Made by a program: the position numbers and the translations under genes. From Candidatus Aphodosoma sp. (GTDB taxonomy: Bacteria; Bacteroidota; Bacteroidia; Bacteroidales; Paludibacteraceae), in contig JAZOMI010000049.1 in the NCBI GenBank assembly GCA_045653825.1, forward strand, positions 1 through 58,716: a stretch of 58,716 nucleotides of DNA. The letters run 5' to 3'. The notes under the pieces were generated by a model, which was not told where the DNA came from, made no database searches, and saw only the letters and a list, made by a program, of their open reading frames with translations. Within the stretch, counting starts at the first letter, position 1; every line of letters starts with the position of its first letter. Positions 1 to 58,716 of this stretch are shown one piece after another.

Positions 1-2330
1 CCTTTAACGATAAGGTTGAGTTCTTGGAAGTTGCCAAGGGCAATACGACGACCAATCTCTTCGAGAGTAAGGTGGTTAGAAGTACGAAGGCCTTGTTCGC
101 GAGCAAGTTGTTCGCGTTTGTTTGCAATATCGCGAGCCTCGTGGTCTTGATCGAAAATATTGAAGTTGTCGCCTGCTTGAGGTGCACCATTAAGACCCAA
201 TACGATAACTGGTTCAGCAGGACCTGCCTCTTTGATGCGTTGGTTACGCTCGTTGAACATTGCTTTCACACGACCATAAGCAGTACCAGCAAGCATAATA
301 TCACCTACACGCAACGTACCATTGTTTACGAGCACAGTTGCCACGTAGCCACGACCTTTGTCGAGCGAAGATTCGATAACCGAACCTGAAGCTTTACGAT
401 TAGGGTTTGCTTTGAGGTCAAGCAATTCGGCTTCGAGCAACACTTTTTCAAGCAACTCATTGACACCCATACCATGTTTAGCCGAAATGTCTTGCGATTG
501 ATATTTACCACCCCACTCTTCTACGAGATAATTCATCGCAGCGAGCGACTCTTTAATCTTATCAGGATTAGCACTTGGTTTATCTACTTTATTGATAGCA
601 AATACGATAGGTACACCTGCTGCAGATGCGTGGTTGATAGCCTCAACTGTTTGTGGCATGACATTGTCGTCAGCAGCTACAATGATAATTGCAATATCGG
701 TAACTTGAGCACCACGAGCACGCATCGCCGTAAATGCTTCGTGACCTGGAGTATCAAGGAACGTAATATGACGTCCATCTTCAAGCGTTACGTTGTAAGC
801 ACCGATATGTTGAGTGATACCACCAGCTTCACCTGCAATAACATTAGATTTACGAATATAGTCGAGCAATGAAGTTTTACCATGGTCAACGTGTCCCATC
901 ACAGTTACGATAGGTGGACGAGGAAGAAGATCTTCTTCGCTATCTTCCTCTTCTTGAATAGCATTGACAACATCAGCAGAAACAAATTCGGTTTGATAAC
1001 CAAACTCGTCAGCCACAATATTAATAGTTTCAGCATCGAGACGTTGGTTGATAGAAACGAACAAACCAAGATTGAAGCAAGTTTGAATAATCTGAGTTAC
1101 AGGCACATTCATCATCGCAGCCAACTCATTAGCAGTAACAAACTCAGTCAATTTAAGAATTTTTGATTCAAGTTGTTCCATTTCTTGCTCATTTTGCAAG
1201 CGTTGAGCATTGGCTTCACGTTTTTCTTTACGATATTTAGCACCTTTTTTCACACCTTTGTTACCTTCAGTAAGACGTGCCAATGTCTCTTTTACTTGAC
1301 GTGCAACATCTTCTTCACTAACTTGAGGGGCATGAATAACTTTTTGATTTTTATTCTTTTTCTTACCCTCTTTTTGTCCACCGCCTTGGCTTTGACCACC
1401 TTGTATAGCCTTACTTACATCAACACGTTCACCTCCACCAATGCGTTTGCGTTTTTTCTTATCGCCTTTTTCGCCACCTTTATTTTCGTTATTTGCTTTA
1501 TTTATCTCGCTACCTCCCTCTTGAGATGCCTTTTTGTTAGCCTCTTTTTGAGCTTTACGACGAACTTCAGCCGCTTGACGCTCTTTTGCTATACGATCTT
1601 TACGCAACTCCTCTTTCGATTTTTTAGCAGGACGAGTATTGCTATTTATTGCAGAAAGATCGATTTTATCAAGCACTTTAATATCGCTCTTAAACTCAAC
1701 TTTACGGAAAGTAAAGATTTCTTCCTCTTTTTTCTCTACTACAGGTTCTTCGGTTTTCTTTGGTTCTTCAACCTTTTTAACCTCGGCTTTCACAGTAGGT
1801 TTTTCTGTTTTATTTTCTTTGGCAAGATTTTCTTTTTCGACTGGTTTTGATTCTTTTTGTTTTTCCTCTTTTTTAGGTTTTGGTTCTGCCTTTTTCTCCT
1901 CTTTTTTAGGCGCAGGCTGAACAGAAGCAACCTCTTTTTTGGGCTCCTCTTTCTTTGGTTCTACTTTTGGCTCCTCTTTTTTCTCTGCAACTTTAGGTTT
2001 GTTAAGAGCATCCAAATCTATTTTACCTACAACGTTAAGTTGTGGTTTTTCTTGTTCTACTTTCACCTCTGGTTTCTTTACTTCTTTTTTGGACTCTTCA
2101 ACTACCTTTTTAGGTACTTCTACTTTTACTTTTTTCGCCTCTTTCTTTTGAGCTTCAAATTCAGACAACATTTCAGGTGTAGCAAATTCCTTCAAAAGCA
2201 AAGCCTCTTGTTCTCCTGTAAGTTTCGAATTAAAATCCTCTTCCACAGTAAAACCTTTCGATTTCAAAAAATCTGTTGCAGTACCAATACCAATCTTTAA
2301 TGTTTTTACTAATTTTCCTAATCTTGCCAT
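1..2330 (-). CDS. infB: translation initiation factor IF-2, N-terminal ~776 codons (3' end lies beyond window start)
   Basis: Minus-strand frame is open from ATG at 2330-2328 ([14 protein letters not shown]) through a K/E-rich region into the GTPase core. GHVDHG reads from revcomp ~880-900, DTPGHEA ~735-760, NKVD ~585-600. Absent from the ORF track because there is no stop inside the window. Lies downstream of nusA as in the conserved operon. Confidence 0.9.
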
Positions 2331-2442
2331 ATAATAATTAAATTAAAAATTAAAAATTAAAAATTAAAAACTAAAAATTAAAAACTATAACAATCTCGTT
2401 TCATTACGAAATAATTATTAATTGTTAATTATTAATTGTTAA
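2331..2442. repeat. intergenic heptamer-word array (AAAATTA and ATTAATT/GTTAATT words)
   Basis: Visible period-7 tandem repeats fill the nusA-infB spacer. Confidence 0.8.
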
Positions 2443-3693
2443 TTAATCTTCGAATTCTGCTTTCAACACAGCCAATACCTCATCGATAGTCTCTTCTTCG
2501 AGGTCTGAACGTTGAATCAACTCTTCACGAGTGAGCGACAACACGTTTTTAGCTGTATCGCAACCGATACCTTTCAATACATCAATAATCCAGCTATCGA
2601 TTTCATCGCTAAATTCATCAAGGTAAATATCTTCTTCATCCACTTCAACGTCGTTACGGAATACATCGATTGTATAACCTGTAAGCATTGTAGCCAATTT
2701 GATGTTGTTACCGTTTTTACCGATAGCGAGCGAAATCTCTTCTGGGCGAAGATATACGTTTGCTTTTTTGTTTTCTTCGTCAAGCTCAATAGTTTGCACT
2801 TTCGCTGGGCTCAATGCGCGAGCGATATAAAGGCTTGGATTTGCTGTATAGTTGATAACGTCGATATTTTCGTTGCGCAATTCACGCACAATACCATGAA
2901 TACGAGCACCTTTCATACCCACACATGCTCCTACTGGGTCAATACGGTCGTCGAACGACTCAACAGCCACTTTCGCACGCTCACCAGGAATACGTACCAC
3001 CTTCTTGATAGTAATCAAACCGTCGTGAATTTCAGGCACCTCTTGTTCGATAAGACGTTCCAAGAACAAAGGTGAAGTACGCGAAAGATAGATTTTTGGA
3101 TTATTATTTTTATTATCTACACGAAGCACAACCGCACGAATAGGTTCGCCTTTACGATAGAAATCATTAGGAATTTGCTCTTGTTTTGGAAGAAGCATTT
3201 CATTTTTATCCTCATCCAAAATAAGCACCTCTTTCTTCCACACTTGATAAACATCGCCAGTCACCACTTGACCAATAATATCAGCATATCTCTCATAGAG
3301 AGCCTCTTTTTGAAGTTCGAGAATACGAGATGCCAAAGTTTGACGAAGATTGAGAACGGCACGACGTCCAAAACTCAAAAACTCTACTTTATCCACAACC
3401 TCTTCGCCCACTTCATAGTCTTCATCTATCTCTTGAGCTGCACTAAGTGCAATCTCCATGCTTTCATTTTCCAATTCATCGTCCTCAACGATAGTACGTG
3501 TACGAAGAATTTCGCAGTCACCTGTCTCAGGATTGATAATCACATCATAGTTCTCATCTGTTCCATACATCTTAGCAATCACACTACGGAACGAATCTTC
3601 CAAAATACTGATCAATGTAGAACGATCAATCGCCTTCAAATCTTTGAACTCCGAAAAGGTTTCAATAAGATTTACTTTCTCTTTTTTAGCCAT
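2443..3693 (-). CDS. nusA: transcription termination/antitermination factor NusA
   Basis: 416 aa ORF with the typical NusA N-terminus (LIETFSEFKDLKAIDRSTLISILEDSFRSVIAKMYG), S1/KH region, and position between rimP and infB. Confidence 0.95.
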   Translation of the reverse strand: MAKKEKVNLIETFSEFKDLKAIDRSTLISILEDSFRSVIAKMYGTDENYDVIINPETGDCEILRTRTIVEDDELENESMEIALSAAQEIDEDYEVGEEVVDKVEFLSFGRRAVLNLRQTLASRILELQKEALYERYADIIGQVVTGDVYQVWKKEVLILDEDKNEMLLPKQEQIPNDFYRKGEPIRAVVLRVDNKNNNPKIYLSRTSPLFLERLIEQEVPEIHDGLITIKKVVRIPGERAKVAVESFDDRIDPVGACVGMKGARIHGIVRELRNENIDVINYTANPSLYIARALSPAKVQTIELDEENKKANVYLRPEEISLAIGKNGNNIKLATMLTGYTIDVFRNDVEVDEEDIYLDEFSDEIDSWIIDVLKGIGCDTAKNVLSLTREELIQRSDLEEETIDEVLAVLKAEFED

Positions 3694-3773
3694 TTTTTCA
3701 AGTTGAAAATTGAAAATTGAAAGTTGAAAGTTAATACCTACGGCAAAATTTCAAATTTCAAATTTCAAATTAA
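3694..3773. repeat. intergenic heptamer-word array (TGAAAAT/TGAAAGT then AAATTTC words)
   Basis: Period-7 tandem repeats. The two halves are near reverse complements around a short unique centre. Confidence 0.8.
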
Positions 3774-4232
3774 TTAAAATTTATATTTTGTATATTTTAT
3801 TTCAGAATATTTAAATTCGATGCGCTCAGTATAAGGCTTCTTACGCTTATCACCCTCTTTACGTATCATTTTAGTCTCCTCAATCACAAAACTCTCATCA
3901 CCCACTTCAACCAATACACCCTCATGTTTAATACCATTAGCCTCCAACACCTCAACGTCCTTATTAAGATTTTTCTCGTACTGACGTTTCACTTTGAATG
4001 GAGAAGTAAGTCCAGCCGAACCCACCTCAAGCTCATAATCCTCTACCTCACGGTCGAAATTCGCCTCAATAAAACGATTTAATTCTACACAAAAATCAAT
4101 ATCCACGCCCTCATCGGCATCAATTTCCACCTTAATCACGTTGTCAACCGACACCGTAACATCAACTAAAAAATATCTTGTATCAGCCAACTTACTGATA
4201 ACCAAATTAGTAATAATATCTTTTTGTATCAT
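3774..4232 (-). CDS. rimP: ribosome maturation factor RimP
   Basis: RimP-like sequence (YELEVGSAGLTSPFKVKRQY) directly upstream of nusA. The ORF track start at 4238 is GTG; the ATG two codons downstream at 4232 is used here. Confidence 0.88.
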   Translation of the reverse strand: MIQKDIITNLVISKLADTRYFLVDVTVSVDNVIKVEIDADEGVDIDFCVELNRFIEANFDREVEDYELEVGSAGLTSPFKVKRQYEKNLNKDVEVLEANGIKHEGVLVEVGDESFVIEETKMIRKEGDKRKKPYTERIEFKYSEIKYTKYKF

Positions 4233-4252
4233 AATCACTTAATACTACGAAC

Positions 4253-4300
4253 TGAGGGGACTACTCGTCCCCTCAATATCTTAAATTCGGTGCAAAGTTA
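4253..4300 (-). promoter_or_regulatory. promoter -7 box plus leader hairpin of the rimP-nusA-infB operon
   Basis: Revcomp of 4293-4300 is TAACTTTG (Bacteroidetes TAnnTTTG -7 consensus). A 9-bp GC-rich hairpin (4253-4261 / 4267-4275) sits between the box and the rimP start. Confidence 0.6.
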
Positions 4301-4357
4301 CAACTTTTTTTACTAACCACCAAATTTTATGAATTAAAAATTTGATTTTATGCAAAA

Positions 4358-4771
4358 TTAAATTTCAAAATCTACATCAAAATCATATTTTTTCTCTTCT
4401 GTTGCAGGAGCAACCTCCACTACTGGAACTTCTGTCGCAACAGGAGCCGCTTGCTCGTTACGATAACTGCGGAACTCACGAATATCACGTGCACCATTAG
4501 CAGCATTGTTTTCATTGATGAAACCAATAATCTCAGTCAACGCGTCTGTAAATTTCTCAAAATCTTCTTTGTAAAGGAAAATTTTGTGCTTTTCGTACAT
4601 TACAGGAGCACTTTCATCTTCTGCGAATTTCTTCTTACTCTCAGTGATTGCAAGAAATAAATCATTGTTACGACTACGTTTCACATCAAGGTAATAAATA
4701 CGTTTACCTGCTTTTACTGACTTAGAGAACACAATTTCTTGCTCTTTTCTCTCATTTTTGAATTCTTCCAT
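4358..4771 (-). CDS. PUR-alpha-like DNA/RNA-binding protein (DUF3276 family)
   Basis: 137 aa. The segment IVFSKSVKAGKRIYYLDVKRSRNNDLFLAITESKKKF matches my recollection of Bacteroidetes DUF3276/PUR proteins. Confidence 0.65.
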   Translation of the reverse strand: MEEFKNERKEQEIVFSKSVKAGKRIYYLDVKRSRNNDLFLAITESKKKFAEDESAPVMYEKHKIFLYKEDFEKFTDALTEIIGFINENNAANGARDIREFRSYRNEQAAPVATEVPVVEVAPATEEKKYDFDVDFEI

Positions 4772-5046
4772 ATCAATTCAACTCTTTTTGTAATTAACTG
4801 ATTTACAACAAATCAGCTTTAAATAAATTTGTTTTAATAAATTAATTTATTGAAATATTTTTCAGTCCTCAAAGTTGTAATTTTTTTTTGACATAACAAA
4901 ATGTTTTTTAATATTTTTTCAAAAAAAATTACAAAAAACACTCATTGCAACAACCACAATACTAATAATCAACATATTAACCCAACTCTATTCTCAATTC
5001 TCAATTCTCAACTCTCAATTCTATTGCTACTTTCAACTTTTTTTTG

Positions 5047-5054
5047 TAACTTTG
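5047..5054 (+). promoter_or_regulatory. -7 promoter box TAACTTTG upstream of nusB
   Basis: Exact TAnnTTTG match 23 nt upstream of the nusB start. Confidence 0.6.
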
Positions 5055-5076
5055 CAAGTCAAATAAATTAAGCGTA

Positions 5077-6093
5077 ATGATCAACAGAGCTCTTTTAAGA
5101 ATTAAGGTAGCGCAAGTCTTGTATGCTTGTTTTGCAAAAGAAAATTCCGACCTCACAACGGCTGAAAACGAATTGCAATTAAGCATACAAAAATCGTATG
5201 ATTTATATCACTACATATTGCTACTCATTGCCGAATCGCGCCGTTACACAGAAGTAAAAGCCGATTCTCTTCGCGACCGTATTGGTGGTGTTCGTGTAAA
5301 CGAAATGTTTAACGAACAATTCATGAATAACAAATTTGCTCGTCAACTCGGCGAAAACAAAGATTTATATTCGTATGCAAACGAACGTGGACTAACATGG
5401 GAAGACGATATTGAATTCATAAAATATCTAATCTCACAAGTAAACCGCCGCGAATACTACTGCATCTACATCGCCAAAAAGAACCCTTCGTATGGCGAAG
5501 ACAAAAAATTCTGGCGCGACATCCTCGCTAACGAATTCCAAGAAAACGAACAGTTCGACCACCTACTCGAACAAAAATCAATCTATTGGAGCGACGACAT
5601 CGACATCGTTTTCAGTTTCGTGGAAAAAACTATCAAACAATTCAAAGAAGAAAATGGTCCTGACCAACCTCTTCTCCCTATGTACAAAGACAAAGCCGAC
5701 AAAACTTTTGCATTCAAACTCCTCGACTCTGTACTACTCCACAACACCGAACTCGAAAACATCATCACTAAATATCTCATCGATTGGGACATTGACCGCG
5801 TGGCTATGATGGACAAAGTTATTCTTAAAACTGCCATCGCCGAACTTCTCTACTTCTCTACCATCCCTGTCAACGTAACCCTCGATGAGTATATCGAACT
5901 TGCAAAATATTACGGCACTAAGAAAAGTAGCAAATTCATCAACGGCGTACTCGACAAAGTCGTAAAAGAACTTCGCGAAACAAGCGAACTCAGCAAGTTC
6001 AAAATCTCAAACAAAAAATCAAAAAGCGAAGTCTCTTCCGAACTCAAAGAATCAGAGCCCAAATCTAAAACCGAAGAAACCGAAAACAACTAA
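5077..6093 (+). CDS. nusB: transcription antitermination factor NusB (long Bacteroidetes form)
   Basis: 338 aa with N-terminal RALLRIKVAQVLYA and a C-terminal NusB fold region (DRVAMMDKVILKTAIAELLYF...ELAKYYGTKKSSKFINGVLDKV). Confidence 0.85.
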   Translation: MINRALLRIKVAQVLYACFAKENSDLTTAENELQLSIQKSYDLYHYILLLIAESRRYTEVKADSLRDRIGGVRVNEMFNEQFMNNKFARQLGENKDLYSYANERGLTWEDDIEFIKYLISQVNRREYYCIYIAKKNPSYGEDKKFWRDILANEFQENEQFDHLLEQKSIYWSDDIDIVFSFVEKTIKQFKEENGPDQPLLPMYKDKADKTFAFKLLDSVLLHNTELENIITKYLIDWDIDRVAMMDKVILKTAIAELLYFSTIPVNVTLDEYIELAKYYGTKKSSKFINGVLDKVVKELRETSELSKFKISNKKSKSEVSSELKESEPKSKTEETENN

Positions 6094-6165
6094 TAACTAA
6101 TAACAAAGCGAAGCTGAGTACGAAAATCGGGCAACTCACTACTCGCTACTAAAAATCTCTATACT

Positions 6166-6495
6166 ATGTTAGCTACAATCTTATTACAAGCTGCTACTGC
6201 AGAAGGCGCACAAGGCGCAGGTTGGATGAATATGGTAATGTTGCTTCTAATCTTCGTTATCTTCTACTTTTTCATGATTCGTCCACAAACTAAACGTCAA
6301 AAAGAGATCAAAAAATTCCAAGACTCTCTCGAGAATGGTAAAACTGTCATCACTCAAGGCGGTATCTATGGTCGTGTACGCGAAGTAAAAGACAACTATG
6401 TACTTGTCGAAATCGCTGATGGCGTAAAAATCCGTGTAAACAAAAACATGGTTTTCGACTCTCCTGAAGATGCAACACAACAACCTGCAAAATAA
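6166..6495 (+). CDS. yajC: preprotein translocase subunit YajC
   Basis: 109 aa with one TM helix, then FFMIRPQTKRQKE and GGIYGRVREVKDNYVLVEI, typical of YajC. Confidence 0.9.
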   Translation: MLATILLQAATAEGAQGAGWMNMVMLLLIFVIFYFFMIRPQTKRQKEIKKFQDSLENGKTVITQGGIYGRVREVKDNYVLVEIADGVKIRVNKNMVFDSPEDATQQPAK

Positions 6496-6503
6496 TTAAA
6501 ACT

Positions 6504-7487
6504 ATGAATTCAAAACGCTTTTTGGTGTACATTAAGCGACAAGGGAATAAAGTTGCTACATTCTTGAAATCTCGAGATGTAGTAACTTTTTTGTTCTTCT
6601 TCGTCCTCGCTTTCTTCTTATGGTATATGTATAACATTGGCACTCAACGCGAAATCAGTCGCCGAATACCAATCACATATATCGGTATCCCCGACAACGT
6701 CCAACTCGAAAAAAAATTACCACAAGAGATAAAATTTGTAATCAAGGACGAAGGTAAAACCATTTGGAGCTATCGCAAATCCCAATTCGATACGCTCCGA
6801 ATCGACCTAACCAACCATTTCAACGAAAACAACACCCTCGAAATAAAATTCGAAGAACAATTCAAAAAAATCCTCTCTCATCTCTCACCAACCACCAAAG
6901 TTATAGAACTAAATCCGGGCTATTTCTCATCAAAATACATACGTCTATACTCTAAATCAGTGCCTGTTGTTACAAGCAATGTAATCAAACTCGCACCACA
7001 ACACGTCATGTACGACACAATAGCCATATCGCCCAAATTCATCTCACTAATTGGCACAAAAGAATCTGTTGACACCATCTCCTATCTCTATCTCGAACCA
7101 ATAACCGAAACCTTCGACAAAACCAAAACCCTCTCTGTCAACATTCAAAAACCTCAAGGCGTAAATATCAATCGCACATCCGTAAACGTAACAATCCCAG
7201 TCGAAATGTGCACCGAAAAAGAAGTAACAGTTCCAATCGTAGTCGAAAATCTACCACGAAACACCTATATCCGCACCTTCCCATCCGAAGTCAAAATTCG
7301 TTTCAGCGTAGGTCTCAGCCACTACAACTCCGTAACCGAATCCACCTTCCGTGCCATATTCGACTACAACGATATCCGCCTCAACCCCGACAAAAGTACT
7401 GCCACCCTCCAACTCGACTACACCTCAGGCTACATCTTCAACATCCAACTCACCCCATCCGAAGTCGAATACATAATTGAGAATTGA
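6504..7487 (+). CDS. YbbR-like domain-containing membrane protein
   Basis: 327 aa with an N-terminal TM helix. Its position between yajC and coaE matches Bacteroides. The family call is from memory. Confidence 0.55.
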   Translation: MNSKRFLVYIKRQGNKVATFLKSRDVVTFLFFFVLAFFLWYMYNIGTQREISRRIPITYIGIPDNVQLEKKLPQEIKFVIKDEGKTIWSYRKSQFDTLRIDLTNHFNENNTLEIKFEEQFKKILSHLSPTTKVIELNPGYFSSKYIRLYSKSVPVVTSNVIKLAPQHVMYDTIAISPKFISLIGTKESVDTISYLYLEPITETFDKTKTLSVNIQKPQGVNINRTSVNVTIPVEMCTEKEVTVPIVVENLPRNTYIRTFPSEVKIRFSVGLSHYNSVTESTFRAIFDYNDIRLNPDKSTATLQLDYTSGYIFNIQLTPSEVEYIIEN

Positions 7488-7789
7488 TATTCCTCCCACA
7501 AATATCACAAATTCACACAAATATCTTTTGTGATTATTTGTATCATTCGTAGGAATATACATCATATTATATTTCTATCTTCAGCCAGCGAAGCTCGGCG
7601 TTCTTCCGTGAACCAACGGTCTTTGAACCTTTAGGTGAAAAAATTCTGTATATTCCGTGAGAAAAATATCATCAGTGAGAAAAGAAACGCTGAAAATCTG
7701 TCTTTAGTGTCGAGATTTTGCGAAGCAAAAGCAAGACCATCATGTAAAAAAGTAGGGACGCTCGGCTCTAGCGTCCGCAATATATTATT

Positions 7790-8389
7790 ATGTCATTCTG
7801 TCTTAAAAAAAACACAAAAAAAATAGGTATCACAGGCGGTATAGGTTCAGGCAAAAGCGTAATATCACGCATATTAAAAACTATGGGCTACCCTGTCTAT
7901 GACTCTGATTCGTGGGCAAAACACTTGATGAACCACCACCCCGATATCCGTCAAGCCCTAACCCTCAAATTCGGCATAGAAACCTACACCTCCGAAGGCT
8001 TAAACCGCACCTATTTAGCCCAACAAATATTCAATAACAAAGAAAATCTCGCCTTCGTCAATTCTTTAGTTCACCCTATCGTCGGACAACATTTCTTAGA
8101 GTGGGCAAATTCTCAAAATTCAGGACTCGTATTCATCGAAAGCGCAATACTTTTCAGCAGTGGATTAAATAAAATTCTCGATGAAACAATATATGTTGAT
8201 GCACCACAACATGTTCGTCTTCAACGCGCGATGGCTCGCGACAACGCCTCTGCCGAAGCAATTATAGCTCGCATCAACAGCCAACAGCAAGACAACGAAT
8301 ATGCCATTGCACATTCAACTCACATAATTATCAACGACAACCAAACACCTCTAATACCACAAACTCTATCAATATTACAAAAAATATAA
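7790..8389 (+). CDS. coaE: dephospho-CoA kinase
   Basis: 199 aa with the P-loop IGITGGIGSGKS near the N-terminus and CoaE-like length. Confidence 0.9.
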   Translation: MSFCLKKNTKKIGITGGIGSGKSVISRILKTMGYPVYDSDSWAKHLMNHHPDIRQALTLKFGIETYTSEGLNRTYLAQQIFNNKENLAFVNSLVHPIVGQHFLEWANSQNSGLVFIESAILFSSGLNKILDETIYVDAPQHVRLQRAMARDNASAEAIIARINSQQQDNEYAIAHSTHIIINDNQTPLIPQTLSILQKI

Positions 8390-9126
8390 TGCAAAAAAAA
8401 GCGACAAAAAGAAACAATAAAATTTCATTTGGCAAACGCATCTGGCAATATACCTACCGAACAATACTCATCCTCTGGGTCCTAACCATTGCATCAGTTT
8501 TTCTTCTAAAATACATTCCAGTATATTTCACACCTTTAATGGTTTTGCGCTCTTGCCAATCAATTTTTGATGGCAAAATGCCTCGCAACAACAAAAAATG
8601 GGTACCCCTCAACGAAATATCACCAAATCTCGCAATAGCATGTGTTGCAAGTGAAGACAACCTTTTTATGCAACACAAAGGATTCTCTGAGCGAGCCATA
8701 AAACAAGCTCTCATCGAACGCCTAGAAGGAAAACGCATACGAGGAGGTAGCACCATATCCCAACAAACAGCAAAAAATGTCTTCACGTTCTGCTCCCGCA
8801 CATGGTTTCGTAAAGGTATAGAGACCTACTATACCATCCTAATCGAACTCATATGGGGCAAAGAACGTATCATGGAAGTATATCTCAACATTGTCGAATT
8901 AGGCGATGGCATATATGGAGCCGAAGCAGCATCGCAATATTATTGGGGAATACCAGCTAGCAAACTATCAAAAGCCCAATCTGCCCTAATCGCAGCAGCA
9001 CTACCCAATCCACTGCACTATAGCATCTCCCGCCCTGGACCTTACATGCAAAAACGACAAAAACAAATATTAGATCTAATGCCCAAAATGGGTAAAATAG
9101 ATTTCCTACAGAAAAAAAATCACTGA
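8389..9126 (+). CDS. mtgA: monofunctional biosynthetic peptidoglycan transglycosylase
   Basis: 245 aa with an N-terminal TM helix and GT51 motifs (EDNLFMQHKGF, RGGSTISQQTAKN). Confidence 0.9.
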   Translation: MQKKATKRNNKISFGKRIWQYTYRTILILWVLTIASVFLLKYIPVYFTPLMVLRSCQSIFDGKMPRNNKKWVPLNEISPNLAIACVASEDNLFMQHKGFSERAIKQALIERLEGKRIRGGSTISQQTAKNVFTFCSRTWFRKGIETYYTILIELIWGKERIMEVYLNIVELGDGIYGAEAASQYYWGIPASKLSKAQSALIAAALPNPLHYSISRPGPYMQKRQKQILDLMPKMGKIDFLQKKNH

Positions 9127-9209
9127 ACAATAATAACATTTAATAGATTGACTAGTGGGCATTTAGCATGCATACGGAATAGAAAATATGTTTTTAAATT
9201 GATACCATA

Positions 9210-10601
9210 TTAATGAAAATTAACTTTTTTATTGCAAATATATTTTTTTACTATTTTCTCAATTTTTTTCTTTGCCTCTTGAGAATCATCAAGTTGAATA
9301 TTTAATACTTTTTGTATAATAGATCGTCTATTATAATAGTATTTAGACGAAATATTTAGTAATTTGCACATAGTGTCTCTATCACAATCCATAAAAGCTA
9401 ACCAGATAATAGCTAAATCAGTATTTGTTAGTTTTGGATAATCTTCGTGTAAAGTTTGCAAATTTTCTTTTGCATCTATAAAGAGAGTTTCTCTATTTAA
9501 ATTATATCCTTTTTTATACTCTTCAAACAGAGTATTAAATCTTTCTTTACTCTTCATCACACTTTTTTCTAGTAAATTGATATTTTTTTTATAACGAATT
9601 ATAACAATAAAAGTTATAATTAGTCCCCCTATAACCAATAGTAAAGCAATATTATATATTCTCATAATCATCAATTTTCCTTTTTTATTTTCTAATTCAG
9701 CATTCAATAGATCATACTCTGCATTTATTGCACTAAGGCGTTGATTCATCATAAATTTCCATGTCTCTTCATTACTTTCGTAAGCTATTTCCCACCATTT
9801 ACAACTTTCTTTATATTCTCTATTTGCTGCCATTACTTTAGCATTACAGTAAAAATAGTCATTTTCAAAGTCTTTTCTTGATGCTAAATGTTGTATATAT
9901 TGTTTTGTACTATCAGGCATCTCTTTTCGTATATATGCATCAACCAATGTATATGCATATCCCACATAGTTTATTTTTTTATAATATGGTCGTACGTATT
10001 TTATAACACTATCGGCATCCATTTCTAGAGCATGATATTTTCCAAATAATGCTTTAGCCATAATTTTTTTGTTTTCATCAAAAAAACAAAGACTCTTATT
10101 TAAATAATATTGAGCTGTATCTCCTTTTGTTAACAGACTCAAATTCAGATACGAATAAGGTAATCGTCTTAGATTATTATATTCTAAATCTTTTTTTAAT
10201 GCTTTGTGTGCATAATTCAGTGCAAGAATAGTATCTGTAGTCATTGTATTTTTTACAATATATCCATATACAAACGAAGCTATAGAATCACAATATTGCA
10301 GATTTATTTCTGCTCGCTTTAAATGCATCATTGATTTATCATAATCACCATCAATGTATAATTTACAACCAATTAAAGCATTACATAAGCAAATTTTTCC
10401 TTTTTCTCCTTTTTTTTCATATAGAACAGCGCAATTTTCTAAAGCTTTGATATCTATACCATTATCGCTTTGTTGTCGTGCTGCCTCAAAAGCCCGCATT
10501 AATACATAATCATACTCAGGATCTAAAATTTCCTTTTTATCACACGAAACGATAGAAGCCAATAATATTATAGCTATTACTTTAAAAATTATTTTTCTCA
10601 T
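9210..10601 (-). CDS. membrane-anchored one-component regulator: lipoprotein signal, TPR-like sensor, TM helix, C-terminal LuxR/GerE-type HTH
   Basis: 463 aa. Lipobox LLASIVSC, one internal TM helix (IYNIALLLVIGGLIITFIVII), and C-terminal LTNTDLAIIWLAFMDCDRDTMCKLLNISSKYYYNRRSIIQKVL, which resembles a LuxR-type HTH. Confidence 0.5.
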   Translation of the reverse strand: MRKIIFKVIAIILLASIVSCDKKEILDPEYDYVLMRAFEAARQQSDNGIDIKALENCAVLYEKKGEKGKICLCNALIGCKLYIDGDYDKSMMHLKRAEINLQYCDSIASFVYGYIVKNTMTTDTILALNYAHKALKKDLEYNNLRRLPYSYLNLSLLTKGDTAQYYLNKSLCFFDENKKIMAKALFGKYHALEMDADSVIKYVRPYYKKINYVGYAYTLVDAYIRKEMPDSTKQYIQHLASRKDFENDYFYCNAKVMAANREYKESCKWWEIAYESNEETWKFMMNQRLSAINAEYDLLNAELENKKGKLMIMRIYNIALLLVIGGLIITFIVIIRYKKNINLLEKSVMKSKERFNTLFEEYKKGYNLNRETLFIDAKENLQTLHEDYPKLTNTDLAIIWLAFMDCDRDTMCKLLNISSKYYYNRRSIIQKVLNIQLDDSQEAKKKIEKIVKKYICNKKVNFH

Positions 10602-10770
10602 ATTTATAATAATTTTTCCCTAGATTTTTATTTTTACAAATTATATGAATTTCACAAATAAATTTGTATTTATTTATGGGTATAAAGAATTTCACTACAA
10701 AATTACTAAAATATTCATTAAAAAATCATTGTTTTATATTTACTAAAAGATTTTGTGATATATCATATTA

Positions 10771-10780
10771 CCCCCCCCCC
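10771..10780. repeat. C10 homopolymer in a divergent promoter region
   Basis: Ten consecutive C within otherwise very AT-rich intergenic DNA between 9210..10601 (-) and 10935..11354 (+). Confidence 0.95.
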
Positions 10781-10841
10781 ATGACAACACTTTGATTTAC
10801 AATAATATACAAATACACTCGATTTATTTAAAATAATATTT

Positions 10842-10853
10842 TGTGATATCACA
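10842..10853. promoter_or_regulatory. perfect 12-bp palindrome TGTGATATCACA (candidate regulator site)
   Basis: Exact palindrome. A related TTTTGTGATATATCA occurs at 10751-10765, next to the poly-C tract. Confidence 0.4.
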
Positions 10854-10934
10854 ATTTTGGCTAATTCAGATAAAGTCTCTAAATTTGTCATAGATATTTA
10901 ATCTATTTGTTAAATTTTTAAACTTGTTAAAATT

Positions 10935-11354
10935 ATGAAAAAGAAAATTCTTTTTGCAATAGGAGCAATATTGCTCTTTTGCAGTCTCATCTTTGCCCAA
11001 AATGAAGGAATCCCAGTAGAACTTAAACCTTACAATCCACCAAGTAAACCTCCATTTGGAAATATTACTCCTCCTAAAGACACATTTATTGATATACCAC
11101 CAGCTAGTATAATAGAACAAATTCTTTTTAACTGCTATCAAAATTCAACACATCTCACATTGCAATGCAACACAGATGAACGAGTAGAAGTGGTAATCTA
11201 CGAAATGCTTTCAGGCGTAAAACACACCTCTATTATTAATATGGTAGCTGGCGAAATATATACTATTGACACCCCATGGGACACTGGTCTCTACACTATC
11301 CGATTGACCCTCTCTAATGGAACAACCCTTGAAGGTGATTTCCAGATTAAATAA
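10935..11354 (+). CDS. small secreted protein (DUF3244-like)
   Basis: 139 aa with a signal peptide (MKKKILFAIGAILLFCSLIFAQ). The C-terminal GLYTIRLTLSNGTTLEGDFQIK resembles DUF3244 proteins from memory. Confidence 0.5.
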   Translation: MKKKILFAIGAILLFCSLIFAQNEGIPVELKPYNPPSKPPFGNITPPKDTFIDIPPASIIEQILFNCYQNSTHLTLQCNTDERVEVVIYEMLSGVKHTSIINMVAGEIYTIDTPWDTGLYTIRLTLSNGTTLEGDFQIK

Positions 11355-11408
11355 CCTTATATTAATATGAAAAATATTACAACAAATTAAATTTAACTTA
11401 AAAAACTT

Positions 11409-11573
11409 ATGAGTATGAACAATAAAATATATTTAGTAATCGTTTTTCTTCTAAGCTTAGGTCTCTTTTCTTGTTCAGATAAAACAAAAGAACATTCTAG
11501 TTTATTAGCAAATAATGATACGAGGAATATAATTACAGAAGATGGAGTTAGTATTTATGGGGGTAAAAACTAA
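11409..11573 (+). pseudogene. 5' stub of a lipoprotein gene, apparently truncated by the prophage insertion
   Basis: 54 codons (MSMNNKIYLVIVFLLSLGLFSC lipobox...DGVSIYGGKN*). The stop lies within the first bases of the prophage left end. It is too short for the ORF track. Confidence 0.45.
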
Positions 11574-11676
11574 ATGTACAAAAGTGTAGTTTGGGAATTG
11601 GGTTGGTAAGTGTTTGGTGGTGAGTTGGTTGTGTGGAGTTTTGTGGATTTGATTGGTGTAAACCAAATGTACAATT
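11566..11676 (+). repeat. prophage left-end transposase-binding-type sites
   Basis: AAAACTAAATGTACAAAA (11566-11583) and AAACCAAATGTACAATT (11660-11676) are exact reverse complements of the two right-end sites. Confidence 0.8.
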
Positions 11677-11679
11677 TAT

Positions 11680-11771
11680 TTTACTTTGCTTTACTTTTGG
11701 TTTACATTTTGATGGGGGTTGTGGGATGGTTTTTTGCGTTTGGTTTACTTTGCTTTACTTTTGGTTTACAT
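11680..11771 (+). repeat. two copies of a 28-bp direct repeat, each containing a TACTTTTG -7-like box
   Basis: TTTACTTTGCTTTACTTTTGGTTTACAT occurs at 11680-11707 and 11744-11771. The TAnnTTTG matches are at 11692-11699 and 11756-11763. Confidence 0.75.
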
Positions 11772-12067
11772 GGGTTGTCTTTTGTGGTTTAATGCGATTA
11801 GTTGGTGGGGTGATTATTGGTGCGTCATGAGGCAGGATGATGTAGTGTGAGTTTGTGATTAATGAGGTTGAATGTATGCGCTATATGGTTGTAAATGAGA
11901 TTTGTAAATTGATATGCAAGGTGTAGATGTGGTGGTATTATTGAGCTGGTGAGAATTGGCGAAATGATGCAATATATGTGGATGAGATGGATGCTAATGA
12001 TGGTGAATATGATGCGAAATGTATGCTGAAATATAAGCTAAAAATAGACTAAAAATGGGCTAAAAAA

Positions 12068-12105
12068 AGAGCCGATGGACGTTGTGTCTGTCGGCTCTTT
12101 TTTTT
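12068..12105 (+). terminator. intrinsic terminator (A-tract, 8-bp stem, T-tract)
   Basis: AGAGCCGA (12068-12075) pairs with TCGGCTCT (12091-12098) and is followed by a T run. Confidence 0.65.
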
Positions 12106-12401
12106 GGTGTTTTTTTGGTGTTTTTTGGGTGTTTTGGAGGTTGGGTTTGCAGTTGGGATTGCAGTTGGGATTGCAAAAAGTGGTTTGAAAAGTGGCGTAT
12201 AAATACCCCATTAAGGCATTTTTTGAGTAGTTAACCCACGAAAATGGGGTTATATGATACCCTGTGAAATGGGTGTGAAATGGGATAAAATAGGCTTTTG
12301 GGGGGTTATAAATACCCCTATATGCCACGTATTTTGGTGGTTTATAGTGAGTTATGGAAAAATGGTGTGTTTTTTGGTGTTTTTTGGTGGTTTTGGATAG
12401 C

Positions 12402-12439
12402 AAAAAAGCGCGATCGGGAGAGGGATTGCGCTTTTTTTT
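12402..12439 (-). terminator. bidirectional terminator downstream of the repressor gene
   Basis: A6, then a 7-bp stem (12408-12414 / 12425-12431, one G-T pair), then T8. Lies 19 nt past the repressor stop. Confidence 0.6.
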
Positions 12440-12457
12440 GTGAGGAGATGATAGATG

Positions 12458-13177
12458 TTATTTGACAAATACCGCTCCAGAGCTGTATGTTTTGACAACG
12501 TAGCCGAGGATTTGCCATAGCGCGCGTATGTTGGCGGTTGGGATAACGAGGGGTTCGTGGATGAGGCGGCCGTCGGGGTGGGTGGCAGTGTTGGATGAGT
12601 AAGCCACAATGGTGTCGGGCGTGGCGCCAGTTTGGAGACGTTTGGTGATGCGGAACTCGTCGGTTTCGATGCAGTAGTTGGTGCCCCAGACGATTTGGCG
12701 TACGTCTTCGACACGGCGAAGGACGAGGATGCAACCACTTGGGTATTCGAGCATAGAGTCGCCATAGTGGCGAATGGCAGCGGTGGCGTTGTTGAACCAG
12801 TCGCCAGCGTCGAGCCACTCGTTGGTGGGCATATTGCCATCGACAACGGCGGCGATGGAGTTGGTGCCACCGATGGTCATCACATCGTCGAAGAAAGGGA
12901 TGAGGCGTTTGTCGTGGGGCTTGTTTGGGTCGAAATTTTCGGTTGTAGTAACGAATTTTGCCTCTTTTTTGAGCATCTCTCCCTCACCAGTTAGCAACCA
13001 TTCTGGCGAAATTTCGGAAAAAATAGATAATATATTACCTAATGTATTTGAATTTATAGGTGTTTTTTTATTACTTCCTGTAAAATTTCCGTATGTTAAC
13101 CCTATTTTTTCGCAAAATTCAACCTTTCCAATTCCCTTATATTCTGCAATTTGCAAAATTCTTTCTTTAATATACAT
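12458..13177 (-). CDS. phage repressor, XRE-type HTH plus S24 LexA/CI-like autopeptidase domain
   Basis: 239 aa with an N-terminal HTH (IAEYKGIGKVEFCEKIGLTYGNF) and C-terminal YGDSMLEYPSGCILVLRRV...ITKRL (S24 Ser/Lys motifs). Divergent from the early operon. Confidence 0.85.
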   Translation of the reverse strand: MYIKERILQIAEYKGIGKVEFCEKIGLTYGNFTGSNKKTPINSNTLGNILSIFSEISPEWLLTGEGEMLKKEAKFVTTTENFDPNKPHDKRLIPFFDDVMTIGGTNSIAAVVDGNMPTNEWLDAGDWFNNATAAIRHYGDSMLEYPSGCILVLRRVEDVRQIVWGTNYCIETDEFRITKRLQTGATPDTIVAYSSNTATHPDGRLIHEPLVIPTANIRALWQILGYVVKTYSSGAVFVK

Positions 13178-13280
13178 AAAATATTACTCAAAATGTTTGG
13201 TGGATAGAAAATAAATTAGTTAATTTGCAGCGCAGTTAAGAATGTAACCACGTGCAAATATACTAAAAAAAAGTGAGACT

Positions 13281-13466
13281 ATGAAGAAAAAGCATGGAAT
13301 TCTACTATCATCGGGCGAGAAAAATCGCTTAGCGGCGGCAATGAACGTGAGTCGGATGACGGTGTATAGGGCGTTGACGTTCCAGCGCAACACGCCACTA
13401 GCGGAGCGAATACGATTCACGGCAGTGAAGCACTTTGGAGGAGTTGAAGTAGGGAATAATTCATAA
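13281..13466 (+). CDS. small HTH protein in the Ner/Cro position
   Basis: 61 aa, with LAAAMNVSRMTVYRAL as an HTH. First gene of the rightward early operon, opposite the repressor. Confidence 0.6.
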   Translation: MKKKHGILLSSGEKNRLAAAMNVSRMTVYRALTFQRNTPLAERIRFTAVKHFGGVEVGNNS

Positions 13467-13889
13467 TGCACAATGCATAATGCACAATTATTAACCCCCT
13501 CCCCCTTTGGATAAGACAGTGAAGAGGCTGCATGAACTGAAGGTCGCACAAGATAAATAGACAGAATGAGGTCTAATGAAATCGTATGTTGCACAGGATA
13601 AATGTAGGGAATGAGCCTACAACGGAGGTTGCACATAGGCAATGCCTATTGTAGCGGACAAATCGCCAACTCGCCCTGTGTTCACGGTCTGATAGTCTGG
13701 GACTCGCCTTGTGTACTGCGTTGGAATCTGGGAACTCGCCCGAAGGGAGGATTTTTTTAACAACACCGAGATAAAGCTGACAGAATGAGGTCGGCACACT
13801 TTGACTTTAGAAATTGATTGTGGAATTTGGCACTCGCCTCGGTGTTTTTTTTGATGACAATTTAAACAACAATTAAACAATATTTAATT

Positions 13890-14084
13890 ATGAGTGAAAA
13901 GGGTTATACAATCGTACAATTGGTTTTGGCATCTTGCGTATTGGGATGCTCAACCGTGTCGCTCGTTGGAGCAATCGTGGTGCATGGGTTTCAGACCTGG
14001 CAGTTGGCAAATCTTACGTTCGTTGTGTTGTCGGCAGTGATGATGAAGTGGGCGGTTGAGGAGTACAGGGAAGCGAGGAAATAA
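13890..14084 (+). CDS. small two-TM membrane protein
   Basis: 64 aa with two hydrophobic helices. No family recognised. Confidence 0.5.
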   Translation: MSEKGYTIVQLVLASCVLGCSTVSLVGAIVVHGFQTWQLANLTFVVLSAVMMKWAVEEYREARK

Positions 14085-14163
14085 TGCATAATGCATAATG
14101 CACAATGCACAATTCACAATTCACAATGCACAATTCATAATTCATAATTCATAATTCATAATT
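14083..14163. repeat. heptamer-word array (AATGCAT/AATGCAC/AATTCAC/AATTCAT)
   Basis: About 11 tandem 7-nt words fill the spacer before the AAA+ gene. Confidence 0.85.
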
Positions 14164-14166
14164 ACT

Positions 14167-15048
14167 ATGTTAACAGAAGAACAAAAACAGAGAATAGCCG
14201 AAGCGATGGTGTTGCGCCGTGAGATGTTTGCGGGCACGGATTCGCAATGGGCATTGTCGTTGGGCATCAATGCCTCGGTATATAATCGCATCAAGCGCGG
14301 TGAGCGCGAGCGCGTGTTGGCAGATGCGAAATGGATAACGATAGCACGCTTGTTGGAGGTGGAGCTGTCGACAGCTTCGCCATGGAACACAGCACGCACG
14401 GCGGTGTTTGTCAGCGTGACGGCGCAGTTGCAGTTTTGCCAAGAGAACTCGTCGTGGGCGATACTATGCGACGAAGCTGGTATTGGGAAGACCTATGCAG
14501 CACGCTACTACTCGCGCACGAACAAGAATGTGGTGTATGTGGATTGTTCGCAACACAAGACTCGTCGCCGCCTCATGATAGAGATAGCACGAGCGCTGGG
14601 CGTTGACACCCACGGGACGTATTACGAAGTGTTTGACGACTTGCGCTACTACATCAAGACGATAGACCATCCACTGATTATTCTCGACGAAGCAGGCGAT
14701 CTGCGCTATGAGGCGTTTTTGGAAGTGAAGGCGTTGTGGAATGCGGTGGAGAACTGTTGCGGTATCTACATGCTCGGCGCTGATGGACTACGAGCAAAGA
14801 TAGAGCGAGGCATCAACTGCAGGAAGGTGGGTTTTGTGGAGCTCTTCGACCGTCAGGGGGCACGCTTCCAGCGCATCACGCCCGAAGGCCGAGAGGCACG
14901 CCAAGAGTTTCATGCTGCACAAGCAGCTGCTGTGATACGCGCCAATGCACCAGCCGACACCGACATACGAGCCATGCTTGCCGCTACTGACTGCCGACTT
15001 AGGAGGATATATATTGAGGTGAAGAAAAGAATGAGGAATGAGGAGTGA
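14167..15048 (+). CDS. MuB/TniB-like AAA+ ATPase with N-terminal HTH (transposition target-selection type)
   Basis: 293 aa with Walker A DEAGIGKT, Walker B LIILDEAG, and an N-terminal HTH-like WALSLGINASVYNRIKRG. Adjacent to the DDE transposase. Confidence 0.7.
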   Translation: MLTEEQKQRIAEAMVLRREMFAGTDSQWALSLGINASVYNRIKRGERERVLADAKWITIARLLEVELSTASPWNTARTAVFVSVTAQLQFCQENSSWAILCDEAGIGKTYAARYYSRTNKNVVYVDCSQHKTRRRLMIEIARALGVDTHGTYYEVFDDLRYYIKTIDHPLIILDEAGDLRYEAFLEVKALWNAVENCCGIYMLGADGLRAKIERGINCRKVGFVELFDRQGARFQRITPEGREARQEFHAAQAAAVIRANAPADTDIRAMLAATDCRLRRIYIEVKKRMRNEE

Positions 15049-15129
15049 GGAGTTAGGAGTTAGGAATTACCTCTAATCTCTAATCTCTAACCTCTAACCT
15101 ATAACCTTTCAACTTTCAACTTTTAACTG
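15046..15129. repeat. heptamer-word array (AGGAGTT then CTCTAAT/CTCTAAC/TCAACTT words)
   Basis: Purine-type words follow the stop; pyrimidine-type words precede the next ATG. Confidence 0.85.
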
Positions 15130-17136
15130 ATGGAGTATTACAATAACATATTATGCTTGACTTATGACGAGATGCTTGAGTTGATGCCAAAGGGCACGCT
15201 TGGGTCGTTGTGTTCGCGGGGCAAGGTGGAGCGTGTTCGCCGAGCGAGCTATGAGCGTAGTGCGTTGTATTCATTGGACAATGCTCCGCAACGAATAAGG
15301 ATTATGGCATACGAGCGATTTCCCGAACTGAACGAAGCAGCGACGAGCCGAGATGCGCTGGAGGGGTATGGATTGATGGAGCGCGAGATGCTCCCCGACA
15401 TGGCAGCGGTTGAGTATTACGCCAGCTACATCACTCCGATGGGCGAGCACTTGACCGACACGAAGCAAGCCGAGTATGTGAACAATGCGATGATACTGAA
15501 TGCGTGCACACGGTTGTGGCAACGGTCGTACTCGCAACATGCACGTCAGGGGCGAGCGCGTCAGATGCCAGCGAAGGGCGAGTTTTGGGAGCGCACAGCT
15601 CGCGCCTTGCCACGCTTGGCAGAGCGATGGCCACACTCGTTGCCGATGAACGCTCGTAGATTGCAGACGAAGCACAAGGAGTATCAGCATGTAGGGTATG
15701 CCTCGTTGGTGAATGGTCGCTTCGGCAACAGCAATTCGCGCAAAGTGACGGCAGAGATAGAGCAGCTCATCATGTCGATATATTCGACATCGGGCAAGCG
15801 ATTCGTGACAGAGACATTGGCCGTGTATGAGCAATGGTTGGCTGGCAAGATAGAGATAGTGAACCAAGCGACAGGCGAACTGTTCGACCGCACAGGTGCG
15901 CCGAAGATAACCGAATCTACAGTGCACAACGTGGTGAACACGCCACAGAACCGTCGCATAGCCGACCTCCGACGCAACGACACGCTCTACAACAAGTCGC
16001 ACCACACGCCACACGTTGTGCGCCATGCGCCACAATACGCATTCTCGAAAATATCGATGGACGACCGCGACCTCACACGCAAGACCACGGCAGGCGAGCG
16101 CATATCTGCCTACTATGCTTACGATGTAGCAAGTGGATGTGTGATAGCTGCAGCCTATAGCAAGCAGAAAGACATGGAGCTTGTGTTGGAGTGTTTCCGC
16201 GACATGTTTCGTTTCATCACACGGCACAACCTACGCATGCCGTACGAAGTGGAGGTAGAGCACCACTTGATGAACAACATTAAGGAAGAGCTTGAGGTGA
16301 TGTTTCCAGCCGTGAGGTTCTGCCAAGCGGGTAACTCGCAAGAGAAGCGAGCCGAGCACCTGAACCGAGCGAAGAAATACTCAGCCGAGAAGCAGCTTGG
16401 GCAAGTGGTCGGTCGATGGTGGGCACGATCGGAGGCATATCGCGAGCGGTCGGAGCGTGTGGGTGCCGAATACAAAGAGCAACGATTGCCGTACAGCAAG
16501 TTGGTAGCCGAAGACCTCGAGGCGATAGCACTCTACAATTCGCAATGCAAGCCAGGCGAAACACGCTCGAGACTCGAGGTGCTGCTCACCACCCAGAACC
16601 CAAACCTACAAGAGGTGAACCGAGCCGTGATAATGCGCTCGATAGGCCACCGAACCGAAACCACATTGCGCCGCTCGCAATACGTACAAGTGCAATATGC
16701 GCGCTACCAATTGCCCGACCCAACGATGATAAGCCGTTTTCGCGAAGGGAACAGTTGCACCGCCTATTGGCTCGAAGCCGACGATGGCACAATACCGAGC
16801 GTGATACTCTACCAAGGCGACCGCTTCATAGCCGAATGCAAGAAGATGACCACCTTCAACGAGTCGATAGCCGAGCGCACAGCCGAAGATGAAGCAGCAA
16901 TGACCGAGCAACTGAAGTATGTAGCCCAATACCACAAGATGAACCGCCTCGGACGCGAAGAGAAGATACGCAACCTTAGCATCATCGACAACGCACAGGT
17001 GGAAGAAGCAATAGCCAAGGCGAGCGACGAAGAGGTAGTAATGCAACCCCTCCCACCTGACGACCCATATCACATTGCATCGATCGACACCACCGATGAC
17101 GGCGATTGGCTCGAAAGAGCGATAAAAAGTTTGTAA
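15130..17136 (+). CDS. Mu-like DDE transposase
   Basis: 668 aa (MuA-like size) with an rve-type core signature ISMDDRDLTRKTTAGERISAYYAYDVASGCVIAA. Context next to the AAA+ gene and inside the inverted end sites. Confidence 0.75.
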   Translation: MEYYNNILCLTYDEMLELMPKGTLGSLCSRGKVERVRRASYERSALYSLDNAPQRIRIMAYERFPELNEAATSRDALEGYGLMEREMLPDMAAVEYYASYITPMGEHLTDTKQAEYVNNAMILNACTRLWQRSYSQHARQGRARQMPAKGEFWERTARALPRLAERWPHSLPMNARRLQTKHKEYQHVGYASLVNGRFGNSNSRKVTAEIEQLIMSIYSTSGKRFVTETLAVYEQWLAGKIEIVNQATGELFDRTGAPKITESTVHNVVNTPQNRRIADLRRNDTLYNKSHHTPHVVRHAPQYAFSKISMDDRDLTRKTTAGERISAYYAYDVASGCVIAAAYSKQKDMELVLECFRDMFRFITRHNLRMPYEVEVEHHLMNNIKEELEVMFPAVRFCQAGNSQEKRAEHLNRAKKYSAEKQLGQVVGRWWARSEAYRERSERVGAEYKEQRLPYSKLVAEDLEAIALYNSQCKPGETRSRLEVLLTTQNPNLQEVNRAVIMRSIGHRTETTLRRSQYVQVQYARYQLPDPTMISRFREGNSCTAYWLEADDGTIPSVILYQGDRFIAECKKMTTFNESIAERTAEDEAAMTEQLKYVAQYHKMNRLGREEKIRNLSIIDNAQVEEAIAKASDEEVVMQPLPPDDPYHIASIDTTDDGDWLERAIKSL

Positions 17137-17250
17137 CAATGCACAATGCAGAATGCAGAATTAGGAATTGAGAATTAAGAATTGAGAATTGAGAATTTAG
17201 AATTGAGAATTAAGAATTGAGAATTGAGAATTGAGAATTAACTTTCAACT
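17137..17250. repeat. heptamer-word array (AATGCAC, AATGCAG, ~12 x GAGAATT-type words)
   Basis: Long uninterrupted period-7 array. Confidence 0.9.
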
Positions 17251-17877
17251 ATGATAATAACAAATAGCAATATACAGCGTACGCGTCATGAAGTGATGGC
17301 GTTTGAGGGCGAATGGCTTGCGTCGTTTGGCACGCCGTCGCCCCATGGCACATGGATCATCTATGGGATGTCGGGTTCGGGCAAGACCACATTTGCGCTA
17401 CGCTTGGCAAAATACTTGACTCAGTTTGGCCGAGTGGTGTATTGGTCGTTGGAGCAAGGCAATACCCTCTCGTTTCAGCGAGCATGGCAGCGCGAGCACA
17501 TGGCCGAGGCAGGCAGTGGCGTGATAGTAGCCGACGACGAAGAGACCACCGACACGATAGCCGAACTGATGTGTGCCCGCAGAGGGCGTCAGATAGTGAT
17601 TATCGACTCGCTCACGCCACTGAGGGCATTGCAGTTTGACATTCGCGCCTACGAGCGTTGGCGCAAGCGGATGAAAGGCAAACTGCTGATATTCCTCTCG
17701 CACGAGCGACAAGGAGTGCCCGACAGCTCGGTAGGCGACTACATCTATAAACTCGCCGACCTGAAGATGCGAGTAGAAGGCTACCGAGTGATGACCAACA
17801 CCCGCGCAGGCGAATCGCTTGCCGACTACACCATTTGGAAAGAAGGTGCCGACCAATATTGGTTGGAGAACATTTGA
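17251..17877 (+). CDS. RecA/KaiC-like P-loop ATPase, function unknown
   Basis: 208 aa with Walker A GMSGSGKT and Walker B-like IVIIDSL. Confidence 0.55.
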   Translation: MIITNSNIQRTRHEVMAFEGEWLASFGTPSPHGTWIIYGMSGSGKTTFALRLAKYLTQFGRVVYWSLEQGNTLSFQRAWQREHMAEAGSGVIVADDEETTDTIAELMCARRGRQIVIIDSLTPLRALQFDIRAYERWRKRMKGKLLIFLSHERQGVPDSSVGDYIYKLADLKMRVEGYRVMTNTRAGESLADYTIWKEGADQYWLENI

Positions 17878-17962
17878 ACAATGCACAATACATAATGCAC
17901 AATGCACAATCTTTCACCTATAACCTTTCACCTATAACCTATAACCTCTAACCTCTAAATTT

Positions 17963-18415
17963 ATGGCACGAGAAATTGACAAAATTGAATCGAAGTTGCG
18001 TCGTACGTTTCATGCGATATGTGCGCAATTGGGCATGTCGGAGGATGAGCGCCGACAGATGCTTATGGCGAACTATGGAGTAGATACATCGACCGCCCTT
18101 GATGCTCATCAGCTCACCGACTTGGTGCACTCGCTTGAGGTGCATGTAGATTCGTCGCTCGACACATGGCGCAAACGCTTAATAGCCGTGATAGGCAAGG
18201 TGCTGAAGGCGCAAAGCAAAGAGGCAAACATAGCCTACATCAAAGCCGTAGCCGTGCGAGCATCGGGAGCCAAGGCGTTTAACCGCATACCACTGGACCG
18301 CCTGCGCTCGCTCTACAACTCGTTTCGCCACCAGTTGCACGACCTTGAGCATGCACCACGAGTGACGACCTACGAATTTCAGTACAGACCGAGTGGCAAT
18401 GAGTTGCCGAATTGA
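17963..18415 (+). CDS. GemA-like (Mu gp16, DUF1018-like) regulatory protein
   Basis: 150 aa. IHAICAQLGMSEDERRQMLMANYGVDTSTALDAHQLTDLVHSLE resembles the DUF1018 pattern, and the position in the Mu semi-essential early region fits. Confidence 0.5.
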   Translation: MAREIDKIESKLRRTFHAICAQLGMSEDERRQMLMANYGVDTSTALDAHQLTDLVHSLEVHVDSSLDTWRKRLIAVIGKVLKAQSKEANIAYIKAVAVRASGAKAFNRIPLDRLRSLYNSFRHQLHDLEHAPRVTTYEFQYRPSGNELPN

Positions 18416-18549
18416 GAATTGAGAATTGAGAATTAACTTTAACCTATAACCTCTAACCTTTAACCTATAACCTATAAGCACTAATCTTTAATTACTAACC
18501 CCAACGACTGCGAGTCTCGCTACTCGTTACTAAAAATCTAAAAAAAACA

Positions 18550-19053
18550 ATGAGAAAGAAAATTCAAAAAATGGACCGCATCAGCGATGCAGAAATGTAT
18601 GTAGCGATGCAACAGTATGCTGAAATTGACACACAGCTTGAGAAAGTAAATGCCCGTATTGATGCCGAAGTGGCGAAGGTTCGCGCGAAGTATGCCAACG
18701 AGATTGAAACCCTTGAGGCGAAACGTCAACACGAATTTGAAGTAGTAGAACGCTATGCAGAACAACATCGCGATACGCTCTTCCAACTCAAACGTTCGCA
18801 CGTGACCGTGCATGGCACATTTGGTTACCGCTTGGGTCGTCCGAGCTTAGTGCTCACTAATCCGATGGTGAAATGGGACAAAGGCGTGCTCGAGCACATG
18901 CGCAACTTTGCGCCACAATACATCCGCACCGTGGAAGAGGTGGATAAAACTCGCCTCATAGCCGACCGCGAGAAACCCGAAGTGCAAGCATTGATGCAAG
19001 CGGCACACATCAAGGTGGAACAATCGGAGACATTCTACATTAAAAAGATTTAG
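18550..19053 (+). CDS. gam: host-nuclease inhibitor Gam-family protein
   Basis: 167 aa with an N-terminal coiled coil (IDAEVAKVRAKYANEIETLEAKRQHEFEVVERYAEQHRDTLF), typical of Mu Gam-like proteins. Confidence 0.6.
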   Translation: MRKKIQKMDRISDAEMYVAMQQYAEIDTQLEKVNARIDAEVAKVRAKYANEIETLEAKRQHEFEVVERYAEQHRDTLFQLKRSHVTVHGTFGYRLGRPSLVLTNPMVKWDKGVLEHMRNFAPQYIRTVEEVDKTRLIADREKPEVQALMQAAHIKVEQSETFYIKKI

Positions 19054-19060
19054 ATTACAG

Positions 19061-19273
19061 ATGAAAAAGAAGTTGCCATATCATGTATCGATACGCGGTT
19101 ACTCATGGTGCGTTTATCGCTATAGAGATGAAGACCTTCGACGTGATGGAGGTATTTCGAGCAAAATATCGAGTCATGCCACCTATCTCGATGCTCGCAA
19201 CGAAGCCTATCGCCTTAATGGCGAATGGCTCGCCGAGCAACGAGAGAAGAAAACACCACCGAAAAAGTTTTGA
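19061..19273 (+). CDS. hypothetical early protein
   Basis: 70 aa ORF in the same orientation with tight spacing. No family recognised. Confidence 0.45.
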   Translation: MKKKLPYHVSIRGYSWCVYRYRDEDLRRDGGISSKISSHATYLDARNEAYRLNGEWLAEQREKKTPPKKF

Positions 19274-19412
19274 ACAATGCACAATTCATAATGCACAATG
19301 CACAATTGAGAACCTAAGGTCTTTGAGCCTTTGGAGATAAAATTAAGAATTAACTCTTAACTCTAACCTCTAACCATTAACCTCTAATCTCTAACTTCTC
19401 AACTTTCAATTT

Positions 19413-19634
19413 ATGAAACGACATAAGAACATATTATTACGCATACAGCACGTGCAAGAACTTGCATCGCAACACTACGAACCCGGCAACCAGTCAAAGT
19501 GTTATAAGCAAGTGTGGCGACATCATGTCTATCCAGTTTATCCTATGTCGTACCGCACATTTCTCAACTACATCAATGAGCAGATAGAACCAGAGCGACC
19601 AACTGAAGACCCACGTCAGCTGAAGCTGTTTTAA
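19413..19634 (+). CDS. hypothetical early protein
   Basis: 73 aa ORF preceded by the standard pyrimidine-word leader. No family recognised. Confidence 0.45.
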   Translation: MKRHKNILLRIQHVQELASQHYEPGNQSKCYKQVWRHHVYPVYPMSYRTFLNYINEQIEPERPTEDPRQLKLF

Positions 19635-19724
19635 TTAAGGAGCAAGGAATAAGGAGTAAGGAGTAAGGAGTAAGGAGTAAGGATTCTCAACTCTAACCAT
19701 TAACCTCTAACCATTAACCTAAAA

Positions 19725-20222
19725 ATGCGAAAAGAGATTTATGAAACAATAAAGAGTCGATTGGCGGAGCTCACTGCCGACGACATATCGGTTCAGCTGC
19801 ATGTTGGACTATGGAACGAGCAATTGACCAACATAGAAGAAGAAATGGCGATGGCATTGCCAGCGGTGTTGGTGGAATTTGAGCCAGTGCAATGGGCACA
19901 ACGAGCTTCATCGCAGAGCCAGACAGGGCGTCAGCGCATCACACTGCACATATTGATAGACACGATGCACGAAGATGTGGTAGAATTTCTTTGGGGCGAC
20001 AGTGTGCCCGACATATTCGAGATAGCCGACCTTGTGGTGGATAGGCTTGTGGGTGTGGGAGGCACGCGATTCAACCGATTGATGTCAGTGGCCTCGGAAC
20101 TCGACCACGACTTCGACCAAATCATTCATCTACGCGAAGCATTTGAGTGTGAAGTGGTGCGCAGAAAAAACAACGCACAAAGTACAATAGAAAATGTGCA
20201 ACTTCAACAGAAACGACAATAA
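19725..20222 (+). CDS. hypothetical protein, possibly Mu gp37-like (DUF1834)
   Basis: 165 aa. The pattern IKSRLAEL...LPAVLVEFEP is reminiscent of gp37-type proteins. This is a weak call. Confidence 0.4.
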   Translation: MRKEIYETIKSRLAELTADDISVQLHVGLWNEQLTNIEEEMAMALPAVLVEFEPVQWAQRASSQSQTGRQRITLHILIDTMHEDVVEFLWGDSVPDIFEIADLVVDRLVGVGGTRFNRLMSVASELDHDFDQIIHLREAFECEVVRRKNNAQSTIENVQLQQKRQ

Positions 20223-20366
20223 AATTGACAAAAAAGTTCTTTGAATATTTGAAATTACTGGAAAATAGGGTAAAAAAAGGTTTATTAAACTCATAAAATT
20301 ATCCGATAAACACTGATAATTGGCATTGTTTTTGCGAAAATACATACAACCTATTGATTTTTTTTG

Positions 20367-20374
20367 TAACTTTG
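20367..20374 (+). promoter_or_regulatory. -7 promoter box TAACTTTG of the AT-rich moron
   Basis: Exact TAnnTTTG match 23 nt upstream of the ATG at 20397. Confidence 0.6.
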
Positions 20375-20396
20375 TAGGTGAAAAACAAATAAAATT

Positions 20397-21014
20397 ATGA
20401 CAGAAGCAATAGTTAGTAAATTGATAGATATTTCACCTACTATATTTACAATTATAGTGGTGGTAGTCGTTGTTTGGAAAATTGCCAACTTTTATTTTAC
20501 ACGATTCAACAGTACAGAATACAAGGTCGACAATTTGCCATGCAAAGAACGTCATGATTATATGAGTGATATGAAAATAGATATTTCGTCGTTGCGTGCA
20601 TCATTCGAAGAGCTAAAGACAATTATCCTTGCTACGAATGATAAGGTCAGAAACGTTTATTCAGTCAAACAAAGTCCTCGACAACTCAATGAAATGGGCA
20701 ATAGATTGTATGGCGAATTTAAAGGGGAAGAGTTTTTGATGAAAAACAAAGAGCGATTGTTTAAAGCAATAGACGCAAAGAAACCAAAAACAGCATTAGA
20801 TGTAGAGATAGTAGCAAATGAAGTGTTGATATGCCTTCTTAACGATGAAATGTTTAATCCTCTCAAGGATTGGGTGTATAATAGTCCGTCGCAAATGATG
20901 GTTATAGATGGTAGAGAGGTTGCACACTCTATATCAATGCAAGAAGTTTGTTTTATCTTGAGTCTTCCTTTAAGAGATTTATATTTACAAGAAAATCCTA
21001 TTAGTGCAATTTAG
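20397..21014 (+). CDS. AT-rich moron: N-terminally membrane-anchored protein of unknown function
   Basis: 205 aa with a TM helix (IFTIIVVVVVVWKIANFYF). GC content is host-like and unlike the flanking phage genes. It has its own promoter and terminator. Confidence 0.6.
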   Translation: MTEAIVSKLIDISPTIFTIIVVVVVVWKIANFYFTRFNSTEYKVDNLPCKERHDYMSDMKIDISSLRASFEELKTIILATNDKVRNVYSVKQSPRQLNEMGNRLYGEFKGEEFLMKNKERLFKAIDAKKPKTALDVEIVANEVLICLLNDEMFNPLKDWVYNSPSQMMVIDGREVAHSISMQEVCFILSLPLRDLYLQENPISAI

Positions 21015-21054
21015 AATCTAAGTCATTCTATTGGGCACTTTAAAAGTAATAAGT

Positions 21055-21090
21055 CGTTCTCTGTTTGTAGCAACGGAGAACGCTTTTTTT
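21055..21090 (+). terminator. intrinsic terminator after the moron
   Basis: CGTTCTC (21055-21061) pairs with GAGAACG (21076-21082), followed by C and T7. Confidence 0.65.
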
Positions 21091-21117
21091 ATATACATAA
21101 ATTAAATAATAGGCAAA

Positions 21118-21591
21118 ATGAAAAGAGTGATTGAAACGATATGTCGCGACTTGGAGGTTGAGTTGCGAGAGTTGTTTGACCAGAACTTCAGCGATGGGTC
21201 GTGGTTTGGGCGCAAATGGCAGCGCAAGCGCGACGGAACGGCATCGCACTTGCAACGCACATCGCAGTTGCGCAAGTCGCTACGCTACAGGCGTACGGGG
21301 TCGGGCGTGCAGGTGACATCGTCGCAACCCTACGCCTCGATACACAACGAAGGTGGAGAGATAGAGGTAACACGGCGGATGCAACGCTTCTTTTGGGCGC
21401 AATACTACAAGTCAGGCAAGCGAGGGAAAGAGGCAGATGAGTGGAAAGCATTGGCACTGAAACCCGTTGGCAGTAAGATACGGATACCCGAGCGACGCTT
21501 CGTAGGCGACCATCCACGAGTGCACCAAGCGGTGAAGGAGGTGGTAGATGCAGCAGTGGAAGAGATAGCAAAAAAAATAGGTTCACGATAA
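21118..21591 (+). CDS. phage virion morphogenesis protein (Mu gpG-like)
   Basis: 157 aa. SSQPYASIHNEGGEI and IPERRFVG match the gpG/Phage_tail_S pattern as I recall it. Confidence 0.65.
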   Translation: MKRVIETICRDLEVELRELFDQNFSDGSWFGRKWQRKRDGTASHLQRTSQLRKSLRYRRTGSGVQVTSSQPYASIHNEGGEIEVTRRMQRFFWAQYYKSGKRGKEADEWKALALKPVGSKIRIPERRFVGDHPRVHQAVKEVVDAAVEEIAKKIGSR

Positions 21592-21610
21592 TCCGTGAAC
21601 CTATTTTTTT
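21578..21610 (+). terminator. intrinsic terminator overlapping the gpG-like stop codon
   Basis: TAGGTTCACG (21578-21587) pairs with CGTGAACCTA (21594-21603), followed by T7. Confidence 0.75.
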
Positions 21611-21783
21611 AGGAGTGAGGAATATGGAATGTGGAATTTTTGCGATAAGCGAAGGCAGAATCAAGCTCTGCTTGAGTTATGCTGAGCGAAGCAAAAATCA
21701 CGACCATAGGGAGGAATGAGGAATTAGGAATGAGAAATTAGGAGTGAGGAATTAGGAATTGTGCATTATGCATTGTGCATTGA

Positions 21784-22020
21784 TTAAATTTCTATGCAAA
21801 ACGCATGACACACATACATCACACCTGCCGGATTGAGCAATTTGGCTCGAGGAGCATTGCCCAGCATCTCAAGTTGCGATTGATGAGGCTTCAGCCAACG
21901 AGCAAATGTAGTGGTCGATACACCAGCCGCACGTGCAAGTTCCGATTTCAACATAGCTTTCATTCGATTTGTATCAGGATTGTAGTCAGGTATTAAACGA
22001 TTTTTAAATACTATTTTCAT
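21784..22020 (-). CDS. DUF4248-like HTH DNA-binding protein
   Basis: 78 aa with LKSELARAAGVSTTTFARWLKPH. This family commonly neighbours amidases in Bacteroides (from memory). Confidence 0.5.
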   Translation of the reverse strand: MKIVFKNRLIPDYNPDTNRMKAMLKSELARAAGVSTTTFARWLKPHQSQLEMLGNAPRAKLLNPAGVMYVCHAFCIEI

Positions 22021-22035
22021 ACCATTTAAACTCTT

Positions 22036-22587
22036 TTAATACTTGCCACTTCGGGCGTAGCGTATCAGTACATCGGCAATGTGGCGAGCCACGTCGTGTT
22101 TGGTACGCTCGTAGGCTTCGGCATCGCGCTGGTTGGTGCAGAAGCATACTTCGACAATCATAGTGCGACAAGGGAGAGTGAGCATGCGCAGACCCTCACG
22201 GCCAGCGATGATTTCGCGTTTGACACCACGATTCTTGGTGCCCATGATGGAGCAGAGACCCACGAGCAGTTTTTCGCCCACTTGCCATTCGTCGGCGCTG
22301 TAGTCGTTAGACACGATGACCTCAGTGCCACACGCCTGCGGATTGCTGACGGCGTTGAAGTGGAGGTCAACGCAGATGTCGTATTCCGTCATCACGCCAC
22401 GCAGAGCACTGACAACGGCGGTGAGCGTGTCGCAGTCGGAGTTCTCCTCGATAGGCACTACGCCACGGAGGCGCAATTCGGTAGCGACCATATTGCGCAG
22501 TTCGATGTTGGCACGTCCCTCGTCGAAGTAGCCACGGGCACCAGTGAGTGCGCCATGGTGGCCAGCGATAACAGCAATTTTATACAT
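22036..22587 (-). CDS. N-acetylmuramoyl-L-alanine amidase (endolysin, Amidase_3-like)
   Basis: 183 aa with the motifs IAGHHGALTGARG and DLHFNA. Confidence 0.75.
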   Translation of the reverse strand: MYKIAVIAGHHGALTGARGYFDEGRANIELRNMVATELRLRGVVPIEENSDCDTLTAVVSALRGVMTEYDICVDLHFNAVSNPQACGTEVIVSNDYSADEWQVGEKLLVGLCSIMGTKNRGVKREIIAGREGLRMLTLPCRTMIVEVCFCTNQRDAEAYERTKHDVARHIADVLIRYARSGKY

Positions 22588-22747
22588 TGCGAGCCTCCTT
22601 TGTTTTGGTTAGTTTCGCTTCGGGTATCACCATTTCGGTGGCGCAGATGCCGCAACCATAGGCTTCAGCCTCCTCGATGGAAGCAAACTGTTGGCGGTCG
22701 ATCTCCTTGCCATGGTGTTTGTAGATGTAAGTTCTCATTTCGCCCAT
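22580..22747 (-). CDS. small hypothetical protein, translationally coupled to the amidase
   Basis: 55 codons (MGEMRTYIYKHHGKEIDRQQF...). Its stop overlaps the amidase ATG (ATGTATAA). Below the ORF-track size cutoff. Confidence 0.45.
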   Translation of the reverse strand: MGEMRTYIYKHHGKEIDRQQFASIEEAEAYGCGICATEMVIPEAKLTKTKEARNV

Positions 22748-22808
22748 AAGATTTTAAATTTTTTTCGTTAAGGGTATTGACATTTGATTGAAAATGTTGT
22801 ATCTTTGC

Positions 22809-22917
22809 GGTGCGAGTCAAACTGTAGGTTTTCTTTAGAGGGTTTTCTCTCTAGGAATTCCATCGATGGACCTTGGTATTGCTTAGCGTAGATCAAATTT
22901 GTTCTACGCTTTTTTTG
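22809..22917 (+). ncRNA. candidate small RNA C (promoter box to intrinsic terminator)
   Basis: TATCTTTG -7 box at 22800-22807. Terminator AGCGTAGA (22885-22892) / TCTACGCT (22903-22910) plus T7. No ORF. Antisense to the stop codon of 22904..23563. Confidence 0.45.
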
Positions 22918-23563
22918 TTGCCCTGTCTAGTTCTGCCATTGCTAGTAGAAACTCTTCTTCGGTATGTGCATGATATACACGTAATTCCCTATTTAGCTTT
23001 TTCATCTCTTCAGAAGCATTTTTGTATTTATAGGCATGCAATAGCCTTGAAACTTCCAAATGATGTGCTTTATAATGTTCTACTTCTGAATATTCTTCAT
23101 TCATTTGATGCCAAATCCAGAAGTCGCCTAAATAAAAGTCAAATTCTGCACGCACATGCCATATACGACAACAACCATTTAGTTCTATAATTGCCCAATC
23201 ACGGTAAGTTTTATGTTCTGCTACTATTTTAGCCCAAACAAAGTAGCTTTTTCCGCAGGCAAAACTATCGCTTTGATCTTCGTTAGCGATTACTTGTCGG
23301 CTAATGATAGTTTCAAGGCCTCTTACTTTTTTAGTTATAAATTTAGGCGTAATATATTTCACTTGTTCTACCCACATCTTTTTTATTTCAGAGCCTTGAG
23401 ATTCGTAACGCAGGCGCAATTTACGGCCTCTTGCTACAGAACGACCTTGTTTGCCTGGATACGGAGCTCCAAATACCGAAGTCAGTAGCGCACGTTCTTG
23501 ATCGGTTTCGGCTTCGATTTGCATCTGTGTAGTGCCTTTGTAGGGTTTAAATGTTGTTTTCAT
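22904..23563 (-). CDS. hypothetical protein (AT-rich moron)
   Basis: 219 aa from ATG at 23563 (MKTTFKPYKG). The 21 codons upstream in the track ORF are translated AATGCAC words and are excluded. No family recognised. Confidence 0.55.
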   Translation of the reverse strand: MKTTFKPYKGTTQMQIEAETDQERALLTSVFGAPYPGKQGRSVARGRKLRLRYESQGSEIKKMWVEQVKYITPKFITKKVRGLETIISRQVIANEDQSDSFACGKSYFVWAKIVAEHKTYRDWAIIELNGCCRIWHVRAEFDFYLGDFWIWHQMNEEYSEVEHYKAHHLEVSRLLHAYKYKNASEEMKKLNRELRVYHAHTEEEFLLAMAELDRATKKA

Positions 23564-23710
23564 ATTCTTTAAATTTTTAGTAGCGAGCTTTTTTTTAATG
23601 CACAATGCACAATTTTTAATGCACAATACACAATTGTTTAGGTTCGCCAGGGGTGAATAAAAAAAATTGTTAGTTATAGTTGGTAATTAGGAAAAATGTT
23701 GTAAATTTGC

Positions 23711-23785
23711 AGTCAGAAGAGTAAATGACTAACTTGACACGGGTGCTTGAGCCCCGCGGTTAGTCGTTTACTCTTCTTCTTTTTT
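23711..23785 (+). ncRNA. candidate small RNA A1 (19-bp terminal stem, apical hairpin, T-run)
   Basis: TAAATTTG -7 box at 23702-23709. Stem 23715-23733 / 23759-23777 with an inner hairpin CGGGTGC-TTGA-GCCCCG, then T5. Confidence 0.55.
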
Positions 23786-23854
23786 ATTCCTTTGGTAAAT
23801 ATTAATGTTTTTAGCCATATCCTTTGGTAATTTCAAAAAAAGTTGTAACTTTGC

Positions 23855-23954
23855 AGTGTCTTGACGGGTTCTTGCAATACAGAACAATCGGCGTGGGGCT
23901 TTGTGTCGCCACGCTTGTAAGTAAGATAACCACCCTTCGGGGTGGCTTTTTTTT
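23855..23954 (+). ncRNA. candidate small RNA B
   Basis: TTTG-N19-TAACTTTG promoter with the -7 box at 23846-23853. Terminator CCACCCTTCGGGGTGG (23930-23945) plus T8. Shares a CTTGAC..GGGT.CTTG motif with A1 and A2. Confidence 0.55.
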
Positions 23955-24024
23955 ATTCCCTTGGTAAATATTAATGTTTTTAGCCATATCCTTTGGTAAT
24001 TTTAAAAAAAAGTTGTAACTTTGC

Positions 24025-24100
24025 AGTCAGAAGAGTAAATGACTAACTTGATTCGGGTGCTTGAGCCCCGCGGTTAGTCGTTTACTCTTCTTCTTTTTTT
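24025..24100 (+). ncRNA. candidate small RNA A2 (near-identical copy of A1)
   Basis: Duplicate ~70-bp promoter module with the -7 box at 24016-24023. Stem 24029-24047 / 24073-24091 plus T7. The 3' arm covers the MuF stop codon on the opposite strand. Confidence 0.55.
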
Positions 24101-25368
24101 GCCATCAAGAAATATGGGTGCTCTTGCATTTTATCGTTATACTCTTTAGCATAGCATTTAACAACGAGAGTAATGCCATCGAACGGAACTTCGTATTTCA
24201 CGAAATATTTCATACCTACATTTACCTTGTCTTGGTAGTTAGGACGTTTTTCGTTCAGTTCTTCATATTTACCATTTTTCAATAATGGTAATATTTCGTT
24301 CATCCTCTTTACACATTCCACCTCTAACATTGAAATGCAGTGTGATATAATAGCACCAACATCATCCGATCCATAATATATATTGCCAGAATATATTTTG
24401 TCAGAGGTAAAAGTGATAGGAGGATTTTTCTTTAGTTGCTTTTTAACAACATCTCTATAGCGATAGAAACAAGGCACATTCTTATATGTCAGATTTCTCA
24501 TTGTTTCTATATTTTCCCTTTTTCGTAATACATTAAGCATCGCGCACGCTTGGCAGTTGGCGTTGCGAGGGTTGTATTTGAGGTTGAGGTTTGAGTCGCA
24601 GCCTTGGCACTGACCTTTGGGTGGGTAGTTGGTAGAGCGTTCGAATGCCTTGCGAGAGCGCCCCACATTGGTGCGGAAGATTTGGTTGCCTTTCTTCTCG
24701 GTGTAGTGGTTGCCGATGGCAATGGCTTCGTCGCTCGATAGTGTTGATTGGTACTTGCCACGGCGCACTTGCACAGCCGAGCAACGGCATCCCCAACCAT
24801 TGGGTGGGTAGTACGATTGCCAAAATGGGTCGGAAGGAGGGAGTGTGACGCCGTCGAGGTCGCGGTGTTCGGGGCGGACACGGTTGTCGCCCACGGTGCG
24901 ATATTGGAGGTCGTAGTGGTCGCCATCGCGCTCGATGTCGGCCCAATGCGCTGCCATTTGAGCCACTTGAGAGGCGTGTTGATATTCGGCACGGAGGTTC
25001 AACCCCTGTTTGCGGAACACATCGCCTGCCGCACGTTCGAACTCCTCATAGGGCAATATGCCACCATCACGATCGACTATCATCAGGCCAGCCTCCTCCA
25101 TGGTGCGCACCGCTTTCCAACCAGAGAAGATAAAAGCATTGTCGCGCAGCGCAGCTGTCAGTTCGGGCGACACCTCACGCTCTATTGCTCCAGTGCGCTC
25201 GCTACCTTGGTCGGCAGAGCCAGCCATATAGTCTGCCATACCCCTATCGATAGCATCGCAGATGATGCGATAGTTCTCCATGACGACAGCTTCGCCCTCG
25301 GAGGTGGTGAGCAGTTTGGGGCTGTAGCCTTTCTCCTTCCAGATACGGCGAATAGCATCGGCAATCAC
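24082..25368 (-). CDS. MuF-like head morphogenesis protein (SPP1 gp7 family) with an extra AT-rich C-terminal domain
   Basis: 428 aa with the core motif VGDNRVRPEHRDLDGVTLPPSDPFWQSYYPPNGWGCRCS. The track start at 25368 is GTG. The last ~150 codons (24082-~24540) switch to host-like AT-rich composition. Confidence 0.85.
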   Translation of the reverse strand: MIADAIRRIWKEKGYSPKLLTTSEGEAVVMENYRIICDAIDRGMADYMAGSADQGSERTGAIEREVSPELTAALRDNAFIFSGWKAVRTMEEAGLMIVDRDGGILPYEEFERAAGDVFRKQGLNLRAEYQHASQVAQMAAHWADIERDGDHYDLQYRTVGDNRVRPEHRDLDGVTLPPSDPFWQSYYPPNGWGCRCSAVQVRRGKYQSTLSSDEAIAIGNHYTEKKGNQIFRTNVGRSRKAFERSTNYPPKGQCQGCDSNLNLKYNPRNANCQACAMLNVLRKRENIETMRNLTYKNVPCFYRYRDVVKKQLKKNPPITFTSDKIYSGNIYYGSDDVGAIISHCISMLEVECVKRMNEILPLLKNGKYEELNEKRPNYQDKVNVGMKYFVKYEVPFDGITLVVKCYAKEYNDKMQEHPYFLMAKKEEE

Positions 25369-25502
25369 TTGAGAGTTGATTTCAAAGAGCTTCTCCTCGT
25401 TGGCGAGGGTTTCGAGCGTACCCCAAAGTAGAGCATTGGCTTCATCGTAGGCTTGGTAGTATTGTAGGGCTAACTCTCTCGAGCGGTGAGGGTCGTTAGC
25501 CC

Positions 25503-26750
25503 CTACACGAAAAAATCGTCGGCACGGATTAAATCAGCGGGCAAAGATGCGCCACCACGTTTGCCGATGATAGGCACTTTGTATTTGTCGATGAAATACT
25601 GTGGGTCGATTTCGTACTCTTGAAGCAAGAGGCGTTCGAGTTCGCGTTGTTCGCTGGCAGAGAACTGGAGTGTGTCGTCCCACTCGAAACGGCAACCCTC
25701 GAGCGGGAAACCGTGGCGCACCATCATAGGCAACAGTCGGTCGTTGATGATGTAGCCCATAGCACGGGCATCGCTTGCGCATAGGTTGTTGAACACCTCG
25801 AGGTGGGTTTCGGACTGCGAGTGAGAAGAACCATTGTCGATGGTCATCGTTTGACCGAGGATGGCTTTCGACATTTCGGAGTTGCAACGGTCGACACGTC
25901 GGTCGTAGACATTGTAGGCATCGCCACGCGAGGTTTCCTTGATATCGATAGATGTGCCTTCGGGGAAAATGCCCCACCCAGCAGCACCCATGTCGCGAAG
26001 CACGCCAGCGATGACGTTCCAATCCTGCTGATTTTGCGATGGCGAAGTAGCCACACGCATAGGCATGCCGAATATTTCGCCAAAGACATCCCAGTATGCC
26101 AACATATTCTTCTTAGCCAAGCATTGAGGTGCCACCTTGAGTAGCAGACCGAGGTCGTGAGCCTCGCCCACTTCGATGCACCAAAGCGAGAGGTCGCCTG
26201 TGCGGTAGGAAACACCAGAGTCGAGCGAGTCGTAGGTGTGGCGGAGTATCACGCCACGTTCGGGGTAGACGTGTTTACGAGGCACTAAGCGACAATAGGA
26301 GTAGCGTTTGCCCTGGGGCGATTCGACTACATTGCCAAACTCGATGAGTGAGTGGCCCCAATAGCGAGCATCGAGAGCAAGGTCGAGGAAGTGGGTGAAC
26401 CATTCGCTCTCGAAGAGTTCACGAAGCTCATCGTTGCGCTTGCCCTCGCGGTCGATGATGACGAAAGGCTTTTGTAGAGTGCGCCCCTTGCGCTGAGAGA
26501 TGCAACCAGTGAGGTGGTCGTCGATGAGGGCGTTGGTATATACATCGTAGAGTGGACCACGGCGAGGATTTTCGACATCGATAGCCGCTTGCCAAGCACG
26601 ATGCCAGTCGCCAATATCTTTTTTGGTGAGCGCATCGGTGCGTTGCTCAATGTTGAGCATGCGCTGACGGCGTTCGGCAGTGAGTTGTCCTGCCAAAGCA
26701 AGCATGTTGCGATCGTGCTTGCTGAGAAGTATGCGTTGTAGGAAATTCAT
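25503..26750 (-). CDS. portal protein (Mu gp29 / DUF935-like)
   Basis: 415 aa positioned between terminase and MuF. The N-terminal region (DIGDWHRAWQAA...LYDVYTNALIDDHLTGCISQRK) resembles DUF935. Confidence 0.8.
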   Translation of the reverse strand: MNFLQRILLSKHDRNMLALAGQLTAERRQRMLNIEQRTDALTKKDIGDWHRAWQAAIDVENPRRGPLYDVYTNALIDDHLTGCISQRKGRTLQKPFVIIDREGKRNDELRELFESEWFTHFLDLALDARYWGHSLIEFGNVVESPQGKRYSYCRLVPRKHVYPERGVILRHTYDSLDSGVSYRTGDLSLWCIEVGEAHDLGLLLKVAPQCLAKKNMLAYWDVFGEIFGMPMRVATSPSQNQQDWNVIAGVLRDMGAAGWGIFPEGTSIDIKETSRGDAYNVYDRRVDRCNSEMSKAILGQTMTIDNGSSHSQSETHLEVFNNLCASDARAMGYIINDRLLPMMVRHGFPLEGCRFEWDDTLQFSASEQRELERLLLQEYEIDPQYFIDKYKVPIIGKRGGASLPADLIRADDFFV

Positions 26751-26811
26751 AAGAGTGAGGAGTTAGGAGTTAGGAGTTAGGAGTGATGAGTGATTTAATT
26801 GTGCATTGTTA

Positions 26812-27228
26812 TCACCAATCGTATGTTTGTTTTTTCATTCCGCCAGCCATGCAAGGGAATGAGTTTTGGTTAGGACTCTCGCCAGCGAGAGGGAGCGAGG
26901 CGGTGACTTTGCCAGCTTGAGCGAGGCGTAGCCATTCGATGGTGCGTTCGTACTGTTCGGCACGATGGGCAGATGCCATTTTCTGAGGCAAACACTGCAC
27001 GAGGTAGTGGAGTGTTACGTTCACGCAGATTTGCACCAGGTGAGCATTGCGCTCGTTGCCAATAGCGGCATAGGCGCGGTCGATGTCGTAACGAGTGCGG
27101 AGGTAGCTGGCAACCTCCTCCATAGCGACACGTTCGGTACGGAGGCGTGTGGGAGTGTCGGCTTGTTGCAAAACCTCAAGTTCGCGAGGCGAGCAAACGG
27201 TGCGGTAGTCTTCTTCTTCGATGAACAT
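26812..27228 (-). CDS. Mu gp36-like protein (DUF1320)
   Basis: 138 aa. MFIEEEDY...AMEEVASYLRTRYDI fits the DUF1320 pattern, and the position between TerL and portal fits. Confidence 0.55.
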   Translation of the reverse strand: MFIEEEDYRTVCSPRELEVLQQADTPTRLRTERVAMEEVASYLRTRYDIDRAYAAIGNERNAHLVQICVNVTLHYLVQCLPQKMASAHRAEQYERTIEWLRLAQAGKVTASLPLAGESPNQNSFPCMAGGMKKQTYDW

Positions 27229-27286
27229 AAGAGTGAGGAGTTAGGAGTTAGGAGTTAGGAGTGATTTAATTGTGCATTGTGCATTG

Positions 27287-28828
27287 TCAATAAAGGTTTT
27301 TTGGAGATGGGCGGCGACCGATGCGAGGGGTGAAGGTTTCGTGGCGTGTGCGTTGTTGCAGGATGTAGATTGCGCCCTCGTCGGCATCGGGAGCATCGTC
27401 GTGTCCGCTCATGCCTTTTTCGAAAGCGAGTGTTTGGTCGAGACCAGCCAGCATATCAGGGTCTTTCTTCTTCTGTTCGTTGTAGAAGACCACGCCACGC
27501 TCCCAGAGAGGGCTGATGCTTTCGATGCGCTGAAACTTGTCGGGCTTTTTGCGGCGGTCGGCACGGATGGGGAGTTGGTAGCCACGACACTCGCCCTCAC
27601 GGCGGAACTCGTCGAGGATGATATCCTGAAGGAAATTGGCTTCGATGTAGTAGCTTGCGACGGCATGAGCAGCTTGCACACGCTCGTGTAGGTCGTAGAA
27701 CCAACGCACCATTTCGGTGACGGTGGTTTGTCGCACAAAGGCGTCGATGTGGTGTAGTTCGCCCGACTTGGTTTTGCCCCAGAGCTTGATAGCCTTGTAG
27801 TCGTTTTTGGTCGAAGCCTTGAACGAGGGGTCGCAGTAAGCCACAAGTTCGTGGTAGTCGCGCAGAGGCAACATGCGTCGCCAGCGCACCCAGTCGGCAC
27901 GGAAGACTGCACCCTCGGTGATAGGATTGTTCATCATCTCCTTTTGGAAGGAGCGGTAGCCCATGAATCGGGCTTGAGCTTCGACCTCTTCGCGACTCCA
28001 TTTGGTAGCCCACGACGGATTGCCTTGAGCATCGAGGGCATTGACACGAGTGACGTGGACGCCATCGGTTTGAGCAATGCGAGCGAGCACACTATTTTTG
28101 CCAATGAGGTTGCCAACCATGATGAAACGCCCACGGCCACCGTCGAGCGCACCAAACAGCGCCTCCTTAACCCAGTCGGTGAGACGAGAGACACGTTGAG
28201 GATTTTCGACAAGTTCGTCGTCGTCGAGGTCGTCGATGACGATATAGTCGGGACGATGAGAGCGGTAGCGCAACCCACGAGGCGACTGACCACGACCACG
28301 AGCAAAGAAAGCCACATCGTCTTGAGTGACGAATTCGCCATCGGTCCATTCGCCCTCCTTCTTCTGCACGCCAAAGTCTGCAATGTAGCGTTGGTTGAAC
28401 TCAAGTTCCGCCTGAATGTCGGAGAGCAGAGTGTTGGCATTGTCTTGCGACTTGCCCACGAGCACCATCACATTGAGCTGGCGTTGGCGTTGACACTTGA
28501 GCCATAGCGGAATCATCACATCGCAATGGGTAGATTTGGCATGGCCACGCGCCCACATAAACACAGCTTTGAGGTTAGGGTTTTTCTTCACCTTGTTGGC
28601 CGCTTCGATGTGGAAGGGAGCCGATGCTGTGATAGCACCAGTTTGGGGATTGGTGCAGTAGTGAGGGAAATAGTATTCCACAAAATAGGCATAATCCTTG
28701 CGAGCGCGCTCGATACGGCGGTCGCGGTCGGCAGGAGTCTCCTGTCGGTTGACAATGGTCATGCTCTGAATGGTCTTGCACAGTTCGCGCCAATCGGCGA
28801 GGGCTTTTTTCTTATTAGATAGATTCAT
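27287..28828 (-). CDS. terminase large subunit
   Basis: 513 aa with an ATPase region (MWARGHAKSTH, IVIDDLDDDE) and a C-terminal nuclease-like region. Follows the small subunit. Confidence 0.8.
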   Translation of the reverse strand: MNLSNKKKALADWRELCKTIQSMTIVNRQETPADRDRRIERARKDYAYFVEYYFPHYCTNPQTGAITASAPFHIEAANKVKKNPNLKAVFMWARGHAKSTHCDVMIPLWLKCQRQRQLNVMVLVGKSQDNANTLLSDIQAELEFNQRYIADFGVQKKEGEWTDGEFVTQDDVAFFARGRGQSPRGLRYRSHRPDYIVIDDLDDDELVENPQRVSRLTDWVKEALFGALDGGRGRFIMVGNLIGKNSVLARIAQTDGVHVTRVNALDAQGNPSWATKWSREEVEAQARFMGYRSFQKEMMNNPITEGAVFRADWVRWRRMLPLRDYHELVAYCDPSFKASTKNDYKAIKLWGKTKSGELHHIDAFVRQTTVTEMVRWFYDLHERVQAAHAVASYYIEANFLQDIILDEFRREGECRGYQLPIRADRRKKPDKFQRIESISPLWERGVVFYNEQKKKDPDMLAGLDQTLAFEKGMSGHDDAPDADEGAIYILQQRTRHETFTPRIGRRPSPKNLY

Positions 28829-28894
28829 AGGTTAGTGAGGAGTGAGGAATTAGGAATGAGGAATTAAAAATTCTCAATTCTCAACTCTCAACTC

Positions 28895-29350
28895 TCAATT
28901 TTCTTCGGTGAGGGTAAGGTTGTTGAGTTTTTCGGAGATGAAAAGGTCTTGGTAGCGATTCATCACCTTGACGAGTTCGGGGGTGAGTTCGGGGTCGAGG
29001 TTCATGCGATTGACGAGCCATTGGTTATAGACCGAGAAGACCTCGATGACGGTAACGATGTTGGTTTGGCGGTCGATTTTTTCGATAGCAGTAGCCGCTT
29101 TGCAGACCTCGTCGGCAGTCCAGTCGCCCGATTCGATTTTGTCGTCCAACTGTTGGAGCATTTTTTTGACGATTTCGCCACGGCTGACGGTTTTAGCAGC
29201 ACGGCGTTCGCTCCAGCCGTTGTCGTTGATCCATTTGTTGATGGTTTGGCGAGTGACGCCCACTTTTTCGGCAATCTCTTGTTGCCCCATGCCTTGCATG
29301 TAGAGCGCAAAAGCAAATTCGCGTTGCGCCTCTTTTGTCATTTTTGTCAT
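28895..29350 (-). CDS. terminase small subunit (HTH)
   Basis: 151 aa with an N-terminal HTH (QQEIAEKVGVTRQTINKWINDNGW). First gene of the leftward late operon. Confidence 0.6.
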   Translation of the reverse strand: MTKMTKEAQREFAFALYMQGMGQQEIAEKVGVTRQTINKWINDNGWSERRAAKTVSRGEIVKKMLQQLDDKIESGDWTADEVCKAATAIEKIDRQTNIVTVIEVFSVYNQWLVNRMNLDPELTPELVKVMNRYQDLFISEKLNNLTLTEEN

Positions 29351-29598
29351 TCAATATTATTATAGGTTAGAGATTAGAGGTTAGTTAGAAATGAGGAATG
29401 AGGAATGAGGAATTGCTGAGCGAAGCAAAAATCACGACCGAAGGGAGTAATTCTCAATTCTCAACTCTCAATTCTCAATTCTGCATTGTTTTTACGGTGC
29501 AAATTTCGCCATATATTTACATATATAAAAAAAGTATGTAAGTTATTGACACTCTATTTTTTGCAATGACAAAAAATAGTGAAATTTGCACCAGCAAA

Positions 29599-29671
29599 AG
29601 CGGGTTGGAGCAGAGGTCAGCTCGCGGGGTTCATTCCCCCGAGGTCGGTGGTTCGAATCCACCACCCGCTA
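29599..29671 (+). tRNA. prophage-encoded tRNA with CAU anticodon (Met/Ile2-type) and an unusual U at position 37
   Basis: Hand-folded cloverleaf. Acceptor AGCGGGT/ACCCGCT, D arm GAGC-AGAGGTCA-GCTC, anticodon arm CGGGG-TTCATTC-CCCCG, variable AGGTC, T arm GGTGG-TTCGAAT-CCACC, discriminator A. Confidence 0.75.
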
Positions 29672-29727
29672 CAATTTTTACAATGCACAATTAACTCTAA
29701 ACTCTCAACACTCAACTCTAAACTAAA

Positions 29728-30612
29728 ATGGTTGTAATATCAACAGAAAGAATCAACTGCTATGGCTCGCGTATTATCACGGCGGGCATCGACATTGAGC
29801 AATACAAACGCAATCCAGTGTTGCTCTACATGCATCATCGTTCGAGCGACACAATGCCAATCGGACGCATGGACGATGTGCACATCGACGGCGACCGCCT
29901 TGTAGGCACGCCAGTGTTCGACATGGACGACCCACGAGCAGCAGCTATTGCCGAAAAGTGGGAAAACGGTTTCCTACGCATGGTGTCGCCAGGACTTGAA
30001 ATCATAGAGACATCGGATGCACCCGAAATGCTCATGCCAGGGCAACGCTATCCAACCATCACACGCTCGAAGCTCATCGAGGTGTCGATAGTAGACATCG
30101 GAGCCAACGACGATGCATTGCGACTCTCGCGCGACTGTCATCTCATCAACGATGTAGAACTCATGCCACTAATCAACCTAAATAATAACCCTAAAAAAAC
30201 TGAAAACATGAAAGAAATCCTTTTGGAACTTGGTTTGCCAGAATCGACAACCGCCGACGAGGCTCGTGCAGCCATCGTCAACCTCAAGCGTGAAGCAGAA
30301 GAATCACGCAATGCTACTATCGATAGCGAAGTGAATCGTGCTATTGCTGAGAATCGCATCACGGCTGACACACGCGAGAAATTCGTTGACCTCGGTCGTG
30401 AAATCGGTGTGGAACGCCTCAAAGAGACTCTCTCGCTCTTGAAACCAGCGCAAGTGGCCGGCACACGTCCGTCGGACATCATCGGTCGTGAAAACGAGAA
30501 TAAGCAACTCAAGTGGGCTGACCTCACTCCAGAAATTGCCGAACGTCTCAAACGCGAGAACTACGACGAATACCAACGATTGTATATCGAAGAATTCGGA
30601 ATCAGATTTTAG
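29728..30612 (+). CDS. prohead protease/scaffold fusion (HK97 S78-like N-terminus, helical C-terminus)
   Basis: 294 aa. The N-terminal part (LYMHHRSSDTMPIGRM...VSPGLE...SIVDIGAND) is protease-like. The C-terminal acidic coiled coil is typical of a scaffold. Immediately precedes the capsid gene. Confidence 0.6.
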   Translation: MVVISTERINCYGSRIITAGIDIEQYKRNPVLLYMHHRSSDTMPIGRMDDVHIDGDRLVGTPVFDMDDPRAAAIAEKWENGFLRMVSPGLEIIETSDAPEMLMPGQRYPTITRSKLIEVSIVDIGANDDALRLSRDCHLINDVELMPLINLNNNPKKTENMKEILLELGLPESTTADEARAAIVNLKREAEESRNATIDSEVNRAIAENRITADTREKFVDLGREIGVERLKETLSLLKPAQVAGTRPSDIIGRENENKQLKWADLTPEIAERLKRENYDEYQRLYIEEFGIRF

Positions 30613-30711
30613 ATTACAGAGTACAGATTACAGAGTACAGATTACAGGTAATTCCTAACTCCTAATTTCTAACTAACCTTTAAACATTATTTAAACCTCA
30701 ATTAAACAATT

Positions 30712-31773
30712 ATGAAACACATTTTTTCTATTCTATTTCTCATGGCTTGCGTAGCTGTGAACTCGCTCTTCGGAGCAACTGTGGCTTCGGCCGTTGGTTT
30801 TACACCTGAAATGGGTGCAATCGCACTCAATGTTGTCTCTATCGTATCGGGCGCATGTGGTGGCGTGATGCCTGCAGGCGTGCTCGGTGCTGGTGTGTTC
30901 ACCGAAGTGTGGACTGGCTACCTTAATAAAGCATTCCGTCTTGGCGAAGAGGCAATCGGTTGGTATCGTCGTATTCGTTCGTTCGACCAACATGTGCAAA
31001 ACGATGTCATCCACCTCACCAATGTAGGCGTTAAACCTGAAGTACTGATAAATAACACTACATACCCAATCGGAGTTAGCGACAACGAAGATGCCGACCG
31101 CCCTATTCAGCTTGATAAATACCAAACAAAACGTACAGTGGTGAGCGACGACACACTCCATGCCATATCATACGACAAAATGGCGCTTGACATTGAGCAA
31201 CACAAAGAGGCAATCGAGGAGAAAAAATTTGCTAAAGCAATCCATGCCCTTGCTCCTGATGCTAATGCTAAGCTCACTCCAGTGGTTACCACATCGGGCG
31301 AAACATACGAAGGACGTAAACGCTTGACCGAAGCCGACCTCTTGAAACTCAAAAAAGCATTTGACGAACAACGAGTGCCAATGGCCGATCGTGTGCTCGT
31401 GCTCTGCCCTGACCACGCTAACGACCTTCTTGCCCTCGACCAAAAATTTGCTCAACAATATGCCGACCACGAAACAGGTCGCATTGGTCGAAAATTCGGT
31501 TTCGAAGTGTATGAGTTTGTGGATTGTCCGCTATTCGACACAGCGAACGGCAAAAAAGTGCCATTTGGTGGTAGCAACGAATCGGCAACTATGGCATCGG
31601 TGGCATTCGCCGCGTCGAAAGCCATGCGTGCTGATGGTTCGCTCACGATGTACCACAAAGAGGCAGCATCGAACCCTGAAACACAACAAAACGAGATTAA
31701 CTTCCGCAAATACTCAATCTGTTTGCCAATGGCAGAAGAGTGTATCGGAGCAATCTACTCGGCGAAAGCCTAA
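30712..31773 (+). CDS. major capsid protein (start uncertain)
   Basis: 353 aa ORF directly after the protease/scaffold with HK97-like length. The hydrophobic N-terminal ~45 aa may be a cleaved segment or lie upstream of the true start. Confidence 0.65.
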   Translation: MKHIFSILFLMACVAVNSLFGATVASAVGFTPEMGAIALNVVSIVSGACGGVMPAGVLGAGVFTEVWTGYLNKAFRLGEEAIGWYRRIRSFDQHVQNDVIHLTNVGVKPEVLINNTTYPIGVSDNEDADRPIQLDKYQTKRTVVSDDTLHAISYDKMALDIEQHKEAIEEKKFAKAIHALAPDANAKLTPVVTTSGETYEGRKRLTEADLLKLKKAFDEQRVPMADRVLVLCPDHANDLLALDQKFAQQYADHETGRIGRKFGFEVYEFVDCPLFDTANGKKVPFGGSNESATMASVAFAASKAMRADGSLTMYHKEAASNPETQQNEINFRKYSICLPMAEECIGAIYSAKA

Positions 31774-31782
31774 CAATGCTGA

Positions 31783-32169
31783 ATGAATCAAGAATTGATA
31801 TTCCGATATTTGCAGACCTTCCTACTACCCGTGCTCACGGGAGTAGTAGGGTGGGCAATTAGCAAGTGGAAAACCTCACGAGAAAAGCGAGCCGATGACG
31901 TGCGATTGGTGAACGAGTCGATATCGCCACTGCTGGCATCGATTACCGAACTGACCGACACCGTGCGCACCATGACCGAACGACTGATGGACGAGCAACG
32001 CAAGAACCTGGCACTACTGCAAGAGAAAGCCGATTGGCTTGCCGAACGCTCAGACCTGATGGCAAAAATCGAAGAACTCGAAAAGAAGGTGCAGAAGCTG
32101 ACCACCCTCGTGCAAAAACTCAACAAAAATGCAAAGATGCAAGACGATACTACTATTGCTACTACTTAG
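31783..32169 (+). CDS. N-terminally membrane-anchored coiled-coil protein
   Basis: 128 aa with a TM helix (FLLPVLTGVVGWAISKW) followed by a long heptad-rich helix. Confidence 0.55.
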   Translation: MNQELIFRYLQTFLLPVLTGVVGWAISKWKTSREKRADDVRLVNESISPLLASITELTDTVRTMTERLMDEQRKNLALLQEKADWLAERSDLMAKIEELEKKVQKLTTLVQKLNKNAKMQDDTTIATT

Positions 32170-32596
32170 CACATTGCTTGGATGCCGAACTCAACGTTCG
32201 GCACAGGAGGCACAAACCGAAATGCGACAAACTGCGACGGCGAGATGCGATTCGACCCAATGGACAACAACAACCCAGAGCGAAGAACAGAGCGAAGAGG
32301 TGGTAACAGTGCAAATCAGCACCGAAGAGTTTGACCTTACGCCCGATGGTACACCCTACCTCAAGCGGCGCACAACCACCACCACCGAGAGAGGCATAAC
32401 ACATCAGTCGACAGCAGCGAGCGAAAGCTCGATAGCACAAACGAGCCACACAAAGGCAGACACCACAACCGTCAGTCAACAGGCAAGTGAGAGCAAATTC
32501 GCACAAAAGCCCGATGGAGGCATAGCCTTTAATTTCGGTTTTGCACTGGCAATGATTATCGTCGTTGCACTGCTAATAGTAATCACCCAACAATAA
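32129..32596 (+). CDS. lipoprotein with C-terminal TM anchor
   Basis: 155 aa with lipobox LLSTLLGC, a T/S/Q-rich middle, and a C-terminal TM helix (FGFALAMIIVVALLIVI). The start overlaps the previous gene by 41 nt. Confidence 0.5.
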   Translation: MQRCKTILLLLLLSTLLGCRTQRSAQEAQTEMRQTATARCDSTQWTTTTQSEEQSEEVVTVQISTEEFDLTPDGTPYLKRRTTTTTERGITHQSTAASESSIAQTSHTKADTTTVSQQASESKFAQKPDGGIAFNFGFALAMIIVVALLIVITQQ

Positions 32597-32608
32597 ACTA
32601 TACCTAAA

Positions 32609-32944
32609 ATGGCAACAAAAAAAACAACCCAAACCGAAGAACCTGTTGAACAAACAACAGAACAAACAGCTGAAGCTACTGCCGAAACTACAACCGAAGC
32701 ACCTGCAGAACAAAAGGTAGAACAACCTGCTGAAGCTACTGCTGAAGGCGAAGTTGTGAAGTCGTGCAACATCGCAGTGTATAACGAAGTAGGACAACGA
32801 TTGCTTGCGCTACATCCAACGGTGAACGAAGTGTATGTGACCAGCGATGGCTATGCGTTCCTCTCGCTCAACGCAGCGCAAAACAACGCTCGCAACCTAC
32901 GCGGCCATAAAGTATTTGTCGTGAAACGAAGCGAAAATCAGTAA
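32609..32944 (+). CDS. hypothetical structural-module protein with acidic T/E/A-rich N-terminus
   Basis: 111 aa ORF in the same orientation in the head-tail module. Confidence 0.5.
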   Translation: MATKKTTQTEEPVEQTTEQTAEATAETTTEAPAEQKVEQPAEATAEGEVVKSCNIAVYNEVGQRLLALHPTVNEVYVTSDGYAFLSLNAAQNNARNLRGHKVFVVKRSENQ

Positions 32945-33011
32945 TCAAACCAAACGAGCAAAGCGAGTATGTCTTGCTACTCGCTACTCGTTACTAAAAA
33001 TCTAAAAAAAA

Positions 33012-34094
33012 ATGAATTCAATAGAAATAACCCGTACGAACGGAAACATACCAAAAGCATTGCCAAACAACGATCACATCTCAGCATTTGCGTTTGTGGA
33101 TGAAAATGCTATGGATGACGTTGTTCTTCTCTCGTCTGTCGAAGATTGGACTGTGGAAAATGCAAAAAAACTCTTTGGTGACGATACAATAGAAGAGAAT
33201 ATGTATTACGTGATGTCAACCCTTTTTATTAAACAATTCTATGCAATGGCACCAGGGGCATCGCTATGGGTAGGTGCATACACAACCGACGATGCAGTTG
33301 TAAAAATGCAACGCAAAGCAGGTGGTGAAATTCGCCAGATGGCTATGTATGGAAGTCTATCGGTAGAGGATATTATAGCTAAGGTTGAACAACTCGAACA
33401 GGAAAGTATGCCATTGTTGGTCATGATTGCTTCAAATGGGCTTGAGATTGATAATTATTTGAATGAAGAGATGCTACTTAATGAACGTATATCAGTGGTA
33501 ATTGGAGAAGAAGGGGAGACTTATGTGCCTGCTGCAGGCTACGCTCTCGGTGCAGTGGCAGCTGCAGCGGTCAATGAGTCGATATCGTGGGTGAGAAAAT
33601 TCCCTGTGCCTGTGTCAAGTGCAAGCATTAGCACTACTAATGTCAATAGCATCAACCAAGCGGTGCTTAATATGCTCGACCAAAAGGGCTACATCTTCCT
33701 CCGTACTTATACAGGTCTCAATGGCTACTATTTCAACGACAGCCGCACCATGTCGGATCCTACATCGGACTACAACACCATCGAGGCAGTGCGCACAATG
33801 GACAAAGCCGTGCGTGGCATACGCACCTACCTCTTGCCAGAACTCGGCGCTCCGCTCAAGCTCGATGCCGAAACTGGCTGTCTCGCTCCCGAAACAGTGA
33901 AACATCTCGAAACTGTGGCAGCGCAACAACTCACAGCAATGGAAAAAGCTGGCGAATTGTCGGGCTGGTCGGTAGAAATCGACCCAGAGCAAAACGTACT
34001 CGCCACATCGACCGTAGAATTCGTTGTGAAAAACGTGCCTATCGGCGTGATGAGAAAAGCATCTGTGAAAATCGGCTATGCACAATCGGTGTAA
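33012..34094 (+). CDS. tail sheath protein (DUF2586-like)
   Basis: 360 aa, immediately upstream of tube, chaperones and tape measure. The family assignment is from memory. Confidence 0.6.
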   Translation: MNSIEITRTNGNIPKALPNNDHISAFAFVDENAMDDVVLLSSVEDWTVENAKKLFGDDTIEENMYYVMSTLFIKQFYAMAPGASLWVGAYTTDDAVVKMQRKAGGEIRQMAMYGSLSVEDIIAKVEQLEQESMPLLVMIASNGLEIDNYLNEEMLLNERISVVIGEEGETYVPAAGYALGAVAAAAVNESISWVRKFPVPVSSASISTTNVNSINQAVLNMLDQKGYIFLRTYTGLNGYYFNDSRTMSDPTSDYNTIEAVRTMDKAVRGIRTYLLPELGAPLKLDAETGCLAPETVKHLETVAAQQLTAMEKAGELSGWSVEIDPEQNVLATSTVEFVVKNVPIGVMRKASVKIGYAQSV

Positions 34095-34257
34095 ATTAAG
34101 GAATAAGGAACAGGGAGCAGAGAGCAGAGAGCAATGCACAATGCATAATTAAGAACCGAAGGTCTTTGAGCCTTTGGCGATAAAATTGAGAATTCTCACT
34201 CCTCATTCCTCATTCCTAATTCCTAACTAACTTCTAACCTTTCAACTTTCAACTATT

Positions 34258-34692
34258 ATGGCAATAACAAACGGTATTCCACTAATCAATGGCGTGTCAT
34301 ACGCCTGGGCCGACATTGTATGTCTTGTAGCAGGCACACCTGTTACAGGCATCTCGGCAATCGAATATAGCGACCAACAAGAGATGGTCAACAACTATGG
34401 AGCAGGTCGCTACCCTGTGTCGCGCGCCAAAGGTCGCATCACTTGCGAAGCGAAAATCACACTCGACATGGACGAAGTGATTGCAATTCAAAACCGATCG
34501 ATCAATGGTCGATTGCAAGACTTGGCACCATTCCAAATTCAAGTGTCGTACATTCCCGATGGCGGTAAGATTGTGCACGATGTGATTCACAACTGCCAAT
34601 TCAAGTCGAACGCCCGCACATGGAAAGAGGGCGACACTCGACAAGAGGTAGAACTCGAACTCATCGTCAGTCACATCGACTGGGGAAAATGA
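34258..34692 (+). CDS. tail tube protein
   Basis: 144 aa positioned between the sheath and the chaperone pair. Confidence 0.6.
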   Translation: MAITNGIPLINGVSYAWADIVCLVAGTPVTGISAIEYSDQQEMVNNYGAGRYPVSRAKGRITCEAKITLDMDEVIAIQNRSINGRLQDLAPFQIQVSYIPDGGKIVHDVIHNCQFKSNARTWKEGDTRQEVELELIVSHIDWGK

Positions 34693-34838
34693 TATTAAAG
34701 AACAAGGTGCAGGGAATAGGGAGCAGAGAGCAATGCACAATGCAGAATTAAGAACCGAAGGTCTTTGAGCCTTTGGCGATAAAATTAAGAATTCTCACTC
34801 CTCATTCCTCATTCCTAACTAACCCTAACCTCTCAATT

Positions 34839-35156
34839 ATGAACATAATCAACGGAGGCGTTACAGAAGAACGCATTGCACAATGGAAAGTGCAACATCG
34901 TCGTGTGGCAGAAGTGTCGATAGAAGACGATGGAACAACGTATGTAGGCTATTTTCGTCGTCCAGATATGGAGACGATGGCAGCAGTGAGCAAACTATCG
35001 AAAACCGATGAGGTGAAAGCAGCTAATGCTTTGTTTGAAAACTGTTGGCTCGGAGGTGCTGACGAACTACGCCACGAGGCAGTGCTTCGCATGGCAGCAA
35101 TCGGTCAGCTCAACCAATTGATGGAGGTGAAACGTGCCGAAATAAAAAACTTGTAG
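34839..35156 (+). CDS. tail assembly chaperone (G-like, 0-frame product)
   Basis: 105 aa from ATG 34839. The track ORF start at 34773 lies in heptamer words. Sits directly upstream of the tape measure region. Confidence 0.6.
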   Translation: MNIINGGVTEERIAQWKVQHRRVAEVSIEDDGTTYVGYFRRPDMETMAAVSKLSKTDEVKAANALFENCWLGGADELRHEAVLRMAAIGQLNQLMEVKRAEIKNL

Positions 35157-35371
35157 GGGCTTACTTGCTTGATGCTACGACTGACAATCCCAATCCTGCC
35201 GACGAACTCATGCAGGCAGAAGCCCTGATACGTGCTAACCTACATCTCGACACCGCATTGCTCAACTCAGACGAGTGGGCACGAGCATTCGCCGAAGCCC
35301 TTTGGCTCGAAAACTATCGATTGCAGAACACAGCCCGACTATTGGCTGCTATGTGGAACTCGGGAAAATAA
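34839..35371 (+). CDS. tail assembly chaperone, predicted -1 frameshift (GT-like) product
   Basis: Slippery A_AAA_AAC at 35144-35150, two codons before the 0-frame TAG. The -1 frame is open across the site and continues to 35371. Confidence 0.5.
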
Positions 35372-35412
35372 AAAAACATCATTTTCCTGACGTCAGGAAA
35401 ATGATGTTTTTT
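35371..35412. terminator. perfect ~42-bp palindrome, bidirectional terminator
   Basis: AAAAAACATCATTTTCCTGAC|GTCAGGAAAATGATGTTTTTT is centred at 35391/35392, with an A-run and a T-run on the flanks. Confidence 0.7.
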
Positions 35413-35432
35413 TATAGGATATCTTAATAAGA

Positions 35433-35585
35433 TTATTTCATATAACGCATATTGCGTTTCCACTCTTTTTGTTGCTTTTCAAGCTGCTTTTGTTTTTTGT
35501 TTTTTGGTTGTGGATGATTGTCGTCTGTATTAAAACATGCAATAACAAATAAAACACAAATTATAAATCCTAAAATCATTGTCAT
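35433..35585 (-). CDS. 50-aa single-TM protein (AT-rich moron, opposite strand)
   Basis: MTMILGFIICVLFVIACFNTDDNHPQPKNKKQKQLEKQQKEWKRNMRYMK. GGAGG lies 7 nt upstream of the ATG. Below the ORF-track cutoff. Confidence 0.45.
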   Translation of the reverse strand: MTMILGFIICVLFVIACFNTDDNHPQPKNKKQKQLEKQQKEWKRNMRYMK

Positions 35586-35627
35586 AATAACCTCCTTTGC
35601 TTTCGACTACAAAGTTATAAAAAAAAT

Positions 35628-37682
35628 ATGAGCACACAAAATTTTAACTATATTTTTAACATAACGGACAATGCTTCATCTACATTGAATGACATCAACG
35701 CCCATTTGACACAAGTGAGTCAATCAGCATCAAATGCAGTGTCAAGTTTCAGTGGTTTTGAAAAAACAGTAATATTTGCTAAAAATTTTGCTAATGTAAT
35801 TATGGGTGTTGCTAATGCTATAAGTTGCACTTTGGAGCCAGCTATAGCATTGGATTCATCGCTCAAAGACCTGTCGGCTATCACAGGCGAAACTGGTGAG
35901 GGGTTGAAGTTGATAGAGAAATATGCTCGTCAGTCGGCTCGCACGTTCGGTGGTTCTGCCGCACAGGCGGTGGAGTCGTACAAATTGGTGCTCTCGCAAT
36001 TGTCGCCCGAAATAGCCAAATGTCCTGAAGCATTGCGCTCGATGGGCGACCATATAGCCACACTCAGCAAAACTATGGGCGGTGATGCTACAGCAGCGGC
36101 TGAGGTGCTCACCACGGCGATGAACCAATTTGGTGTTGACCTCTCTGACCCGATTCGTTCGGCTGAAGTGATGGCTGAGATGATGAACGTGATGGCAGCT
36201 GCTGGTCGTGAAGGCTCAGCCGAATTGCCTCAAATCAAACAGGCATTGGAGCAGTGCGGTATGGCTGCCAAAGGGGCGAATGTCTCATTCGAAGAAACGA
36301 ATGCCGCAATCCAAGTGCTCGACAAAGCAGGCAAAAAAGGAGCTGAAGGTGGTGTCGCGCTTCGCAATGCGCTCACCATTCTCGGTCAAGGACGATTTAT
36401 GCCGAAAGACGTTCGGGAAGAACTCGCAGCTGCTGGCGTTGATGTCAATGTGCTTGCCGATAGTTCGATTCGTCTCACTGACCGATTGCGCATGCTTGCA
36501 CCTGTGATGAACGATGCTGCGTTGTTTGGCAAACTATTCGGACGTGAGAACGTTAATGCCGCTATGGCACTCGTGCAAGGCACTGCCGAAATCGACCGAT
36601 TGACCGATGCTATCGGCGGAACAAATACAGCCTACGAACAAGCTGAAATCGTTATGGACTCAATGGCTGAGAAACAATCGAGATTGAAAGCTGCTTTTGA
36701 TAATGCCTATATTGCTATATCGAAATTTACAGGTGGGGTTTTGATGCATATTCAAGCATGGGCTCCTGTGGCAACCGCATTAAGTGACCTTTATCCTATT
36801 GCAAATGGAGTATGGAACAGTTTCGTCAGACTCAAAACAGTCATGGCGACAGGTTGGCCAAAGGTAGTTGCCAACATTAAGGGTGCTGTCGTAGGAACTA
36901 TAATGAACATACAACTGCTCAATGCTTCGGCTACAGCTTCGGGTGGTTGGCTCAAGATGATGGGGCAAATGGGTGTGTCGGCGTGTCGCTCGATAGGCAT
37001 TGCTATCATGAACATCCCTATAGTGGGTTGGATTGCGGCTGCTGTGGCTGGGCTTGTAGCTCTATTCGCTACGTTGTGGGAGAAGTGCAAAGGATTCCGT
37101 GTGGCTGTATTCACCTTGTGGGAGGGAATCAAAGCTTTGTTCAGTGGTATTGGTGAATGGTTTGCCAATCTATGGCAATGGTTGTCTGGTGTGTTCGACC
37201 GCTTCATGGCGTTTGGCTCTAAAATCCTCGCTCCGTTTAGGTGGGCTTTCGGTCAGATAAAATCGCTATTCATACGTTTGTTCGACTGGATTACAGCCAA
37301 ATTCGATTGGCTGGTGGACAAAATCAAACGAATAGTGCCTAAAGATTGGCTCGCTCGTGGTCGTGAAGCCGCCGACCGCTCGTGGGCAAAAGATCATCCT
37401 GATGCATCGCCAACCGAACAACCTCTCATGACAGACACTTCGGCTCTCGCTCCTATGCCAACGATGTCGCCTATAGGCATCGGTTCGGACATCAACTCAG
37501 TGGGGTCTGCTTCAGCCGAAAAACATGGTGGTTCGATAAAAAACATCAATGTCAATATCGAAAGCCTCGTCGAACAATTCAACGTAACGACCAACAATCT
37601 ACAACAATCTTCATCACAAATAAAGGATATGGTGGCACGCGTGCTCATCGATGCCGTTAACGACTTAAACTATGCAATCTAA
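35628..37682 (+). CDS. tail tape measure protein
   Basis: 684 aa with a TP901-type core (LKDLSAITGETGEGL...), alanine/glycine-rich TM-like segments, and the expected position after the chaperones. Confidence 0.85.
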   Translation: MSTQNFNYIFNITDNASSTLNDINAHLTQVSQSASNAVSSFSGFEKTVIFAKNFANVIMGVANAISCTLEPAIALDSSLKDLSAITGETGEGLKLIEKYARQSARTFGGSAAQAVESYKLVLSQLSPEIAKCPEALRSMGDHIATLSKTMGGDATAAAEVLTTAMNQFGVDLSDPIRSAEVMAEMMNVMAAAGREGSAELPQIKQALEQCGMAAKGANVSFEETNAAIQVLDKAGKKGAEGGVALRNALTILGQGRFMPKDVREELAAAGVDVNVLADSSIRLTDRLRMLAPVMNDAALFGKLFGRENVNAAMALVQGTAEIDRLTDAIGGTNTAYEQAEIVMDSMAEKQSRLKAAFDNAYIAISKFTGGVLMHIQAWAPVATALSDLYPIANGVWNSFVRLKTVMATGWPKVVANIKGAVVGTIMNIQLLNASATASGGWLKMMGQMGVSACRSIGIAIMNIPIVGWIAAAVAGLVALFATLWEKCKGFRVAVFTLWEGIKALFSGIGEWFANLWQWLSGVFDRFMAFGSKILAPFRWAFGQIKSLFIRLFDWITAKFDWLVDKIKRIVPKDWLARGREAADRSWAKDHPDASPTEQPLMTDTSALAPMPTMSPIGIGSDINSVGSASAEKHGGSIKNINVNIESLVEQFNVTTNNLQQSSSQIKDMVARVLIDAVNDLNYAI

Positions 37683-38217
37683 AAACTATCTGCTCACATC
37701 CATTCCGTTGCAGTTTATAGCATCCGCTGCACTCGTACAGGCGAAAAGTGCACTCTACAATATGTTGCCCGACGAGGCAATCAATCGACAGTTTCGCACT
37801 TCGCTCTCGCTCGGAACCAATGAGTCGGCATCCGACATCGTGATGGTCGATGCCGTGTGCTCGGTGTCGCTCGCTCGCAATATTGTGCGTACTTCGCTCG
37901 TAGGCATGAGTGGAACGATAAAGGAGTATGTGTCGGCAGGCGACTATGAGGTGAAAATCACCGTAGGGCTTGTTGCCGTCGATGCAATGGGCGAAGTGAT
38001 TGACCAATATCCAGCCGATGGCGTGCGCGACCTGACGGCTCTGCTCAATCAGCCCAATGCGCTATATATCGATAGCGAGTTCCTACAACTATTCGACATC
38101 ACTCGATTGGTGGTGGTCGATTTCCAAATACAACAAATGACCCATTCCAACATGCAAATAGTAACGATTTCGGCTATCTCCGACACCGACTATCAAATCA
38201 ATTGCAACGACTATTAA
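37672..38217 (+). CDS. tail/baseplate protein (Mu gp43 position)
   Basis: 181 aa. The start overlaps the TMP stop. Assigned by gene order only. Confidence 0.5.
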   Translation: MQSKNYLLTSIPLQFIASAALVQAKSALYNMLPDEAINRQFRTSLSLGTNESASDIVMVDAVCSVSLARNIVRTSLVGMSGTIKEYVSAGDYEVKITVGLVAVDAMGEVIDQYPADGVRDLTALLNQPNALYIDSEFLQLFDITRLVVVDFQIQQMTHSNMQIVTISAISDTDYQINCNDY

Positions 38218-38367
38218 ACGCTATTTAAATCACGTTTAATCATGATATTCCTCCCCTGTCTTAGGGGAACCGACGCTCGAAGCAAGAGCAGAAGGCAAGC
38301 TCGCTTGCATTATGCCTTGCAAGGAGGAGGAAGACAAAGTCAAAGTACCCACAGGACGGAGGGGTTT

Positions 38368-38399
<32 letters not shown>

Positions 38400-38400
38400 T

Positions 38401-39351
38401 ATGCTTCAACTGACAGCTAACATAACCATACGTTCGGCGCAAACATGGCAATTTGACCGTGTGAGCGAAGTGGAAATCGTGCGCGATAGCGAAACATTGA
38501 CCGACACCTGTCGCATAGTGTTGCCTCGCAAAGTGAAATGGAATGGGTCGGACGACATACCTCTGCGCCGTGGCGATACTATCACCATAGAACTTGGCTA
38601 CAACGGCAATAACCAATTTGCCTTTGCTGGATATGTGACATCGATAGGGCTGAAATCGCCTATCGAAATACGATGCGAAGACGAGATGTGGCGCATGAAA
38701 TCAATTGCTACCACAAAAAAAGCCTACAAAGCTGCCAATCTGAAAACCCTCATCAGCGACCAAAAGGTGGGAATACCCGTCAATGTGTTTGGCGAACAAA
38801 ACATAGGCGACTATCGTGTAACTGCCGACACGGTGGCAGAACTGCTCAACGAACTACGCAAACAAGGCATCCGCTCGTTTATTCGCTACAACAACGGACA
38901 AGCCGAACTCTGCATCGGAGTGCTATTCGACCGACAAGGAGCGCACCGACAAGTGTTCGACAACCGACGCAACATCATCAGCGACTCGCTACAATGGCAG
39001 ACTGCCGACGATGTGAAACTAAAGGTGAAAGCCGTGAACCTCGACAAGAACAATAAGCAAACCGTGGTGGAAGTGGGCGATGCCGATGGCGAAGTGCGCA
39101 CACTATACGCCACAGGCAAGAGCGACAGCCAACTGCGCTCGTGGGCAGAACAAGAACTGAAACGATTGAAACGCGACGGATTGGTTGGCTCGTTCGACAC
39201 CTTCGGTCATCTGCTCGTCGATAAACTCGACACCGTAGCAATCGTAATCGACTCGGTCCGCCGTGGCGAATATCAAGTGCAAAACAACACAATAAAATAT
39301 GGCTCATCAGGATTCAGACAATCAATAACCATTGGAGATAGACTCGCATAA
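38401..39351 (+). CDS. baseplate hub / late-control-D-like tail protein (Mu gp44 position)
   Basis: 316 aa from ATG 38401. The upstream part of the track ORF (38242-38400) is intergenic word sequence. Confidence 0.55.
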   Translation: MLQLTANITIRSAQTWQFDRVSEVEIVRDSETLTDTCRIVLPRKVKWNGSDDIPLRRGDTITIELGYNGNNQFAFAGYVTSIGLKSPIEIRCEDEMWRMKSIATTKKAYKAANLKTLISDQKVGIPVNVFGEQNIGDYRVTADTVAELLNELRKQGIRSFIRYNNGQAELCIGVLFDRQGAHRQVFDNRRNIISDSLQWQTADDVKLKVKAVNLDKNNKQTVVEVGDADGEVRTLYATGKSDSQLRSWAEQELKRLKRDGLVGSFDTFGHLLVDKLDTVAIVIDSVRRGEYQVQNNTIKYGSSGFRQSITIGDRLA

Positions 39352-39353
39352 CT

Positions 39354-39902
39354 ATGGACATAAAAACTGCTATTCAAAATCTTGCAAAATCAAGCGACGA
39401 AATATATTGCAAAATATGCAAGATAGATGCTGTTGACGATTCGGCACGAACAATCGACTGCACGCCCATCGACGGCTCGGCACAAATACTCGGCGTAAAC
39501 CTCCAAGCCAATCAAGATGCTACTACAGGTATCGTCTGTCTGCCGAAAAAAGATAGTTATGCCGTAGTGGCTTTCATCGATAAAGCTCACGCCGTGGCTC
39601 TGCTGTTCGATGAAATTGAATCTATTCACATCAATCTGGGCGACACATCGATAGAAATAGACAACGAGCAAAACATCACATTCAACGAAGGAACGCACAC
39701 AGCCGTACGTGGCGACACATTGAAGCAAGAACTCGACAAAATGTCGGCTCGCATCGATGTGATAATAAATGCACTGAAAAATTCGCCAACCGCAGTGCAG
39801 GATGGTGGCGCAACGTATAAAGGAGCAATAGTTGCAACATTGTCGGCTATAGCTCAAAAAGAGAACTTCGGTCAAATCGAAAACGACAAAATAAAACACT
39901 AA
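39354..39902 (+). CDS. baseplate spike/assembly protein (gpV / Mu gp45 position)
   Basis: 182 aa. Assigned by gene order and size. Confidence 0.5.
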   Translation: MDIKTAIQNLAKSSDEIYCKICKIDAVDDSARTIDCTPIDGSAQILGVNLQANQDATTGIVCLPKKDSYAVVAFIDKAHAVALLFDEIESIHINLGDTSIEIDNEQNITFNEGTHTAVRGDTLKQELDKMSARIDVIINALKNSPTAVQDGGATYKGAIVATLSAIAQKENFGQIENDKIKH

Positions 39903-39904
39903 CT

Positions 39905-40177
39905 ATGAACGGTATCACAACTCACAACAACAAACTACGCATCGAAAACGGACACCTCGTAATCGCCGATGCCGACCCACAAACAGCCGAGACCATTGTG
40001 CTTGCCAATCGTGGAGAATTGCGTGATGCGCCCCTCGTGGGTGGTGAACTCACCCGAATGCTCGGTGGCCCAATCACCTCGCTACAACTTACAAACCTCA
40101 AACAACAAATCAAATCGCAAGGTATCAACATTCGCTCAGTCGAATATGCCGACGGAAAACTAAATATACTTAAATAA
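39905..40177 (+). CDS. small baseplate protein (gpW / Mu gp46 position)
   Basis: 90 aa. Assigned by gene order and size. Confidence 0.5.
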   Translation: MNGITTHNNKLRIENGHLVIADADPQTAETIVLANRGELRDAPLVGGELTRMLGGPITSLQLTNLKQQIKSQGINIRSVEYADGKLNILK

Positions 40178-40298
40178 TCTCAATTTTTGCGATAAGCGAG
40201 AGCAATTGAGTTTACTCGAATTGCCTAGCAAAGCAAAAATCTTGAGCGCAGCGAAAAACTCTCAACTTTCAACTCTCAACTTTCAACTCTCAACTCTT

Positions 40299-40529
40299 AT
40301 GACTGCAACCGTACATCCTCGCCAATGCGTGCTCGACGTAGCACTACAATACTTCGGTAGCATTGAAGCTGCCTACATCGTAGCCGAACGCCTCGACGCA
40401 TCTATCGACCAAACGCTAACCGCTGGCGCAACATTCGAATACTCGCCCGACGAAATCATCGACCCCTCGGTCGTAAACTATTATAAAAACAACAACATAA
40501 TACCAACAAACAATGGCACGGACTATTGA
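40299..40529 (+). CDS. hypothetical baseplate-module protein
   Basis: 76 aa from ATG 40299. The track start at 40206 lies in intergenic word sequence. Confidence 0.45.
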   Translation: MTATVHPRQCVLDVALQYFGSIEAAYIVAERLDASIDQTLTAGATFEYSPDEIIDPSVVNYYKNNNIIPTNNGTDY

Positions 40530-41364
40530 CGAAATCAAACAAGAAATGGGCGATGCTTTCATTAGCAATGCCACTATCAAACAACTCTATGGCATAGAGT
40601 CGGGCAAATCGTTCAACCAACTATTTGCCGCAGCATCCATCGAAAACATTCTTTTTAATGCCCTCGCTACAGGCATTTGGGCATTGGAGAAGATATTCGA
40701 CCGCCACACTGGCGAAGTCACCGAAACCATCAACCAACTCAAACCACACTCTTTGCGTTGGTATGTCAATATGGCAAAACAATATCAACACGGTCACTCG
40801 CTCGTGGATGGTGAGACGTATTACGATAATTCGGGTCTTACCGACGAAGAGATAGAAGAGGCTCGCGTGGTGAAATATGCCGTAGCAACCGAAATGTCGA
40901 ACACCGTCATAATAAAAGTAGCCTCGCTCGACCCCAACACCAATCGACCAAAAGCCCTCGCCGATGAGGAAATGGCAGGTTTGCGACAATATATCTCCGA
41001 AATCAAAGATGCAGGCGTCTATTATCGTGCAGTCACTGGCTCAGGCGATGCGCTCGACATTGCAATGACTGTCTATTATGCTCCTGCTCAACTCTCGGTG
41101 GTAGATGACGACCTCTCTGATGGCGACAACGACACAATCATTCACTCTACTATCCAGCAATTGATTGCCGACCTGCCATTCAATGCCGAACTCGAAGTAG
41201 CTACTATTGCCGACGCTGTGCGTGCTCTGCCAGGGGTGAAAACCGCATCGGTCGATAGTATCAGTGATAAAGACAGTAGCATATCAGCCTATTGTACATC
41301 TGAATGTGGTTACTTTATTCTTAACTCTCTATCATTGACTCTAATCGCTTATAGCTATGAATAG
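40513..41364 (+). CDS. baseplate J-like protein (Mu gp47 position)
   Basis: 283 aa. Overlaps its neighbours, and size and position fit the gpJ family. Confidence 0.55.
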   Translation: MARTIDEIKQEMGDAFISNATIKQLYGIESGKSFNQLFAAASIENILFNALATGIWALEKIFDRHTGEVTETINQLKPHSLRWYVNMAKQYQHGHSLVDGETYYDNSGLTDEEIEEARVVKYAVATEMSNTVIIKVASLDPNTNRPKALADEEMAGLRQYISEIKDAGVYYRAVTGSGDALDIAMTVYYAPAQLSVVDDDLSDGDNDTIIHSTIQQLIADLPFNAELEVATIADAVRALPGVKTASVDSISDKDSSISAYCTSECGYFILNSLSLTLIAYSYE

Positions 41365-41833
41365 AACAGAACATTTTACACCGTCTCAACTATTGCGGCA
41401 ACTTATTCCGCATTCGTTGCGTCAAGCTCTGGAATCATTCATCAGTGCAATGGCTCAATGTCTATCCACTACGATGAACAATCAAAACAATTTGAGCTCT
41501 GATGTCGATTATAAACTCAAACACAATGGGCAAATCCGTCTGCTTCGCTCGCAACTCAACGAATATTTCAATGTCGATACCTTCAAAATCATCGATGGCG
41601 CAGAGGTAGGTGATTGGACATTTATCTACCCCGAAACTACTGGTGTTGCTCTCATGCTTACACCTTCATCGCCTATCATCCTCTCCGAAGCATACATGAT
41701 AAAACAAAAAGACACATTCATCGTGAAAGTGCCTTCTGAAATATACAACGACCCAATGTCGCTCGAAAAAACAAAAGAAATTATCAATAACTATAAACTC
41801 GCGGGCAAAACCGCATTATACCAACCATTATGA
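41357..41833 (+). CDS. baseplate/tail protein (Mu gp48 position)
   Basis: 158 aa with overlapping starts and stops on both neighbours. Confidence 0.5.
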   Translation: MNRTEHFTPSQLLRQLIPHSLRQALESFISAMAQCLSTTMNNQNNLSSDVDYKLKHNGQIRLLRSQLNEYFNVDTFKIIDGAEVGDWTFIYPETTGVALMLTPSSPIILSEAYMIKQKDTFIVKVPSEIYNDPMSLEKTKEIINNYKLAGKTALYQPL

Positions 41834-42696
41834 ACAAATTAAACATCACTGGGAATACATTCCCCCTCACAGTCGAAAACCTCGAACTCCTACAAAAACA
41901 AAACGAAGTCCTTTGCGATGTATTGTCTGCAATATTACCTGACTCAAAAAGCACTCCTGTTGGACTACGGGAACCAACAATGTTCATTAATAAAGTTTTT
42001 TTTTATAATGGAGAAATATATCCTATACAGAGAGGTGGATCATCATCATATGTCTTTCTTGTAGAAAAAAGAATAACTATAAATACCGATACGGCCACAT
42101 ATCCTGACGTCCGAATCCTTAGATATGCCGTGTCTGATAAAGTTAATAGCGACGAAGTGTTGATTCATAAGTTTTTATCTTGGAATGGATATAAAACTTT
42201 TTCTCTCGCTTCCGAATTAGATACAATTAATAACAACATAACTACAGCCCAACAAACTGCCGAAACTGCAGTAACCAAAGCTCAAACAGCCCAACAAACT
42301 GCCGACGAAGCTCAACTACATAAAACTTACCTCATCAAGGGGTACACAATTGAAGATGAAATTGTTTATGGCACTATGGTTGTAGATTATGGAATGGAAG
42401 AAATTTATTTAAATTTAAAATGTATTGCTAATCAAAAGTGTACAACAATCTTCTATGAAGAAAGTGATTTATATGGAAATGTCCGATTAATAAATTTACT
42501 TGATGAAAATGCAGGACTTCCTGATAATAATGGTACTTATGGCGATGATTTTTATTTTAATCAATACCTAATTCAGGGTGATTATAGTATCATTGATTTT
42601 CATCTATATGTAAACTCAAATTACGATGATTCCTCGTTATATAATACATTAATTAACATAGCAACAACAAAAAAAACAATCAAGTTATCATTTTGA
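41830..42696 (+). CDS. tail fibre / receptor-binding protein
   Basis: 288 aa, the last gene before the right end. The N-terminal ~50 aa have phage-like GC and the rest is AT-rich. Contains a short TAQQTAETAVTKAQTAQQTADEA repeat. Confidence 0.55.
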   Translation: MNKLNITGNTFPLTVENLELLQKQNEVLCDVLSAILPDSKSTPVGLREPTMFINKVFFYNGEIYPIQRGGSSSYVFLVEKRITINTDTATYPDVRILRYAVSDKVNSDEVLIHKFLSWNGYKTFSLASELDTINNNITTAQQTAETAVTKAQTAQQTADEAQLHKTYLIKGYTIEDEIVYGTMVVDYGMEEIYLNLKCIANQKCTTIFYEESDLYGNVRLINLLDENAGLPDNNGTYGDDFYFNQYLIQGDYSIIDFHLYVNSNYDDSSLYNTLINIATTKKTIKLSF

Positions 42697-42743
42697 TTGA
42701 TAATTCAAAAACAGGTTAAAATTAATTAAACATAATAACTGTT

Positions 42744-42782
42744 TTTTGTACATTTAGTTTTTTATAATTGTACATTTGGTTT
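42744..42782 (-). repeat. prophage right-end transposase-binding-type sites
   Basis: TTTTGTACATTTAGTTTT (42744-42761) and AATTGTACATTTGGTTT (42766-42782) are exact reverse complements of the left-end sites. Confidence 0.8.
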
Positions 42783-42911
42783 TTTTGATTATATATTGAA
42801 GATTTAGAAGAACGTAATGTATACATTAATGAAAATTATGAATTATTTGAAGGAATTAGAATTTTTGATTCTTCCGAAGATTTATTTTATACATTATCCG
42901 AACTTGAAGCT

Positions 42912-43787
42912 ATGAATTATACAAGTTTGAAAGCTTGGTGTGAAATTAATAGTTTTTATAGTCCAATACTTGAATCAAGAATAATTTACGATTCTGTTTT
43001 TTCCGATATTCTAGAAGAATTTGGATATAACTATGACGATTATGTAAATGATCAAAATTATATTATCGATAGTGAAGATGTTTTTGAAACTTTTAAAGAA
43101 CATATGATCCGAGAACATTCTAATCATATCAATATTTTTGAAGAATATGATGAGGAATATGGTAATGAATATTACATTGAACCTTTCTCAACAGATGGTT
43201 TTGATGAATTAATTTTTATGAATAACAAAAACATTGTTATAATAGGGTTAAATGTATATAAACTTGTAGAAAACTTGTTATTGTCAACATCTGTATATAA
43301 TTTTAATGCGGAATTTGCAAATTTAATGTCTCCAGAAGCAGTTTATCGGTATTTGTCATCAGAAAATACAACAGAGAATGTCTATTTATCGCATATAGGT
43401 TCAAATAGCAATACAGAAGATATTTTACCTATAAAAAGGGAAGAAAAGGGAAATAGGACTAAAATGAAAGTCAAACTTAAAGCTTTTGATAGCCCCAACT
43501 GGAAAGGAGTTATCATAAGACACGCTAGACTCATCGTAAACAACTACAAATATGGATGTTGGAAAAGAGTATATACCACAATTAATGTTTCGGCGTACAT
43601 TAAAAATTGTGATAATTATAATAATGATGACAGCGTTAATAATTCTTACTTATTTCGTGCCGAAGGAAAATTTTATAAAAAAACCTGTAAAGCTAAAAAG
43701 GCTATACCTTTTGGCTTTGATAGAATTTGTTTATATAACATCACTGGTAGCATTGAAAATAATTGGGGTTTAAGTATTAATTTTTAA
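42912..43787 (+). CDS. hypothetical protein, probably the 3' part of the lipoprotein gene split by the prophage
   Basis: 291 aa with no signal peptide. The reading frame stays open upstream to 42789, a few bp from the prophage end. Confidence 0.5.
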   Translation: MNYTSLKAWCEINSFYSPILESRIIYDSVFSDILEEFGYNYDDYVNDQNYIIDSEDVFETFKEHMIREHSNHINIFEEYDEEYGNEYYIEPFSTDGFDELIFMNNKNIVIIGLNVYKLVENLLLSTSVYNFNAEFANLMSPEAVYRYLSSENTTENVYLSHIGSNSNTEDILPIKREEKGNRTKMKVKLKAFDSPNWKGVIIRHARLIVNNYKYGCWKRVYTTINVSAYIKNCDNYNNDDSVNNSYLFRAEGKFYKKTCKAKKAIPFGFDRICLYNITGSIENNWGLSINF

Positions 43788-43798
43788 TTTTTTAAAAT

Positions 43799-44278
43799 AT
43801 GAAAAAGATAAATTTATTATTAGTTGTTTTTAATCTGATGCTTATATTCTCTGCATGTGAAAAAGAGACATATATCAAGTATGATTATTATATTGAAAAT
43901 GCATCAAATAGTGAAATCTATTTATCGTATAACAATAAATATAACAATGATTCTATTCCTTTTTTTAAGTTAGAACAAAATGATTATGAGAGTTTCTATG
44001 CTTATTATATCATTGATGAAAATGAAGTACCGTCTATATTAGATAATATGGAATTTGAATTCACATTGAAACACAATGATAAGTTCTATACTATAACAAA
44101 AGAAAATATAGATGGACCTACTTGGGCTAGAAACTATAACAGAAATACAAATTTAGACTATGAAGGTTCTACAAATTTAGACTATGAAGGTTCTATAAAA
44201 AAATTACATTACAATTGTGAATCATATGTTTTCACTATAACAGATGAATTTATAGCAACTCTTACACCTAACCAATAA
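43799..44278 (+). CDS. lipoprotein, function unknown
   Basis: 159 aa with lipobox LIFSAC. Contains an exact 24-nt tandem duplication (TNLDYEGS x2). Confidence 0.6.
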   Translation: MKKINLLLVVFNLMLIFSACEKETYIKYDYYIENASNSEIYLSYNNKYNNDSIPFFKLEQNDYESFYAYYIIDENEVPSILDNMEFEFTLKHNDKFYTITKENIDGPTWARNYNRNTNLDYEGSTNLDYEGSIKKLHYNCESYVFTITDEFIATLTPNQ

Positions 44279-44382
44279 TAACCTAATAAGAAGAGGTGAA
44301 AAAAATAATTTATTGGTACCCGATAATTATAAAGTATTTTTTATATGTTTGCAATATGTTTAACTTTAAAATTAGTATTGTT

Positions 44383-45288
44383 ATGAAAAAGTCTATTCTA
44401 TTATTTTGCATTATAGCGATAGCTATGAATGTAATGGCATACCACCCAATCGTGGTTGATGGCTATAATTGGAATGTGGTTAATCGTCGAGCAAATCTCG
44501 ATGAAAATAATACTATTGTATATTCTACTGTAGTTGAAAAAATTGAAGGTGATTCAGTCGTAAATGGCATAACATATAAAAAACTTTGGCGCAGTACAAA
44601 CAAAGAAATGACCGAATACAATGTTATTGCTATTATACGCGAAGATATCGAAAATCAAAAAATATGGACTTGTATTGGCGAAAAAGAATATTTGATTTAT
44701 GATTTCGCTTGTAAAGTAGGTGATAAGGTAACTATTCTTAAATCGCTACAAAGCGCAGAAATCACCGCCGAAGAGGTTGAAATGACTATCAATGCTATTG
44801 AAGAATTTGAAGATTTTAATGGCGTAAAACTAAACAAATATATTGCAACAGTTGACAATAAAGAAACTGTTTATTATGAACGTTATGGTTCAGAAAATGG
44901 TTGGTATAGTCGTTCTTTCGATGGCATCAGTGGCGGTGGAATCAATTTCATGATTTGCGCTTTCGATGCAAACGGCGAATTGCAATTCAAACCTACATAC
45001 AATAATGAATTAGACGAAATAGCTGATTGTTATATAAACGAAACCAAAAGTGATATTGCTGACATCAATACATTGACACAAAACATCTATTACAACTCAC
45101 AAGAAAAGATGTTGTTTGTTGATATAGAAAACGCAGAAACTCTAATGGTTTATGACGCAATGGGCAAAATTGTTATGACAAAAGAAATCAATTCTACTAC
45201 TAAATCAATTCCTATTAACTTAAATACTGGCATCTACATCATAACAACCAACAACCAGAACATATATTCAAAAATATTCATTAAATAA
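44383..45288 (+). CDS. secreted protein with T9SS type A C-terminal sorting domain
   Basis: Start at MKKSILLFCIIAIAMNVMA (ATG 44383). The C-terminus LMVYDAMGKIVMTKEI...LNTGIYIITTNNQNIYSKIFIK is a typical Por/T9SS tail. Confidence 0.7.
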   Translation: MKKSILLFCIIAIAMNVMAYHPIVVDGYNWNVVNRRANLDENNTIVYSTVVEKIEGDSVVNGITYKKLWRSTNKEMTEYNVIAIIREDIENQKIWTCIGEKEYLIYDFACKVGDKVTILKSLQSAEITAEEVEMTINAIEEFEDFNGVKLNKYIATVDNKETVYYERYGSENGWYSRSFDGISGGGINFMICAFDANGELQFKPTYNNELDEIADCYINETKSDIADINTLTQNIYYNSQEKMLFVDIENAETLMVYDAMGKIVMTKEINSTTKSIPINLNTGIYIITTNNQNIYSKIFIK

Positions 45289-45303
45289 AAACTAAAAACA
45301 AAA

Positions 45304-45337
45304 GGCGGACACCCAAAACAAGGATGTCCGCCTTTTT
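45304..45337. terminator. bidirectional intrinsic terminator between convergent genes
   Basis: GGCGGACA (45304-45311) pairs with TGTCCGCC (45325-45332), with an A-run upstream and a T-run downstream. Confidence 0.75.
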
Positions 45338-45350
45338 ATTTTATATAACA

Positions 45351-46814
45351 TTAATTTCTTACCCTTTCAATTCGCATTGTATCAAGTTTCAGAAACAAAA
45401 ACAATAATATCGTAAAACTCAAAAAAGATGATCCTCCATAACTAAAAAATGGCAATGGAATACCAATCACAGGCACAAGCCCTATCACCATACCTACATT
45501 GATAAAAAGGTGAAATGCAAATATTCCTACAACTCCATATCCATACACTCGTGTGAAACGATTATCCTGACGTTCTGCAATATACAACAATCTATATAAA
45601 AACAATAAATAGACAATCAATACACCCGCACTACCCACAAATCCCCACTCCTCACCTACAGTACAAAAAATAAAATCTGTATGTTGCTCTGGTACATATT
45701 TCAATTTGGTTTGTGTTCCTTGCATAAATCCTTTACCCCAAAATCCACCCGAGCCAATAGCTATACGCGCCTGATTGGTATTATAACCAATACCTGTTGG
45801 GTCATCAGTCAATCCAAGTAAAAGTTGAATACGCTTTTGTTGATGTGTTTGCAACACATCATTAAATATATATTCTGATGAATAACAATAGCCTAAAGTC
45901 CCCAACAAAAATATAGCAATAAACAAATATGTACGACGCCACTTAATATATGCCAATACAAACAAATAAATCGCAGCACAAAGCGTAACTGCCAACATAA
46001 CATATACTAAATTATAACGCACAACCCATTTAAATAAAACCAAAGCTAAAACAAAAACACCCATAGGCACAAACGAAAGTATGAGCAAATGCTTTTTTTC
46101 AAATTGATATACCCTAATAAATATCAACATTATAACATACGAAATCAATAACCCTAAAAACAATCCCGTTGAAGCCCCTTCTACACCTAAAAATGGCACT
46201 ACGCTAAATCGCAAAACTACAATAAACAATAGTACAGCACAAAATCCTAAAGCAGGTATCAATCCTGGCAATCCCTCTCGATAAAGTAAAAAAATAAACG
46301 ATAAAAAAACCAAAGCTGATCCCGTTTCGCTCTGTGCCACAATAATAAACATAGGCAACAATATAAGCGAACAAACAATAGCATAATTTTTTGATGATTT
46401 CAATCGAAATTGAGGATGACTCATTACTTTGGCAAGAGCCAATGCAGTTATAAATTTCGAAAATTCAGCAGGCTGAATACTAAGAGGACCTAAAGGCAAC
46501 CACGAACGTGAACCCTTGATATCTTTGGCTACAATAAGGGTTACTATCAATAATATCAATATCAAACCATACAACAAATATGGCAGTGACATTATCAATC
46601 TACTATCGGTAAATAATATAATCAGCGCCATCACCAAACTAATACACATCCACACAAATTGCATCCCCGAACTACCATTCATGTCAAATATCGACATCTG
46701 ATATTCTGCAACACTAGCACCATATATATTTATCCAACCAAACACCACTAAGACGATATAAAAAAATACCGCCCATTTATCTAACGCTTGTATTACATTG
46801 AAATTTCTTGACAT
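45351..46814 (-). CDS. rodA: rod shape-determining protein RodA (SEDS family)
   Basis: 487 aa polytopic membrane protein with FtsW/RodA motifs (GSRSWLPLGPLSIQPAEFSK, TDFIF). Lies downstream of mrdA. Confidence 0.85.
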   Translation of the reverse strand: MSRNFNVIQALDKWAVFFYIVLVVFGWINIYGASVAEYQMSIFDMNGSSGMQFVWMCISLVMALIILFTDSRLIMSLPYLLYGLILILLIVTLIVAKDIKGSRSWLPLGPLSIQPAEFSKFITALALAKVMSHPQFRLKSSKNYAIVCSLILLPMFIIVAQSETGSALVFLSFIFLLYREGLPGLIPALGFCAVLLFIVVLRFSVVPFLGVEGASTGLFLGLLISYVIMLIFIRVYQFEKKHLLILSFVPMGVFVLALVLFKWVVRYNLVYVMLAVTLCAAIYLFVLAYIKWRRTYLFIAIFLLGTLGYCYSSEYIFNDVLQTHQQKRIQLLLGLTDDPTGIGYNTNQARIAIGSGGFWGKGFMQGTQTKLKYVPEQHTDFIFCTVGEEWGFVGSAGVLIVYLLFLYRLLYIAERQDNRFTRVYGYGVVGIFAFHLFINVGMVIGLVPVIGIPLPFFSYGGSSFLSFTILLFLFLKLDTMRIERVRN

Positions 46815-46989
46815 AATAAATAAAATTGAAAGTTGAAAGTTGAGAATTGAGAATTGAGAATTGAGAATTGAGAACCGAAGGTCTTTGAGCCTTTGGCGAT
46901 AAAATTGAAAATTGATAATTGAAAATTGATAATAAAATATTTAATTTCTAACTCCTAACTCCTAACTCCTAACTCCTAACTCCTCACTC
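46815..46989. repeat. composite intergenic unit: heptamer-word arrays flanking a hairpin word
   Basis: TGAAAGT and GAGAATT words, then GAACCGAAGGTCTTTGAGCCTTTGGCGATAAAATT, then TGAAAAT/TGATAAT words, then 5 x CTCCTAA words. Confidence 0.9.
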
Positions 46990-48867
46990 CTAATTCCTCA
47001 TTCCTAACTCCTCATTCCACATTTTAACATTAGGATTCAACACCATTGTTCTCATTCTATCGAATAACGCCTCCTGCTTTATCTCGCCATAAAGATACTG
47101 TTCAAGACAGAGCATAGCAATAGGACAAGCAAATTGCGCTCCAAAACCAGCATTTTCAATTACCACTGCAATAGCTATCTGCGGATTCTCTCGCGGAGCA
47201 TACCCGAAAAATATTGAGTGTGGTTTGCCTTGACTATTATCTGTAGTACCTGTTTTGCCACACACAACCAATTCTGAGAACTTATAAAAATGCGGAGTAC
47301 CATACTCACACACTCGCCACATACCTTCTTGCACTACATCATAATGTTTCTGACTAACATTTGCTTCATGTCGATGAGTCAAAAAAGTATCACATTTATT
47401 CAAATGCGGAGTTATATAATAACCTTCATTGGCAATAACAGCCGCAGCATTAGCAAGTTGAATTGGTGTTACCAACACCTCACCTTGTCCAATCGAGTTA
47501 GAACGAATAGTGAGAGCCTTCCACCCTCGCTCTCCATAAATTTTATTATACGTTTCTTCTCTATATATAGCCCCATCTTTCAACCCATACACATCTGAAT
47601 CTTCCCACTTAAAACCCAATCCAAAACTTAAAATATCTTCACGCCAACGAGTATAATTCTTTTTAAAATTAGCATTTCGCTCACCATAACCGTCTCGTTC
47701 AAGCGTCTCTTTATAAGCTAACCAAAAATATGGATTACAACTCTCTTGTATTGCCTCTTCAAGCCCTACTGGTGAACCATGATTGTGAGTACACTTTATT
47801 GGTTTAGAAAGCGGTCCGTTACAAGGAAATTTTGTGTAACGCGTAATCCCACCATGCTCCAAACAAACCAAGGCTTGTAAGGTTTTAAATGTCGAACCTG
47901 GCGAATACAACCCTCCTGTCGCACGATTGAGAAATGGTTTTGTCGCATCTTTCTGCAATATCGGATAATACTCCGAACGCAAACGTCCAACCAACAACGA
48001 TGGATTCCAGGTAGGATTAGATGCCATAGCCAAAATCTCTCCCGTCGATGGCTCTATTGCCACTATACTACCTATCTTTCCTTCCAACAACTTCTCGGCT
48101 ATCATCTGCAACTCTACATCTAACGTCGTTGTTATATTCTCACCTGCAACAGGCATTTTATCCAACTCGCCATCTTTATATTTTCCCTGAATACGACCCC
48201 GCGAATCGCGCAAAAGTATCTCTACTCCATTCACTCCCCTCAACTCTTTCTCGTAAGTCAACTCCAACCCTTCCGAACCAGCATAATCACCAGGACGATA
48301 ATAATCATCTCGCTCTATTTGTCGCTTACTCACCTCTCCAATCGAACCTAAAACATGTGCACCACAAGGATAATTATAATTACGCAATGTACGATTTTGA
48401 ACCGTAAAACCTGGAAATTTACGCAAATGCTCTTGAAGCATTGCATAATCCTCAGGCGACAATTGCGTCATAAATCTTTGTGGAGTCAATTGCGAATATC
48501 CATAATTCTTACGTCGATCTTTGATATATGCCATTCGATCACAAAATTGATCATACGTAATACCCAACAATCCACACAACTCTAATGTATCTATCGGAGT
48601 ACCTGCTTTTTTCTGATCTCGCAACTCCTTCATCGTTACCATCAAATCATACGTTGGCTGATTATATACCAACAACTTTCCATTACGGTCATAAATCAAT
48701 CCACGAGGCGCATAAAGTGTCTTTTGATAAAATGCATTTCCCTCTGCCGCATCAGTATAATTACCAAACAACTGCAATTGTGCCAACCTACCTATGAATA
48801 AAACCACAAATAGTGCTAACACAACAGAAATTATAATACTTCTATCTTTATATTTATCGTCTAACAT
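46990..48867 (-). CDS. mrdA: penicillin-binding protein 2
   Basis: 625 aa with an N-terminal TM helix and transpeptidase motifs (STFK, SNS, KTGT). Lies in the mreBCD-mrdA-rodA cluster. Confidence 0.9.
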   Translation of the reverse strand: MLDDKYKDRSIIISVVLALFVVLFIGRLAQLQLFGNYTDAAEGNAFYQKTLYAPRGLIYDRNGKLLVYNQPTYDLMVTMKELRDQKKAGTPIDTLELCGLLGITYDQFCDRMAYIKDRRKNYGYSQLTPQRFMTQLSPEDYAMLQEHLRKFPGFTVQNRTLRNYNYPCGAHVLGSIGEVSKRQIERDDYYRPGDYAGSEGLELTYEKELRGVNGVEILLRDSRGRIQGKYKDGELDKMPVAGENITTTLDVELQMIAEKLLEGKIGSIVAIEPSTGEILAMASNPTWNPSLLVGRLRSEYYPILQKDATKPFLNRATGGLYSPGSTFKTLQALVCLEHGGITRYTKFPCNGPLSKPIKCTHNHGSPVGLEEAIQESCNPYFWLAYKETLERDGYGERNANFKKNYTRWREDILSFGLGFKWEDSDVYGLKDGAIYREETYNKIYGERGWKALTIRSNSIGQGEVLVTPIQLANAAAVIANEGYYITPHLNKCDTFLTHRHEANVSQKHYDVVQEGMWRVCEYGTPHFYKFSELVVCGKTGTTDNSQGKPHSIFFGYAPRENPQIAIAVVIENAGFGAQFACPIAMLCLEQYLYGEIKQEALFDRMRTMVLNPNVKMWNEELGMRN

Positions 48868-48943
48868 TTAAATTGAAAGTTGAAAGTTTTCCTTATTCCC
48901 CTGCGGACGCTCAAGCCAAGCGTCCCTACTTGATCCTTACTCC

Positions 48944-49435
48944 CTATTTTCTTACTTTTTCGAGCACAAACACCAACAAAATTGTTATCAATGAACTAAC
49001 CAAGGTTTTGAGAAGAATAATACCAAAATATTGAAAAGAAAAAGCTTCTAATAAAAACAAAGACAGATGATGAATAAACACCATTAACACAATATATTTC
49101 ACATAATTTCCACCCATTGTACGAAAACGAGGCATCACCTTATCCAATTCCTCTTGAGTCGAAACTATACTAAATATATATGGCCGCAAAAAAGCAATCA
49201 AAGTTGTTGCCATCGCATGAATACCCCATGTATTAGAAAAAGCATCTATAACTAAACCGAGGGAAAAACCTATAAAAATCAACGAAATACGATTTGTATG
49301 TATTGGTAATGTAATTATGAGATAAACATACAAAAAAGGATTAATAACACCAGCTATCTCTATATTGTTAAACAACAAAACTTGCAACAACACCAATCCA
49401 ATAAACCATGACAAAAATTCTATCGCATTTTTCAT
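48944..49435 (-). CDS. mreD: rod shape-determining protein MreD
   Basis: 163 aa polytopic membrane protein immediately downstream of mreC, with a 4-nt overlap. Confidence 0.75.
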   Translation of the reverse strand: MKNAIEFLSWFIGLVLLQVLLFNNIEIAGVINPFLYVYLIITLPIHTNRISLIFIGFSLGLVIDAFSNTWGIHAMATTLIAFLRPYIFSIVSTQEELDKVMPRFRTMGGNYVKYIVLMVFIHHLSLFLLEAFSFQYFGIILLKTLVSSLITILLVFVLEKVRK

Positions 49436-50283
49436 TTTTCTAACGATTTTTGAAGATTCAACAACTCATTCTGATTTTCAAAAGCAAACACTGTCACATA
49501 CGTCAACGACTGAAAATCAACAGCTAGAGCAATATCTATATCACAATACATCGTATTTTCTACAATCGTAGCCTTATCAACAACACCTATCATCATACCT
49601 TCAGGAAATATTGCAGAAAAACCACTTGTCACAATCGTATCGCCAGCCACAACATTTACATGATTTGGTATTTCATATAATTTAGCTTTCAACGGACTCT
49701 TTCCATTCCATTTTACAGAACCTAACTGATTATTACCCTTTATCTTTGCACTTATCACCTGCTCTGGATTTATAATTGGCAACACTACAGAATAATTTTC
49801 ACTCACTCGTTGCACAACTCCCACAACACCCTGCGGAGCAAATACCCCCATATCCTCTTCCACTCCTTGCGCACTTCCCTTGTCGATAATTATATAGTTC
49901 TGCATATCATACACACTATTATAAACCACCTTCGCCGACAAATAATTATCACCACACTGCACCTCAACACTATCTACAATCTCTAATCTGTTATCTGTAA
50001 TCTGTAATCTGTTATCTGTAATCTGTAATCTATAATTCGCTATCTCTTTGTACAATCGAGCATTCTCCTCTGCTAAATACTTATTCGCCTCTGCCAATCC
50101 AAAATAATCTGTTACCGAATTAGTAATTCCATACACCCATGCCGTCAAAGTTGTCGCATAACGAAATGCCACCGAACGTTGCAAATCATTTTTATTCACG
50201 ACAAGCCCAAGTGCCAACATCTCCAACACCACGAAGATAATGACAGCCAAATATTTATAAAAAAACTCTAATATTTTATTCAT
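49432..50283 (-). CDS. mreC: rod shape-determining protein MreC
   Basis: Start taken at MNKILEFFYKY (50283). TM helix, coiled coil, and a conserved C-terminal core (GDTIVTSGFSAIFPEGMMIGVV). Confidence 0.85.
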   Translation of the reverse strand: MNKILEFFYKYLAVIIFVVLEMLALGLVVNKNDLQRSVAFRYATTLTAWVYGITNSVTDYFGLAEANKYLAEENARLYKEIANYRLQITDNRLQITDNRLEIVDSVEVQCGDNYLSAKVVYNSVYDMQNYIIIDKGSAQGVEEDMGVFAPQGVVGVVQRVSENYSVVLPIINPEQVISAKIKGNNQLGSVKWNGKSPLKAKLYEIPNHVNVVAGDTIVTSGFSAIFPEGMMIGVVDKATIVENTMYCDIDIALAVDFQSLTYVTVFAFENQNELLNLQKSLEK

Positions 50284-50420
50284 CCTTCTATCCCCAAAAA
50301 AAGACAAAATAACACAATAACATAAATTATTTCCGCCCATTAAGCCTACAAAGCCTATTAAACCTCGATAATAAAAGTTATGTTATTCTGTTATTCTGCC
50401 TTCAAAAAACATATTATTTC

Positions 50421-51443
50421 TTATCTCAATAAGAAACGGAATCTATCTACATTCTTCAATGCAATTCCAGTACCACGAGCTACCGCACGCAATGGGTCTT
50501 CTGCTACATGGAATTGTATTTGAATCTTATCTGTCAAACGTTTTGCCAATCCTCTCAACAACGCACCACCACCAGCAAGATAAATACCTTTATCAATCAA
50601 ATCAGCATACAACTCTGGTGGAGTCTCTCCCAAAGCAGCAAGAATAGCTGTCTCGATCTTCGAAATTGTCTTATCCAAGCAATGCGCAATCTCTTGATAT
50701 GATACTGGCACCTCCATAGGCAAACCAGTAACTCGGTTCGGACCACGAACAATCATATCTTGTGGTGCCTCATCACCCAAATCTATCAATGCCGAACCTA
50801 CCTGTTTCTTGATGCGCTCTGCCATCACCTCACTGACACGAATATTATGTTGCTTAAACATATAATCGATAATATCTTGTGTGAAAGCATCACCTGCTAC
50901 ACGAAGTGATTTATCTGTTACGATACCACCAAGCGAAATAACCGCAATCTCAGTAGTACCACCACCTATATCGACCACCATGTTACCTTCTGGTGCTTCA
51001 ACATCAAGTCCTATACCCAATGCAGCTGCCATAGGCTCAAAAATCATATACACATCACGCCCTCCTGCATGCTCTGCCGAGTCACGCACCGCACGAATCT
51101 CAACCTCAGTACTTCCCGAAGGAATACCAATCACCATACGCAACGATGGCGAAAACAAATGATTCTTATTCGGAATCATCTTTATCAAACCACGAATCAA
51201 CAATTCCGCAGCATGGAAGTCGGCAATCACACCATCACGCAAAGGCCGAACGGTATAAATATTTGGATTCTCTTTACCTCGCATTTGCGCAGCTACAGCT
51301 CCAATCGCCTCCAATTTCTCCGAACGTCTATCCAACGCAACAACCGATGGCTGATCCACTACAATCTTGTCATTATGAATAATGACCGTATTCGCAGTAC
51401 CCAAGTCCATCGCTATCTCTTGTGTCAACGAAAAAATACCCAT
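50421..51443 (-). CDS. mreB: rod shape-determining protein MreB
   Basis: Start taken at MGIFSLTQEIAMDLGTANT (51443). Actin-like ATPase motifs are present throughout. Confidence 0.93.
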   Translation of the reverse strand: MGIFSLTQEIAMDLGTANTVIIHNDKIVVDQPSVVALDRRSEKLEAIGAVAAQMRGKENPNIYTVRPLRDGVIADFHAAELLIRGLIKMIPNKNHLFSPSLRMVIGIPSGSTEVEIRAVRDSAEHAGGRDVYMIFEPMAAALGIGLDVEAPEGNMVVDIGGGTTEIAVISLGGIVTDKSLRVAGDAFTQDIIDYMFKQHNIRVSEVMAERIKKQVGSALIDLGDEAPQDMIVRGPNRVTGLPMEVPVSYQEIAHCLDKTISKIETAILAALGETPPELYADLIDKGIYLAGGGALLRGLAKRLTDKIQIQFHVAEDPLRAVARGTGIALKNVDRFRFLLR

Positions 51444-51562
51444 TTTTTTTAATTTATAATTAGTAATTAGCAATCAGTAATGAAAGTCATAATTATCAAC
51501 AAGCAAATTAGCATCTAAGACGTTAATAACTAATAACTAATCATTAATCATTATTTCAGTTG

Positions 51563-51570
51563 CAAAGTTA
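51563..51570 (-). promoter_or_regulatory. -7 promoter box for the mreBCD-mrdA-rodA operon
   Basis: Revcomp of CAAAGTTA is TAACTTTG, ~120 nt upstream of the mreB start. Confidence 0.55.
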
Positions 51571-51604
51571 CAAAAAATAGCCCAAATAACCAATTATTTA
51601 CACC

Positions 51605-53104
51605 CTATTTTTTACACATTTTTTTCAACAATGGTATCTCACTCAAAGGCAAATCTTTTCGCACCAAATAAACCAAAAACACCACCAACAACACCGTTCT
51701 ATAACCCATTCTCAACCAGAAATTTGGTATCTTCACCACCTCGCCTGCAATCCACAATCCCGCTGACAACAAGCAATAAACCCCTATGCTCTTCAGAGGA
51801 TAACTGATAGCATAGTATCGCTGACCTATAAAATAACTCAACAACATCATCACCACATAACTCACCAACGACGCACCTGCACTCGCCCAATAACTATATT
51901 TCGGCACAAACACTACATTGATAATCAACGTAATCACAAATCCCACAATCGAAAACCATGCTCCATACATCGTCTTATCTATCAATTTATACCACAACGA
52001 CAAGTTATAAACCACCCCCTGCACCAAATAGGTAATCAACACTATCGGTATTATCTCCAACCCTTCACGATACTGAGGTCCAAGCACATACTGAAACACA
52101 TCCATATAAAACACCATACCCAAAAATATCAACAACGCCGCAATTATATAGTATTTCATCGCATCGGCATAACTCTCTTTACTGTCCCTACTGCCATGTT
52201 TTGCAAACACAAATGGCTCATACGCAAACCTAAACGCATACGTAAACATCATCATAATCATCGCTATCTTAAAGCTCGCCCCATATATCCCCAACTGACG
52301 CATACCCTCCTCTGCATCAGGATATACCATCGGAAATATAATCTTATCAACCGTCTGATTCATAATCCCCGCAATACCCAAAAGCAACAACGGCAAACTA
52401 TATTTCAACATCCTTTTTAATAAATCCCAATCAAAAGTCCATCGTCCCACAAACACAAATGGCAACAATGCCAAAGTAACCGACACTGTCGAAATCACAT
52501 TCGATACAAAAATATACCCCACACCATACGACGGATTATAGAACCAATCTATCAACTCTGGCCTCCAATCCATTATCAACGGACATCCCACCAAAAAGAA
52601 CAAGTTGCACGCAATATTCATGAATATCATAAACAACTTCAATGCCGCAAACGTCAAAGGTCTATTCTTATATCGCAAATAACTGAACGGAATACTATCA
52701 AACGCATCCATCGCCACTGCCACACCAAGCATAGCAATAAACTCAGGATGAGCACTATACCCCATTGCATCCGCCACATTCTGCTGAAACAACAAACACA
52801 ACACCGCAAACACCGTAGATGTAACTGCTAACGATGTCAACGTAGTGCTATACACCCTATTAGTTCGCTTCTCATCATCTGGATTATTATTCACAAAACG
52901 GAAAAAACCCGTCTCCATTCCGTATGTCAAAATAATAATCACAAGTGCTGTCCAAGCATACAAATTCGTTACAATCCCATACTCCGACGCATCTGCCAAC
53001 ACATAACTATACAATGGCACTAAGCACCAATTCAAAAACTTACCCACGATACTACTCAACCCATATATCGCAGTCTCTTTTGCCAACTGTTTCAATCCAG
53101 CCAT
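51605..53104 (-). CDS. MOP-superfamily oligosaccharide/polysaccharide flippase
   Basis: 499 aa with about 12-14 TM helices. The N-terminus KETAIYGLSSIVGKFLNWCLVPLY is typical of Wzx/MurJ-like proteins. Confidence 0.65.
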   Translation of the reverse strand: MAGLKQLAKETAIYGLSSIVGKFLNWCLVPLYSYVLADASEYGIVTNLYAWTALVIIILTYGMETGFFRFVNNNPDDEKRTNRVYSTTLTSLAVTSTVFAVLCLLFQQNVADAMGYSAHPEFIAMLGVAVAMDAFDSIPFSYLRYKNRPLTFAALKLFMIFMNIACNLFFLVGCPLIMDWRPELIDWFYNPSYGVGYIFVSNVISTVSVTLALLPFVFVGRWTFDWDLLKRMLKYSLPLLLLGIAGIMNQTVDKIIFPMVYPDAEEGMRQLGIYGASFKIAMIMMMFTYAFRFAYEPFVFAKHGSRDSKESYADAMKYYIIAALLIFLGMVFYMDVFQYVLGPQYREGLEIIPIVLITYLVQGVVYNLSLWYKLIDKTMYGAWFSIVGFVITLIINVVFVPKYSYWASAGASLVSYVVMMLLSYFIGQRYYAISYPLKSIGVYCLLSAGLWIAGEVVKIPNFWLRMGYRTVLLVVFLVYLVRKDLPLSEIPLLKKMCKK

Positions 53105-53126
53105 TTCTTCAATGCATTGTGAATTT

Positions 53127-54143
53127 TTAAAATAATGTTTGTTCTAAATCTGTTCGTGTACGCCCAAGATGCTTATATGCCAAGTCCGTCACCTCACGTC
53201 CTCGAGGAGTCCTTTTTATGAAACCCTCTTTAATCAAAAATGGCTCATACACCTCCTCAATCGTACCCGCATCCTCGCTCATCGCTGTCGCTATCGTAGT
53301 CAAACCCACAGGACCACCCTTGAATTTATCAATCATCGTCAACAATATCTTATTGTCGATTTCATCCAAACCATAGCGGTCGATATTCAACGCTTCAAGC
53401 GCATAACAAGCAATCGTGCGGTCAATTCTACCGCTACCCTTCACTTGCGCAAAGTCACGCACACGACGCAACAAAGCATTCGCTATACGAGGCGTCCCCC
53501 TACTCCTACGCGCAATCTCCACTGCTGCCTCTCTCACAATAGGCACCTGCATAATCGCCGCCGAACGATTGATAATATTCACCAACACCTCGTCATCGTA
53601 ATACTCAAAGTGGCAATTTATACCAAAACGCGCCCTCAACGGAGCAGTCAAAAGTCCACTACGCGTAGTAGCCCCAATCAACGTAAAAGGCTCTAAATCA
53701 ATCTGTACCGACCTTGCCGAAGGACCCTTATCAATCATAATATCAATACGATAGTCCTCCATTGCCGAATACAAATACTCCTCTACCACAGGGCTTAAAC
53801 GATGAATTTCGTCAATAAACAACACATCGTTTCTCTCCAACGACGTCAACAAACCAGCCAAATCACCTGGTTTATCAAGCACAGGACCCGAAGTCAACTT
53901 AAAGCCAACTCCCAATTCATTTGCAATAATATTGCTCAACGTAGTCTTACCAAGTCCCGGAGGTCCATGAAGTAAAGTGTGGTCAAGACTCTCGCCACGC
54001 ATACGCGCCGCCTGAACAAAGATGCTAAGATTCTCAACCACTTTGTCTTGTCCCGCAAAATCGTCAAACGACAACGGACGCAACGCCTTATCCAAATCAC
54101 CCTCAGCCTCTCGCTTCGGATTATGTATATCAAAATTATTCAT
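53127..54143 (-). CDS. ruvB: Holliday junction branch migration helicase RuvB
   Basis: 338 aa with [12 protein letters not shown], Walker [10 protein letters not shown] and LFIDEIHRL. Confidence 0.95.
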
Positions 54144-54178
54144 AATTCATAATTAAAACAATTCCTCATTCCTAATTC

Positions 54179-54931
54179 CTAACTCCTCATTGTATGAAAT
54201 ATATTCTCTATCGACCCATATTTCGCCACAAGCGCATCCTTCTCGCCCTGCTCAATCACATTACCCTTATTGATAACTATTACATCGTCGCATACTTGCT
54301 CCACCTCTTGCATAATATGAGTAGAAAATATCACCAATCTATCACGCCCCAAATCCTTAATCAACTGACGAATTTCTATCAACTGATTAGGGTCAAGACC
54401 TGTAGTAGGCTCATCGAGTATCAACACTTTCGGATTATGAATGATAGCCGCTGCAATACCCACTCTCTGACGATACCCCTTCGACAACTGCTTAATCAAC
54501 TTATGAGACTCACTCGTCAACCCCGTCCGCTCAATCACCTCCTCCACAACTTCTTTTTTCGCTAACTGTGCATTGTGCATTTTTCGCCAAGGCTCAAGAC
54601 CTTTGGTTGTGCATTGTGCATTATATATCCCTGCCACAAAGTCCAAATATTCACGCACATACATATCCAAATACAACGGATTGTGTTCTGGCAAATATCC
54701 CACCAATCTCTTAGTATCCACATCATCCACCGCCACTCTCTTGCCATCAATCAACACTTCTCCCTCATCGGCAGCAATATAACCCGTAACAATCTTCATC
54801 AACGTAGATTTACCCGCCCCATTCGGACCCAATAAACCCACAATGCGCCCAGCACCAAACTCCTGACATATAGAGTTCAACACCCTCTGCGCATCATAAC
54901 TTTTCGATATATTCTTTATTTCTAACAACAT
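54179..54931 (-). CDS. ABC transporter ATP-binding protein (GldA-like) carrying a ~19-codon repeat-derived insertion
   Basis: 250 aa with Walker A GPNGAGKST, signature LSKGYRQR and Walker B VLILDEPT. The extra segment NAQCTTKGLEPWRKMHNAQ is encoded by intergenic-type words (54566-54622). Confidence 0.85.
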   Translation of the reverse strand: MLLEIKNISKSYDAQRVLNSICQEFGAGRIVGLLGPNGAGKSTLMKIVTGYIAADEGEVLIDGKRVAVDDVDTKRLVGYLPEHNPLYLDMYVREYLDFVAGIYNAQCTTKGLEPWRKMHNAQLAKKEVVEEVIERTGLTSESHKLIKQLSKGYRQRVGIAAAIIHNPKVLILDEPTTGLDPNQLIEIRQLIKDLGRDRLVIFSTHIMQEVEQVCDDVIVINKGNVIEQGEKDALVAKYGSIENIFHTMRS

Positions 54932-55181
54932 AATCTAATAACATCTATAATACCCTACATTACATTAACATTGTACATCAAAATACTATTAACCTAATAT
55001 TGTCCCCCTGTCTTAGGGGGACGAGCCCAATGGGCGGAAGGGGTCAAAAAATTAATAATAATTGAAACGCAAAAATACAAAAAAATTATGAATTCAACAC
55101 TAAAAAAATATAGTTATTTTCACTCAAAAAAAATAATTGTGCATTGTGCATTGTGCATTTTTTAGTAACTTTACGATCCGT

Positions 55182-55580
55182 ATGAAGACAAGAGAACAAA
55201 CACATATTCTAACACTCATCTTTGCAATGCTCATCAGCATTGCAACCACTTCTGTTGTCTCTCTCTTCACTACCGAATACGCCAAAGTTATATGCCAAAC
55301 TATAGAAAATAGCGAACCCCAAGAGCAACAAAAACCGCTATTTTCTCAACTATCGGCACTCAACATACAAATCACGGCAAACAATAGCAAACTGCCAACC
55401 TTCTCAACTCAAACTTTGGCAAAACGAGTATCGCAACAATCGACACTCAACAACCAACTCATATTAGCAAATAATATAATACACAACATCTTACGCGAGA
55501 ACAACTGTAGCCATATCCTATCTTACAGTCATCGTCCTCCGCTGTATTATATCTTTGCACTACATCGTATGCGGAATTAG
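55182..55580 (+). CDS. hypothetical membrane-anchored protein
   Basis: 132 aa from ATG 55182 (MKTREQTHILTLIFAMLISIATTSVV). The upstream 15 codons of the track ORF are TGTGCAT words. Confidence 0.4.
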   Translation: MKTREQTHILTLIFAMLISIATTSVVSLFTTEYAKVICQTIENSEPQEQQKPLFSQLSALNIQITANNSKLPTFSTQTLAKRVSQQSTLNNQLILANNIIHNILRENNCSHILSYSHRPPLYYIFALHRMRN

Positions 55581-55684
55581 CCTCCGCCCTTCCCCCCTAA
55601 ATAACACACACTTTTTTTCATGTCTGACAAGTCCGACTTGTCCGACCCGTCAGACTTATATACCAACTCTAAATTAAAAACTAA

Positions 55685-56188
55685 ATGAAAAATAATAATA
55701 TTCCAAAAAAGCTTCTCGAAGGTCTCAACACAACGGAAAAGCGCAATAGCGCATCAATCGTCAAAGCACTTGTATATCTTGCAGTGGCAGTAGCAGCAAC
55801 ATGCTCACTCATCTTTATCAAAGACAGCAAATCATCACTCTACATGTTCGCGGGTATCGTGGCAGCATTTGGCTACATCATGGCAGTATGCGTTCTAATC
55901 TTCGCTCATAAAGATATTCTCTGCGAAGGCAAACGCCTCAATGGACACACACTATATTTCGACACAGCCAACGCTAACGTTAAAAAAGCCATTGCATCAA
56001 AAGATGCCAAAGCATTGAAAAGTTACAAAAATGAAAGCGAAAATGGTCTTAAACTCGAATTGGCTTACTCAGACGACCACAGCATCGCACGCTATCGTCT
56101 CTATCGCTACATTCCATTTGAATTTCAACCAGATAGCGAAATCATCGAGCTCAATGCCAAACAAGTTAAAGTGTTAACACAACTTTAA
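55685..56188 (+). CDS. hypothetical two-TM protein with cytoplasmic C-terminal domain
   Basis: 167 aa with two TM helices. No family recognised. Confidence 0.5.
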   Translation: MKNNNIPKKLLEGLNTTEKRNSASIVKALVYLAVAVAATCSLIFIKDSKSSLYMFAGIVAAFGYIMAVCVLIFAHKDILCEGKRLNGHTLYFDTANANVKKAIASKDAKALKSYKNESENGLKLELAYSDDHSIARYRLYRYIPFEFQPDSEIIELNAKQVKVLTQL

Positions 56189-56411
56189 TACACAAAACAA
56201 ATAAAAGCACGGAAGTCACATTTTTCATAATCAAAAAGTTTAAAGTTAAAAGTTTCCACCGGCTTCCGTGCTTTTCATAAAAAAAAATAGCTGATAGCAA
56301 ATGCTTTCAGCTGTTTTTGCATAAAAAAGCCTTACAGAGGCGTAAAATGAATCCAAAAATTCTTTGTCTAACACTTAGGTTCACTTCAATTTTTAATTTC
56401 TTTGCAATATA

Positions 56412-57002
56412 TTACATTTTCATTTTCAGAAATGCACTTAATAAATTAAAATCCACTTCTATTTTACCAATAAGCTTTTCTTTCGGAAGTTCATATATTT
56501 TACTACGTTTCATAAAAGCATATGGTACTCCGTAAGAAAAATTTTCATACCCAATCCCCGTTTTACAAAGCACTCCGCGTGAATGCGTTCCGTCCCAAGA
56601 TTGACCAAATTTACTATATTCCATAGTATCTGATATAATTCTTGCCGCATGTGTCCATTCTTCAGAATCCTCTTTTTTATATAAAACAACCTTATCAAAA
56701 CCATCTTCCAAATGACTATTGGCGCATAAAGTAAATCCAACAGCTTCAAAAGCATGAATTAAGTCACTTGGCAACATTGTCTTTTCGACACCGTTAGGCC
56801 ACCAAAAACCAGGTCCATCCACGACATCAACCCATCTATCTTCAAATTGCATTGCCCATGCGATGCAATTATATTTTGGTGTTTCAGGACTAAGTATTTC
56901 AAAATTTACATCATCCATAAGATCTGGAAATACACTAATCAGTTTATCTCTATTATATTGAGTATTTAGATTTGTTCTAGTATTTGTATCCATCTTTGAC
57001 AA
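56412..57002 (-). CDS. hypothetical protein with papain-like Cys/His candidates (third gene of orphan operon)
   Basis: 196 aa. PKYNCIAWA and EEWTHAARI resemble the Cys and His motifs of papain-fold hydrolases. The start overlaps the upstream gene. Confidence 0.5.
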   Translation of the reverse strand: MSKMDTNTRTNLNTQYNRDKLISVFPDLMDDVNFEILSPETPKYNCIAWAMQFEDRWVDVVDGPGFWWPNGVEKTMLPSDLIHAFEAVGFTLCANSHLEDGFDKVVLYKKEDSEEWTHAARIISDTMEYSKFGQSWDGTHSRGVLCKTGIGYENFSYGVPYAFMKRSKIYELPKEKLIGKIEVDFNLLSAFLKMKM

Positions 57003-57394
57003 GCATCATTTAAACTGACATAACCTTCATATTTCATTACTCCAGGAAAAATCTTATCTAGTGCATGAACTAAAGGGGTTGGACCTTTCTTTAATTCATC
57101 AAGAATAAATGGCACAGCATCAACTCCCATATTGACAATACTCTGAAAATATGAATTATCAACATTATTAGTTGAGAGAAATACGGTTTCTTTATTCCAA
57201 TATTTAAAGTTCTGCACAAAGATAGCGTTCTGATCCGTTTTGCGCATATCTATATTCTTAGCATTACCATTATTATCTACTAATGAAATAGAAGAAGAGA
57301 ATGTAAATGCTGGCTCACCATTTGCTTTTAATTCTCGTTCAGATAAAGATAAATCCAAACGGCCTATTGTATTTACATTAACACTATTTACCAT
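56966..57394 (-). CDS. hypothetical protein (second gene of orphan operon)
   Basis: 142 aa. Overlaps both neighbours (11 nt and 37 nt). No family recognised. Confidence 0.5.
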   Translation of the reverse strand: MVNSVNVNTIGRLDLSLSERELKANGEPAFTFSSSISLVDNNGNAKNIDMRKTDQNAIFVQNFKYWNKETVFLSTNNVDNSYFQSIVNMGVDAVPFILDELKKGPTPLVHALDKIFPGVMKYEGYVSLNDACQRWIQILEQI

Positions 57395-57770
57395 CTTTCA
57401 ATATTAATTTAAATGGATGATTAACTACAAGTTCATCATCAAAAAAGACTTGAAATTTATATTCACCAAGAGAATTAAATATAATACCTTTAAAACCTGC
57501 AAGTAAATTCATTTTTTCAGCCTTATCAATGTGGTTATATGAACCATTTGTATCAAATAATACTTCACAATCATCATCTGATTTTATAATAAGCATTCGT
57601 ATTTTTTGATACTCCTTTTGATTATCTGACATGTTTATTTTTGCTGCAAAATGAAAATAAGCTCTCCAAGGAAATTTCAAAGCAACGATTGCATCAAATG
57701 TATCTACAATAGTAAGACGCCCATTATGTTCTGATGCATATTCACATAGGGTGCAAATTTCTAGTTTCAT
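57384..57770 (-). CDS. hypothetical small beta-rich protein (first gene of orphan operon)
   Basis: 128 aa (MKLEICTLCEYASEHNGRLTIVDTFDAI...). No firm family assignment. Confidence 0.5.
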   Translation of the reverse strand: MKLEICTLCEYASEHNGRLTIVDTFDAIVALKFPWRAYFHFAAKINMSDNQKEYQKIRMLIIKSDDDCEVLFDTNGSYNHIDKAEKMNLLAGFKGIIFNSLGEYKFQVFFDDELVVNHPFKLILKDGK

Positions 57771-57792
57771 AATCTTATAGTAATTCGGTTTG

Positions 57793-57800
57793 CAAAGTTA
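57793..57800 (-). promoter_or_regulatory. -7 promoter box of the orphan three-gene operon
   Basis: Revcomp of CAAAGTTA is TAACTTTG, 23 nt upstream of the ATG at 57770. Confidence 0.6.
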
Positions 57801-58047
57801 CAAAATTATTTTCATATATAATCATCTTACCATGCAAATATTAATGATTGTTTGATATAATACATACATATTACAAATTATAGACCATTTTATGTATAGA
57901 CAATTATTAAATATAACCCGTTGGCGGAATTAATTTTTAATTTTACTAATAAAAATAGAACAAAAAAACAACAAAAAAAGTTGCACATATCGTTGATTTT
58001 TAGTAACTTTATAGTGACCAAACAATAAAAAACTAAAAATTTTCAAC

Positions 58048-58716
58048 ATGTACAACTTGGTTTCAAATTTCGTAAAAATTCTTGACATATGCAAGAAATT
58101 CTCAAATAATCTAGTAGACAATCGTGGAAATATACCCAGAAGAGGAGTTATACCTCGTTTTTCTGATTTAGAAGTTATTGCACTTAGTCTTACTGCTGAA
58201 AATTTTAGCATTGATAGTGAGTCTTATCTATTTCATTTACTTAAAAAATATAAATCAGAAATACCAAATTTAATTTCTCGTCGTCAATACAATGATAGAC
58301 GAAAATATACAGCTGATCTATGTGAGCAAATACGAAAAAATATTGTTCAAGCAATAGATGGGAAAGAAGATATTTTTAGCATAGATTCAAAACCAATTCC
58401 AGTTTGTCGCAAAGTACGTGCAAAACGCTGTAAATTAGGAAAAACAGATTATATAACAGCACCAGATTTTGGATATTGTGCTTCACAACGTTGTTATTAT
58501 TGGGGTTATAAACTACATGTTTTATGCGGTGTTAATGGTATTATTCACTCTTATGATATGACAAAAGCTAGTGTAAATGATGTGAAATATTTACAGGATG
58601 TCAAATACGAGTATTTCAATTGTACAATCATAGGTGATAAAGGTTATATAGGAACTGATATACAACTCGATTTATTTGAATCGTCTCAAATTAAATTAGA
58701 AGTTCCTTATCGCTTA
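58048..58716 (+). CDS. IS982-family DDE transposase (N-terminal 223 codons, runs off window end)
   Basis: Open frame from ATG 58048 to the window end. RFSDLEVIALSL, IDSKPIPVCR, YWGYKLHVLCGVNGIIHSYDMTKASVNDV and IIGDKGYI match IS982-type transposases from memory. Not in the ORF track because there is no stop in the window. Confidence 0.7.
   Translation, partial: MYNLVSNFVKILDICKKFSNNLVDNRGNIPRRGVIPRFSDLEVIALSLTAENFSIDSESYLFHLLKKYKSEIPNLISRRQYNDRRKYTADLCEQIRKNIVQAIDGKEDIFSIDSKPIPVCRKVRAKRCKLGKTDYITAPDFGYCASQRCYYWGYKLHVLCGVNGIIHSYDMTKASVNDVKYLQDVKYEYFNCTIIGDKGYIGTDIQLDLFESSQIKLEVPYRL

What the first reader, a model, noticed from the sequence alone, without database searches (positions are those of the whole stretch)
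23660..24100. Island of three promoter / short structured RNA / terminator cassettes (A1-B-A2) in the prophage
There are three plus-strand units, each with a TAnnTTTG -7 box: TAAATTTG 23702-23709, TAACTTTG 23846-23853 and TAACTTTG 24016-24023. The last two are preceded by TTTG at the canonical ~19-nt spacing within a duplicated ~70-bp promoter module.

Each box is followed within ~5-10 nt by a 65-100 nt structured sequence and a T-run terminator, and none contains an ORF.
- A1 (23711-23785) and A2 (24025-24100) are near-identical. Each has a 19-bp terminal stem (AGAAGAGTAAATGACTAAC / GTTAGTCGTTTACTCTTCT, one G-U pair) enclosing a small hairpin CGGGTGC-TTGA-GCCCCG. They differ only in two junction bases.
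- B (23855-23954) shares the motif CTTGAC..GGGT.CTTG with A and ends in CCACCCTTCGGGGTGG plus T8.

The island sits between the lysis and head modules, next to an orphan AT-rich gene. I cannot place these RNAs in any family I know. Candidate roles are regulatory antisense RNAs, anti-defence decoy RNAs, or the RNA component of an uncharacterised RNA-protein system.
Basis: seen in the sequence. Interest (0 to 1): 0.78.

Follow-up and report, generated by a model that had tools for sequence, protein, structure and literature searches.

The report
Antisense small-RNA gene array in prophage
A Mu-like prophage of a gut Bacteroidales bacterium carries three small non-coding RNA genes, each with its own promoter and terminator, pointing against the end of a toxin-tipped head-protein gene; they most likely silence that gene's transcript, and they belong to no described RNA family.

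Summary
Window 23680-24100 (+) holds three units, each with a Bacteroidetes-type promoter, a short structured RNA and a U-run terminator: A1, B and A2.

- **Related phages.** Sibling prophages from metagenomes carry the same island with 1-3 cassettes in different combinations.
- **Structural classes.** There are two: a long hairpin (A, A', A'', B') and a Y-shaped RNA plus terminator (B, B'', C, D).
- **Covariation.** The 19-bp stem of class A has six compensatory pair changes, no one-sided change, and a conserved U.G pair that forms only on the + strand.
- **Known families.** Nothing matches Rfam or tRNA.
- **Position.** The island is antisense to the late operon. Its last cassette always ends on the stop codon of the MuF head gene, whose C-terminal domain is polymorphic.
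- **Distant relatives.** Bacteroidales Mu-like phages with about 37-53% MuF identity keep one such convergent unit at the same place.

Best reading (about 0.4): these are constitutive cis-antisense RNAs, like type I antitoxins, lambda OOP or Salmonella BTP1 STnc6030. They would silence MuF and late transcripts of the prophage and of superinfecting siblings. The extra cassettes would be displaced or acquired copies.

Expression and function are untested. I rate it a new variant of a known kind.

The parts
23679..23709 (+). Promoter of cassette A1: diverged -33 (GTTG 23679-23682) and -7 box TAAATTTG 23702-23709
   Evidence: (repeat family D3). It is homologous to the first-cassette promoters of L008, L010 and L017.
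23711..23785 (+). A1 RNA gene, long-hairpin class. Stem arms are 23715-23733 and 23759-23777, the inner GC hairpin is CGGGTGC-TTGA-GCCCCG, and it ends in a U-run.
   Evidence: Fold -35.6 kcal/mol, z -7.0. Inverted repeat I1. Covariation. Covariance model gives 100 bits on the + strand against 35 on the - strand. It is 100% identical to the MuF-adjacent cassette of L008.
23780..23853 (+). Inter-cassette promoter module 1: TTTG 23823-23826, 19 nt, TAACTTTG 23846-23853
   Evidence: (D2, D3). It is 96-99% identical in L010, L011, L017 and L098.
23855..23954 (+). B RNA gene, Y-shaped class: 7-bp closing stem, two hairpins, then terminator CCACCCTTCGGGGTGG (23930-23945) plus T8
   Evidence: Fold, terminator scan. 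It is 99% identical to the MuF-adjacent cassette of L017. A 79% homologue B'' lies in a Ca. Aphodosoma MAG, with a rebuilt second hairpin.
23949..24023 (+). Inter-cassette promoter module 2: TTTG 23992-23995, 20 nt, TAACTTTG 24016-24023
24025..24100 (+). A2 RNA gene. Stem arms are 24029-24047 and 24073-24091. The 3' arm and U-run are antisense to the last MuF codons KKEEE and the stop codon (24082-24084).
   Evidence: The same overlap is present in L008, L010 and L098.
24082..25368 (-). MuF-like head morphogenesis gene, the sense partner and proposed target. The conserved N-terminal part is followed by a polymorphic C-terminal domain ('X type', encoded about 24085-24495).
   Evidence: Pfam Phage_Mu_F 1e-15. 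C-terminal DNA is only 73-78% identical in L010 and L098, against 85-98% for the backbone. L011 and L017 carry alternative Y/Z-type C-termini.
22904..23563 (-). Hypervariable 'orphan' gene (219 aa from ATG 23563) downstream of the island on the late strand. It is the other border of the variable hot spot.
   Evidence: No Pfam, PHROG or PADLOC family. It has no homologue beyond the N-terminus in 5.8 billion proteins. The N- and C-terminal ends are conserved and the middle is variable in relatives.

Best explanation
The island is an array of small non-coding RNA genes, each transcribed on its own from a strong, housekeeping-type Bacteroidales promoter and therefore probably expressed in the lysogen.

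**Orientation.** The genes converge on the late operon (terminase, portal, MuF, island, orphan, endolysin). Each RNA starts within a few bases of its closing stem and ends at an intrinsic terminator.

**The MuF-proximal unit.** This is the ancestral element. It is a cis-antisense RNA whose 3' end lies on, or inside, the last codons of MuF, a head protein that carries a polymorphic C-terminal domain that may be toxic.

**Proposed mechanism (inferred, not shown).** The RNA pairs with the complementary 3' end or intercistronic part of the late mRNA. The duplex is cut, for example by RNase III, or the convergent transcription interferes with the late transcription. This keeps leaky expression of MuF, the orphan gene and the lysis genes silent in the lysogen. 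It acts in the way 3'-overlapping type I antitoxins (RatA, SR4, SR6) and lambda OOP act.

**The distal cassettes.** These are copies of the MuF-proximal units of sibling phages, left behind or gained when MuF C-terminal modules were exchanged at the conserved promoter module. Because they are perfectly complementary to those siblings' late transcripts, they could give sequence-specific superinfection exclusion, as shown for the Salmonella BTP1 antisense RNA STnc6030.

**Shown versus inferred.**
- Shown: the anatomy, the strand, conservation of the structures, the modular shuffling, and the constant position at the MuF stop codon.
- Inferred: transcription, pairing with late mRNA, and the biological effect.
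For: **Strand and transcription signals.**
- There are consensus bipartite promoters.
- The extended promoter pattern is found only here in the window and otherwise precedes tRNA, rRNA and ribosomal-protein genes in other Bacteroidales.
- U-runs lie only on the + strand.
- The conserved U.G pair would be an A.C mismatch on the other strand.
- The covariance model scores 75-100 bits on the RNA strand against 22-36 on the opposite strand.

**Selection on structure.**
- The A stem has 6 pairs with changes on both sides and none one-sided. 96% of cells are paired, against 43-56% when the partners are slid.
- B and B'' keep the same Y shape with a rebuilt second hairpin.
- C, D and the L104 unit share that shape without sequence similarity.

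**Antisense geometry.**
- In all 6 sibling arrays the last cassette's terminator overlaps the MuF stop codon.
- With the X-type C-terminus, the A 3' arm encodes, in antisense, KKEE(E/G) and the stop codon. One compensatory stem change even alters the protein (E to G, L010).
- In distant phages L100-L104 (MuF 37-53% identical) a single convergent promoter-RNA-terminator unit sits at the same spot. In L103 it overlaps about 50 nt of coding sequence.
- A low-GC phage from IMG/VR (L006) has a similar unit.

**Array logic.** Five of the 8 non-proximal cassettes are 99-100% identical to the MuF-proximal cassette of another sibling.

**Hypervariable context.** MuF C-terminus DNA is 73-78% identical and the adjacent A 76%, against 85-98% for the backbone.

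**Other support.**
- No trans target stands out in the window.
- The precedent is a prophage antisense RNA against the 3' end of a DNA-injection gene that gives phage-specific superinfection exclusion (PMC7067206).
Against: - No expression data exist, and promoters and terminators are consensus matches only.
- For a purely cis-antisense role the sequence is complementary by construction. That role does not by itself explain why elaborate Y-shaped folds, or a perfectly conserved 30-nt 5' block in B and B'', are kept.
- Non-proximal cassettes overlap no coding sequence of their own phage. They would act in cis only if late transcription reads through the island, which is not shown.
- An RNA that silences the phage's own late transcript must be overcome on induction. 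The same unsolved problem is noted for STnc6030.
- Proteobacterial Mu-like phages (L001-L005) have no gap and no such unit after MuF, so the feature is lineage-restricted.
- The link between cassette class and MuF C-terminus type can be explained by plain genetic linkage.
Confidence: 0.4

Rival explanations
1. The RNAs are trans-acting regulatory sRNAs ('morons'). They are expressed from the prophage and pair imperfectly with host mRNAs, or sponge host sRNAs or RNA-binding proteins, to reprogramme the lysogen. Examples of this kind are the prophage sRNAs DicF, IpeX, AsxR and AgvB of E. coli.
For: - The promoters are strong, housekeeping-like and independent.
- Each RNA has its own terminator.
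- The location is a hypervariable accessory hot spot.
- B and B'' share a perfectly conserved 30-nt 5' block next to a freely varying hairpin, which looks like a seed plus a scaffold.
- A UUGR motif recurs in the junction of A, A', A'' and B.
Against: - No complementarity above chance was found in the 58.7-kb window, although the rest of the host genome could not be searched.
- The 5' ends are buried in stems, and class A exposes almost no single-stranded sequence.
- The constant position and convergent orientation at the MuF stop codon across phages with unrelated RNA sequences is not expected for host-directed regulators.
Confidence: 0.2
2. The RNAs are protein-binding decoys or 'immunity RNAs' for the polymorphic MuF C-terminal domains. 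A highly expressed structured RNA, tRNA-sized and Y-shaped for the nuclease-like Y/Z domain and a long duplex for the X domain, would bind and neutralise the cognate MuF C-terminal RNase or nuclease. This would act in the producing cell and in lysogens that receive the domain from kin virions. The distal cassettes would be orphan immunity genes, as in polymorphic-toxin loci.
For: **Polymorphic MuF C-termini.** Relatives carry CdiA_C or LPD3 domains.

**The Y/Z domain looks like a nuclease.**
- Its model is confident (pLDDT 87).
- Its best structural matches are phage proteins named CdiA C-terminal tRNA nuclease or CDI toxin-like, at E 2e-5 to 6e-5, followed by PD-(D/E)XK nucleases.
- Its invariant D73, D82 and K101 have the same spacing as D214, D223 and K242 of the Bp1026b tRNase (PMC9086364).

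**No protein immunity gene is evident.**
- None lies between MuF and the next conserved gene. The 108-aa call in L011 is an antisense artefact.
- The orphan gene does not track C-terminus type: L011 and L098 share it but differ in C-terminus.

**RNA class tracks C-terminus type.** X goes with the long hairpin in 5 of 5 cases, and Y/Z with the Y shape in 3 of 3, including distant L103 and L104.

**Literature.** MuF-C is predicted to be a BECR-type RNA-binding or RNase domain (PMC5512222).
Against: - The class-to-C-terminus association is equally explained by linkage of adjacent DNA.
- The X domain has no assignable fold (pLDDT 62, no Foldseek match).
- The Y/Z profile shows no profile-profile similarity to the PF18451-bearing relatives, and no PDB nuclease scored significantly.
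- Known RNA antitoxins of RNase toxins (type III) are tandem repeats on the same strand as the toxin gene, not convergent units.
- ARAGORN sees no tRNA-like gene.
- Toxicity of these domains is untested.
Confidence: 0.15
3. The RNA products have no function. The units act only at the level of transcription, as strong convergent promoters plus terminators that insulate the lysis genes from read-through of the packaging and head operon by transcriptional interference. Alternatively they are recombination scars around the MuF C-terminus hot spot.
For: - Class A is little more than a promoter followed by a long terminator hairpin.
- Cassette number varies from 1 to 3 between near-identical phages without obvious cost.
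- The B terminator is also scored as terminator-like on the minus strand.
- The inter-cassette module is no more conserved than the phage backbone.
Against: - Compensatory changes keep a 19-bp stem far longer than termination needs.
- The Y-shaped domains upstream of separate terminators are maintained in B, B'', C, D and L104.
- Units persist at the same site in phages whose MuF is only 37-53% identical.
Confidence: 0.15
4. The functional strand is the late (minus) strand. The hairpins would be RNase III processing or 3'-stabilising signals within the polycistronic late mRNA, like the intercistronic hairpins of T7 early mRNA, and the plus-strand promoter matches would be incidental.
For: - The reverse complements fold almost as well: A at -35.4 and -31.2 kcal/mol, z about -8.
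- The central mismatch or internal loop resembles RNase III processing signals. This resemblance rests on my own knowledge.
Against: - All cassettes in all phages keep a consensus promoter at the right distance, and a U-run, on the plus strand only.
- U.G pairs become A.C on the minus strand.
- Covariance-model scores are 3-fold lower on the minus strand.
- The B, C and D terminators are canonical only on the plus strand.
Confidence: 0.05

Closest known systems
3'-overlapping type I antitoxin RNAs of Bacillus prophage regions (RatA/txpA, SR4/bsrG, SR6/yonT) and RNA II of the Enterococcus par locus
   Same: - A small RNA with its own promoter is transcribed convergently to a toxin gene carried on a prophage or mobile element.
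- Its terminator lies at or inside the 3' end of the toxin gene.
- It is expected to act by duplex formation and RNase III cleavage.
- The best Rfam hit, though far below threshold, was SR6_antitoxin at 26.8 bits against a gathering score of 55.
   Different: - The sense partner is a 428-aa virion protein with a polymorphic C-terminal domain, not a small hydrophobic peptide.
- There are several cassettes in tandem.
- There is no sequence or Rfam membership.
- The host is Bacteroidales.
- Toxicity is untested.
Salmonella prophage BTP1 antisense RNA STnc6030 (PMC7067206)
   Same: - It is a prophage-expressed RNA antisense to the 3' end of a late gene for an injected virion protein.
- It gives sequence-specific exclusion of the same or closely related phages.
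- Single SNPs allow escape. That would explain the diversification of A, A' and A'' and the stacking of cassettes.
   Different: - STnc6030 is one RNA of about 500-800 nt, not an array of 65-100-nt hairpin RNAs with conserved folds.
- There is no homology.
- The function here is only inferred.
Lambda OOP RNA
   Same: It is a 77-nt phage RNA with its own promoter and terminator, convergent with and overlapping the 3' end of a phage gene (cII), and it acts through RNase III. This comparison rests on my own knowledge and on the mention in PMC7067206.
   Different: - OOP targets a lysis-lysogeny regulator, not a structural or toxin gene.
- It is a single copy.
- It has a different fold and a different host.
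Type III toxin-antitoxin RNAs (ToxI and relatives) and RNA anti-CRISPRs (Racr)
   Same: These are small structured RNAs, phage- or element-borne, that neutralise a protein (an RNase toxin or a Cas effector) by binding it. This is the model for the decoy or immunity reading.
   Different: - ToxI is a tandem array of 36-nt repeats upstream of the toxin gene and on the same strand. That arrangement is not seen here.
- Racrs mimic CRISPR repeats. No CRISPR array is in the window, and no repeat similarity could be tested.
Orphan immunity gene arrays of polymorphic toxin loci (Rhs, CdiA, MuF; PMC5576092, PMC3482391)
   Same: - A variable C-terminal toxin module lies on a conserved N-terminal carrier.
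- It is followed by an array of small cassettes that match the toxin-proximal cassette of other strains, as if displaced by recombination.
   Different: Here the cassettes are non-coding RNA genes on the opposite strand, not immunity proteins.

Membership tests
Any Rfam 15 family | Covariance-model score at or above the family's gathering score | tested here: not met
   Only the tRNA at 29599-29671 passes in the window. In the island the best scores are SR6_antitoxin at 26.8 against 55, RefA9 at 25.7 against 49 and mir-14 at 22 against 53, all below threshold. Nine related loci also gave nothing but tRNA.
tRNA / tRNA-like genes | Cloverleaf with anticodon arm recognised by ARAGORN or Rfam RF00005 | tested here: not met
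   ARAGORN finds only tRNA-Met at 29599 and tRNA-Leu at 48381 in the window, and nothing at the units of L006, L011, L100, L101 or L104. The class B RNAs have a closing stem and only two arms.
Cis-antisense RNA / type I antitoxin (3'-overlap type) | Own promoter and terminator on the strand opposite to the target gene, with the transcript overlapping the target's 3' end | tested here: met
   Promoter and terminator are on the + strand, and A2 overlaps MuF codons KKEEE and the stop codon at 24082-24100. The same holds in L008, L010, L098 and L103, and the terminator lies on the stop codon in L011, L017, L100-L102 and L104. These are sequence predictions only.
Cis-antisense RNA / type I antitoxin (3'-overlap type) | Sense partner encodes a small (under 60 aa) hydrophobic toxic peptide | tested here: not met
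   The sense partner is the 428-aa MuF protein. The minus-strand ORFs of 39 and 58 aa in the island are not conserved in relatives. It therefore works like a type I system at most and is not a canonical member.
Cis-antisense RNA / type I antitoxin (3'-overlap type) | Both RNAs are expressed, and the antisense RNA lowers the level or translation of the sense RNA | not testable with these tools
   No transcriptome data were available. This needs Northern blots or RNA-seq, and genetics.
Type III TA antitoxin RNA (ToxI-like) | Tandem direct repeats of about 34-40 nt upstream of an endoribonuclease toxin gene and on the same strand | tested here: not met
   No such tandem array is present. The repeats are 314 and 169 nt apart and are promoter or RNA duplications. 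TRF shows only 7- to 21-nt intergenic repeats. The orientation is convergent.
RNA anti-CRISPR (Racr) / solitary CRISPR repeat | Sequence and structure mimic a CRISPR repeat of the host | tested here: inconclusive
   No CRISPR array or cas gene is in the window, and no repeat library was at hand. The 19-bp stem is much longer than typical repeat hairpins (my own knowledge).
MuF polymorphic toxin locus (context) | Conserved Phage_Mu_F N-terminal part with variable C-terminal domains among close relatives | tested here: met
   Pfam PF04233 matches. Relatives at 76-95% identity carry unrelated C-termini, either X or Y/Z. More distant ones carry CdiA_C or LPD3.
MuF polymorphic toxin locus (context) | C-terminal domain is a toxin, and a cognate immunity protein gene follows it directly | tested here: inconclusive
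   The Y/Z domain is nuclease-like by structure and has a D-x8-D-x18-K motif. However, hhalign against the PF18451 relatives is negative, and the X domain is unassignable. No credible protein gene lies between MuF and the orphan gene.

The most novel reading that the evidence does not exclude
The cassettes are RNA 'immunity genes' for the polymorphic C-terminal nuclease or RNase domains of MuF.

Each highly expressed structured RNA would bind and neutralise its cognate injected or late-made MuF C-terminal domain. The Y-shaped, tRNA-sized RNA would serve the CdiA-CT-like tRNase-type domain, and the long duplex would serve the X domain.

The array would then be a collection of orphan RNA immunities against the toxins of sibling phages. 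That would be the first RNA-based immunity in a polymorphic toxin system.
Probability: 0.13. Interest if true: 0.9.

Novelty: new variant of a known kind. Interest (0 to 1): 0.62.

Why it matters
- **Under-studied biology.** RNA biology of Bacteroidales phages is almost unexplored, and these RNAs are in no database.
- **A testable system.** The locus is compact: a strongly promoted antisense RNA sits exactly on the 3' end of a toxin-tipped virion protein gene. It is conserved in position, but not in sequence, across a wide group of gut Mu-like phages, and in one lineage it has expanded into a shuffling array.
- **If the antisense reading is right.** This is a sequence-programmable way for prophages to silence their own late and toxin genes and to exclude siblings. 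The array would record the arms race between them.
- **If the decoy reading is right.** It would add RNA to the repertoire of immunity factors of polymorphic toxins.
- **Practical uses.** The two RNA classes give ready covariance models for annotating gut viromes. The promoter module is a candidate strong, portable promoter-terminator part for Bacteroidales.

Tried and rejected
**Known RNA families.**
- Rfam at gathering and at E up to 10 gave nothing.
- ARAGORN gave nothing.

**Collection scans.**
- Exact A and promoter-module patterns were absent from IMG/VR.
- MuF and orphan protein patterns in IMG/VR returned only distant loci or none.
- The promoter pattern scan of GTDB genomes returned 79 loci, but nearly all are ordinary strong promoters of tRNA, rRNA or ribosomal-protein genes. 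Only L080 carries the island.
- The metagenome scan gave one true locus (L098) and one chance hit inside an ORF (L099).

**Exact-protein look-ups.** The window's MuF, orphan and 78-aa proteins are not on record.

**Trans-target search.** A k-mer search in the window gave only chance-level 10- to 12-mers.

**Proteins around the island.**
- The orphan protein has no family and no homologues.
- The X-type C-terminus gave nothing in Pfam or PDB sequence searches. Its model has low confidence and no Foldseek neighbour.
- The Y/Z C-terminus had no significant PDB neighbour and no profile similarity to the CdiA_C-bearing relatives.

**Ideas considered and dropped.**
- Retron or CRISPR component: the prophage has no reverse transcriptase or Cas protein.
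- Mu strong gyrase site or a MITE: neither fits the promoters and terminators.
- Small ORFs in the island: they are not conserved.
- The covariance-model hit at window 45287-45346 is an ordinary terminator between convergent host genes.
- My early impression that the promoter module is unusually conserved was wrong. It matches the backbone level.
Full report
**1. Observation.** The sequence is as described.

- On the plus strand of window 23680-24100 there are three -7 boxes of the Bacteroidetes type TAnnTTTG, at 23702, 23846 and 24016.
- The last two are preceded by TTTG at 19-20 nt. The full bipartite motif occurs 10 times in the window against 2.0 expected.
- The -7 box alone is not enriched: 73 matches against 60.6 expected.
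- A longer version of the promoter, GGTAATT..TGTAAMTTTRC, occurs only at these three places in 58.7 kb. In other Bacteroidales genomes it precedes tRNA, rRNA and ribosomal-protein genes. I therefore read these as strong housekeeping-type promoters.
- A1 (23711-23785) and A2 (24025-24100) are 96% identical over 94 nt, and the 62-nt spacer module is duplicated at 97%.
- A folds into a 19-20-bp stem carrying an internal loop and a small GC hairpin: -35.6 kcal/mol, z about -7, with 0 of 200 shuffles as stable.
- B folds into a 7-bp closing stem with two hairpins, followed by a canonical GC hairpin plus U8 terminator.

**2. Context.** The window holds a Mu-like prophage, at roughly 11.5-42 kb, with GC about 0.5 against 0.3-0.4 in the flanks.

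- It has a MuB-like ATPase, GemA, Gam, the virion morphogenesis gene G, Gp36-like, Portal_Mu, Phage_Mu_F, terminase and an amidase endolysin.
- On the minus strand the order is terminase, Gp36-like, portal, MuF (24082-25368), island, a 219-aa orphan gene (22904-23563), a small ORF, then endolysin.
- The small RNA units therefore point against the late operon.
- A2's 3' arm and U-run are antisense to the last MuF codons (KKEEE and the stop codon at 24082-24084).

**3. Relatives.** A protein search with MuF and contig look-ups gave sibling prophages from gut metagenomes. One more came from a DNA pattern scan (L098) and a partial one from a Ca. Aphodosoma MAG (L080). All carry the island at the same place with different contents:

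| Locus | Cassettes (last one is next to MuF) |
|---|---|
| window | A-B-A |
| L008 | A |
| L010 | B'-A' |
| L011 | A'-C-D |
| L017 | A-B |
| L098 | B'-A-A'' |
| L080 | B''-A... (locus cut) |

- No other copy exists in the loci held: the covariance model of A finds only the island copies.
- The backbone is 85-98% identical in DNA and the promoter module 96-97%. The MuF C-terminal part (73-78%) and its adjacent A (76%) are much more diverged, and the orphan gene is unique.
- The island therefore sits in a hypervariable hot spot.

**4. Are they RNAs, and on which strand?**

- A, A' and A'' differ at 6 of 19 stem pairs. Every change is compensated on both sides and none is one-sided. 96% of cells pair, against 43-56% when the partners are slid.
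- The central U.G pair, replaced by a 3x3 U-loop in A'', is kept. It pairs only on the plus strand.
- One compensatory change alters the overlapping MuF codon (E to G in L010). The RNA stem therefore outweighed the protein there.
- Model scores are 75-100 bits on the plus strand and 22-36 on the minus strand.
- B and B'' (79% identical) share an identical 30-nt 5' block and closing stem, but have a rebuilt second hairpin.
- C, D and the L104 unit have the same Y shape plus terminator without sequence similarity.
- None matches Rfam or looks like a tRNA.
- Mechanical ORFs in the island are not conserved, and the 108-aa gene called in L011 is an antisense artefact.

**5. The constant feature.**

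- In every sibling the last cassette ends on the MuF stop codon.
- More distant Bacteroidales Mu-like phages (MuF 37-53% identical; L100-L104) each have one convergent unit at exactly that position. Each unit has a promoter-like site, a structured RNA of about 80-95 nt and a terminator, whatever gene follows.
- In L103 the unit overlaps about 50 nt of the MuF coding sequence.
- A low-GC phage from IMG/VR (L006) has a similar antisense unit, whereas high-GC proteobacterial phages have no gap after MuF.
- The X-type MuF C-terminus goes with the long-hairpin class in 5 of 5 cases. The Y/Z type goes with the Y-shaped class in 3 of 3. This may be function or mere linkage.

**6. The MuF C-termini.**

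- Relatives show the polymorphic-toxin pattern known for MuF (PMC5576092). Iyer et al. predict that MuF-C domains are BECR-type RNases or RNA binders (PMC5512222).
- The X domain could not be assigned: pLDDT 62 and no Foldseek neighbour.
- The Y/Z domain models well (pLDDT 87).
  - Its best neighbours are phage proteins named CdiA-CT tRNA nuclease or CDI toxin-like (E 2e-5 to 6e-5), followed by PD-(D/E)XK nucleases.
  - Its invariant D73, D82 and K101 have the spacing of D214, D223 and K242 of the Bp1026b tRNase.
  - Against this, PDB neighbours are not significant and a profile comparison with the CdiA_C-bearing relatives is negative.
- No credible protein immunity gene lies between MuF and the orphan gene, and the orphan does not track C-terminus type.

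**7. Mechanism.** The anatomy is that of a convergent cis-antisense RNA at the 3' end of a phage gene.

- The closest working models are the 3'-overlapping type I antitoxins of Bacillus prophage regions, lambda OOP, and the BTP1 antisense RNA STnc6030. STnc6030 lies antisense to the 3' end of a DNA-injection gene, gives phage-specific superinfection exclusion, and is escaped by single SNPs (PMC7067206).
- I propose that the MuF-proximal RNA silences MuF and late transcripts. The distal cassettes, 5 of 8 of which are 99-100% identical to the MuF-proximal cassette of another sibling, would be displaced or acquired copies that extend silencing to those siblings.
- Confidence is about 0.4.
- Rivals are trans-acting host regulators (0.2), RNA decoys or immunity for the MuF C-terminal domain (0.15), insulators acting at the transcription level only (0.15), and sense-strand processing signals (0.05).
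- No trans target was found in the window, but the host genome could not be searched.

**8. Novelty and verdict.**

- The feature is real, conserved under selection for RNA structure, and undescribed in Rfam and in the literature searched.
- In kind it is a new variant of phage cis-antisense RNA. It is unusual for its tandem, shuffling cassette array, its two structural classes, and its fixed association with a polymorphic MuF C-terminus.
- Expression and function remain to be shown.
- Interest is 0.62.

Noticed in passing
window, many intergenic regions: for example 14081-14163, 15029-15107, 17157-17239, 17878-17958, 18433-18491, 19274-19404, 21712-21782, 23592-23640, 26753-26793, 27231-27292, 28836-28900, 29390-29482, 29693-29724, 46824-47023, 49971-50045, 54566-54622, 55136-55159: Intergenic regions of both the prophage and the flanking host DNA are packed with tandem 7-nt repeats (AATGCAC, AGAATTG, ACCTCTA, TAACCTA, GAGTTAG, AATTCTC, AATGAGG, CTAACTC, AATCTGT and others). 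G-poor heptamer arrays sit directly upstream of start codons. AATGCACAATGCACAA with up to 3 mismatches occurs 36 times against 1.5 expected. The same arrays recur in the sibling prophages. They are unexplained; they could be leader design in a host that does not use Shine-Dalgarno sequences, or regulator-binding arrays.
   Followed up: partly
window 21681-21705 and 29415-29439: An identical 25-mer, GCTGAGCGAAGCAAAAATCACGACC, occurs twice, each time embedded between heptamer arrays at the two ends of the minus-strand late and lysis operon. It may be a regulatory or boundary element.
   Followed up: partly
window 29599-29672 (+): The prophage encodes tRNA-Met (CAT) in the divergent region between the packaging and head operons. 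It has its own promoter-like site, and it is conserved in L010 and L011.
   Followed up: partly
window 24085-24495 (-); L011 and L017 MuF C-termini: The MuF C-terminal domain is polymorphic among phages that are otherwise 85-98% identical. The Y/Z type is a confidently modelled nuclease-like fold with invariant D-x8-D-x18-K, resembling CdiA-CT tRNases. The X type has distant relatives on other MuF proteins but no assignable fold.
   Followed up: partly
window 22904-23563 (-) and its counterparts in L008, L010, L011, L017, L098 and L101: The 'orphan' gene downstream of the island belongs to a family with a conserved N-terminus (MKTKFKPY.G...MQIEAE.D.ERALL) and C-terminal end (..Y....T.EE....I.K). 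Its middle is hypervariable, and it has no homologues or families.
   Followed up: partly
L017 about 6745-6805 (sRNA strand): One sibling has an extra insertion of about 60 bp, rich in C and G runs (CCCCCTCCCCCTGCGGGGACTCCCCCTAACTAAGGGGGAG), between the AATGCAC repeats upstream of the orphan gene.
   Followed up: no
L023 (around 2130, - strand), L075 (126-260, +), L076 (around 2346, - strand): In termite-gut and other Bacteroidales MAGs, the same strong promoter type is followed directly by short structured sequences ending in terminators and lacking an ORF. These may be further unannotated small RNA genes.
   Followed up: no
L006 and L007, 4822-4945 (- strand): A low-GC Mu-like phage from IMG/VR has an antisense unit of about 105 nt right at the MuF stop codon: an 11-bp closing stem enclosing three hairpins (cloverleaf-like), followed by U7. 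It is not recognised as a tRNA or as an Rfam family.
   Followed up: partly
window 32632-32746: A 60-nt tandem repeat (1.9 copies, 81% matches) lies inside the ORF 32609-32944 of the head region.
   Followed up: no

Follow-up and report, generated by a model that had tools for sequence, protein, structure and literature searches.

The portal and MuF genes of a Mu-like prophage carried by a gut Bacteroidales bacterium overlap in two different reading frames, and the MuF frame is open well upstream of the start codon that ORF finders assign to it. This raises the question as to how ribosomes reach the N-terminal part of the MuF protein, and whether the portal and MuF proteins are made as two products or, in part, as one. 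The window, that is, the whole stretch of DNA analysed (58,716 nucleotides), contains the prophage between about 12 and 45 kb, bordered by the host genes nusA/nusB and ftsW/PBP2. The prophage encodes a MuB-like ATPase, Mu Gam, a gpS-like virion morphogenesis protein, a protease, a DUF2586 protein and a tape measure protein; its homologues point to Bacteroidales hosts, and a nucleotide search of cultured phage genomes returned two short unannotated matches only. The packaging block is inverted and runs on the minus strand in the order HTH/small terminase, large terminase, gp36-type adaptor, portal, MuF, two unknown ORFs and amidase. In terms of family assignment, the portal belongs to Pfam Portal_Mu (PF06074, E=3.8e-73, 247 bits for a cut-off of 23.9) and to PHROG 113 (portal), and the MuF ORF to Pfam Phage_Mu_F (PF04233, E=1.3e-15, 58.5 bits for a cut-off of 29.6). 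The C-terminal ~150 aa of MuF are variable; MuF proteins of this family carry exchangeable C-terminal domains, some of which are toxin-like.

The answer favoured here, with a probability of about 0.8, is that some ribosomes undergo programmed -1 frameshifting at a canonical site where the portal gene ends, and thereby make a portal-MuF fusion protein. Such a fusion by frameshifting had been proposed in the first-pass annotation of this DNA, and it is now supported, at the level of sequence, by a conserved slippery heptamer, a hairpin, a start-less stretch homologous to MuF and the existence of natural portal-MuF fusions. The elements of the junction are the following.

25503 to 26750, minus strand: portal gene (0 frame), 415 aa, 47.7 kDa, with its TAG stop at 25505-25503.
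24082 to 25368, minus strand: MuF ORF as ORF finders call it, from GTG 25368 to the stop, 428 aa.
25509 to 25515, minus strand: candidate slippery heptamer T_TTT_TTC (U_UUU_UUC in the RNA), in the X_XXY_YYZ phase of the portal frame.
25534 to 25536, minus strand: upstream stop of the -1 frame, six codons before the heptamer, placed from the translation.
25369 to 25515, minus strand: start-less -1-frame coding stretch of 49 codons (FFRVGAND...EINSQ), predicted to comprise the junction and the true N-terminal region of MuF.

The portal ORF ends in GAC GAT TTT TTC GTG TAG on the minus strand, with a single codon (GTG) separating the heptamer from the TAG stop; the heptamer, its coordinates and its X_XXY_YYZ phase had been read in the same way at first pass, and agree with the sequence. 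The MuF frame is the -1 frame relative to the portal and is open from 25533 through 24082; because of the stop at 25536-25534, it offers no entry to ribosomes initiating further upstream. ATG, GTG and TTG are absent from the 55 codons of this frame that precede GTG 25368 (49 when counted from the heptamer), as the first-pass annotation had stated, and their translation, which it had quoted correctly, is FFRVGANDPHRSRELALQYYQAYDEANALLWGTLETLANEEKLFEINSQ. A lone in-phase heptamer within a 10-codon overlap is unremarkable by itself.

The start-less stretch is, judged from its alignments and substitutions, protein-coding from the heptamer onward. Distant MuF homologues that have their own called starts carry the N-terminal pattern YY.EYNEAL.SLY....L.....ELFTFD..V..AIK, which aligns with QYYQAYDEANALLWGTLETLANEEKLFEINSQVIADAIRR of the window. 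Within the window's own clade, seven of the ten variable sites 3' of the stem described below are third positions of -1-frame codons. In the wider family, -1-frame translations from the heptamer read FFR[LV]SP..DY.GLH.RY or ...Y.AFN.AL..LY, and the codon that follows FF is CGN with its third base free to vary. An AlphaFold2 model of the extended MuF, built from a 26-sequence alignment, places helices in residues 9-44 of the extension, at low confidence (pLDDT ~50-55), and thus weighs neither for nor against the proposal.

Across the family, the distance from the heptamer to the first ATG, GTG or TTG downstream ranges from 3 to 64 codons (median 24), and no alignment column has a conserved start codon. 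GTG 25368 of the window is a Val codon, at a column where the wider family has no conserved start. Two further modes of entry into the MuF frame were considered and rejected. Near-cognate initiation finds no ATG, GTG, TTG, CTG, ATT, ATC, ATA or ACG between the stop at 25536-25534 and the YYQAY motif, and termination-reinitiation at the portal stop would have to use an overlapping -1 codon that is CTG, CTA, GTA, TTA or TTG depending on the lineage, which makes for an inconsistent start. Some relatives have an in-frame start soon after the heptamer, as does Hankyphage with an ATG 14 codons after it, so that free MuF may also be made; in the window, initiation at GTG 25368 may likewise be an additional route to MuF alongside the fusion.

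The conservation of the site was assessed over 161 portal-MuF junctions, made up of the window and 160 loci (80 IMG/VR contigs and 80 GTDB species genomes) in which the portal and MuF frames were placed by tblastn. These loci are the best matches to the window's MuF, 30-45% identical, drawn from more than 500 matches in IMG/VR and more than 500 in GTDB species representatives. In 150 of the 161 sampled junctions, MuF is in the -1 frame and an in-phase T_TTT_TTC precedes the portal stop by exactly 10 nt; three more have T_TTT_TTT, and another three, from three lineages, have an in-phase A_AAT_TTT followed after 6 nt by a GC hairpin. All variants counted, 156 of the 161 junctions carry an in-phase X_XXY_YYZ. 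Among the five remaining junctions, L073, L076 and L143 retain the heptamer and hairpin on inspection, and the portal of L159 is broken. The entropy of the heptamer is 0, compared with ~1.6 bits per site, nearly random, over the 30 nt upstream, and elsewhere in 187 kb of related portal ORFs TTTTTTC occurs twice, once in phase. As all loci are homologous, the phase of the heptamer is partly inherited and not independently re-derived. Conservation of the heptamer and of the open -1 frame in relatives, a check suggested in the first-pass annotation, thus extends over ~150 diverged junctions together with phase, distance to the stop and a downstream hairpin. The same annotation had named relatives with their own MuF ATG and no slippery site as the pattern that would speak against frameshifting; in ~150 relatives the opposite was found, with no start conserved. 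Escherichia coli phage Mu and the Flavobacterium phages FPSV-S1 and pippi8-1 do have this pattern, without the heptamer and with a MuF ATG, which indicates that the signal is lineage-specific and not general to Mu-type heads.

The second element of the site is a hairpin that begins shortly after the heptamer and takes in the portal stop codon. In the window, its parts are these.

25495 to 25507, minus strand: 5' arm of the stem, UGUAG-G-GGCUAAC, covering the portal stop codon, with G 25502 bulged (RNAfold centroid).
25475 to 25494, minus strand: loop of the stem, a variable -1-frame linker (alignment of close relatives).
25463 to 25474, minus strand: 3' arm of the stem, GUUAGCCCUACA (RNAfold), kept in the close relatives L003-L011.

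The RNAfold centroid structure pairs 25507-25495 with 25474-25463 in 12 bp around the bulged G; the bulged stem described at first pass, there with 11 bp, is real. Over the 61 nt from the heptamer, the stem has a minimum free energy of -19.4 kcal/mol (z = -3.45) and none of 200 shuffled sequences folds as well. Three outer pairs are broken in the close relatives L001 and L002, and the conserved functional core of the stem is a G/C helix beginning 5-7 nt after the heptamer. The T6 run, the TAG stop and this core are all kept in 11-12 independent assemblies of close relatives from several samples. The loop of close relatives accommodates a 21-nt (7-codon) insertion made of three 7-nt repeats, which preserves the -1 frame.

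A hairpin at this place is also found family-wide. The 46 nt after the heptamer have a mean minimum free energy of -17.5 kcal/mol versus -8.4 kcal/mol for random windows of the same loci. Stems of 6 bp or more that include 4 or more GC pairs and start 4-8 nt downstream are found in 92% of 132 distinct junctions, taken without preselection, versus 6.7% of controls at random positions; the modal spacer is 5 nt. Covariation was examined in an ungapped set of 66 sequences, preselected for at least 7 of 8 pairs, in which both-sided changes affect seven of the eight stem pairs and none of 500 shuffles reaches the observed values. Within this set, stem pair 22:32 is AU in 28, UA in 20 and GC in 18 sequences, and another pair is CG in 48, GC in 12, AU in 3 and UA in 2. 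These compensatory changes switch the encoded residue non-conservatively (E/L/V/A), which points to a constraint on the RNA and not on the protein. A comparison with Rfam, at a threshold as loose as E <= 10, gave no matching family for the element.

Other mechanisms might account for part of these observations. It could be that no recoding takes place, that MuF is made solely from GTG 25368 or another downstream start, and that the heptamer and hairpin have some other role, for example in translational coupling, in the stability of the transcript or in attenuation at the portal stop. ORF finders and public gene calls do place the MuF start at a downstream GTG or ATG. Shine-Dalgarno sequences are not needed by Bacteroidota, and Hankyphage has its ATG close behind the heptamer. 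However, homology to MuF N-termini is found in the 49 codons before the GTG, and the substitutions there are of coding type in the -1 frame, a frame closed six codons upstream of the heptamer and without any other entry. The lack of a start conserved at any column also weighs against this explanation, and a hairpin kept for stability leaves the nearly universal in-phase heptamer (156 of 161 junctions) unexplained; translation of MuF from downstream starts alone is thus unlikely. The same fusion would also arise if the RNA polymerase, instead of the ribosome, slipped and added one U in T6, placing portal and MuF in one frame in part of the mRNA. The homopolymer at the site would allow for this, three loci have T7, and runs of A9/A7 occupy the equivalent place in Winogradskyella phage Peternella_1. 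Efficient slippage by bacterial RNA polymerase usually requires runs of ~8-9 or more, irrespective of codon phase, and T6 is below that length. Furthermore, the A_AAT_TTT used by three lineages is a canonical ribosomal heptamer but a poor run for polymerase slippage, the codon phase is invariant with C as the seventh base, and the hairpin is conserved at 5-6 nt, a spacing typical of stimulators of ribosomal frameshifting; taken together, these features leave transcriptional slippage quite improbable.

A more trivial cause would be that the T run is off by one base through faulty sequencing or assembly, or that an ancestral portal-MuF fusion gene was recently split by a frameshift mutation and is turning into a pseudogene. 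One extra T would indeed join both ORFs, and in-frame fusions are known in relatives. Against this, T6 and the in-frame stop recur in 150 junctions from independent assemblies, among them the cultured isolates Prevotella falsenii DSM 22864, Hoylesella shahii DSM 15611 and Segatella baroniae DSM 16972 as well as one HiFi assembly, and both ORFs are intact and conserved at 30-45% identity, so that an artefact or decay is very hard to credit. Programmed ribosomal frameshifting remains the preferred reading, and slippage would most probably occur at the heptamer itself.

Proteins in which portal and MuF are fused without any recoding are found in related phages. The profiles of PHROG 35074 (890 positions) and PHROG 220 match both portal and MuF; phages of Porphyromonas gingivalis (PP754929.1) have a single 853-aa 'portal' ORF with both domains, in the same gene order as in the window, TerS-TerL-adaptor-portal(+MuF); and at locus L076 one open frame of 959 codons runs across the portal and MuF domains. 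Fused portal-MuF genes have also been described in Microbacterium phages of clusters EA3/EA5/EA8/EB (PMC7302621). These natural single-ORF fusions imply that a fused protein is compatible with assembly. As in the product predicted here, a single polypeptide carries first the portal and then the MuF domain; in these fusions, however, the 0-frame fusion is the sole product, whereas the window and 12 close relatives have a TAG stop and a -1 offset. Since this stop is conserved and the fusion needs recoding, two products are expected in the window.

A programmed -1 frameshift that is conserved in many tailed phages is that of the tail assembly chaperones, of the lambda gpG/gpGT type (Levin 1993; Xu, Hendrix, Duda 2004, cited in PMC7302621 and PMC8008677). 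As in lambda G/GT, the site in the window lies near the end of the upstream structural gene and would yield mostly a short product and, in smaller amounts, a fusion extended at the C-terminus, with fixed stoichiometry as the presumed purpose. In contrast, lambda G/GT joins two chaperone ORFs upstream of the tape measure gene, whereas the window site joins portal and MuF in the head/packaging module; the heptamer is U_UUU_UUC and not G_GGA_AAG; and, unlike lambda, the window family has a conserved downstream hairpin and a 0-frame stop one codon after the heptamer. As the genes differ, the window site does not belong to the tail-chaperone frameshift family. The tape measure gene of the prophage lies at 35628-37682, on the opposite strand from portal and MuF, and a brief look at the tail-chaperone region upstream of it (34258-35156) revealed no obvious second frameshift site.

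In its architecture, the site also resembles those of IS3-family OrfA/OrfB and of dnaX, where an X_XXY_YYZ heptamer is followed by a 5-8 nt spacer, a stem-loop and a close 0-frame stop. The IS3 and dnaX heptamers are typically A_AAA_AAG, often accompanied by an upstream Shine-Dalgarno-like stimulator. The window thus shares a bacterial -1 frameshift architecture with systems whose products are unrelated to its own; no Shine-Dalgarno-like stimulator is seen at its site, and none is expected in Bacteroidota. The records of Hankyphage, the P. gingivalis phage and the Winogradskyella phage annotate these genes without recoding. The literature searched, which does contain portal-MuF fusions and tail-chaperone frameshifts, yielded no description of a portal-MuF frameshift, although one may exist elsewhere. 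While the mechanism is canonical, the portal-MuF gene pair is new for -1 frameshifting, and widely conserved in that role.

According to the proposed mechanism, most ribosomes would read GAU UUU UUC GUG UAG and terminate, releasing the 415-aa portal. A fraction would be held up by the GC-rich hairpin ~5-7 nt downstream while tRNA-Phe is paired with UUU UUC in both the P and the A site; these paused ribosomes would slip back by one base to UUU UUU, resume in the -1 frame (CGU GUA GGG ...) and pass 47 further start-less codons into MuF. The trans-frame product would join portal residues 1-414 to R-V-G-A-N-D... and the rest of MuF up to its C-terminus; its computed size is 889 aa and 102 kDa, which corrects the ~95 kDa given in the first-pass annotation. 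The fusion would co-assemble with plain portal subunits in the dodecamer, where the frameshift rate would set the number of MuF copies borne on the inward-facing portal C-termini, and MuF with its variable C-terminal cargo domain would be packaged for ejection with the DNA. A frameshift efficiency of ~8-17% would give 1-2 fusions per ring, in agreement with the 1-2 portal-bound gp7 molecules per SPP1 capsid cited in PMC5576092.

In SPP1, gp7, a member of the MuF family, is located at the portal gp6 (Stiege 2003, Vinga 2006, summarised in PMC5576092), and its gene, like that of the window, directly follows the portal gene. Whereas gp7 of SPP1 is a separate translation product bound non-covalently to the portal, the link in the window would be covalent, with its copy number set by frameshifting. 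The frameshift rate thus probably fixes the copy number of MuF at the portal vertex.

Whether the same holds for the whole group is an evenly balanced question. In that broader reading, full-length MuF would be made mainly or solely via the conserved -1 frameshift throughout a large clade of Mu-like phages and prophages of Bacteroidota, to which the globally common gut Hankyphage belongs. MuF would then extend a small number of portal subunits covalently, and the frameshift would set how many copies of this cargo- or toxin-bearing pilot protein are present at the portal vertex; lineages with in-frame fusions would have kept the signal, and slippage there would give a portal-only product, with the switch reversed. 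If this clade-wide reading is true, it would represent the second widely conserved recoding event in the structural modules of tailed phages, after the tail-chaperone frameshift. If the frameshift is confirmed, it would also follow that current annotations give arbitrary, truncated N-termini to hundreds of MuF genes from phages and prophages of gut Bacteroidales, and that all these annotations lack the portal-MuF trans-frame product. Translation in Bacteroidota differs from that in E. coli in that initiation is not led by Shine-Dalgarno sequences; the site would provide, for this phylum, a natural and highly conserved -1 frameshift signal composed of U_UUU_UUC, a 5-nt spacer and an 8-bp GC hairpin. 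For the virion, it would imply that a covalent tether both directs a low-copy minor head protein to the portal vertex and determines its number there, which would be 12 times the frameshift efficiency. As the C-terminal domains of MuF are exchangeable and partly toxin-like, the site may thereby control the amount of cargo that each virion delivers.

The Mu-like prophage of the window lies between host nusA and the host ftsW/PBP2 genes, and its packaging block runs opposite to the plus-strand phage genes on either side:

2443-3693, host nusA, flanking the prophage
about 12000-45300, Mu-like prophage (approximate extent)
14167-15048, MuB-like AAA gene
15130-17136, transposase-candidate ORF of 668 aa, without a Pfam match
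18550-19053, Mu Gam
21784-29350, packaging block, inverted
24082-24550, C-terminal ~150 aa of MuF, exchanged among relatives
29599-29672, plus strand, tRNA-Met (CAT) gene inside the prophage
45351-48867, host ftsW/PBP2, flanking the prophage

The tRNA gene separates the inverted block, whose small terminase-like gene ends at 29350, from the protease and capsid genes; it could be phage-encoded or could mark a module junction.

In the close relatives L001-L011, the hairpin loop of the candidate frameshift signal at the portal-MuF junction (window 25475-25494) has a 21-nt insertion consisting of three 7-nt repeats (TCTCGTG), which lengthens the -1-frame linker by seven codons and keeps the frame intact. 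Three phage records and one further locus, L076, have the following arrangements:

BK010646.1 (Bacteroides phage p00 'Hankyphage'; L174), 2417-2450, T_TTT_TTC, GGGAAA and hairpin GCCCCG-8nt-CGGGGC, in that order, within the portal 3' end
PP754929.1 (P. gingivalis phage007a_Bg4; L172), about 3650-3700, portal and MuF as one in-frame ORF, signal retained
L076, 2356-2400, portal and MuF as one in-frame ORF, signal retained
MT732475.1 (Winogradskyella phage Peternella_1; L173), 3632-3760, in-phase A_AAA_AAA with A9 and A7 runs, directly upstream of the portal stop

In Hankyphage, the portal frame extends 13 codons further, and since the annotated MuF ATG lies in the -1 frame, 14 codons downstream of the heptamer, both free MuF and a portal-MuF fusion may arise. 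In the two single-ORF loci, the in-phase T_TTT_TTC, the 6-nt spacer and the GCCCCG...CGGGGC hairpin persist despite the in-frame fusion; because the -1 frame meets a stop ~20 codons past the heptamer, slippage there would yield a portal-only protein. The retained signal is either the same switch in reverse wiring or else a relic. In Peternella_1, a marine flavobacterial phage, the open -1 frame runs through 36 codons that include no start before it reaches the annotated MuF GTG, a layout possibly reflecting the same recoding by another heptamer, or polymerase slippage.

Relatives that are otherwise 86-95% identical (P0001/P0003/P0004) differ by a swapped MuF C-terminal domain. No Pfam match to the C-terminus of the window's own MuF was found; homologues further removed have a PF18451 or PF18798 domain. 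Polymorphic cargo or toxin modules have been described for MuF proteins (PMC5576092), and the swapping, together with the domains of the distant homologues, suggests that the MuF C-terminus is such a module.

Follow-up and report, generated by a model that had tools for sequence, protein, structure and literature searches.

A hairpin word of 30 nt recurs in a stretch of 58,716 nucleotides of DNA from Candidatus Aphodosoma sp. (hereafter the window). I read it, with a probability of roughly 80%, as a tiny selfish mobile element of heptamer arrays; the direction of the underlying events is unpolarised. Its dispersal, its preference for a site after GAA, the preservation of the heptamer phase, its precise presence or absence between alleles, and its residence in frame inside genes were all observed. 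The element is specific to the gut bacteria of Candidatus Aphodosoma/Paludibacteraceae and to the Mu-like prophage that resides in them. I class it as a new family of a known but rare kind, that of the cyanobacterial small dispersed repeats, in a new phylum. It appears to be selfish or neutral, and no regulatory role is inferred.

Copies in the window and in other genomes

The window holds six copies of the word: three are exact, one has two mismatches, one is diverged, and one is a 27-nt form inside a gene. The exact 35-mer GAACCGAAGGTCTTTGAGCCTTTGGCGATAAAATT lies on the + strand at 34153-34187, 34752-34786, and 46872-46906, and a version with two mismatches lies at 19310-19344 (+), while no match is expected from 100 shuffles of the window. 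An earlier note on this DNA had claimed near-identical copies at these four sites, and all of them were found, its coordinates being off by only 1-3 nt. The canonical 30-nt element CCGAAGGTCTTTGAGCCTTTGGCGATAAAA is matched exactly at 34156-34185 (+), in the spacer between the tail sheath gene (33012-34094) and a tube-like gene (34258-34692) of a Mu-like prophage. This prophage occupies roughly 13-45 kb of the window and encodes a transposase (15130-17136), a terminase (27287-28828), a major head protein, and a tape measure (35628-37682). A second exact match (34755-34784, +) separates the tube-like gene from the next prophage gene (34839-35156). The third canonical element (46875-46904, +) is in a host spacer between rodA (45351-46814, - strand) and the PBP2 gene (46990-48867, - strand), where it interrupts an AATTGAG array and is antisense to both genes. 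The copy with two mismatches (CCTAAGG...GGAG; 19313-19342, +) belongs to the prophage and lies 3′ of a Mu Gam-like gene (18550-19053).

The two remaining copies are more distant from the canonical form. A diverged copy, CCAACGGTCTTTGAACCTTTAGGTGAAAAAA, was found upstream of coaE (7790-8389) at 7613-7643 (+), with TTCCGTGA on both sides; in a looser search it showed three mismatches within the 19-nt centre, and the CCAACGG subfamily to which it belongs is present in other genomes too. A fuzzy scan revealed the 27-nt form CCAAAGGTCTTGAGCCTTGGCGAAAAA at 54580-54606 on the - strand, in frame in an ABC-2 ATPase gene (54179-54931, - strand), where it encodes TKGLEPWRK inside an array of four AATGCAC units. 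The degenerate copy upstream of coaE and the reverse-strand copy in the ABC ATPase gene, both proposed in the earlier note, are real. The gene context it had given (Mu-like prophage, RodA/PBP2, CoaE) was also correct, as was its claim that host and prophage share the word.

Outside the window, 119 exact 24-nt cores were found in 112 other loci. The exact 24-mer occurs in 53 stretches of a species-representative genome collection, representing about 10 species-level MAGs, and in 59 further stretches from a metagenome scan. About 25 diverged copies were found besides the exact cores, while shuffles give none at five errors or fewer. These copies elsewhere are not local duplications, and the word is indeed interspersed, as had been claimed. 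The genome matches are gut MAGs of Candidatus Aphodosoma or Paludibacteraceae (Bacteroidales) with one exception, a 1.5-kb contig in an Acutalibacteraceae bin (locus L024), which is suspected to be mis-binned. A cyanobacterial origin, which had been the first guess because of the heptamer repeats, was rejected because the genome-scan matches all lie in Bacteroidales MAGs bar this contig. No match to the 24-mer or the 19-mer was found among the IMG/VR viral contigs, and the INPHARED phages and PLSDB plasmids gave no match either.

All source sequences are MAGs or metagenome contigs. The copy number per genome is only roughly indicated, by the six copies in the 58.7-kb window and by the word depth of the assembler, which in gut metagenomes holding the prophage exceeds the flank value about 30-fold at the core (245 versus 7.8; 608 versus 36). 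In gut metagenomes the contigs often break at the core, as expected for a high-copy repeat. Could the word be an artefact of assembly or binning, such as a chimeric join or an adapter-like sequence? The metagenomic nature of all sources, the contig breaks, and the copy in the Acutalibacteraceae-labelled bin would fit this explanation, yet I give it practically no credence: the core lies inside long contigs from many independent studies and assemblers, with unique coding flanks, conserved reading frames, and orthologous positions, and the window itself has six copies. On the other hand, most copies were found through the exact 24-mer, so that the uniformity of the core is inflated. The conservation of the core in orthologous pairs (30 of 30 nt identical versus 86-98% flank identity) was discarded as evidence because both members of each pair had been found through the exact core.

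The unit, its boundaries, and its empty sites

In a simple periodicity count, 33 period-7 segments cover 2.3% of the window, while periods of 5, 6, 8, and 9 are absent, periods of 10 and 11 cover 0.1-0.2%, and shuffles give none. Tandem Repeats Finder reported dozens of period-7 arrays in the window, and examples of period-7 segments are found at 14080-14167, 15027-15128, 17165-17242, 46826-46993, and 49984-50036. The intergenic spacers consist almost wholly of phase-continuous 7-base units whose sequence drifts from unit to unit. Judged in the direction of transcription, units that follow a stop codon tend to be GA-rich, and those that precede a start codon CT-rich (G-poor). The same sites in related genomes have spacers of 19-30 nt or quite different arrays, including 9-mers (L072). 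Heptamer arrays also inflate the intergenic regions of the prophage, and a tRNA gene of the prophage (29599-29671; Rfam RF00005, 59 bits) lies between such arrays. A related phage in a Bacteroidales MAG (L069), with a tube protein 76% identical, has compact spacers of 18 and 32 nt without arrays.

The repeating unit is 30 nt long and reads CCGAAGGTCTTTGAGCCTTTGGCGA[T/A]AAAA, that is, a hairpin CCGAAGG-TCTTTGAG-CCTTTGG followed by the tail CGA[T/A]AAAA. The tail ends in ATAAAA in 71 copies and in AAAAAA in 16, and a 27-nt form of the element also exists. Every aligned copy interrupts a heptamer array and has the same heptamer on its other side (AATTGAG, AATGAGG, AAGTTGA, AATTAAG, and AATGCAC among them). 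In the sheath-tube spacer, phase-continuous units (AAGGAAT ... AATGCAC, AATTAAG AA) at 34098-34155 (+) precede the core, the last of them ending in GAA, and the units that follow it at 34186-34254 (+), TTGAGAA and then CT-rich ones (TTCTCAC/TCCTCAT/...), are in the phase of the left array once 30 nt are removed. Similarly, an AATTGAG/AAGTTGA array (46824-46874, +) ends in GAA just 5′ of the host copy and continues in phase on its 3′ side (TTGAAAA TTGATAA ...; 46905-46933, +). The earlier note had placed the word always at the centre of a heptamer spacer. The copies do lie inside arrays with the phase kept, but they are not always central, and the copy at 7613-7643 is merely flanked by TTCCGTGA.

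These boundaries are general. A deletion of 30 nt is the best phase-restoring length in 28 of the 29 copies with clear arrays, and the heptamer resumes after exactly 30 nt in 110 of 119 copies (52/56 plus 58/63), where resumption means that the right-hand unit matches the left-hand unit at five or more of seven positions. The 5′ unit ends in GAA in 114 of 119 copies (53/56 plus 61/63), as opposed to only 46% of the other units of the same arrays (P about 3.5e-15). In arrays in which GAG and GAA units alternate, the core always lies 3′ of a GAA unit. The right-hand unit is unlike the left-hand unit in 30 of 52 copies; thus, there is no 7-bp target duplication. A model in which such a duplication makes the arrays grow by cycles of insertion and excision was rejected for the same reason and because filled and empty alleles have equal unit counts. 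Since the boundaries can be shifted by one or two A residues, a 2-nt AA duplication is not excluded. Eight loci (L019, L012, L053, L083, L084, L088, L113, and L124) have direct tandem doublets, in which the two cores are 14-21 nt apart with only one to three heptamer units between them. A GT2 gene has two cores in L084 versus one in L028 and L047.

The clearest pair of filled and empty alleles is in aroA. Of 220 flanking bases, L030 and L114 share 219, and their alleles differ by one clean 30-nt gap, the former reading ...GAGAATTGAA|core|AATTGAGAATTGAG... and the latter ...GAGAATTGAA|AATTGAGAATTGAG.... In the empty allele the heptamer array is unbroken and has an equal unit count, and there is no target duplication. 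L114 entered the data set through another copy, so that its empty aroA was not selected for. In a second aroA lineage, L136 and L098 are filled and L019 is empty, while a third lineage (L132) lacks the array altogether. The 5′ region of lgt is filled in L040, L114, and L132 and empty in L098, a difference of 10 codons. Orthologues of the ABC-2 ATPase with 80-90% identity exist in four states: without an insert (GLKGIAK), with heptamers only (NAQCTMHNAQ), with heptamers and the core (NAQCT-TKGLEPWRK-MHNAQ), and with a further unrelated module. In their DNA, the window and L054 differ by exactly the 27-nt core inside the four AATGCAC units, and so do L056 and L058. Precise gain or loss between near-identical genomes, as in aroA, agrees with the miniature-element behaviour that had been suggested for the word.

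Spacers of the phage turn over while the neighbouring proteins remain unchanged. Ten other assemblies of the phage have a 100% identical tube protein, yet the centre of the sheath-tube spacer is occupied by the core, by a GTAG-type palindrome, or by nothing, and in the spacer downstream of the tube gene a different module replaces the core in 6 of these 10 assemblies. For the host copy, an empty-site comparison was not informative: the rodA/PBP2 spacers of relatives are 19-82 nt long and lack the element, and in relatives at 85-88% identity they are unrelated short spacers. It is not excluded that an exchange between strains or between arrays yielded the same filled and empty alleles without transposition. 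No event has been polarised as an insertion or an excision.

The core is not the only dispersed module in these genomes. A second family is a perfect 28-nt GTAG-type palindrome, GTAGAGACGCAATATATTGCGTCTCTAC, which resembles a classic REP. It is found at 1428-1455 of L059, L061, and L065 and also in L001, L003, L020, L034, L037, L038, L043, and L055; in the phage, it is inside AACTCCT units, with an empty allele in L068. A third family of about 70 nt is built around CCCCCTAAGACAGGGGGAC with a GACCCCCTCCG arm. It occurs at 55004-55022 of the window, in L017 (about 12 copies), and in L012, L037, L051, and L058, and it is in frame (ARPPKTGGQ) in some orthologues of the ABC ATPase of the window (P0006, P0007, P0009, P0021, and P0074). 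A fourth module, (ACTCCCTTCGGTCGT)GATTTTTGCTTCGCTCAGCAATT..., is often followed by GAGTAAACTCAATTGCTCTCGCTTATCGCAAAAA. It lies on the - strand of the window at 29411-29433, 40219-40241, and 21677-21699, as well as in L031, L043, and L060-L068, and it is the module that replaces the core in the tube-downstream spacer of the six phage assemblies.

Copies inside genes and the question of a regulatory role

Long ORFs contain about a fifth of the copies, and more than 15 copies are in frame in Pfam-supported enzymes, which bears out the RPE-like behaviour that had been proposed for the word. The Pfam domains that span or flank the inserts are GT2, EPSP synthase, Mur ligase middle domain, GT1, SpoU methylase, Amidase_3, and Methyltransf_30 (an S-adenosylmethionine-dependent methyltransferase). 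According to my own ORF calls, 20 of the copies inside ORFs are antisense, the stop-free orientation, and three are sense. No frame of the reverse strand of the core contains a stop (IAKGSKTFG, RQRLKDLRF, and SPKAQRPSV), while the forward strand has a TGA in one frame and a TAA in another; this excess of antisense copies would be expected under selection against stop codons. The 27-nt form lacks the T of the TGA and is thus open in the sense frame used in the ABC ATPase. In contigs from RNA libraries, the 27-nt form with AATGCAC flanks adjoins other sequences, so that this form is itself dispersed. That the frame has to stay open speaks for translation of the inserts rather than for their removal. 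Since 30 is a multiple of three and the reverse strand is free of stops, the copies in genes survive as peptide inserts of about 10 residues.

Heptamer-encoded stretches, for example NSQLSILNSQF and HNAQCTMHNAQ, are likewise present in the insert-bearing proteins. As many as four separate inserts of heptamer origin (such as NSQLLTLNSQLSTLNSQL, HSSLLTPHSSLLTH, and DDTDNTDN) were seen per protein, the multi-insert proteins being those of L043 (Mur ligase), L030 (EPSP synthase), L013, L022, and L053. Repeat invasion of coding sequences is widespread in the lineage and is not confined to the core.

Is the hairpin itself functional? On the + strand, the word forms a stem of 8 bp with a G-U pair, and the RNA folds at -10.7 kcal/mol (z -2.35), which agrees with the hairpin described in the earlier note. 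The other strand folds to only -6.8 kcal/mol, and the diverged copies fold no better than shuffles; for example, the copy at 7613-7643 has -4.4 kcal/mol (z -0.15). The 21 distinct stem variants are 89% paired, a value equalled by 134 of 500 column shuffles, and the commonest stem change is G to A at the G-U pair. Stem covariation, which had been proposed as a check, gave no support, the test being uninformative for a young family. In the spacers between co-directional genes, 17 copies are sense and 15 are antisense; convergent gene pairs enclose a further five copies and divergent pairs two. With respect to genes, the orientation is random, and the RNA role implied for the hairpin is not supported.

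Several specific candidates were rejected. At the gathering score, Rfam recognised only a tRNA in the window, and up to E 10 it gave only chance-level matches to microRNA precursors with E 0.03 or worse; a known RNA family was rejected on these grounds, and the statement that the sequence is not a recognised one holds. The stem is followed by CGAUAAAA, and an intrinsic terminator was rejected for the lack of a U-run after the stem and for the sense and antisense counts given above. A Bacteroidetes promoter was rejected because the spacing of TTTG ... TAAAATTG is wrong and canonical TAnnTTTG promoters are found elsewhere in the same spacers. The word TTTTTTGTAACTTTGCA, found in the flanks of L029, L035, and L005 and in 11 places in the loci, contains the Bacteroidetes -7 promoter box TAnnTTTG; thus, canonical promoters lie beside, and not within, arrays and cores. 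A long spacer hairpin with the core at its tip was seen in one spacer (z -2.98), but three others gave z values of -0.6 to -1.3, and this is not general.

More broadly, the word might be a cis-acting RNA or DNA hairpin under selection, acting as a terminator, an mRNA stabiliser or processing site, or a protein-binding site, as REP elements sometimes do. The good fold of the + strand RNA, with a G-U pair that works on this strand only, the sense orientation of all three prophage copies within late operons, the core-containing contigs in libraries labelled RNA, and the one spacer that forms a long hairpin speak for it. I nevertheless regard it as quite improbable, as the near-equal sense and antisense counts, the missing U-run, the in-frame copies inside enzymes, and the variable presence between near-identical alleles all count against it, as do the absence of covariation, the loss of the fold in diverged copies, the other spacers that fold no better than shuffles, and the lack of an Rfam match. 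Random orientation relative to genes and the absence of stem covariation point to a selfish element of heptamer arrays rather than a regulatory hairpin. A dedicated RNA or regulatory role for the element is unlikely, while individual copies could have been co-opted for function.

Mode of spread and relation to known systems

The closest parallel, which was not named in the earlier note, is the cyanobacterial small dispersed repeats in heptamer arrays, judging by shared behaviour. Elhai et al. (2008) are reported to have described SDR4, SDR5, and SDR6 of Nostoc and its relatives as 21-27-nt hairpin modules at fixed points in iterated sequences (including heptamer repeats and HIP1). These repeats are reportedly variable between related strains and are not known to have a mobilising enzyme. 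The present element likewise is a dispersed hairpin-forming repeat of about 30 nt or less (30 nt with a 27-nt subfamily and an 8-bp stem), has a fixed position in an iterated host sequence (after GAA, with the phase restored, at the frequencies given above), and is present or absent among close relatives (aroA, the ABC ATPase, and the phage spacers). The host genomes are full of 7-bp tandem repeats in both cases; in cyanobacteria, these are known as STRR, and their function is not known (PMC2670836). In contrast to the cyanobacterial repeats of 21-27 nt, the element described here is 30 nt long, lives in Bacteroidota of the animal gut, occurs in a Mu-like prophage as well, and has been found in frame in many enzymes. 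Since the host here belongs to the Bacteroidales, any membership in the SDR class would be by behaviour and not by homology, and I know of no relationship in sequence.

The earlier note had likened the word to REP/BIME, Correia, and RPE elements. It is a dispersed miniature element as this likeness implies, but it lacks features by which REP elements, MITEs (Correia among them), and RPEs are each defined. MITEs such as Correia/NEMIS measure 100-160 bp, end in inverted repeats, and duplicate their target (TA in the case of Correia). The core shares with MITEs a short length, a lack of autonomy, abundance, and an intergenic location, and MITEs are sometimes co-transcribed, but the core has 30 nt, no terminal inverted repeats, and no duplication beyond the ambiguous AA. 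RPEs are reported by Ogata et al. (2000) to be selfish palindromic repeats of about 100-150 bp that lie in frame in Rickettsia genes, essential ones included. They are apparently translated as extra peptide segments and are not known to be tied to heptamer arrays. The core resembles them in being inserted in frame with the reading frame kept open, but the insert has 9-10 residues plus the heptamer-encoded peptides, and its size, sequence, and taxon are unlike those of RPE.

IS200/IS605 elements and their miniature derivatives insert 3′ of a short target without target duplication, leave seamless empty sites, and carry DNA hairpins instead of terminal inverted repeats. In the same way, the core lies 3′ of GAA without duplication, and its empty alleles are uninterrupted arrays with the same unit count. 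However, IS200/IS605 elements have two subterminal hairpins with guide sequences, a length of at least about 100 nt, and a strong replication-strand bias, while the core is a single hairpin in 30 nt with mixed orientations within 8 kb. The REP/REPIN elements, which are linked to RAYT transposases (PMC3116915), are 20-40-nt imperfect palindromes, highly dispersed and non-autonomous like the core, and their proposed movement is via a single-stranded hairpin recognised by an HUH enzyme. REP palindromes are tagged with GTAG/CGTC (PMC3733652). The core has no such head, being flanked by GAA and CGAT, it is not extragenic only, and its doublets are direct whereas those of REPINs are inverted; the true GTAG-type palindrome coexists with the core as a separate family. 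No RAYT/HUH-like gene was found as a recurrent neighbour of the core in 113 loci.

How might the element move? On the reading favoured here, the word is the core of a 30-nt non-autonomous mobile element that parasitises the tandem heptamer arrays of the intergenic spacers of this lineage. It lies directly 3′ of a GAA-ending unit without a target-site duplication and with the heptamer phase intact, its loss or absence has exactly the same boundaries, and its movement is inferred to be catalysed in trans by an enzyme. A hairpin that can fold in a single strand, a short 5′ target, the lack of duplication, and seamless empty sites most resemble the HUH/Y1 'peel-and-paste' type (IS200/IS605 and REP-RAYT). 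An enzyme of this type that recognises a single-stranded DNA hairpin would be my best guess for the mobiliser, but it is an inference by analogy and I hold it only tentatively, at less than even odds. Each element has a single hairpin and not two subterminal ones. Copies within one 8-kb locus point in the same direction in five cases and in opposite directions in six, which speaks against strict lagging-strand insertion. These two features and the lack of a candidate gene near or between copies count against the HUH/Y1 route. When 760 ORFs from 113 loci were clustered, the recurrent neighbours were only housekeeping orthologues, and no larger parent element with the hairpin was found in the loci examined. 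A parent element or transposase between paired cores was rejected, as the genes there are a ribulose-phosphate epimerase and a primase-like protein (the latter judged by eye).

The absence of a transposase neighbour would also be expected if the word spread passively, by ectopic gene conversion or replication template switching between similar heptamer arrays, whose homology would copy the core and a few flanking bases such as GAA from locus to locus without any dedicated transposase. The same heptamer flanks each copy on both sides, arrays are ubiquitous and change their unit number fast, whole centre cassettes have been swapped in the phage spacers, and the direct tandem doublets in eight loci fit slippage. 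I consider this explanation unlikely all the same, although it is the main alternative. The boundaries of the core are the same in arrays with little in common beyond AA or GAA (TTGAGAA, TGAGGAA, AGTTGAA, TTAAGAA, TGCACAA, and CACGGAA), in arrays that alternate GAG and GAA units the core always comes after GAA, and the aroA alleles of L030 and L114 differ by the 30 nt alone, with no conversion tract in the 220 flanking bases. The reading as a mobile element of heptamer arrays leaves room for a system that has not been described, in which an unknown enzyme recognises slipped or single-stranded heptamer arrays and inserts or removes unrelated hairpin modules of about 30 nt (the core, the GTAG palindrome, and others) at a fixed point of the unit. 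The same mechanism might be behind the cyanobacterial small dispersed repeats, having either arisen independently or been shared across phyla. This is a speculation that is doubtful at present.

To my knowledge, elements of 30 nt without target duplication or inverted ends are below the size of any transposition mechanism that is understood, and the only comparable case that I know of is that of the cyanobacteria, still unexplained. A full-text search by the name of the genus Aphodosoma returned, as far as titles and abstracts tell, no work about repeats, and nothing was found in the literature on heptamer repeats in Bacteroidales. The pairing of heptamer arrays with tiny hairpin modules in a second, unrelated lineage suggests a general process rather than a curiosity. 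As these gut bacteria are abundant and present in hundreds of public metagenomes, near-identical strains with filled and with empty alleles can readily be found, which makes the mechanism testable. The undescribed heptamer system, if true, would account for the hyper-variable spacers and for the repeat-encoded peptides that pepper essential enzymes. Repeats that break assemblies help explain the fragmented MAGs of the lineage. Essential enzymes such as EPSP synthase, a Mur ligase, and an ABC ATPase tolerate repeat-encoded inserts, a tolerance which is relevant to annotation, protein-family alignments, and strain typing in this group.

Follow-up and report, generated by a model that had tools for sequence, protein, structure and literature searches.

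Candidate -1 frameshift cassettes at the portal and tail chaperone genes of a Bacteroidales Mu-like prophage and the nine bases they share

The window analysed here, a stretch of 58,716 nucleotides, comes from a gut bacterium of the Bacteroidales and contains a Mu-like prophage. At two places a slippery heptamer is followed, at the same offset, by the same nine bases, GTAGGGGCT, in which the stop codon of the 0 frame is enclosed. One site, AAAAAAC-TT-GTAGGGGCTTAC, lies on the plus strand at the end of a putative tail assembly chaperone gene; the other, TTTTTTC-GT-GTAGGGGCTAAC, lies on the minus strand at the end of the portal gene. The original prediction held this identity to be unlikely as a coincidence and saw in it a dedicated, reusable frameshift-stimulating signal, either an RNA structure or a motif recognised by a factor. 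The question is whether the nine bases are one signal used twice or belong to two sites that have each evolved by themselves.

Two gene ends and their relatives

The sequences and positions of both motifs, with the TAG at the same place in each, were confirmed, and so was the layout that the sites have in common: six identical bases and a C, one codon, a stop, and a stem that begins at the stop (Table 1). The gene order is sheath, tube, G/T and tape measure on the plus strand, and terminase, gp36-like adaptor, Mu portal and MuF on the minus strand. About 190 Bacteroidales Mu-like prophage loci related to the window were used for comparison.

Table 1. Positions of the features at the two sites and of neighbouring genes, in window coordinates
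Feature	Position	Strand	Remarks
Tail tube gene	34258-34692	+	phrog_4579
Tail assembly chaperone G ORF	34839-35156	+	105 aa from ATG 34839, ends ...AEIKNL*; between tube and tape measure genes
Chaperone site	35144-35164	+	AAAAAAC 35144-35150, TT 35151-35152, GTAGGGGCT 35153-35161, TAC 35162-35164
Slippery heptamer A AAA AAC	35144-35150	+	in register with the G ORF (AU A AAA AAC)
-1 frame T part	35144-35371	+	75 open codons; G-T fusion ...EIKN-LVGAYLLDATT...SGK*
Predicted G-T trans-frame peptide			...IKNLVGAYLLDATTDNPNPADELMQAEALIR
0-frame UAG stop of G	35154-35156	+	one codon past the heptamer
Chaperone stem, 5' arm GGGGCUU	35156-35162	+	first base is the G of UAG; predicted pairing with 35220-35226
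Chaperone stem, 3' arm AAGCCCU	35220-35226	+	columns 80-86 of alignment A2; codes for part of ..AEAL.. (T part)
Tape measure gene	35628-37682	+	PF10145
Mu-type portal ORF	25503-26750	-	415 aa, ends ...ADDFFV*; PF06074 Portal_Mu 3.8e-73; phrog_113
Portal/MuF site	25515-25495	-	TTTTTTC 25515-25509, GT 25508-25507, GTAGGGGCT 25506-25498, AAC 25497-25495
Slippery heptamer U UUU UUC	25509-25515	-	in register (GA U UUU UUC)
0-frame UAG stop of portal ORF	25503-25505	-	one codon past the heptamer
Linker and MuF (PF04233)	24082-25515	-	-1 frame; portal-MuF fusion ...ADDFF-RVGANDPHR...
Portal hairpin	25464-25506	-	5' arm GUAGGGGCUAAC 25506-25495, 20-nt loop, 3' arm GUUAGCCCUAC 25474-25464

The G gene forms part of an open frame (34773-35156) that is closed by the TAG, and identical copies of its 105-aa product, P0001, occur on 56 contigs. 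In all 78 loci with an identified chaperone site, amounting to 53 distinct sequences, A AAA AAC is followed by one codon and a stop; the heptamer is unchanged across 45 aligned relatives and at every AAAAAAC-type chaperone site listed. The stop itself stands at the equivalent position in all relatives; of 35 distinct sequences, 31 have TAG and 4 have TAA. The T part is 40-43% identical at the amino acid level to the -1 frame of the relatives (tblastn), with ..CALIRAN.. as a conserved motif, and the arrangement of tube, G, T frame and tape measure is repeated among them. The tail site thus has the appearance of a G/GT pair, that is, two overlapping ORFs between tube and tape measure joined by a conserved arrangement suggestive of frameshifting. 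Homology of G to the characterised gpG/gpGT family was not detected: it has no Pfam match, and its sole PHROG match is phrog_19076, of unknown function. Tail assembly chaperones are so diverse in sequence that synteny is the criterion usually applied to them.

At the head site, 109 distinct portal ends were compared, derived from the window and 167 related loci (168 sequences). In every one of them T TTT TT(C/T) stands in the same register, with exactly one codon between it and the portal stop, and a GC-rich stem follows the stop. Among 77 distinct sequences of relatives, the stop is TAG in 43, TAA in 32 and TGA in 2. In the window, the MuF frame opens at a stop immediately 5' of the heptamer and continues for 477 codons counted from the heptamer, with a Phage_Mu_F match (1.1e-15); its first ATG, GTG or TTG is a GTG at 25368. 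In 152 portal loci the -1 frame runs for 300 codons or more without a stop, and after a variable linker it contains a conserved block, hY..F..A...LY.... Start codons of the three types are absent for a median of 35 codons past the slip site. The first in-frame ATG comes a median of 60 codons past it (in 3 of 129 cases there is none within 150 codons), at variable positions that fall inside the conserved block, and conserved residues of the -1 frame precede any in-frame start in the relatives. The annotated MuF proteins range from 262 to 510 aa because gene callers choose arbitrary internal starts. The portal has 1896 homologues at E<=1e-100, and among the best 120 of these, all 410-440 aa long, there is no in-frame portal-MuF fusion.

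A scan of the window for a heptamer with a near stop and a long ORF returned only the portal and chaperone sites and one weak candidate, TTTTTTA at 1902 on the plus strand, which has its stop three codons on, lies outside the prophage and is unconvincing. In relatives, AAAAAAC..ATGGTAA, where the terminase ORF ends, looks like a third site but is a normal overlap between a start and a stop codon. No RNA family was matched at either site in an Rfam scan of the whole window.

Two stems with partners of their own

The portal motif was said to form the 5' arm of a stem with a bulged G, and such a stem is indeed predicted, with 11 bp and one bulged G (MFE -21.5 kcal/mol, z -2.3). Relatives with 86-98% identical portals keep the arms constant, while the loop is enlarged by GTCTCGT-like units. 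Elsewhere the arms are diverse and yet complementary: GGGGCUG/CAGCCCC, AGCCCCGC/GCGGGGCU, AGCCCCAC/GUGGGGCU, GGGGAGGGG/CCUCUCCCC, GGGACUG/CAGUCCC, GCCCUCA/UGAGGGC, CGGCUGGC/GCCAGCCG and others. Entire portal clades even have the polarity of the stem inverted, their 5' arm being rich in C. Of 76 sequences as they stand, 43 have a helix of 7 bp or more that begins 4-7 nt past the heptamer, against 242 of 1501 chimeras in which the 5' arm of one portal sequence was joined to the downstream region of another. The mean z-score of the portal fold is -1.65, as compared to -0.04 in control segments of the same genes. The hairpin was also considered as an intrinsic terminator, which was rejected because no U-run follows it.

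For the chaperone site, the possible partner AAGCCCT named beforehand is the predicted one and is compensated in relatives, although it lies one base away from the position estimated for it. The bulged G that it was thought to leave belongs to one possible register; a register free of bulges (G35156.U35226, followed by GGG/CCC, C-G, U-A and U-A) is equally possible. In alignment A2 the 5' arm falls in columns 13-19, which read G(A/G)GGCGC in relatives, and columns 80-86 read GCGCC(C/U)U in these, such that the two U-A pairs of the window stand in for their G-C and C-G. In sister lineages the arms are GGGGCGU/ACGCCCU, GGGGCGUU/AACGCCCU and GGGGCGUUU/AAACGCCCU, a G to U change in the 5' arm being accompanied by C to A in the 3' arm. 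Compensatory changes are found in pair 14-85 (AU in 13 and GC in 7 sequences) and in pair 18-81 (GC 26, GU 10, AU 7, UA 1). Over the whole stem, 77.5% of the cells are paired, compared to 36-61% with the partner columns slid, and the mean z-score of the fold is -2.64 versus -0.07 in controls. The window's own stem is a weak member of this family, with 7 bp, a 57-nt loop, an MFE of -19 kcal/mol and z -0.76; the family mean MFE is -30.5 kcal/mol.

Both sites are very probably ordinary cis-acting -1 programmed ribosomal frameshift cassettes, each with its own stem. They have an X XXY YYZ heptamer in register, an open and conserved -1 frame, and a downstream structure with covariation that starts 4-6 nt past the heptamer. 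To this extent the original view of both as genuine, conserved recoding sites is borne out by the comparison with relatives; the shifting of ribosomes, its efficiency and the stoichiometric role of the fusion are what we infer. Two tRNAs would be positioned on six identical bases and a C (A AAA AAC, Lys-Asn; U UUU UUC, Phe-Phe) at the time when the GC-rich stem, starting 5-6 nt downstream, is located at the mRNA entry channel, and some ribosomes would slip back by one base. The remaining ribosomes would decode one more codon and terminate at the UAG, where the stem begins. The products would be G and G-T at the tail site, the classical chaperone pair, and portal and portal-MuF fusion at the head site. 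Free portal would be the main product, since only the frameshifting fraction of ribosomes makes the fusion, and the latter could bring a few MuF domains to the face of the 12-subunit portal ring that points into the capsid.

It could be imagined that the common design (six bases and a C, one codon, UAG, and a G-rich stem at the stop) represents a distinct, co-tuned class of frameshift sites, in which a stop at the base of the stem is functionally required and the stoichiometries of head and tail are set via one common host variable. For example, non-shifted ribosomes might terminate without melting the stem, or the kinetics of termination might set the ratio. Throughout the immediate family the stop is found exactly one codon past the heptamer, and canonical frameshift models have no need for this. 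The fixed position, together with the preference for G-UAG-GGGC at both sites, might be a sign of such a class, which we regard as improbable.

The shared nine bases and the rival explanations

In the 58.7 kb, on both strands, the exact nine-mer is present only at the portal and chaperone sites, and does not recur at random positions; variants with one mismatch are about as frequent as chance predicts (6, against 4.7 expected). The naive chance of a match at a fixed offset is 4^-9, and it was on such grounds that coincidence seemed unlikely. This argument is much weaker once the families of both sites are taken into account. When distinct portal sequences are paired with distinct chaperone sequences at the same offset, 0.63% of the cross-pairs have the run of 9 nt in common; the figure is 3.1% for 8 nt or more and 7.1% for 7 nt or more. 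Both families favour G-UAG-G(G)GC far above random expectation, a preference that is only partly explained by coding in the -1 frame and the need for a GC-rich stem. Among 40 genome pairs, the nine-mer occurs at both sites in one, the window's, which is also the most similar pair, with 12 of 14 identical positions as opposed to 3-10 in the others. The excess of similarity within genomes is tiny (a mean of 6.78 positions of 14, against 6.41 with partners permuted; nominal p ~0.002, uncorrected for shared ancestry). A scan of IMG/VR for the pattern AAAAAACTTGTAGGGGCT gave one match, which is unrelated, of high GC content and attributable to chance, and an exact-pattern scan of the same collection for TTTTTTCGTGTAGGGGCT gave none.

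The two sites seem to vary independently of each other. The sister lineages L184, L186 and L188 keep UAG-GGGGCGU at the chaperone despite differing portal sites, UAG-GGGGCGG in L184 and L188 and UGA-CCCCCGA in L186, where the chaperone arm reads UAG-GGGGCGUU. In many genomes a portal UAA-GCCCCRC goes together with a chaperone UAG-AGGCGCAC; L026, L047, L058 and others have UAA-GCCCC versus UAG-AGGCGCA, and L146 has UAA-GCCCCG versus UAA-CGUCGCA. GUAGAGG is found at both sites in L005, L006 and L008, and GUAGGGG at both in the window. A primary-sequence motif conserved at a fixed offset independently of pairing was not found in this set, the pair of nine-mers being confined to the lineage of the window. 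Judged from the relatives, GUAGGGGCU is the last base of the spacer, the stop codon and the first five bases of two G-rich 5' arms that evolve independently, because each stem pairs and changes with its own partner. Its identity at both sites is, on the same comparison, a lineage-specific coincidence. The notion of a dedicated, reusable signal is not sustained, the nine-mer not being conserved as a unit, and nothing supports a sequence-specific factor.

An element GUAGGGGCU (or G-UAG-GGGC) that is read by a common trans-acting factor, for example rRNA, a protein of the phage or of its host, or a pause that depends on a release factor, and that drives or co-regulates both frameshifts, would agree with the 12 matching positions, with the enrichment in both families of a G before the stop, UAG and G-rich bases after it, with a share of cross-pairs having at least 7 nt in common that is far above random, with the slight excess within genomes and with GUAGAGG at both sites of three of them. 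We nevertheless hold it to be very improbable, since in most lineages, such as L186, L026, L047, L058 and L146, the motif is missing or altered at one site, the arms co-vary with their own partners, whole portal clades invert the stem, and the spacer of the Hankyphage-type cassette is GGGAAA, without a stop. Furthermore, the conserved -1 frame peptide [VI][EGT][AS][HY] accounts for part of the chaperone motif. No candidate for a factor binding the nine-mer was identified; the only phage RNA gene nearby is that of a tRNA-Met(CAT). This is the sole tRNA of the prophage and not a suppressor, and suppression of the UAG by a phage tRNA was rejected for this reason and because readthrough would miss the ORFs in the -1 frame. 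A role of UAGGGG/UAGAGG as a Shine-Dalgarno-like element was rejected too, because it is located 3' of the decoding site, many arms are C-rich (UAA-GCCCC) and the hosts are Bacteroidales.

Alternatively, the portal/MuF pair might not be recoded at all, MuF being made from an unusual start or by termination-reinitiation, with the hairpin serving in coupling, mRNA stability or processing. Gene callers do annotate MuF as a distinct ORF, Hankyphage-type phages have an ATG 20 codons past the heptamer at the annotated MuF start, and Flavobacterium phage lotta8-2 has a normal independent start. That the heptamer class, register and stop distance are invariant in all distinct portal ends, that starts are lacking over the first codons and variable thereafter, that the called lengths reflect arbitrary choices and that the -1 frame is already open upstream of the heptamer make this highly unlikely. 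Even smaller, and practically negligible, is the probability that the disrupted frames are homopolymer sequencing errors or the mark of a decayed, defective prophage and that neither site frameshifts. The A6 and T6 runs are error-prone in some sequencing chemistries, but the frame arrangement is repeated in ~170 independent assemblies from many projects, including 56 contigs with an identical G protein and lineages down to ~50% portal identity; because of this conservation such a reading is effectively refuted.

Two cassettes among known frameshift systems

By itself the shared motif is unimportant, being a stop codon and the beginnings of two unrelated stems. The portal-to-MuF frameshift appears, from the loci compared, to be undescribed and deeply conserved among a large set of Mu-like phages of the Bacteroidota; no description was found in the searched literature, outside which most subscription journals fall, and this is not proof of absence. 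If true, it would be a simple stoichiometric route by which a few MuF copies are loaded onto the 12-subunit portal, it would make current annotations with separate, arbitrarily started MuF ORFs wrong, and it would provide natural signals for recoding studies in Bacteroidales.

The tail site resembles the -1 frameshift that reportedly yields gpG and gpGT in lambda (Levin et al. 1993; Xu, Hendrix & Duda 2004): overlapping ORFs between tube and tape measure, a heptamer near the end of the first ORF, a C-terminally extended -1 product and an arrangement conserved in relatives. G has no detectable sequence homology to gpG, and the window family differs in having a conserved long-range stem that starts at the stop codon and closes a loop of ~40-57 nt with an inner hairpin, whereas in lambda, to our knowledge, a downstream stimulator has been described as unnecessary. 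With dnaX (A AAA AAG) and the orfA-orfB frameshift of IS911 and the IS3 family, the two sites share an X XXY YYZ heptamer, a spacer of 5-6 nt, a GC-rich stem-loop and, by prediction, two products made at a constant ratio. Unlike in those systems, no upstream Shine-Dalgarno-like enhancer is evident, and Bacteroidales make little use of SD pairing; further differences are a C instead of G as the seventh base and a 0-frame stop fixed exactly one codon past the heptamer. The -1 frameshifts of arteriviruses (nsp1beta/PCBP, C-rich motif) and cardioviruses (2A, stem-loop), which depend on trans-acting factors, exemplify how a factor-recognised motif would look: a primary-sequence element at a fixed distance past the slip site. 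Those elements are conserved in primary sequence, while the arms of the window family vary freely as long as pairing is kept.

Close to the head site stands the Hankyphage-type Bacteroides phage, which belongs to a group reported to be globally ubiquitous in human guts and has a similar portal cassette with no stop in the spacer. By analogy with fusions that exist, a portal-MuF protein is biologically viable. Direct portal-MuF gene fusions are reported for Microbacterium phages of clusters EA3, EA5, EA8 and EB (PMC7302621), and P. gingivalis phages encode an in-frame portal and MuF protein of 853 aa; in both, the identical two domains are found in identical order in one polypeptide. The P. gingivalis phages have the same heptamer, 6 nt and a GCCCCG/CGGGGC hairpin, but with MuF in the 0 frame and a -1 frame that stops after 21 codons, which is an inverted version of the arrangement in the window.

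Genomic setting of the two candidate sites

A Mu-like prophage spans about 12-42 kb of the window, with a GC content of 43-54% versus 27-44% in the flanks. The large terminase, a gp36-like adaptor, a Mu-type portal (PF06074, 3.8e-73) and MuF (PF04233) are encoded on its minus strand; the sheath (DUF2586), the tube, the tail chaperone ORF G, an overlapping -1 ORF (T) and the tape measure (PF10145) on its plus strand. From this gene content it follows that the plus-strand site is at the classical G/GT position of tail chaperones and the other at the portal/MuF junction. Re-reading of both sites matches the original prediction exactly, including their common layout, and both heptamers hold the X XXY YYZ register. 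The comparison set consists of about 190 related loci out of viral contigs, metagenomes, genomes and Logan/ENA assemblies; the relatives come from metagenome-assembled genomes of Paludibacteraceae, Porphyromonadaceae and Muribaculaceae.

Positions of the features discussed, in the window and in distant phages
Feature	Record	Position	Strand	Sequence or remark
Chaperone site	window	35144-35164	+	AAAAAAC TT GTAGGGGCT TAC
Chaperone-site TAG stop	window	35154-35156	+	terminates ORF 34773-35156
Portal site	window	25515-25495	-	TTTTTTC GT GTAGGGGCT AAC
Portal-site TAG stop	window	25505-25503	-	terminates ORF 25503-26750
Hypervariable portal-hairpin loop	window	25475-25494	-	
C-terminal region of the MuF ORF	window	24082-24700	-	C-terminal extension of ~180 aa beyond PF04233 core
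tRNA-Met(CAT)	window	29599-29672	+	
Divergent intergenic region	window	29390-29720		short tandem and dispersed repeats
Repeat	window	about 29392-29412		AATGAGG x3
Repeat runs	window	about 29452-29480 and 29695-29725		CTCAATT/CTCAAC
Heptamer beyond the prophage	window	1902-1920	+	TTTTTTA GGC GCA GGC TGA
Portal-end cassette	L189, Bacteroides phage jmh72_hp (PV107408, Hankyphage type)	about 4225-4262		U UUU UUC, GGGAAA, GCCCCG-loop-CGGGGC
Portal-end cassette	L169, P. gingivalis phage007a_Bg4 (PP754929)	about 4150-4190		heptamer + 6 nt + GCCCCG/CGGGGC
Portal-end cassette	L190, Winogradskyella phage Peternella_1	about 4135-4165		A AAA AAA close to portal stop; -1 frame open into MuF

Between the divergent terminase and head/tail operons, the intergenic region carries the tRNA-Met(CAT) gene. 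This gene is present at a similar locus position, where this region is expected, in 13 of 15 relatives checked, and as two tandem copies in the related loci L013 and L020. Its anticodon loop UUCAUUC has a U at position 37, which looks unusual. The late operons may be regulated through the repeats on both sides of the tRNA. Among the right-hand flanks of the loci L172-L179, prophages with identical G proteins adjoin either rplQ/rpoA (L172, L174-L177) or folD/purD-like genes (L178), and these varied host contexts fit Mu-like transposition better than site-specific integration. The heptamer beyond the prophage, with its stop three codons on and a -1 frame open for 132 codons, is probably due to chance.

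The portal end and a putative portal-MuF fusion

When each portal frame is followed to its stop, without presupposing a site, T TTT TT(C/T), one codon, a stop and a GC-rich inverted repeat are found in all 109 distinct contexts (168 sequences, that is 167 related loci and the window). The arms vary widely by lineage yet remain complementary, the 5'/3' pairs being GGGGCUG/CAGCCCC, AGCCCCGC/GCGGGGCU, AGCCCCAC/GUGGGGCU, GGGGAGGGG/CCUCUCCCC, GGGACUG/CAGUCCC, GCCCUCA/UGAGGGC, CGGCUGGC/GCCAGCCG and others. Of 76 non-redundant sequences, 43 can form an uninterrupted helix of 7 bp or more that begins 4-7 nt past the heptamer, versus 242 of 1501 chimeras, in which the 5' arm of one portal-site sequence is joined to the downstream region of another. 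The mean fold z-score is -1.65, versus -0.04 for control segments 150 nt deeper in the same genes. In L089, L173, L178, L179 and L185, loci with portals 86-98% identical, the hairpin loop is enlarged by GTCTCGT-like units with both arms constant. This hypervariable loop lies at the same place as that of the window; the units gained by the relatives, in several copies and in frame, add S/R/V/C-rich residues to the portal-MuF linker.

In 152 loci the -1 frame past the heptamer stays free of stops for 300 codons or more. In the window it is open for 477 codons into MuF, and no ATG, GTG or TTG occurs in this frame between the heptamer and the GTG at 25368. The -1 frame encodes a variable hydrophilic linker, containing the 3' arm, and then the family-conserved block hY..F..A...LY....L.LA.... 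The first in-frame ATG is a median of 60 codons past the slip site, at varying positions within or past this block, and is absent within 150 codons in 3 of 129 sequences; accordingly, MuF lengths from gene callers range from 262 to 510 aa. Portal homologues are 410-440 aa long in all of the best 120 of 1896 (E<=1e-100). The conserved block, the ATG positions, the varied MuF calls and these portal lengths suggest that MuF of the immediate family is made as a C-terminal extension on a fraction of portal chains.

By analogy, such a fusion would make biological sense. The portal C-terminus points to the capsid interior, and SPP1 gp7, a MuF homologue, is a portal-binding protein with a few copies per head. 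P. gingivalis phages have an 853-aa in-frame portal+MuF protein, and direct portal-MuF gene fusions are reported for Microbacterium phages (PMC7302621). The C-terminal extension of the window MuF has no Pfam match at E<=0.01 and shows weak similarity to the C-terminal end of this P. gingivalis protein. C-terminal toxin or nuclease modules are frequent on MuF proteins.

The chaperone site and what the two sites share

Wherever the chaperone site was identified (78 loci, 53 distinct sequences), A AAA AAC is followed by one codon and then TAG or TAA. In RNAfold predictions, most of these sequences share one long-range stem, commonly with an inner hairpin within its loop. The 5' arm, G(A/G)GGCGCAC.CCCUU, begins with the G of the stop codon; 35-58 nt further on is the 3' arm, AAGGGGUGCGCC(C/U)U, which codes for KGCAL, a conserved stretch of the T part. 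When 45 distinct sequences are aligned with MAFFT, 77.5% of cells are paired versus 36-61% with the partner columns slid, and compensatory changes occur at pairs 14-85 (AU 13, GC 7 sequences) and 18-81 (GC 26, GU 10, AU 7, UA 1). The mean fold z-score is -2.64, versus -0.07 for controls. Nearest sister lineages (G identity 64-70%) have the arms GGGGCGU/ACGCCCU, GGGGCGUU/AACGCCCU and GGGGCGUUU/AAACGCCCU; the window has GGGGCUU/AAGCCCU, with U-A, U-A in place of G-C, C-G. Because the window arms occupy homologous columns of a stem predicted and compensated in relatives, and the sister arms are complementary, AAGCCCT had been guessed rightly as the downstream partner. With 7 bp, an MFE of -19 kcal/mol and a z-score of -0.76, the window stem is predicted to be a weak remnant.

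Comparison across the family demonstrates heptamers in register, stops, open conserved -1 frames and, 5-6 nt beyond the heptamer, predicted stems whose arms show compensatory changes. By these features both sites appear to be real structured -1 frameshift signals, canonical in kind. Tandem slippage of tRNA-Lys/tRNA-Asn at the chaperone site and of tRNA-Phe/tRNA-Phe at the portal site would take place as the stem reaches the mRNA entry channel. Ribosomes staying in the 0 frame would reach the stop one codon on, at the foot of the stem, and terminate there. G and G-T would result at the one site, portal and portal-MuF at the other, in fixed ratios.

The original prediction held the shared 9-mer unlikely to be a coincidence and suggestive of a dedicated, reusable signal. 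It consists of the third base of the post-heptamer codon, the UAG stop and the first five bases of the 5' arm, the arms differing between the sites. As that reading would have it, the 9-mer is not frequent elsewhere in the window: exact copies occur only at the two sites, and one-mismatch variants are at chance frequency (6 versus 4.7 expected). The match stands out in that the window has the highest between-site similarity among 40 distinct genome pairs (12 of 14 post-heptamer positions; others 3-10), but the same 9-nt run is common to 0.63% of portal x chaperone cross-pairs of all distinct sequences (at least 8 nt, 3.1%; at least 7 nt, 7.1%). Mean within-genome similarity is 6.78 versus 6.41 for permuted partners, a small excess in a statistic that ignores shared ancestry. 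The family-wide likeness of the two sites is partly forced, because any 0-frame UAR turns the -1 codon into NUA, for Val, Ile or Leu, and because a strong stem has to begin there. The stop is exactly one codon past the heptamer in every immediate-family member, and UAG with a G-run is favoured at both sites alike.

Across the related prophages, GUAGGGGCU is confined to the window lineage at chaperone sites (1/35) and common at portal sites (17/77). The portal and chaperone sites read UGA-CCCCCGAUGACAGUGUCGGGGG and UAG-GGGGCGUU in the related locus L186, and UAG-GGGGCGG and UAG-GGGGCGU in L184 and L188; in many genomes, UAA-GCCCCRC is paired with UAG-AGGCGCAC. Judged by these variants, the two sites clearly evolve independently. 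With the sites differing within L186, L184, L188 and many other genomes, the comparison does not support a sequence-specific factor or a 'reusable' element. Thus, two structured frameshift signals of the same layout remain of the proposed signal, but the 9-mer is no functional unit; architecture is what the two sites have in common.

Distant phages and known systems

The portal-end cassette reaches beyond the immediate family, to relatives with 27-31% portal identity. In the Hankyphage-type phage the spacer has no stop, and the open -1 frame continues into the 'minor head protein'. P. gingivalis phages retain the cassette with inverted polarity: MuF is in frame 0, and a stop closes the -1 frame after 21 codons. 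Portal and MuF of Flavobacterium phage lotta8-2 are plain separate genes. No description of a portal-to-MuF frameshift was found in the incomplete part of the literature covered, so its novelty is unproven. The chaperone site belongs to the well-known G/GT frameshift class, and portal-MuF is, as far as could be found, a new gene pair for -1 frameshifting and the part of the finding worth pursuing.
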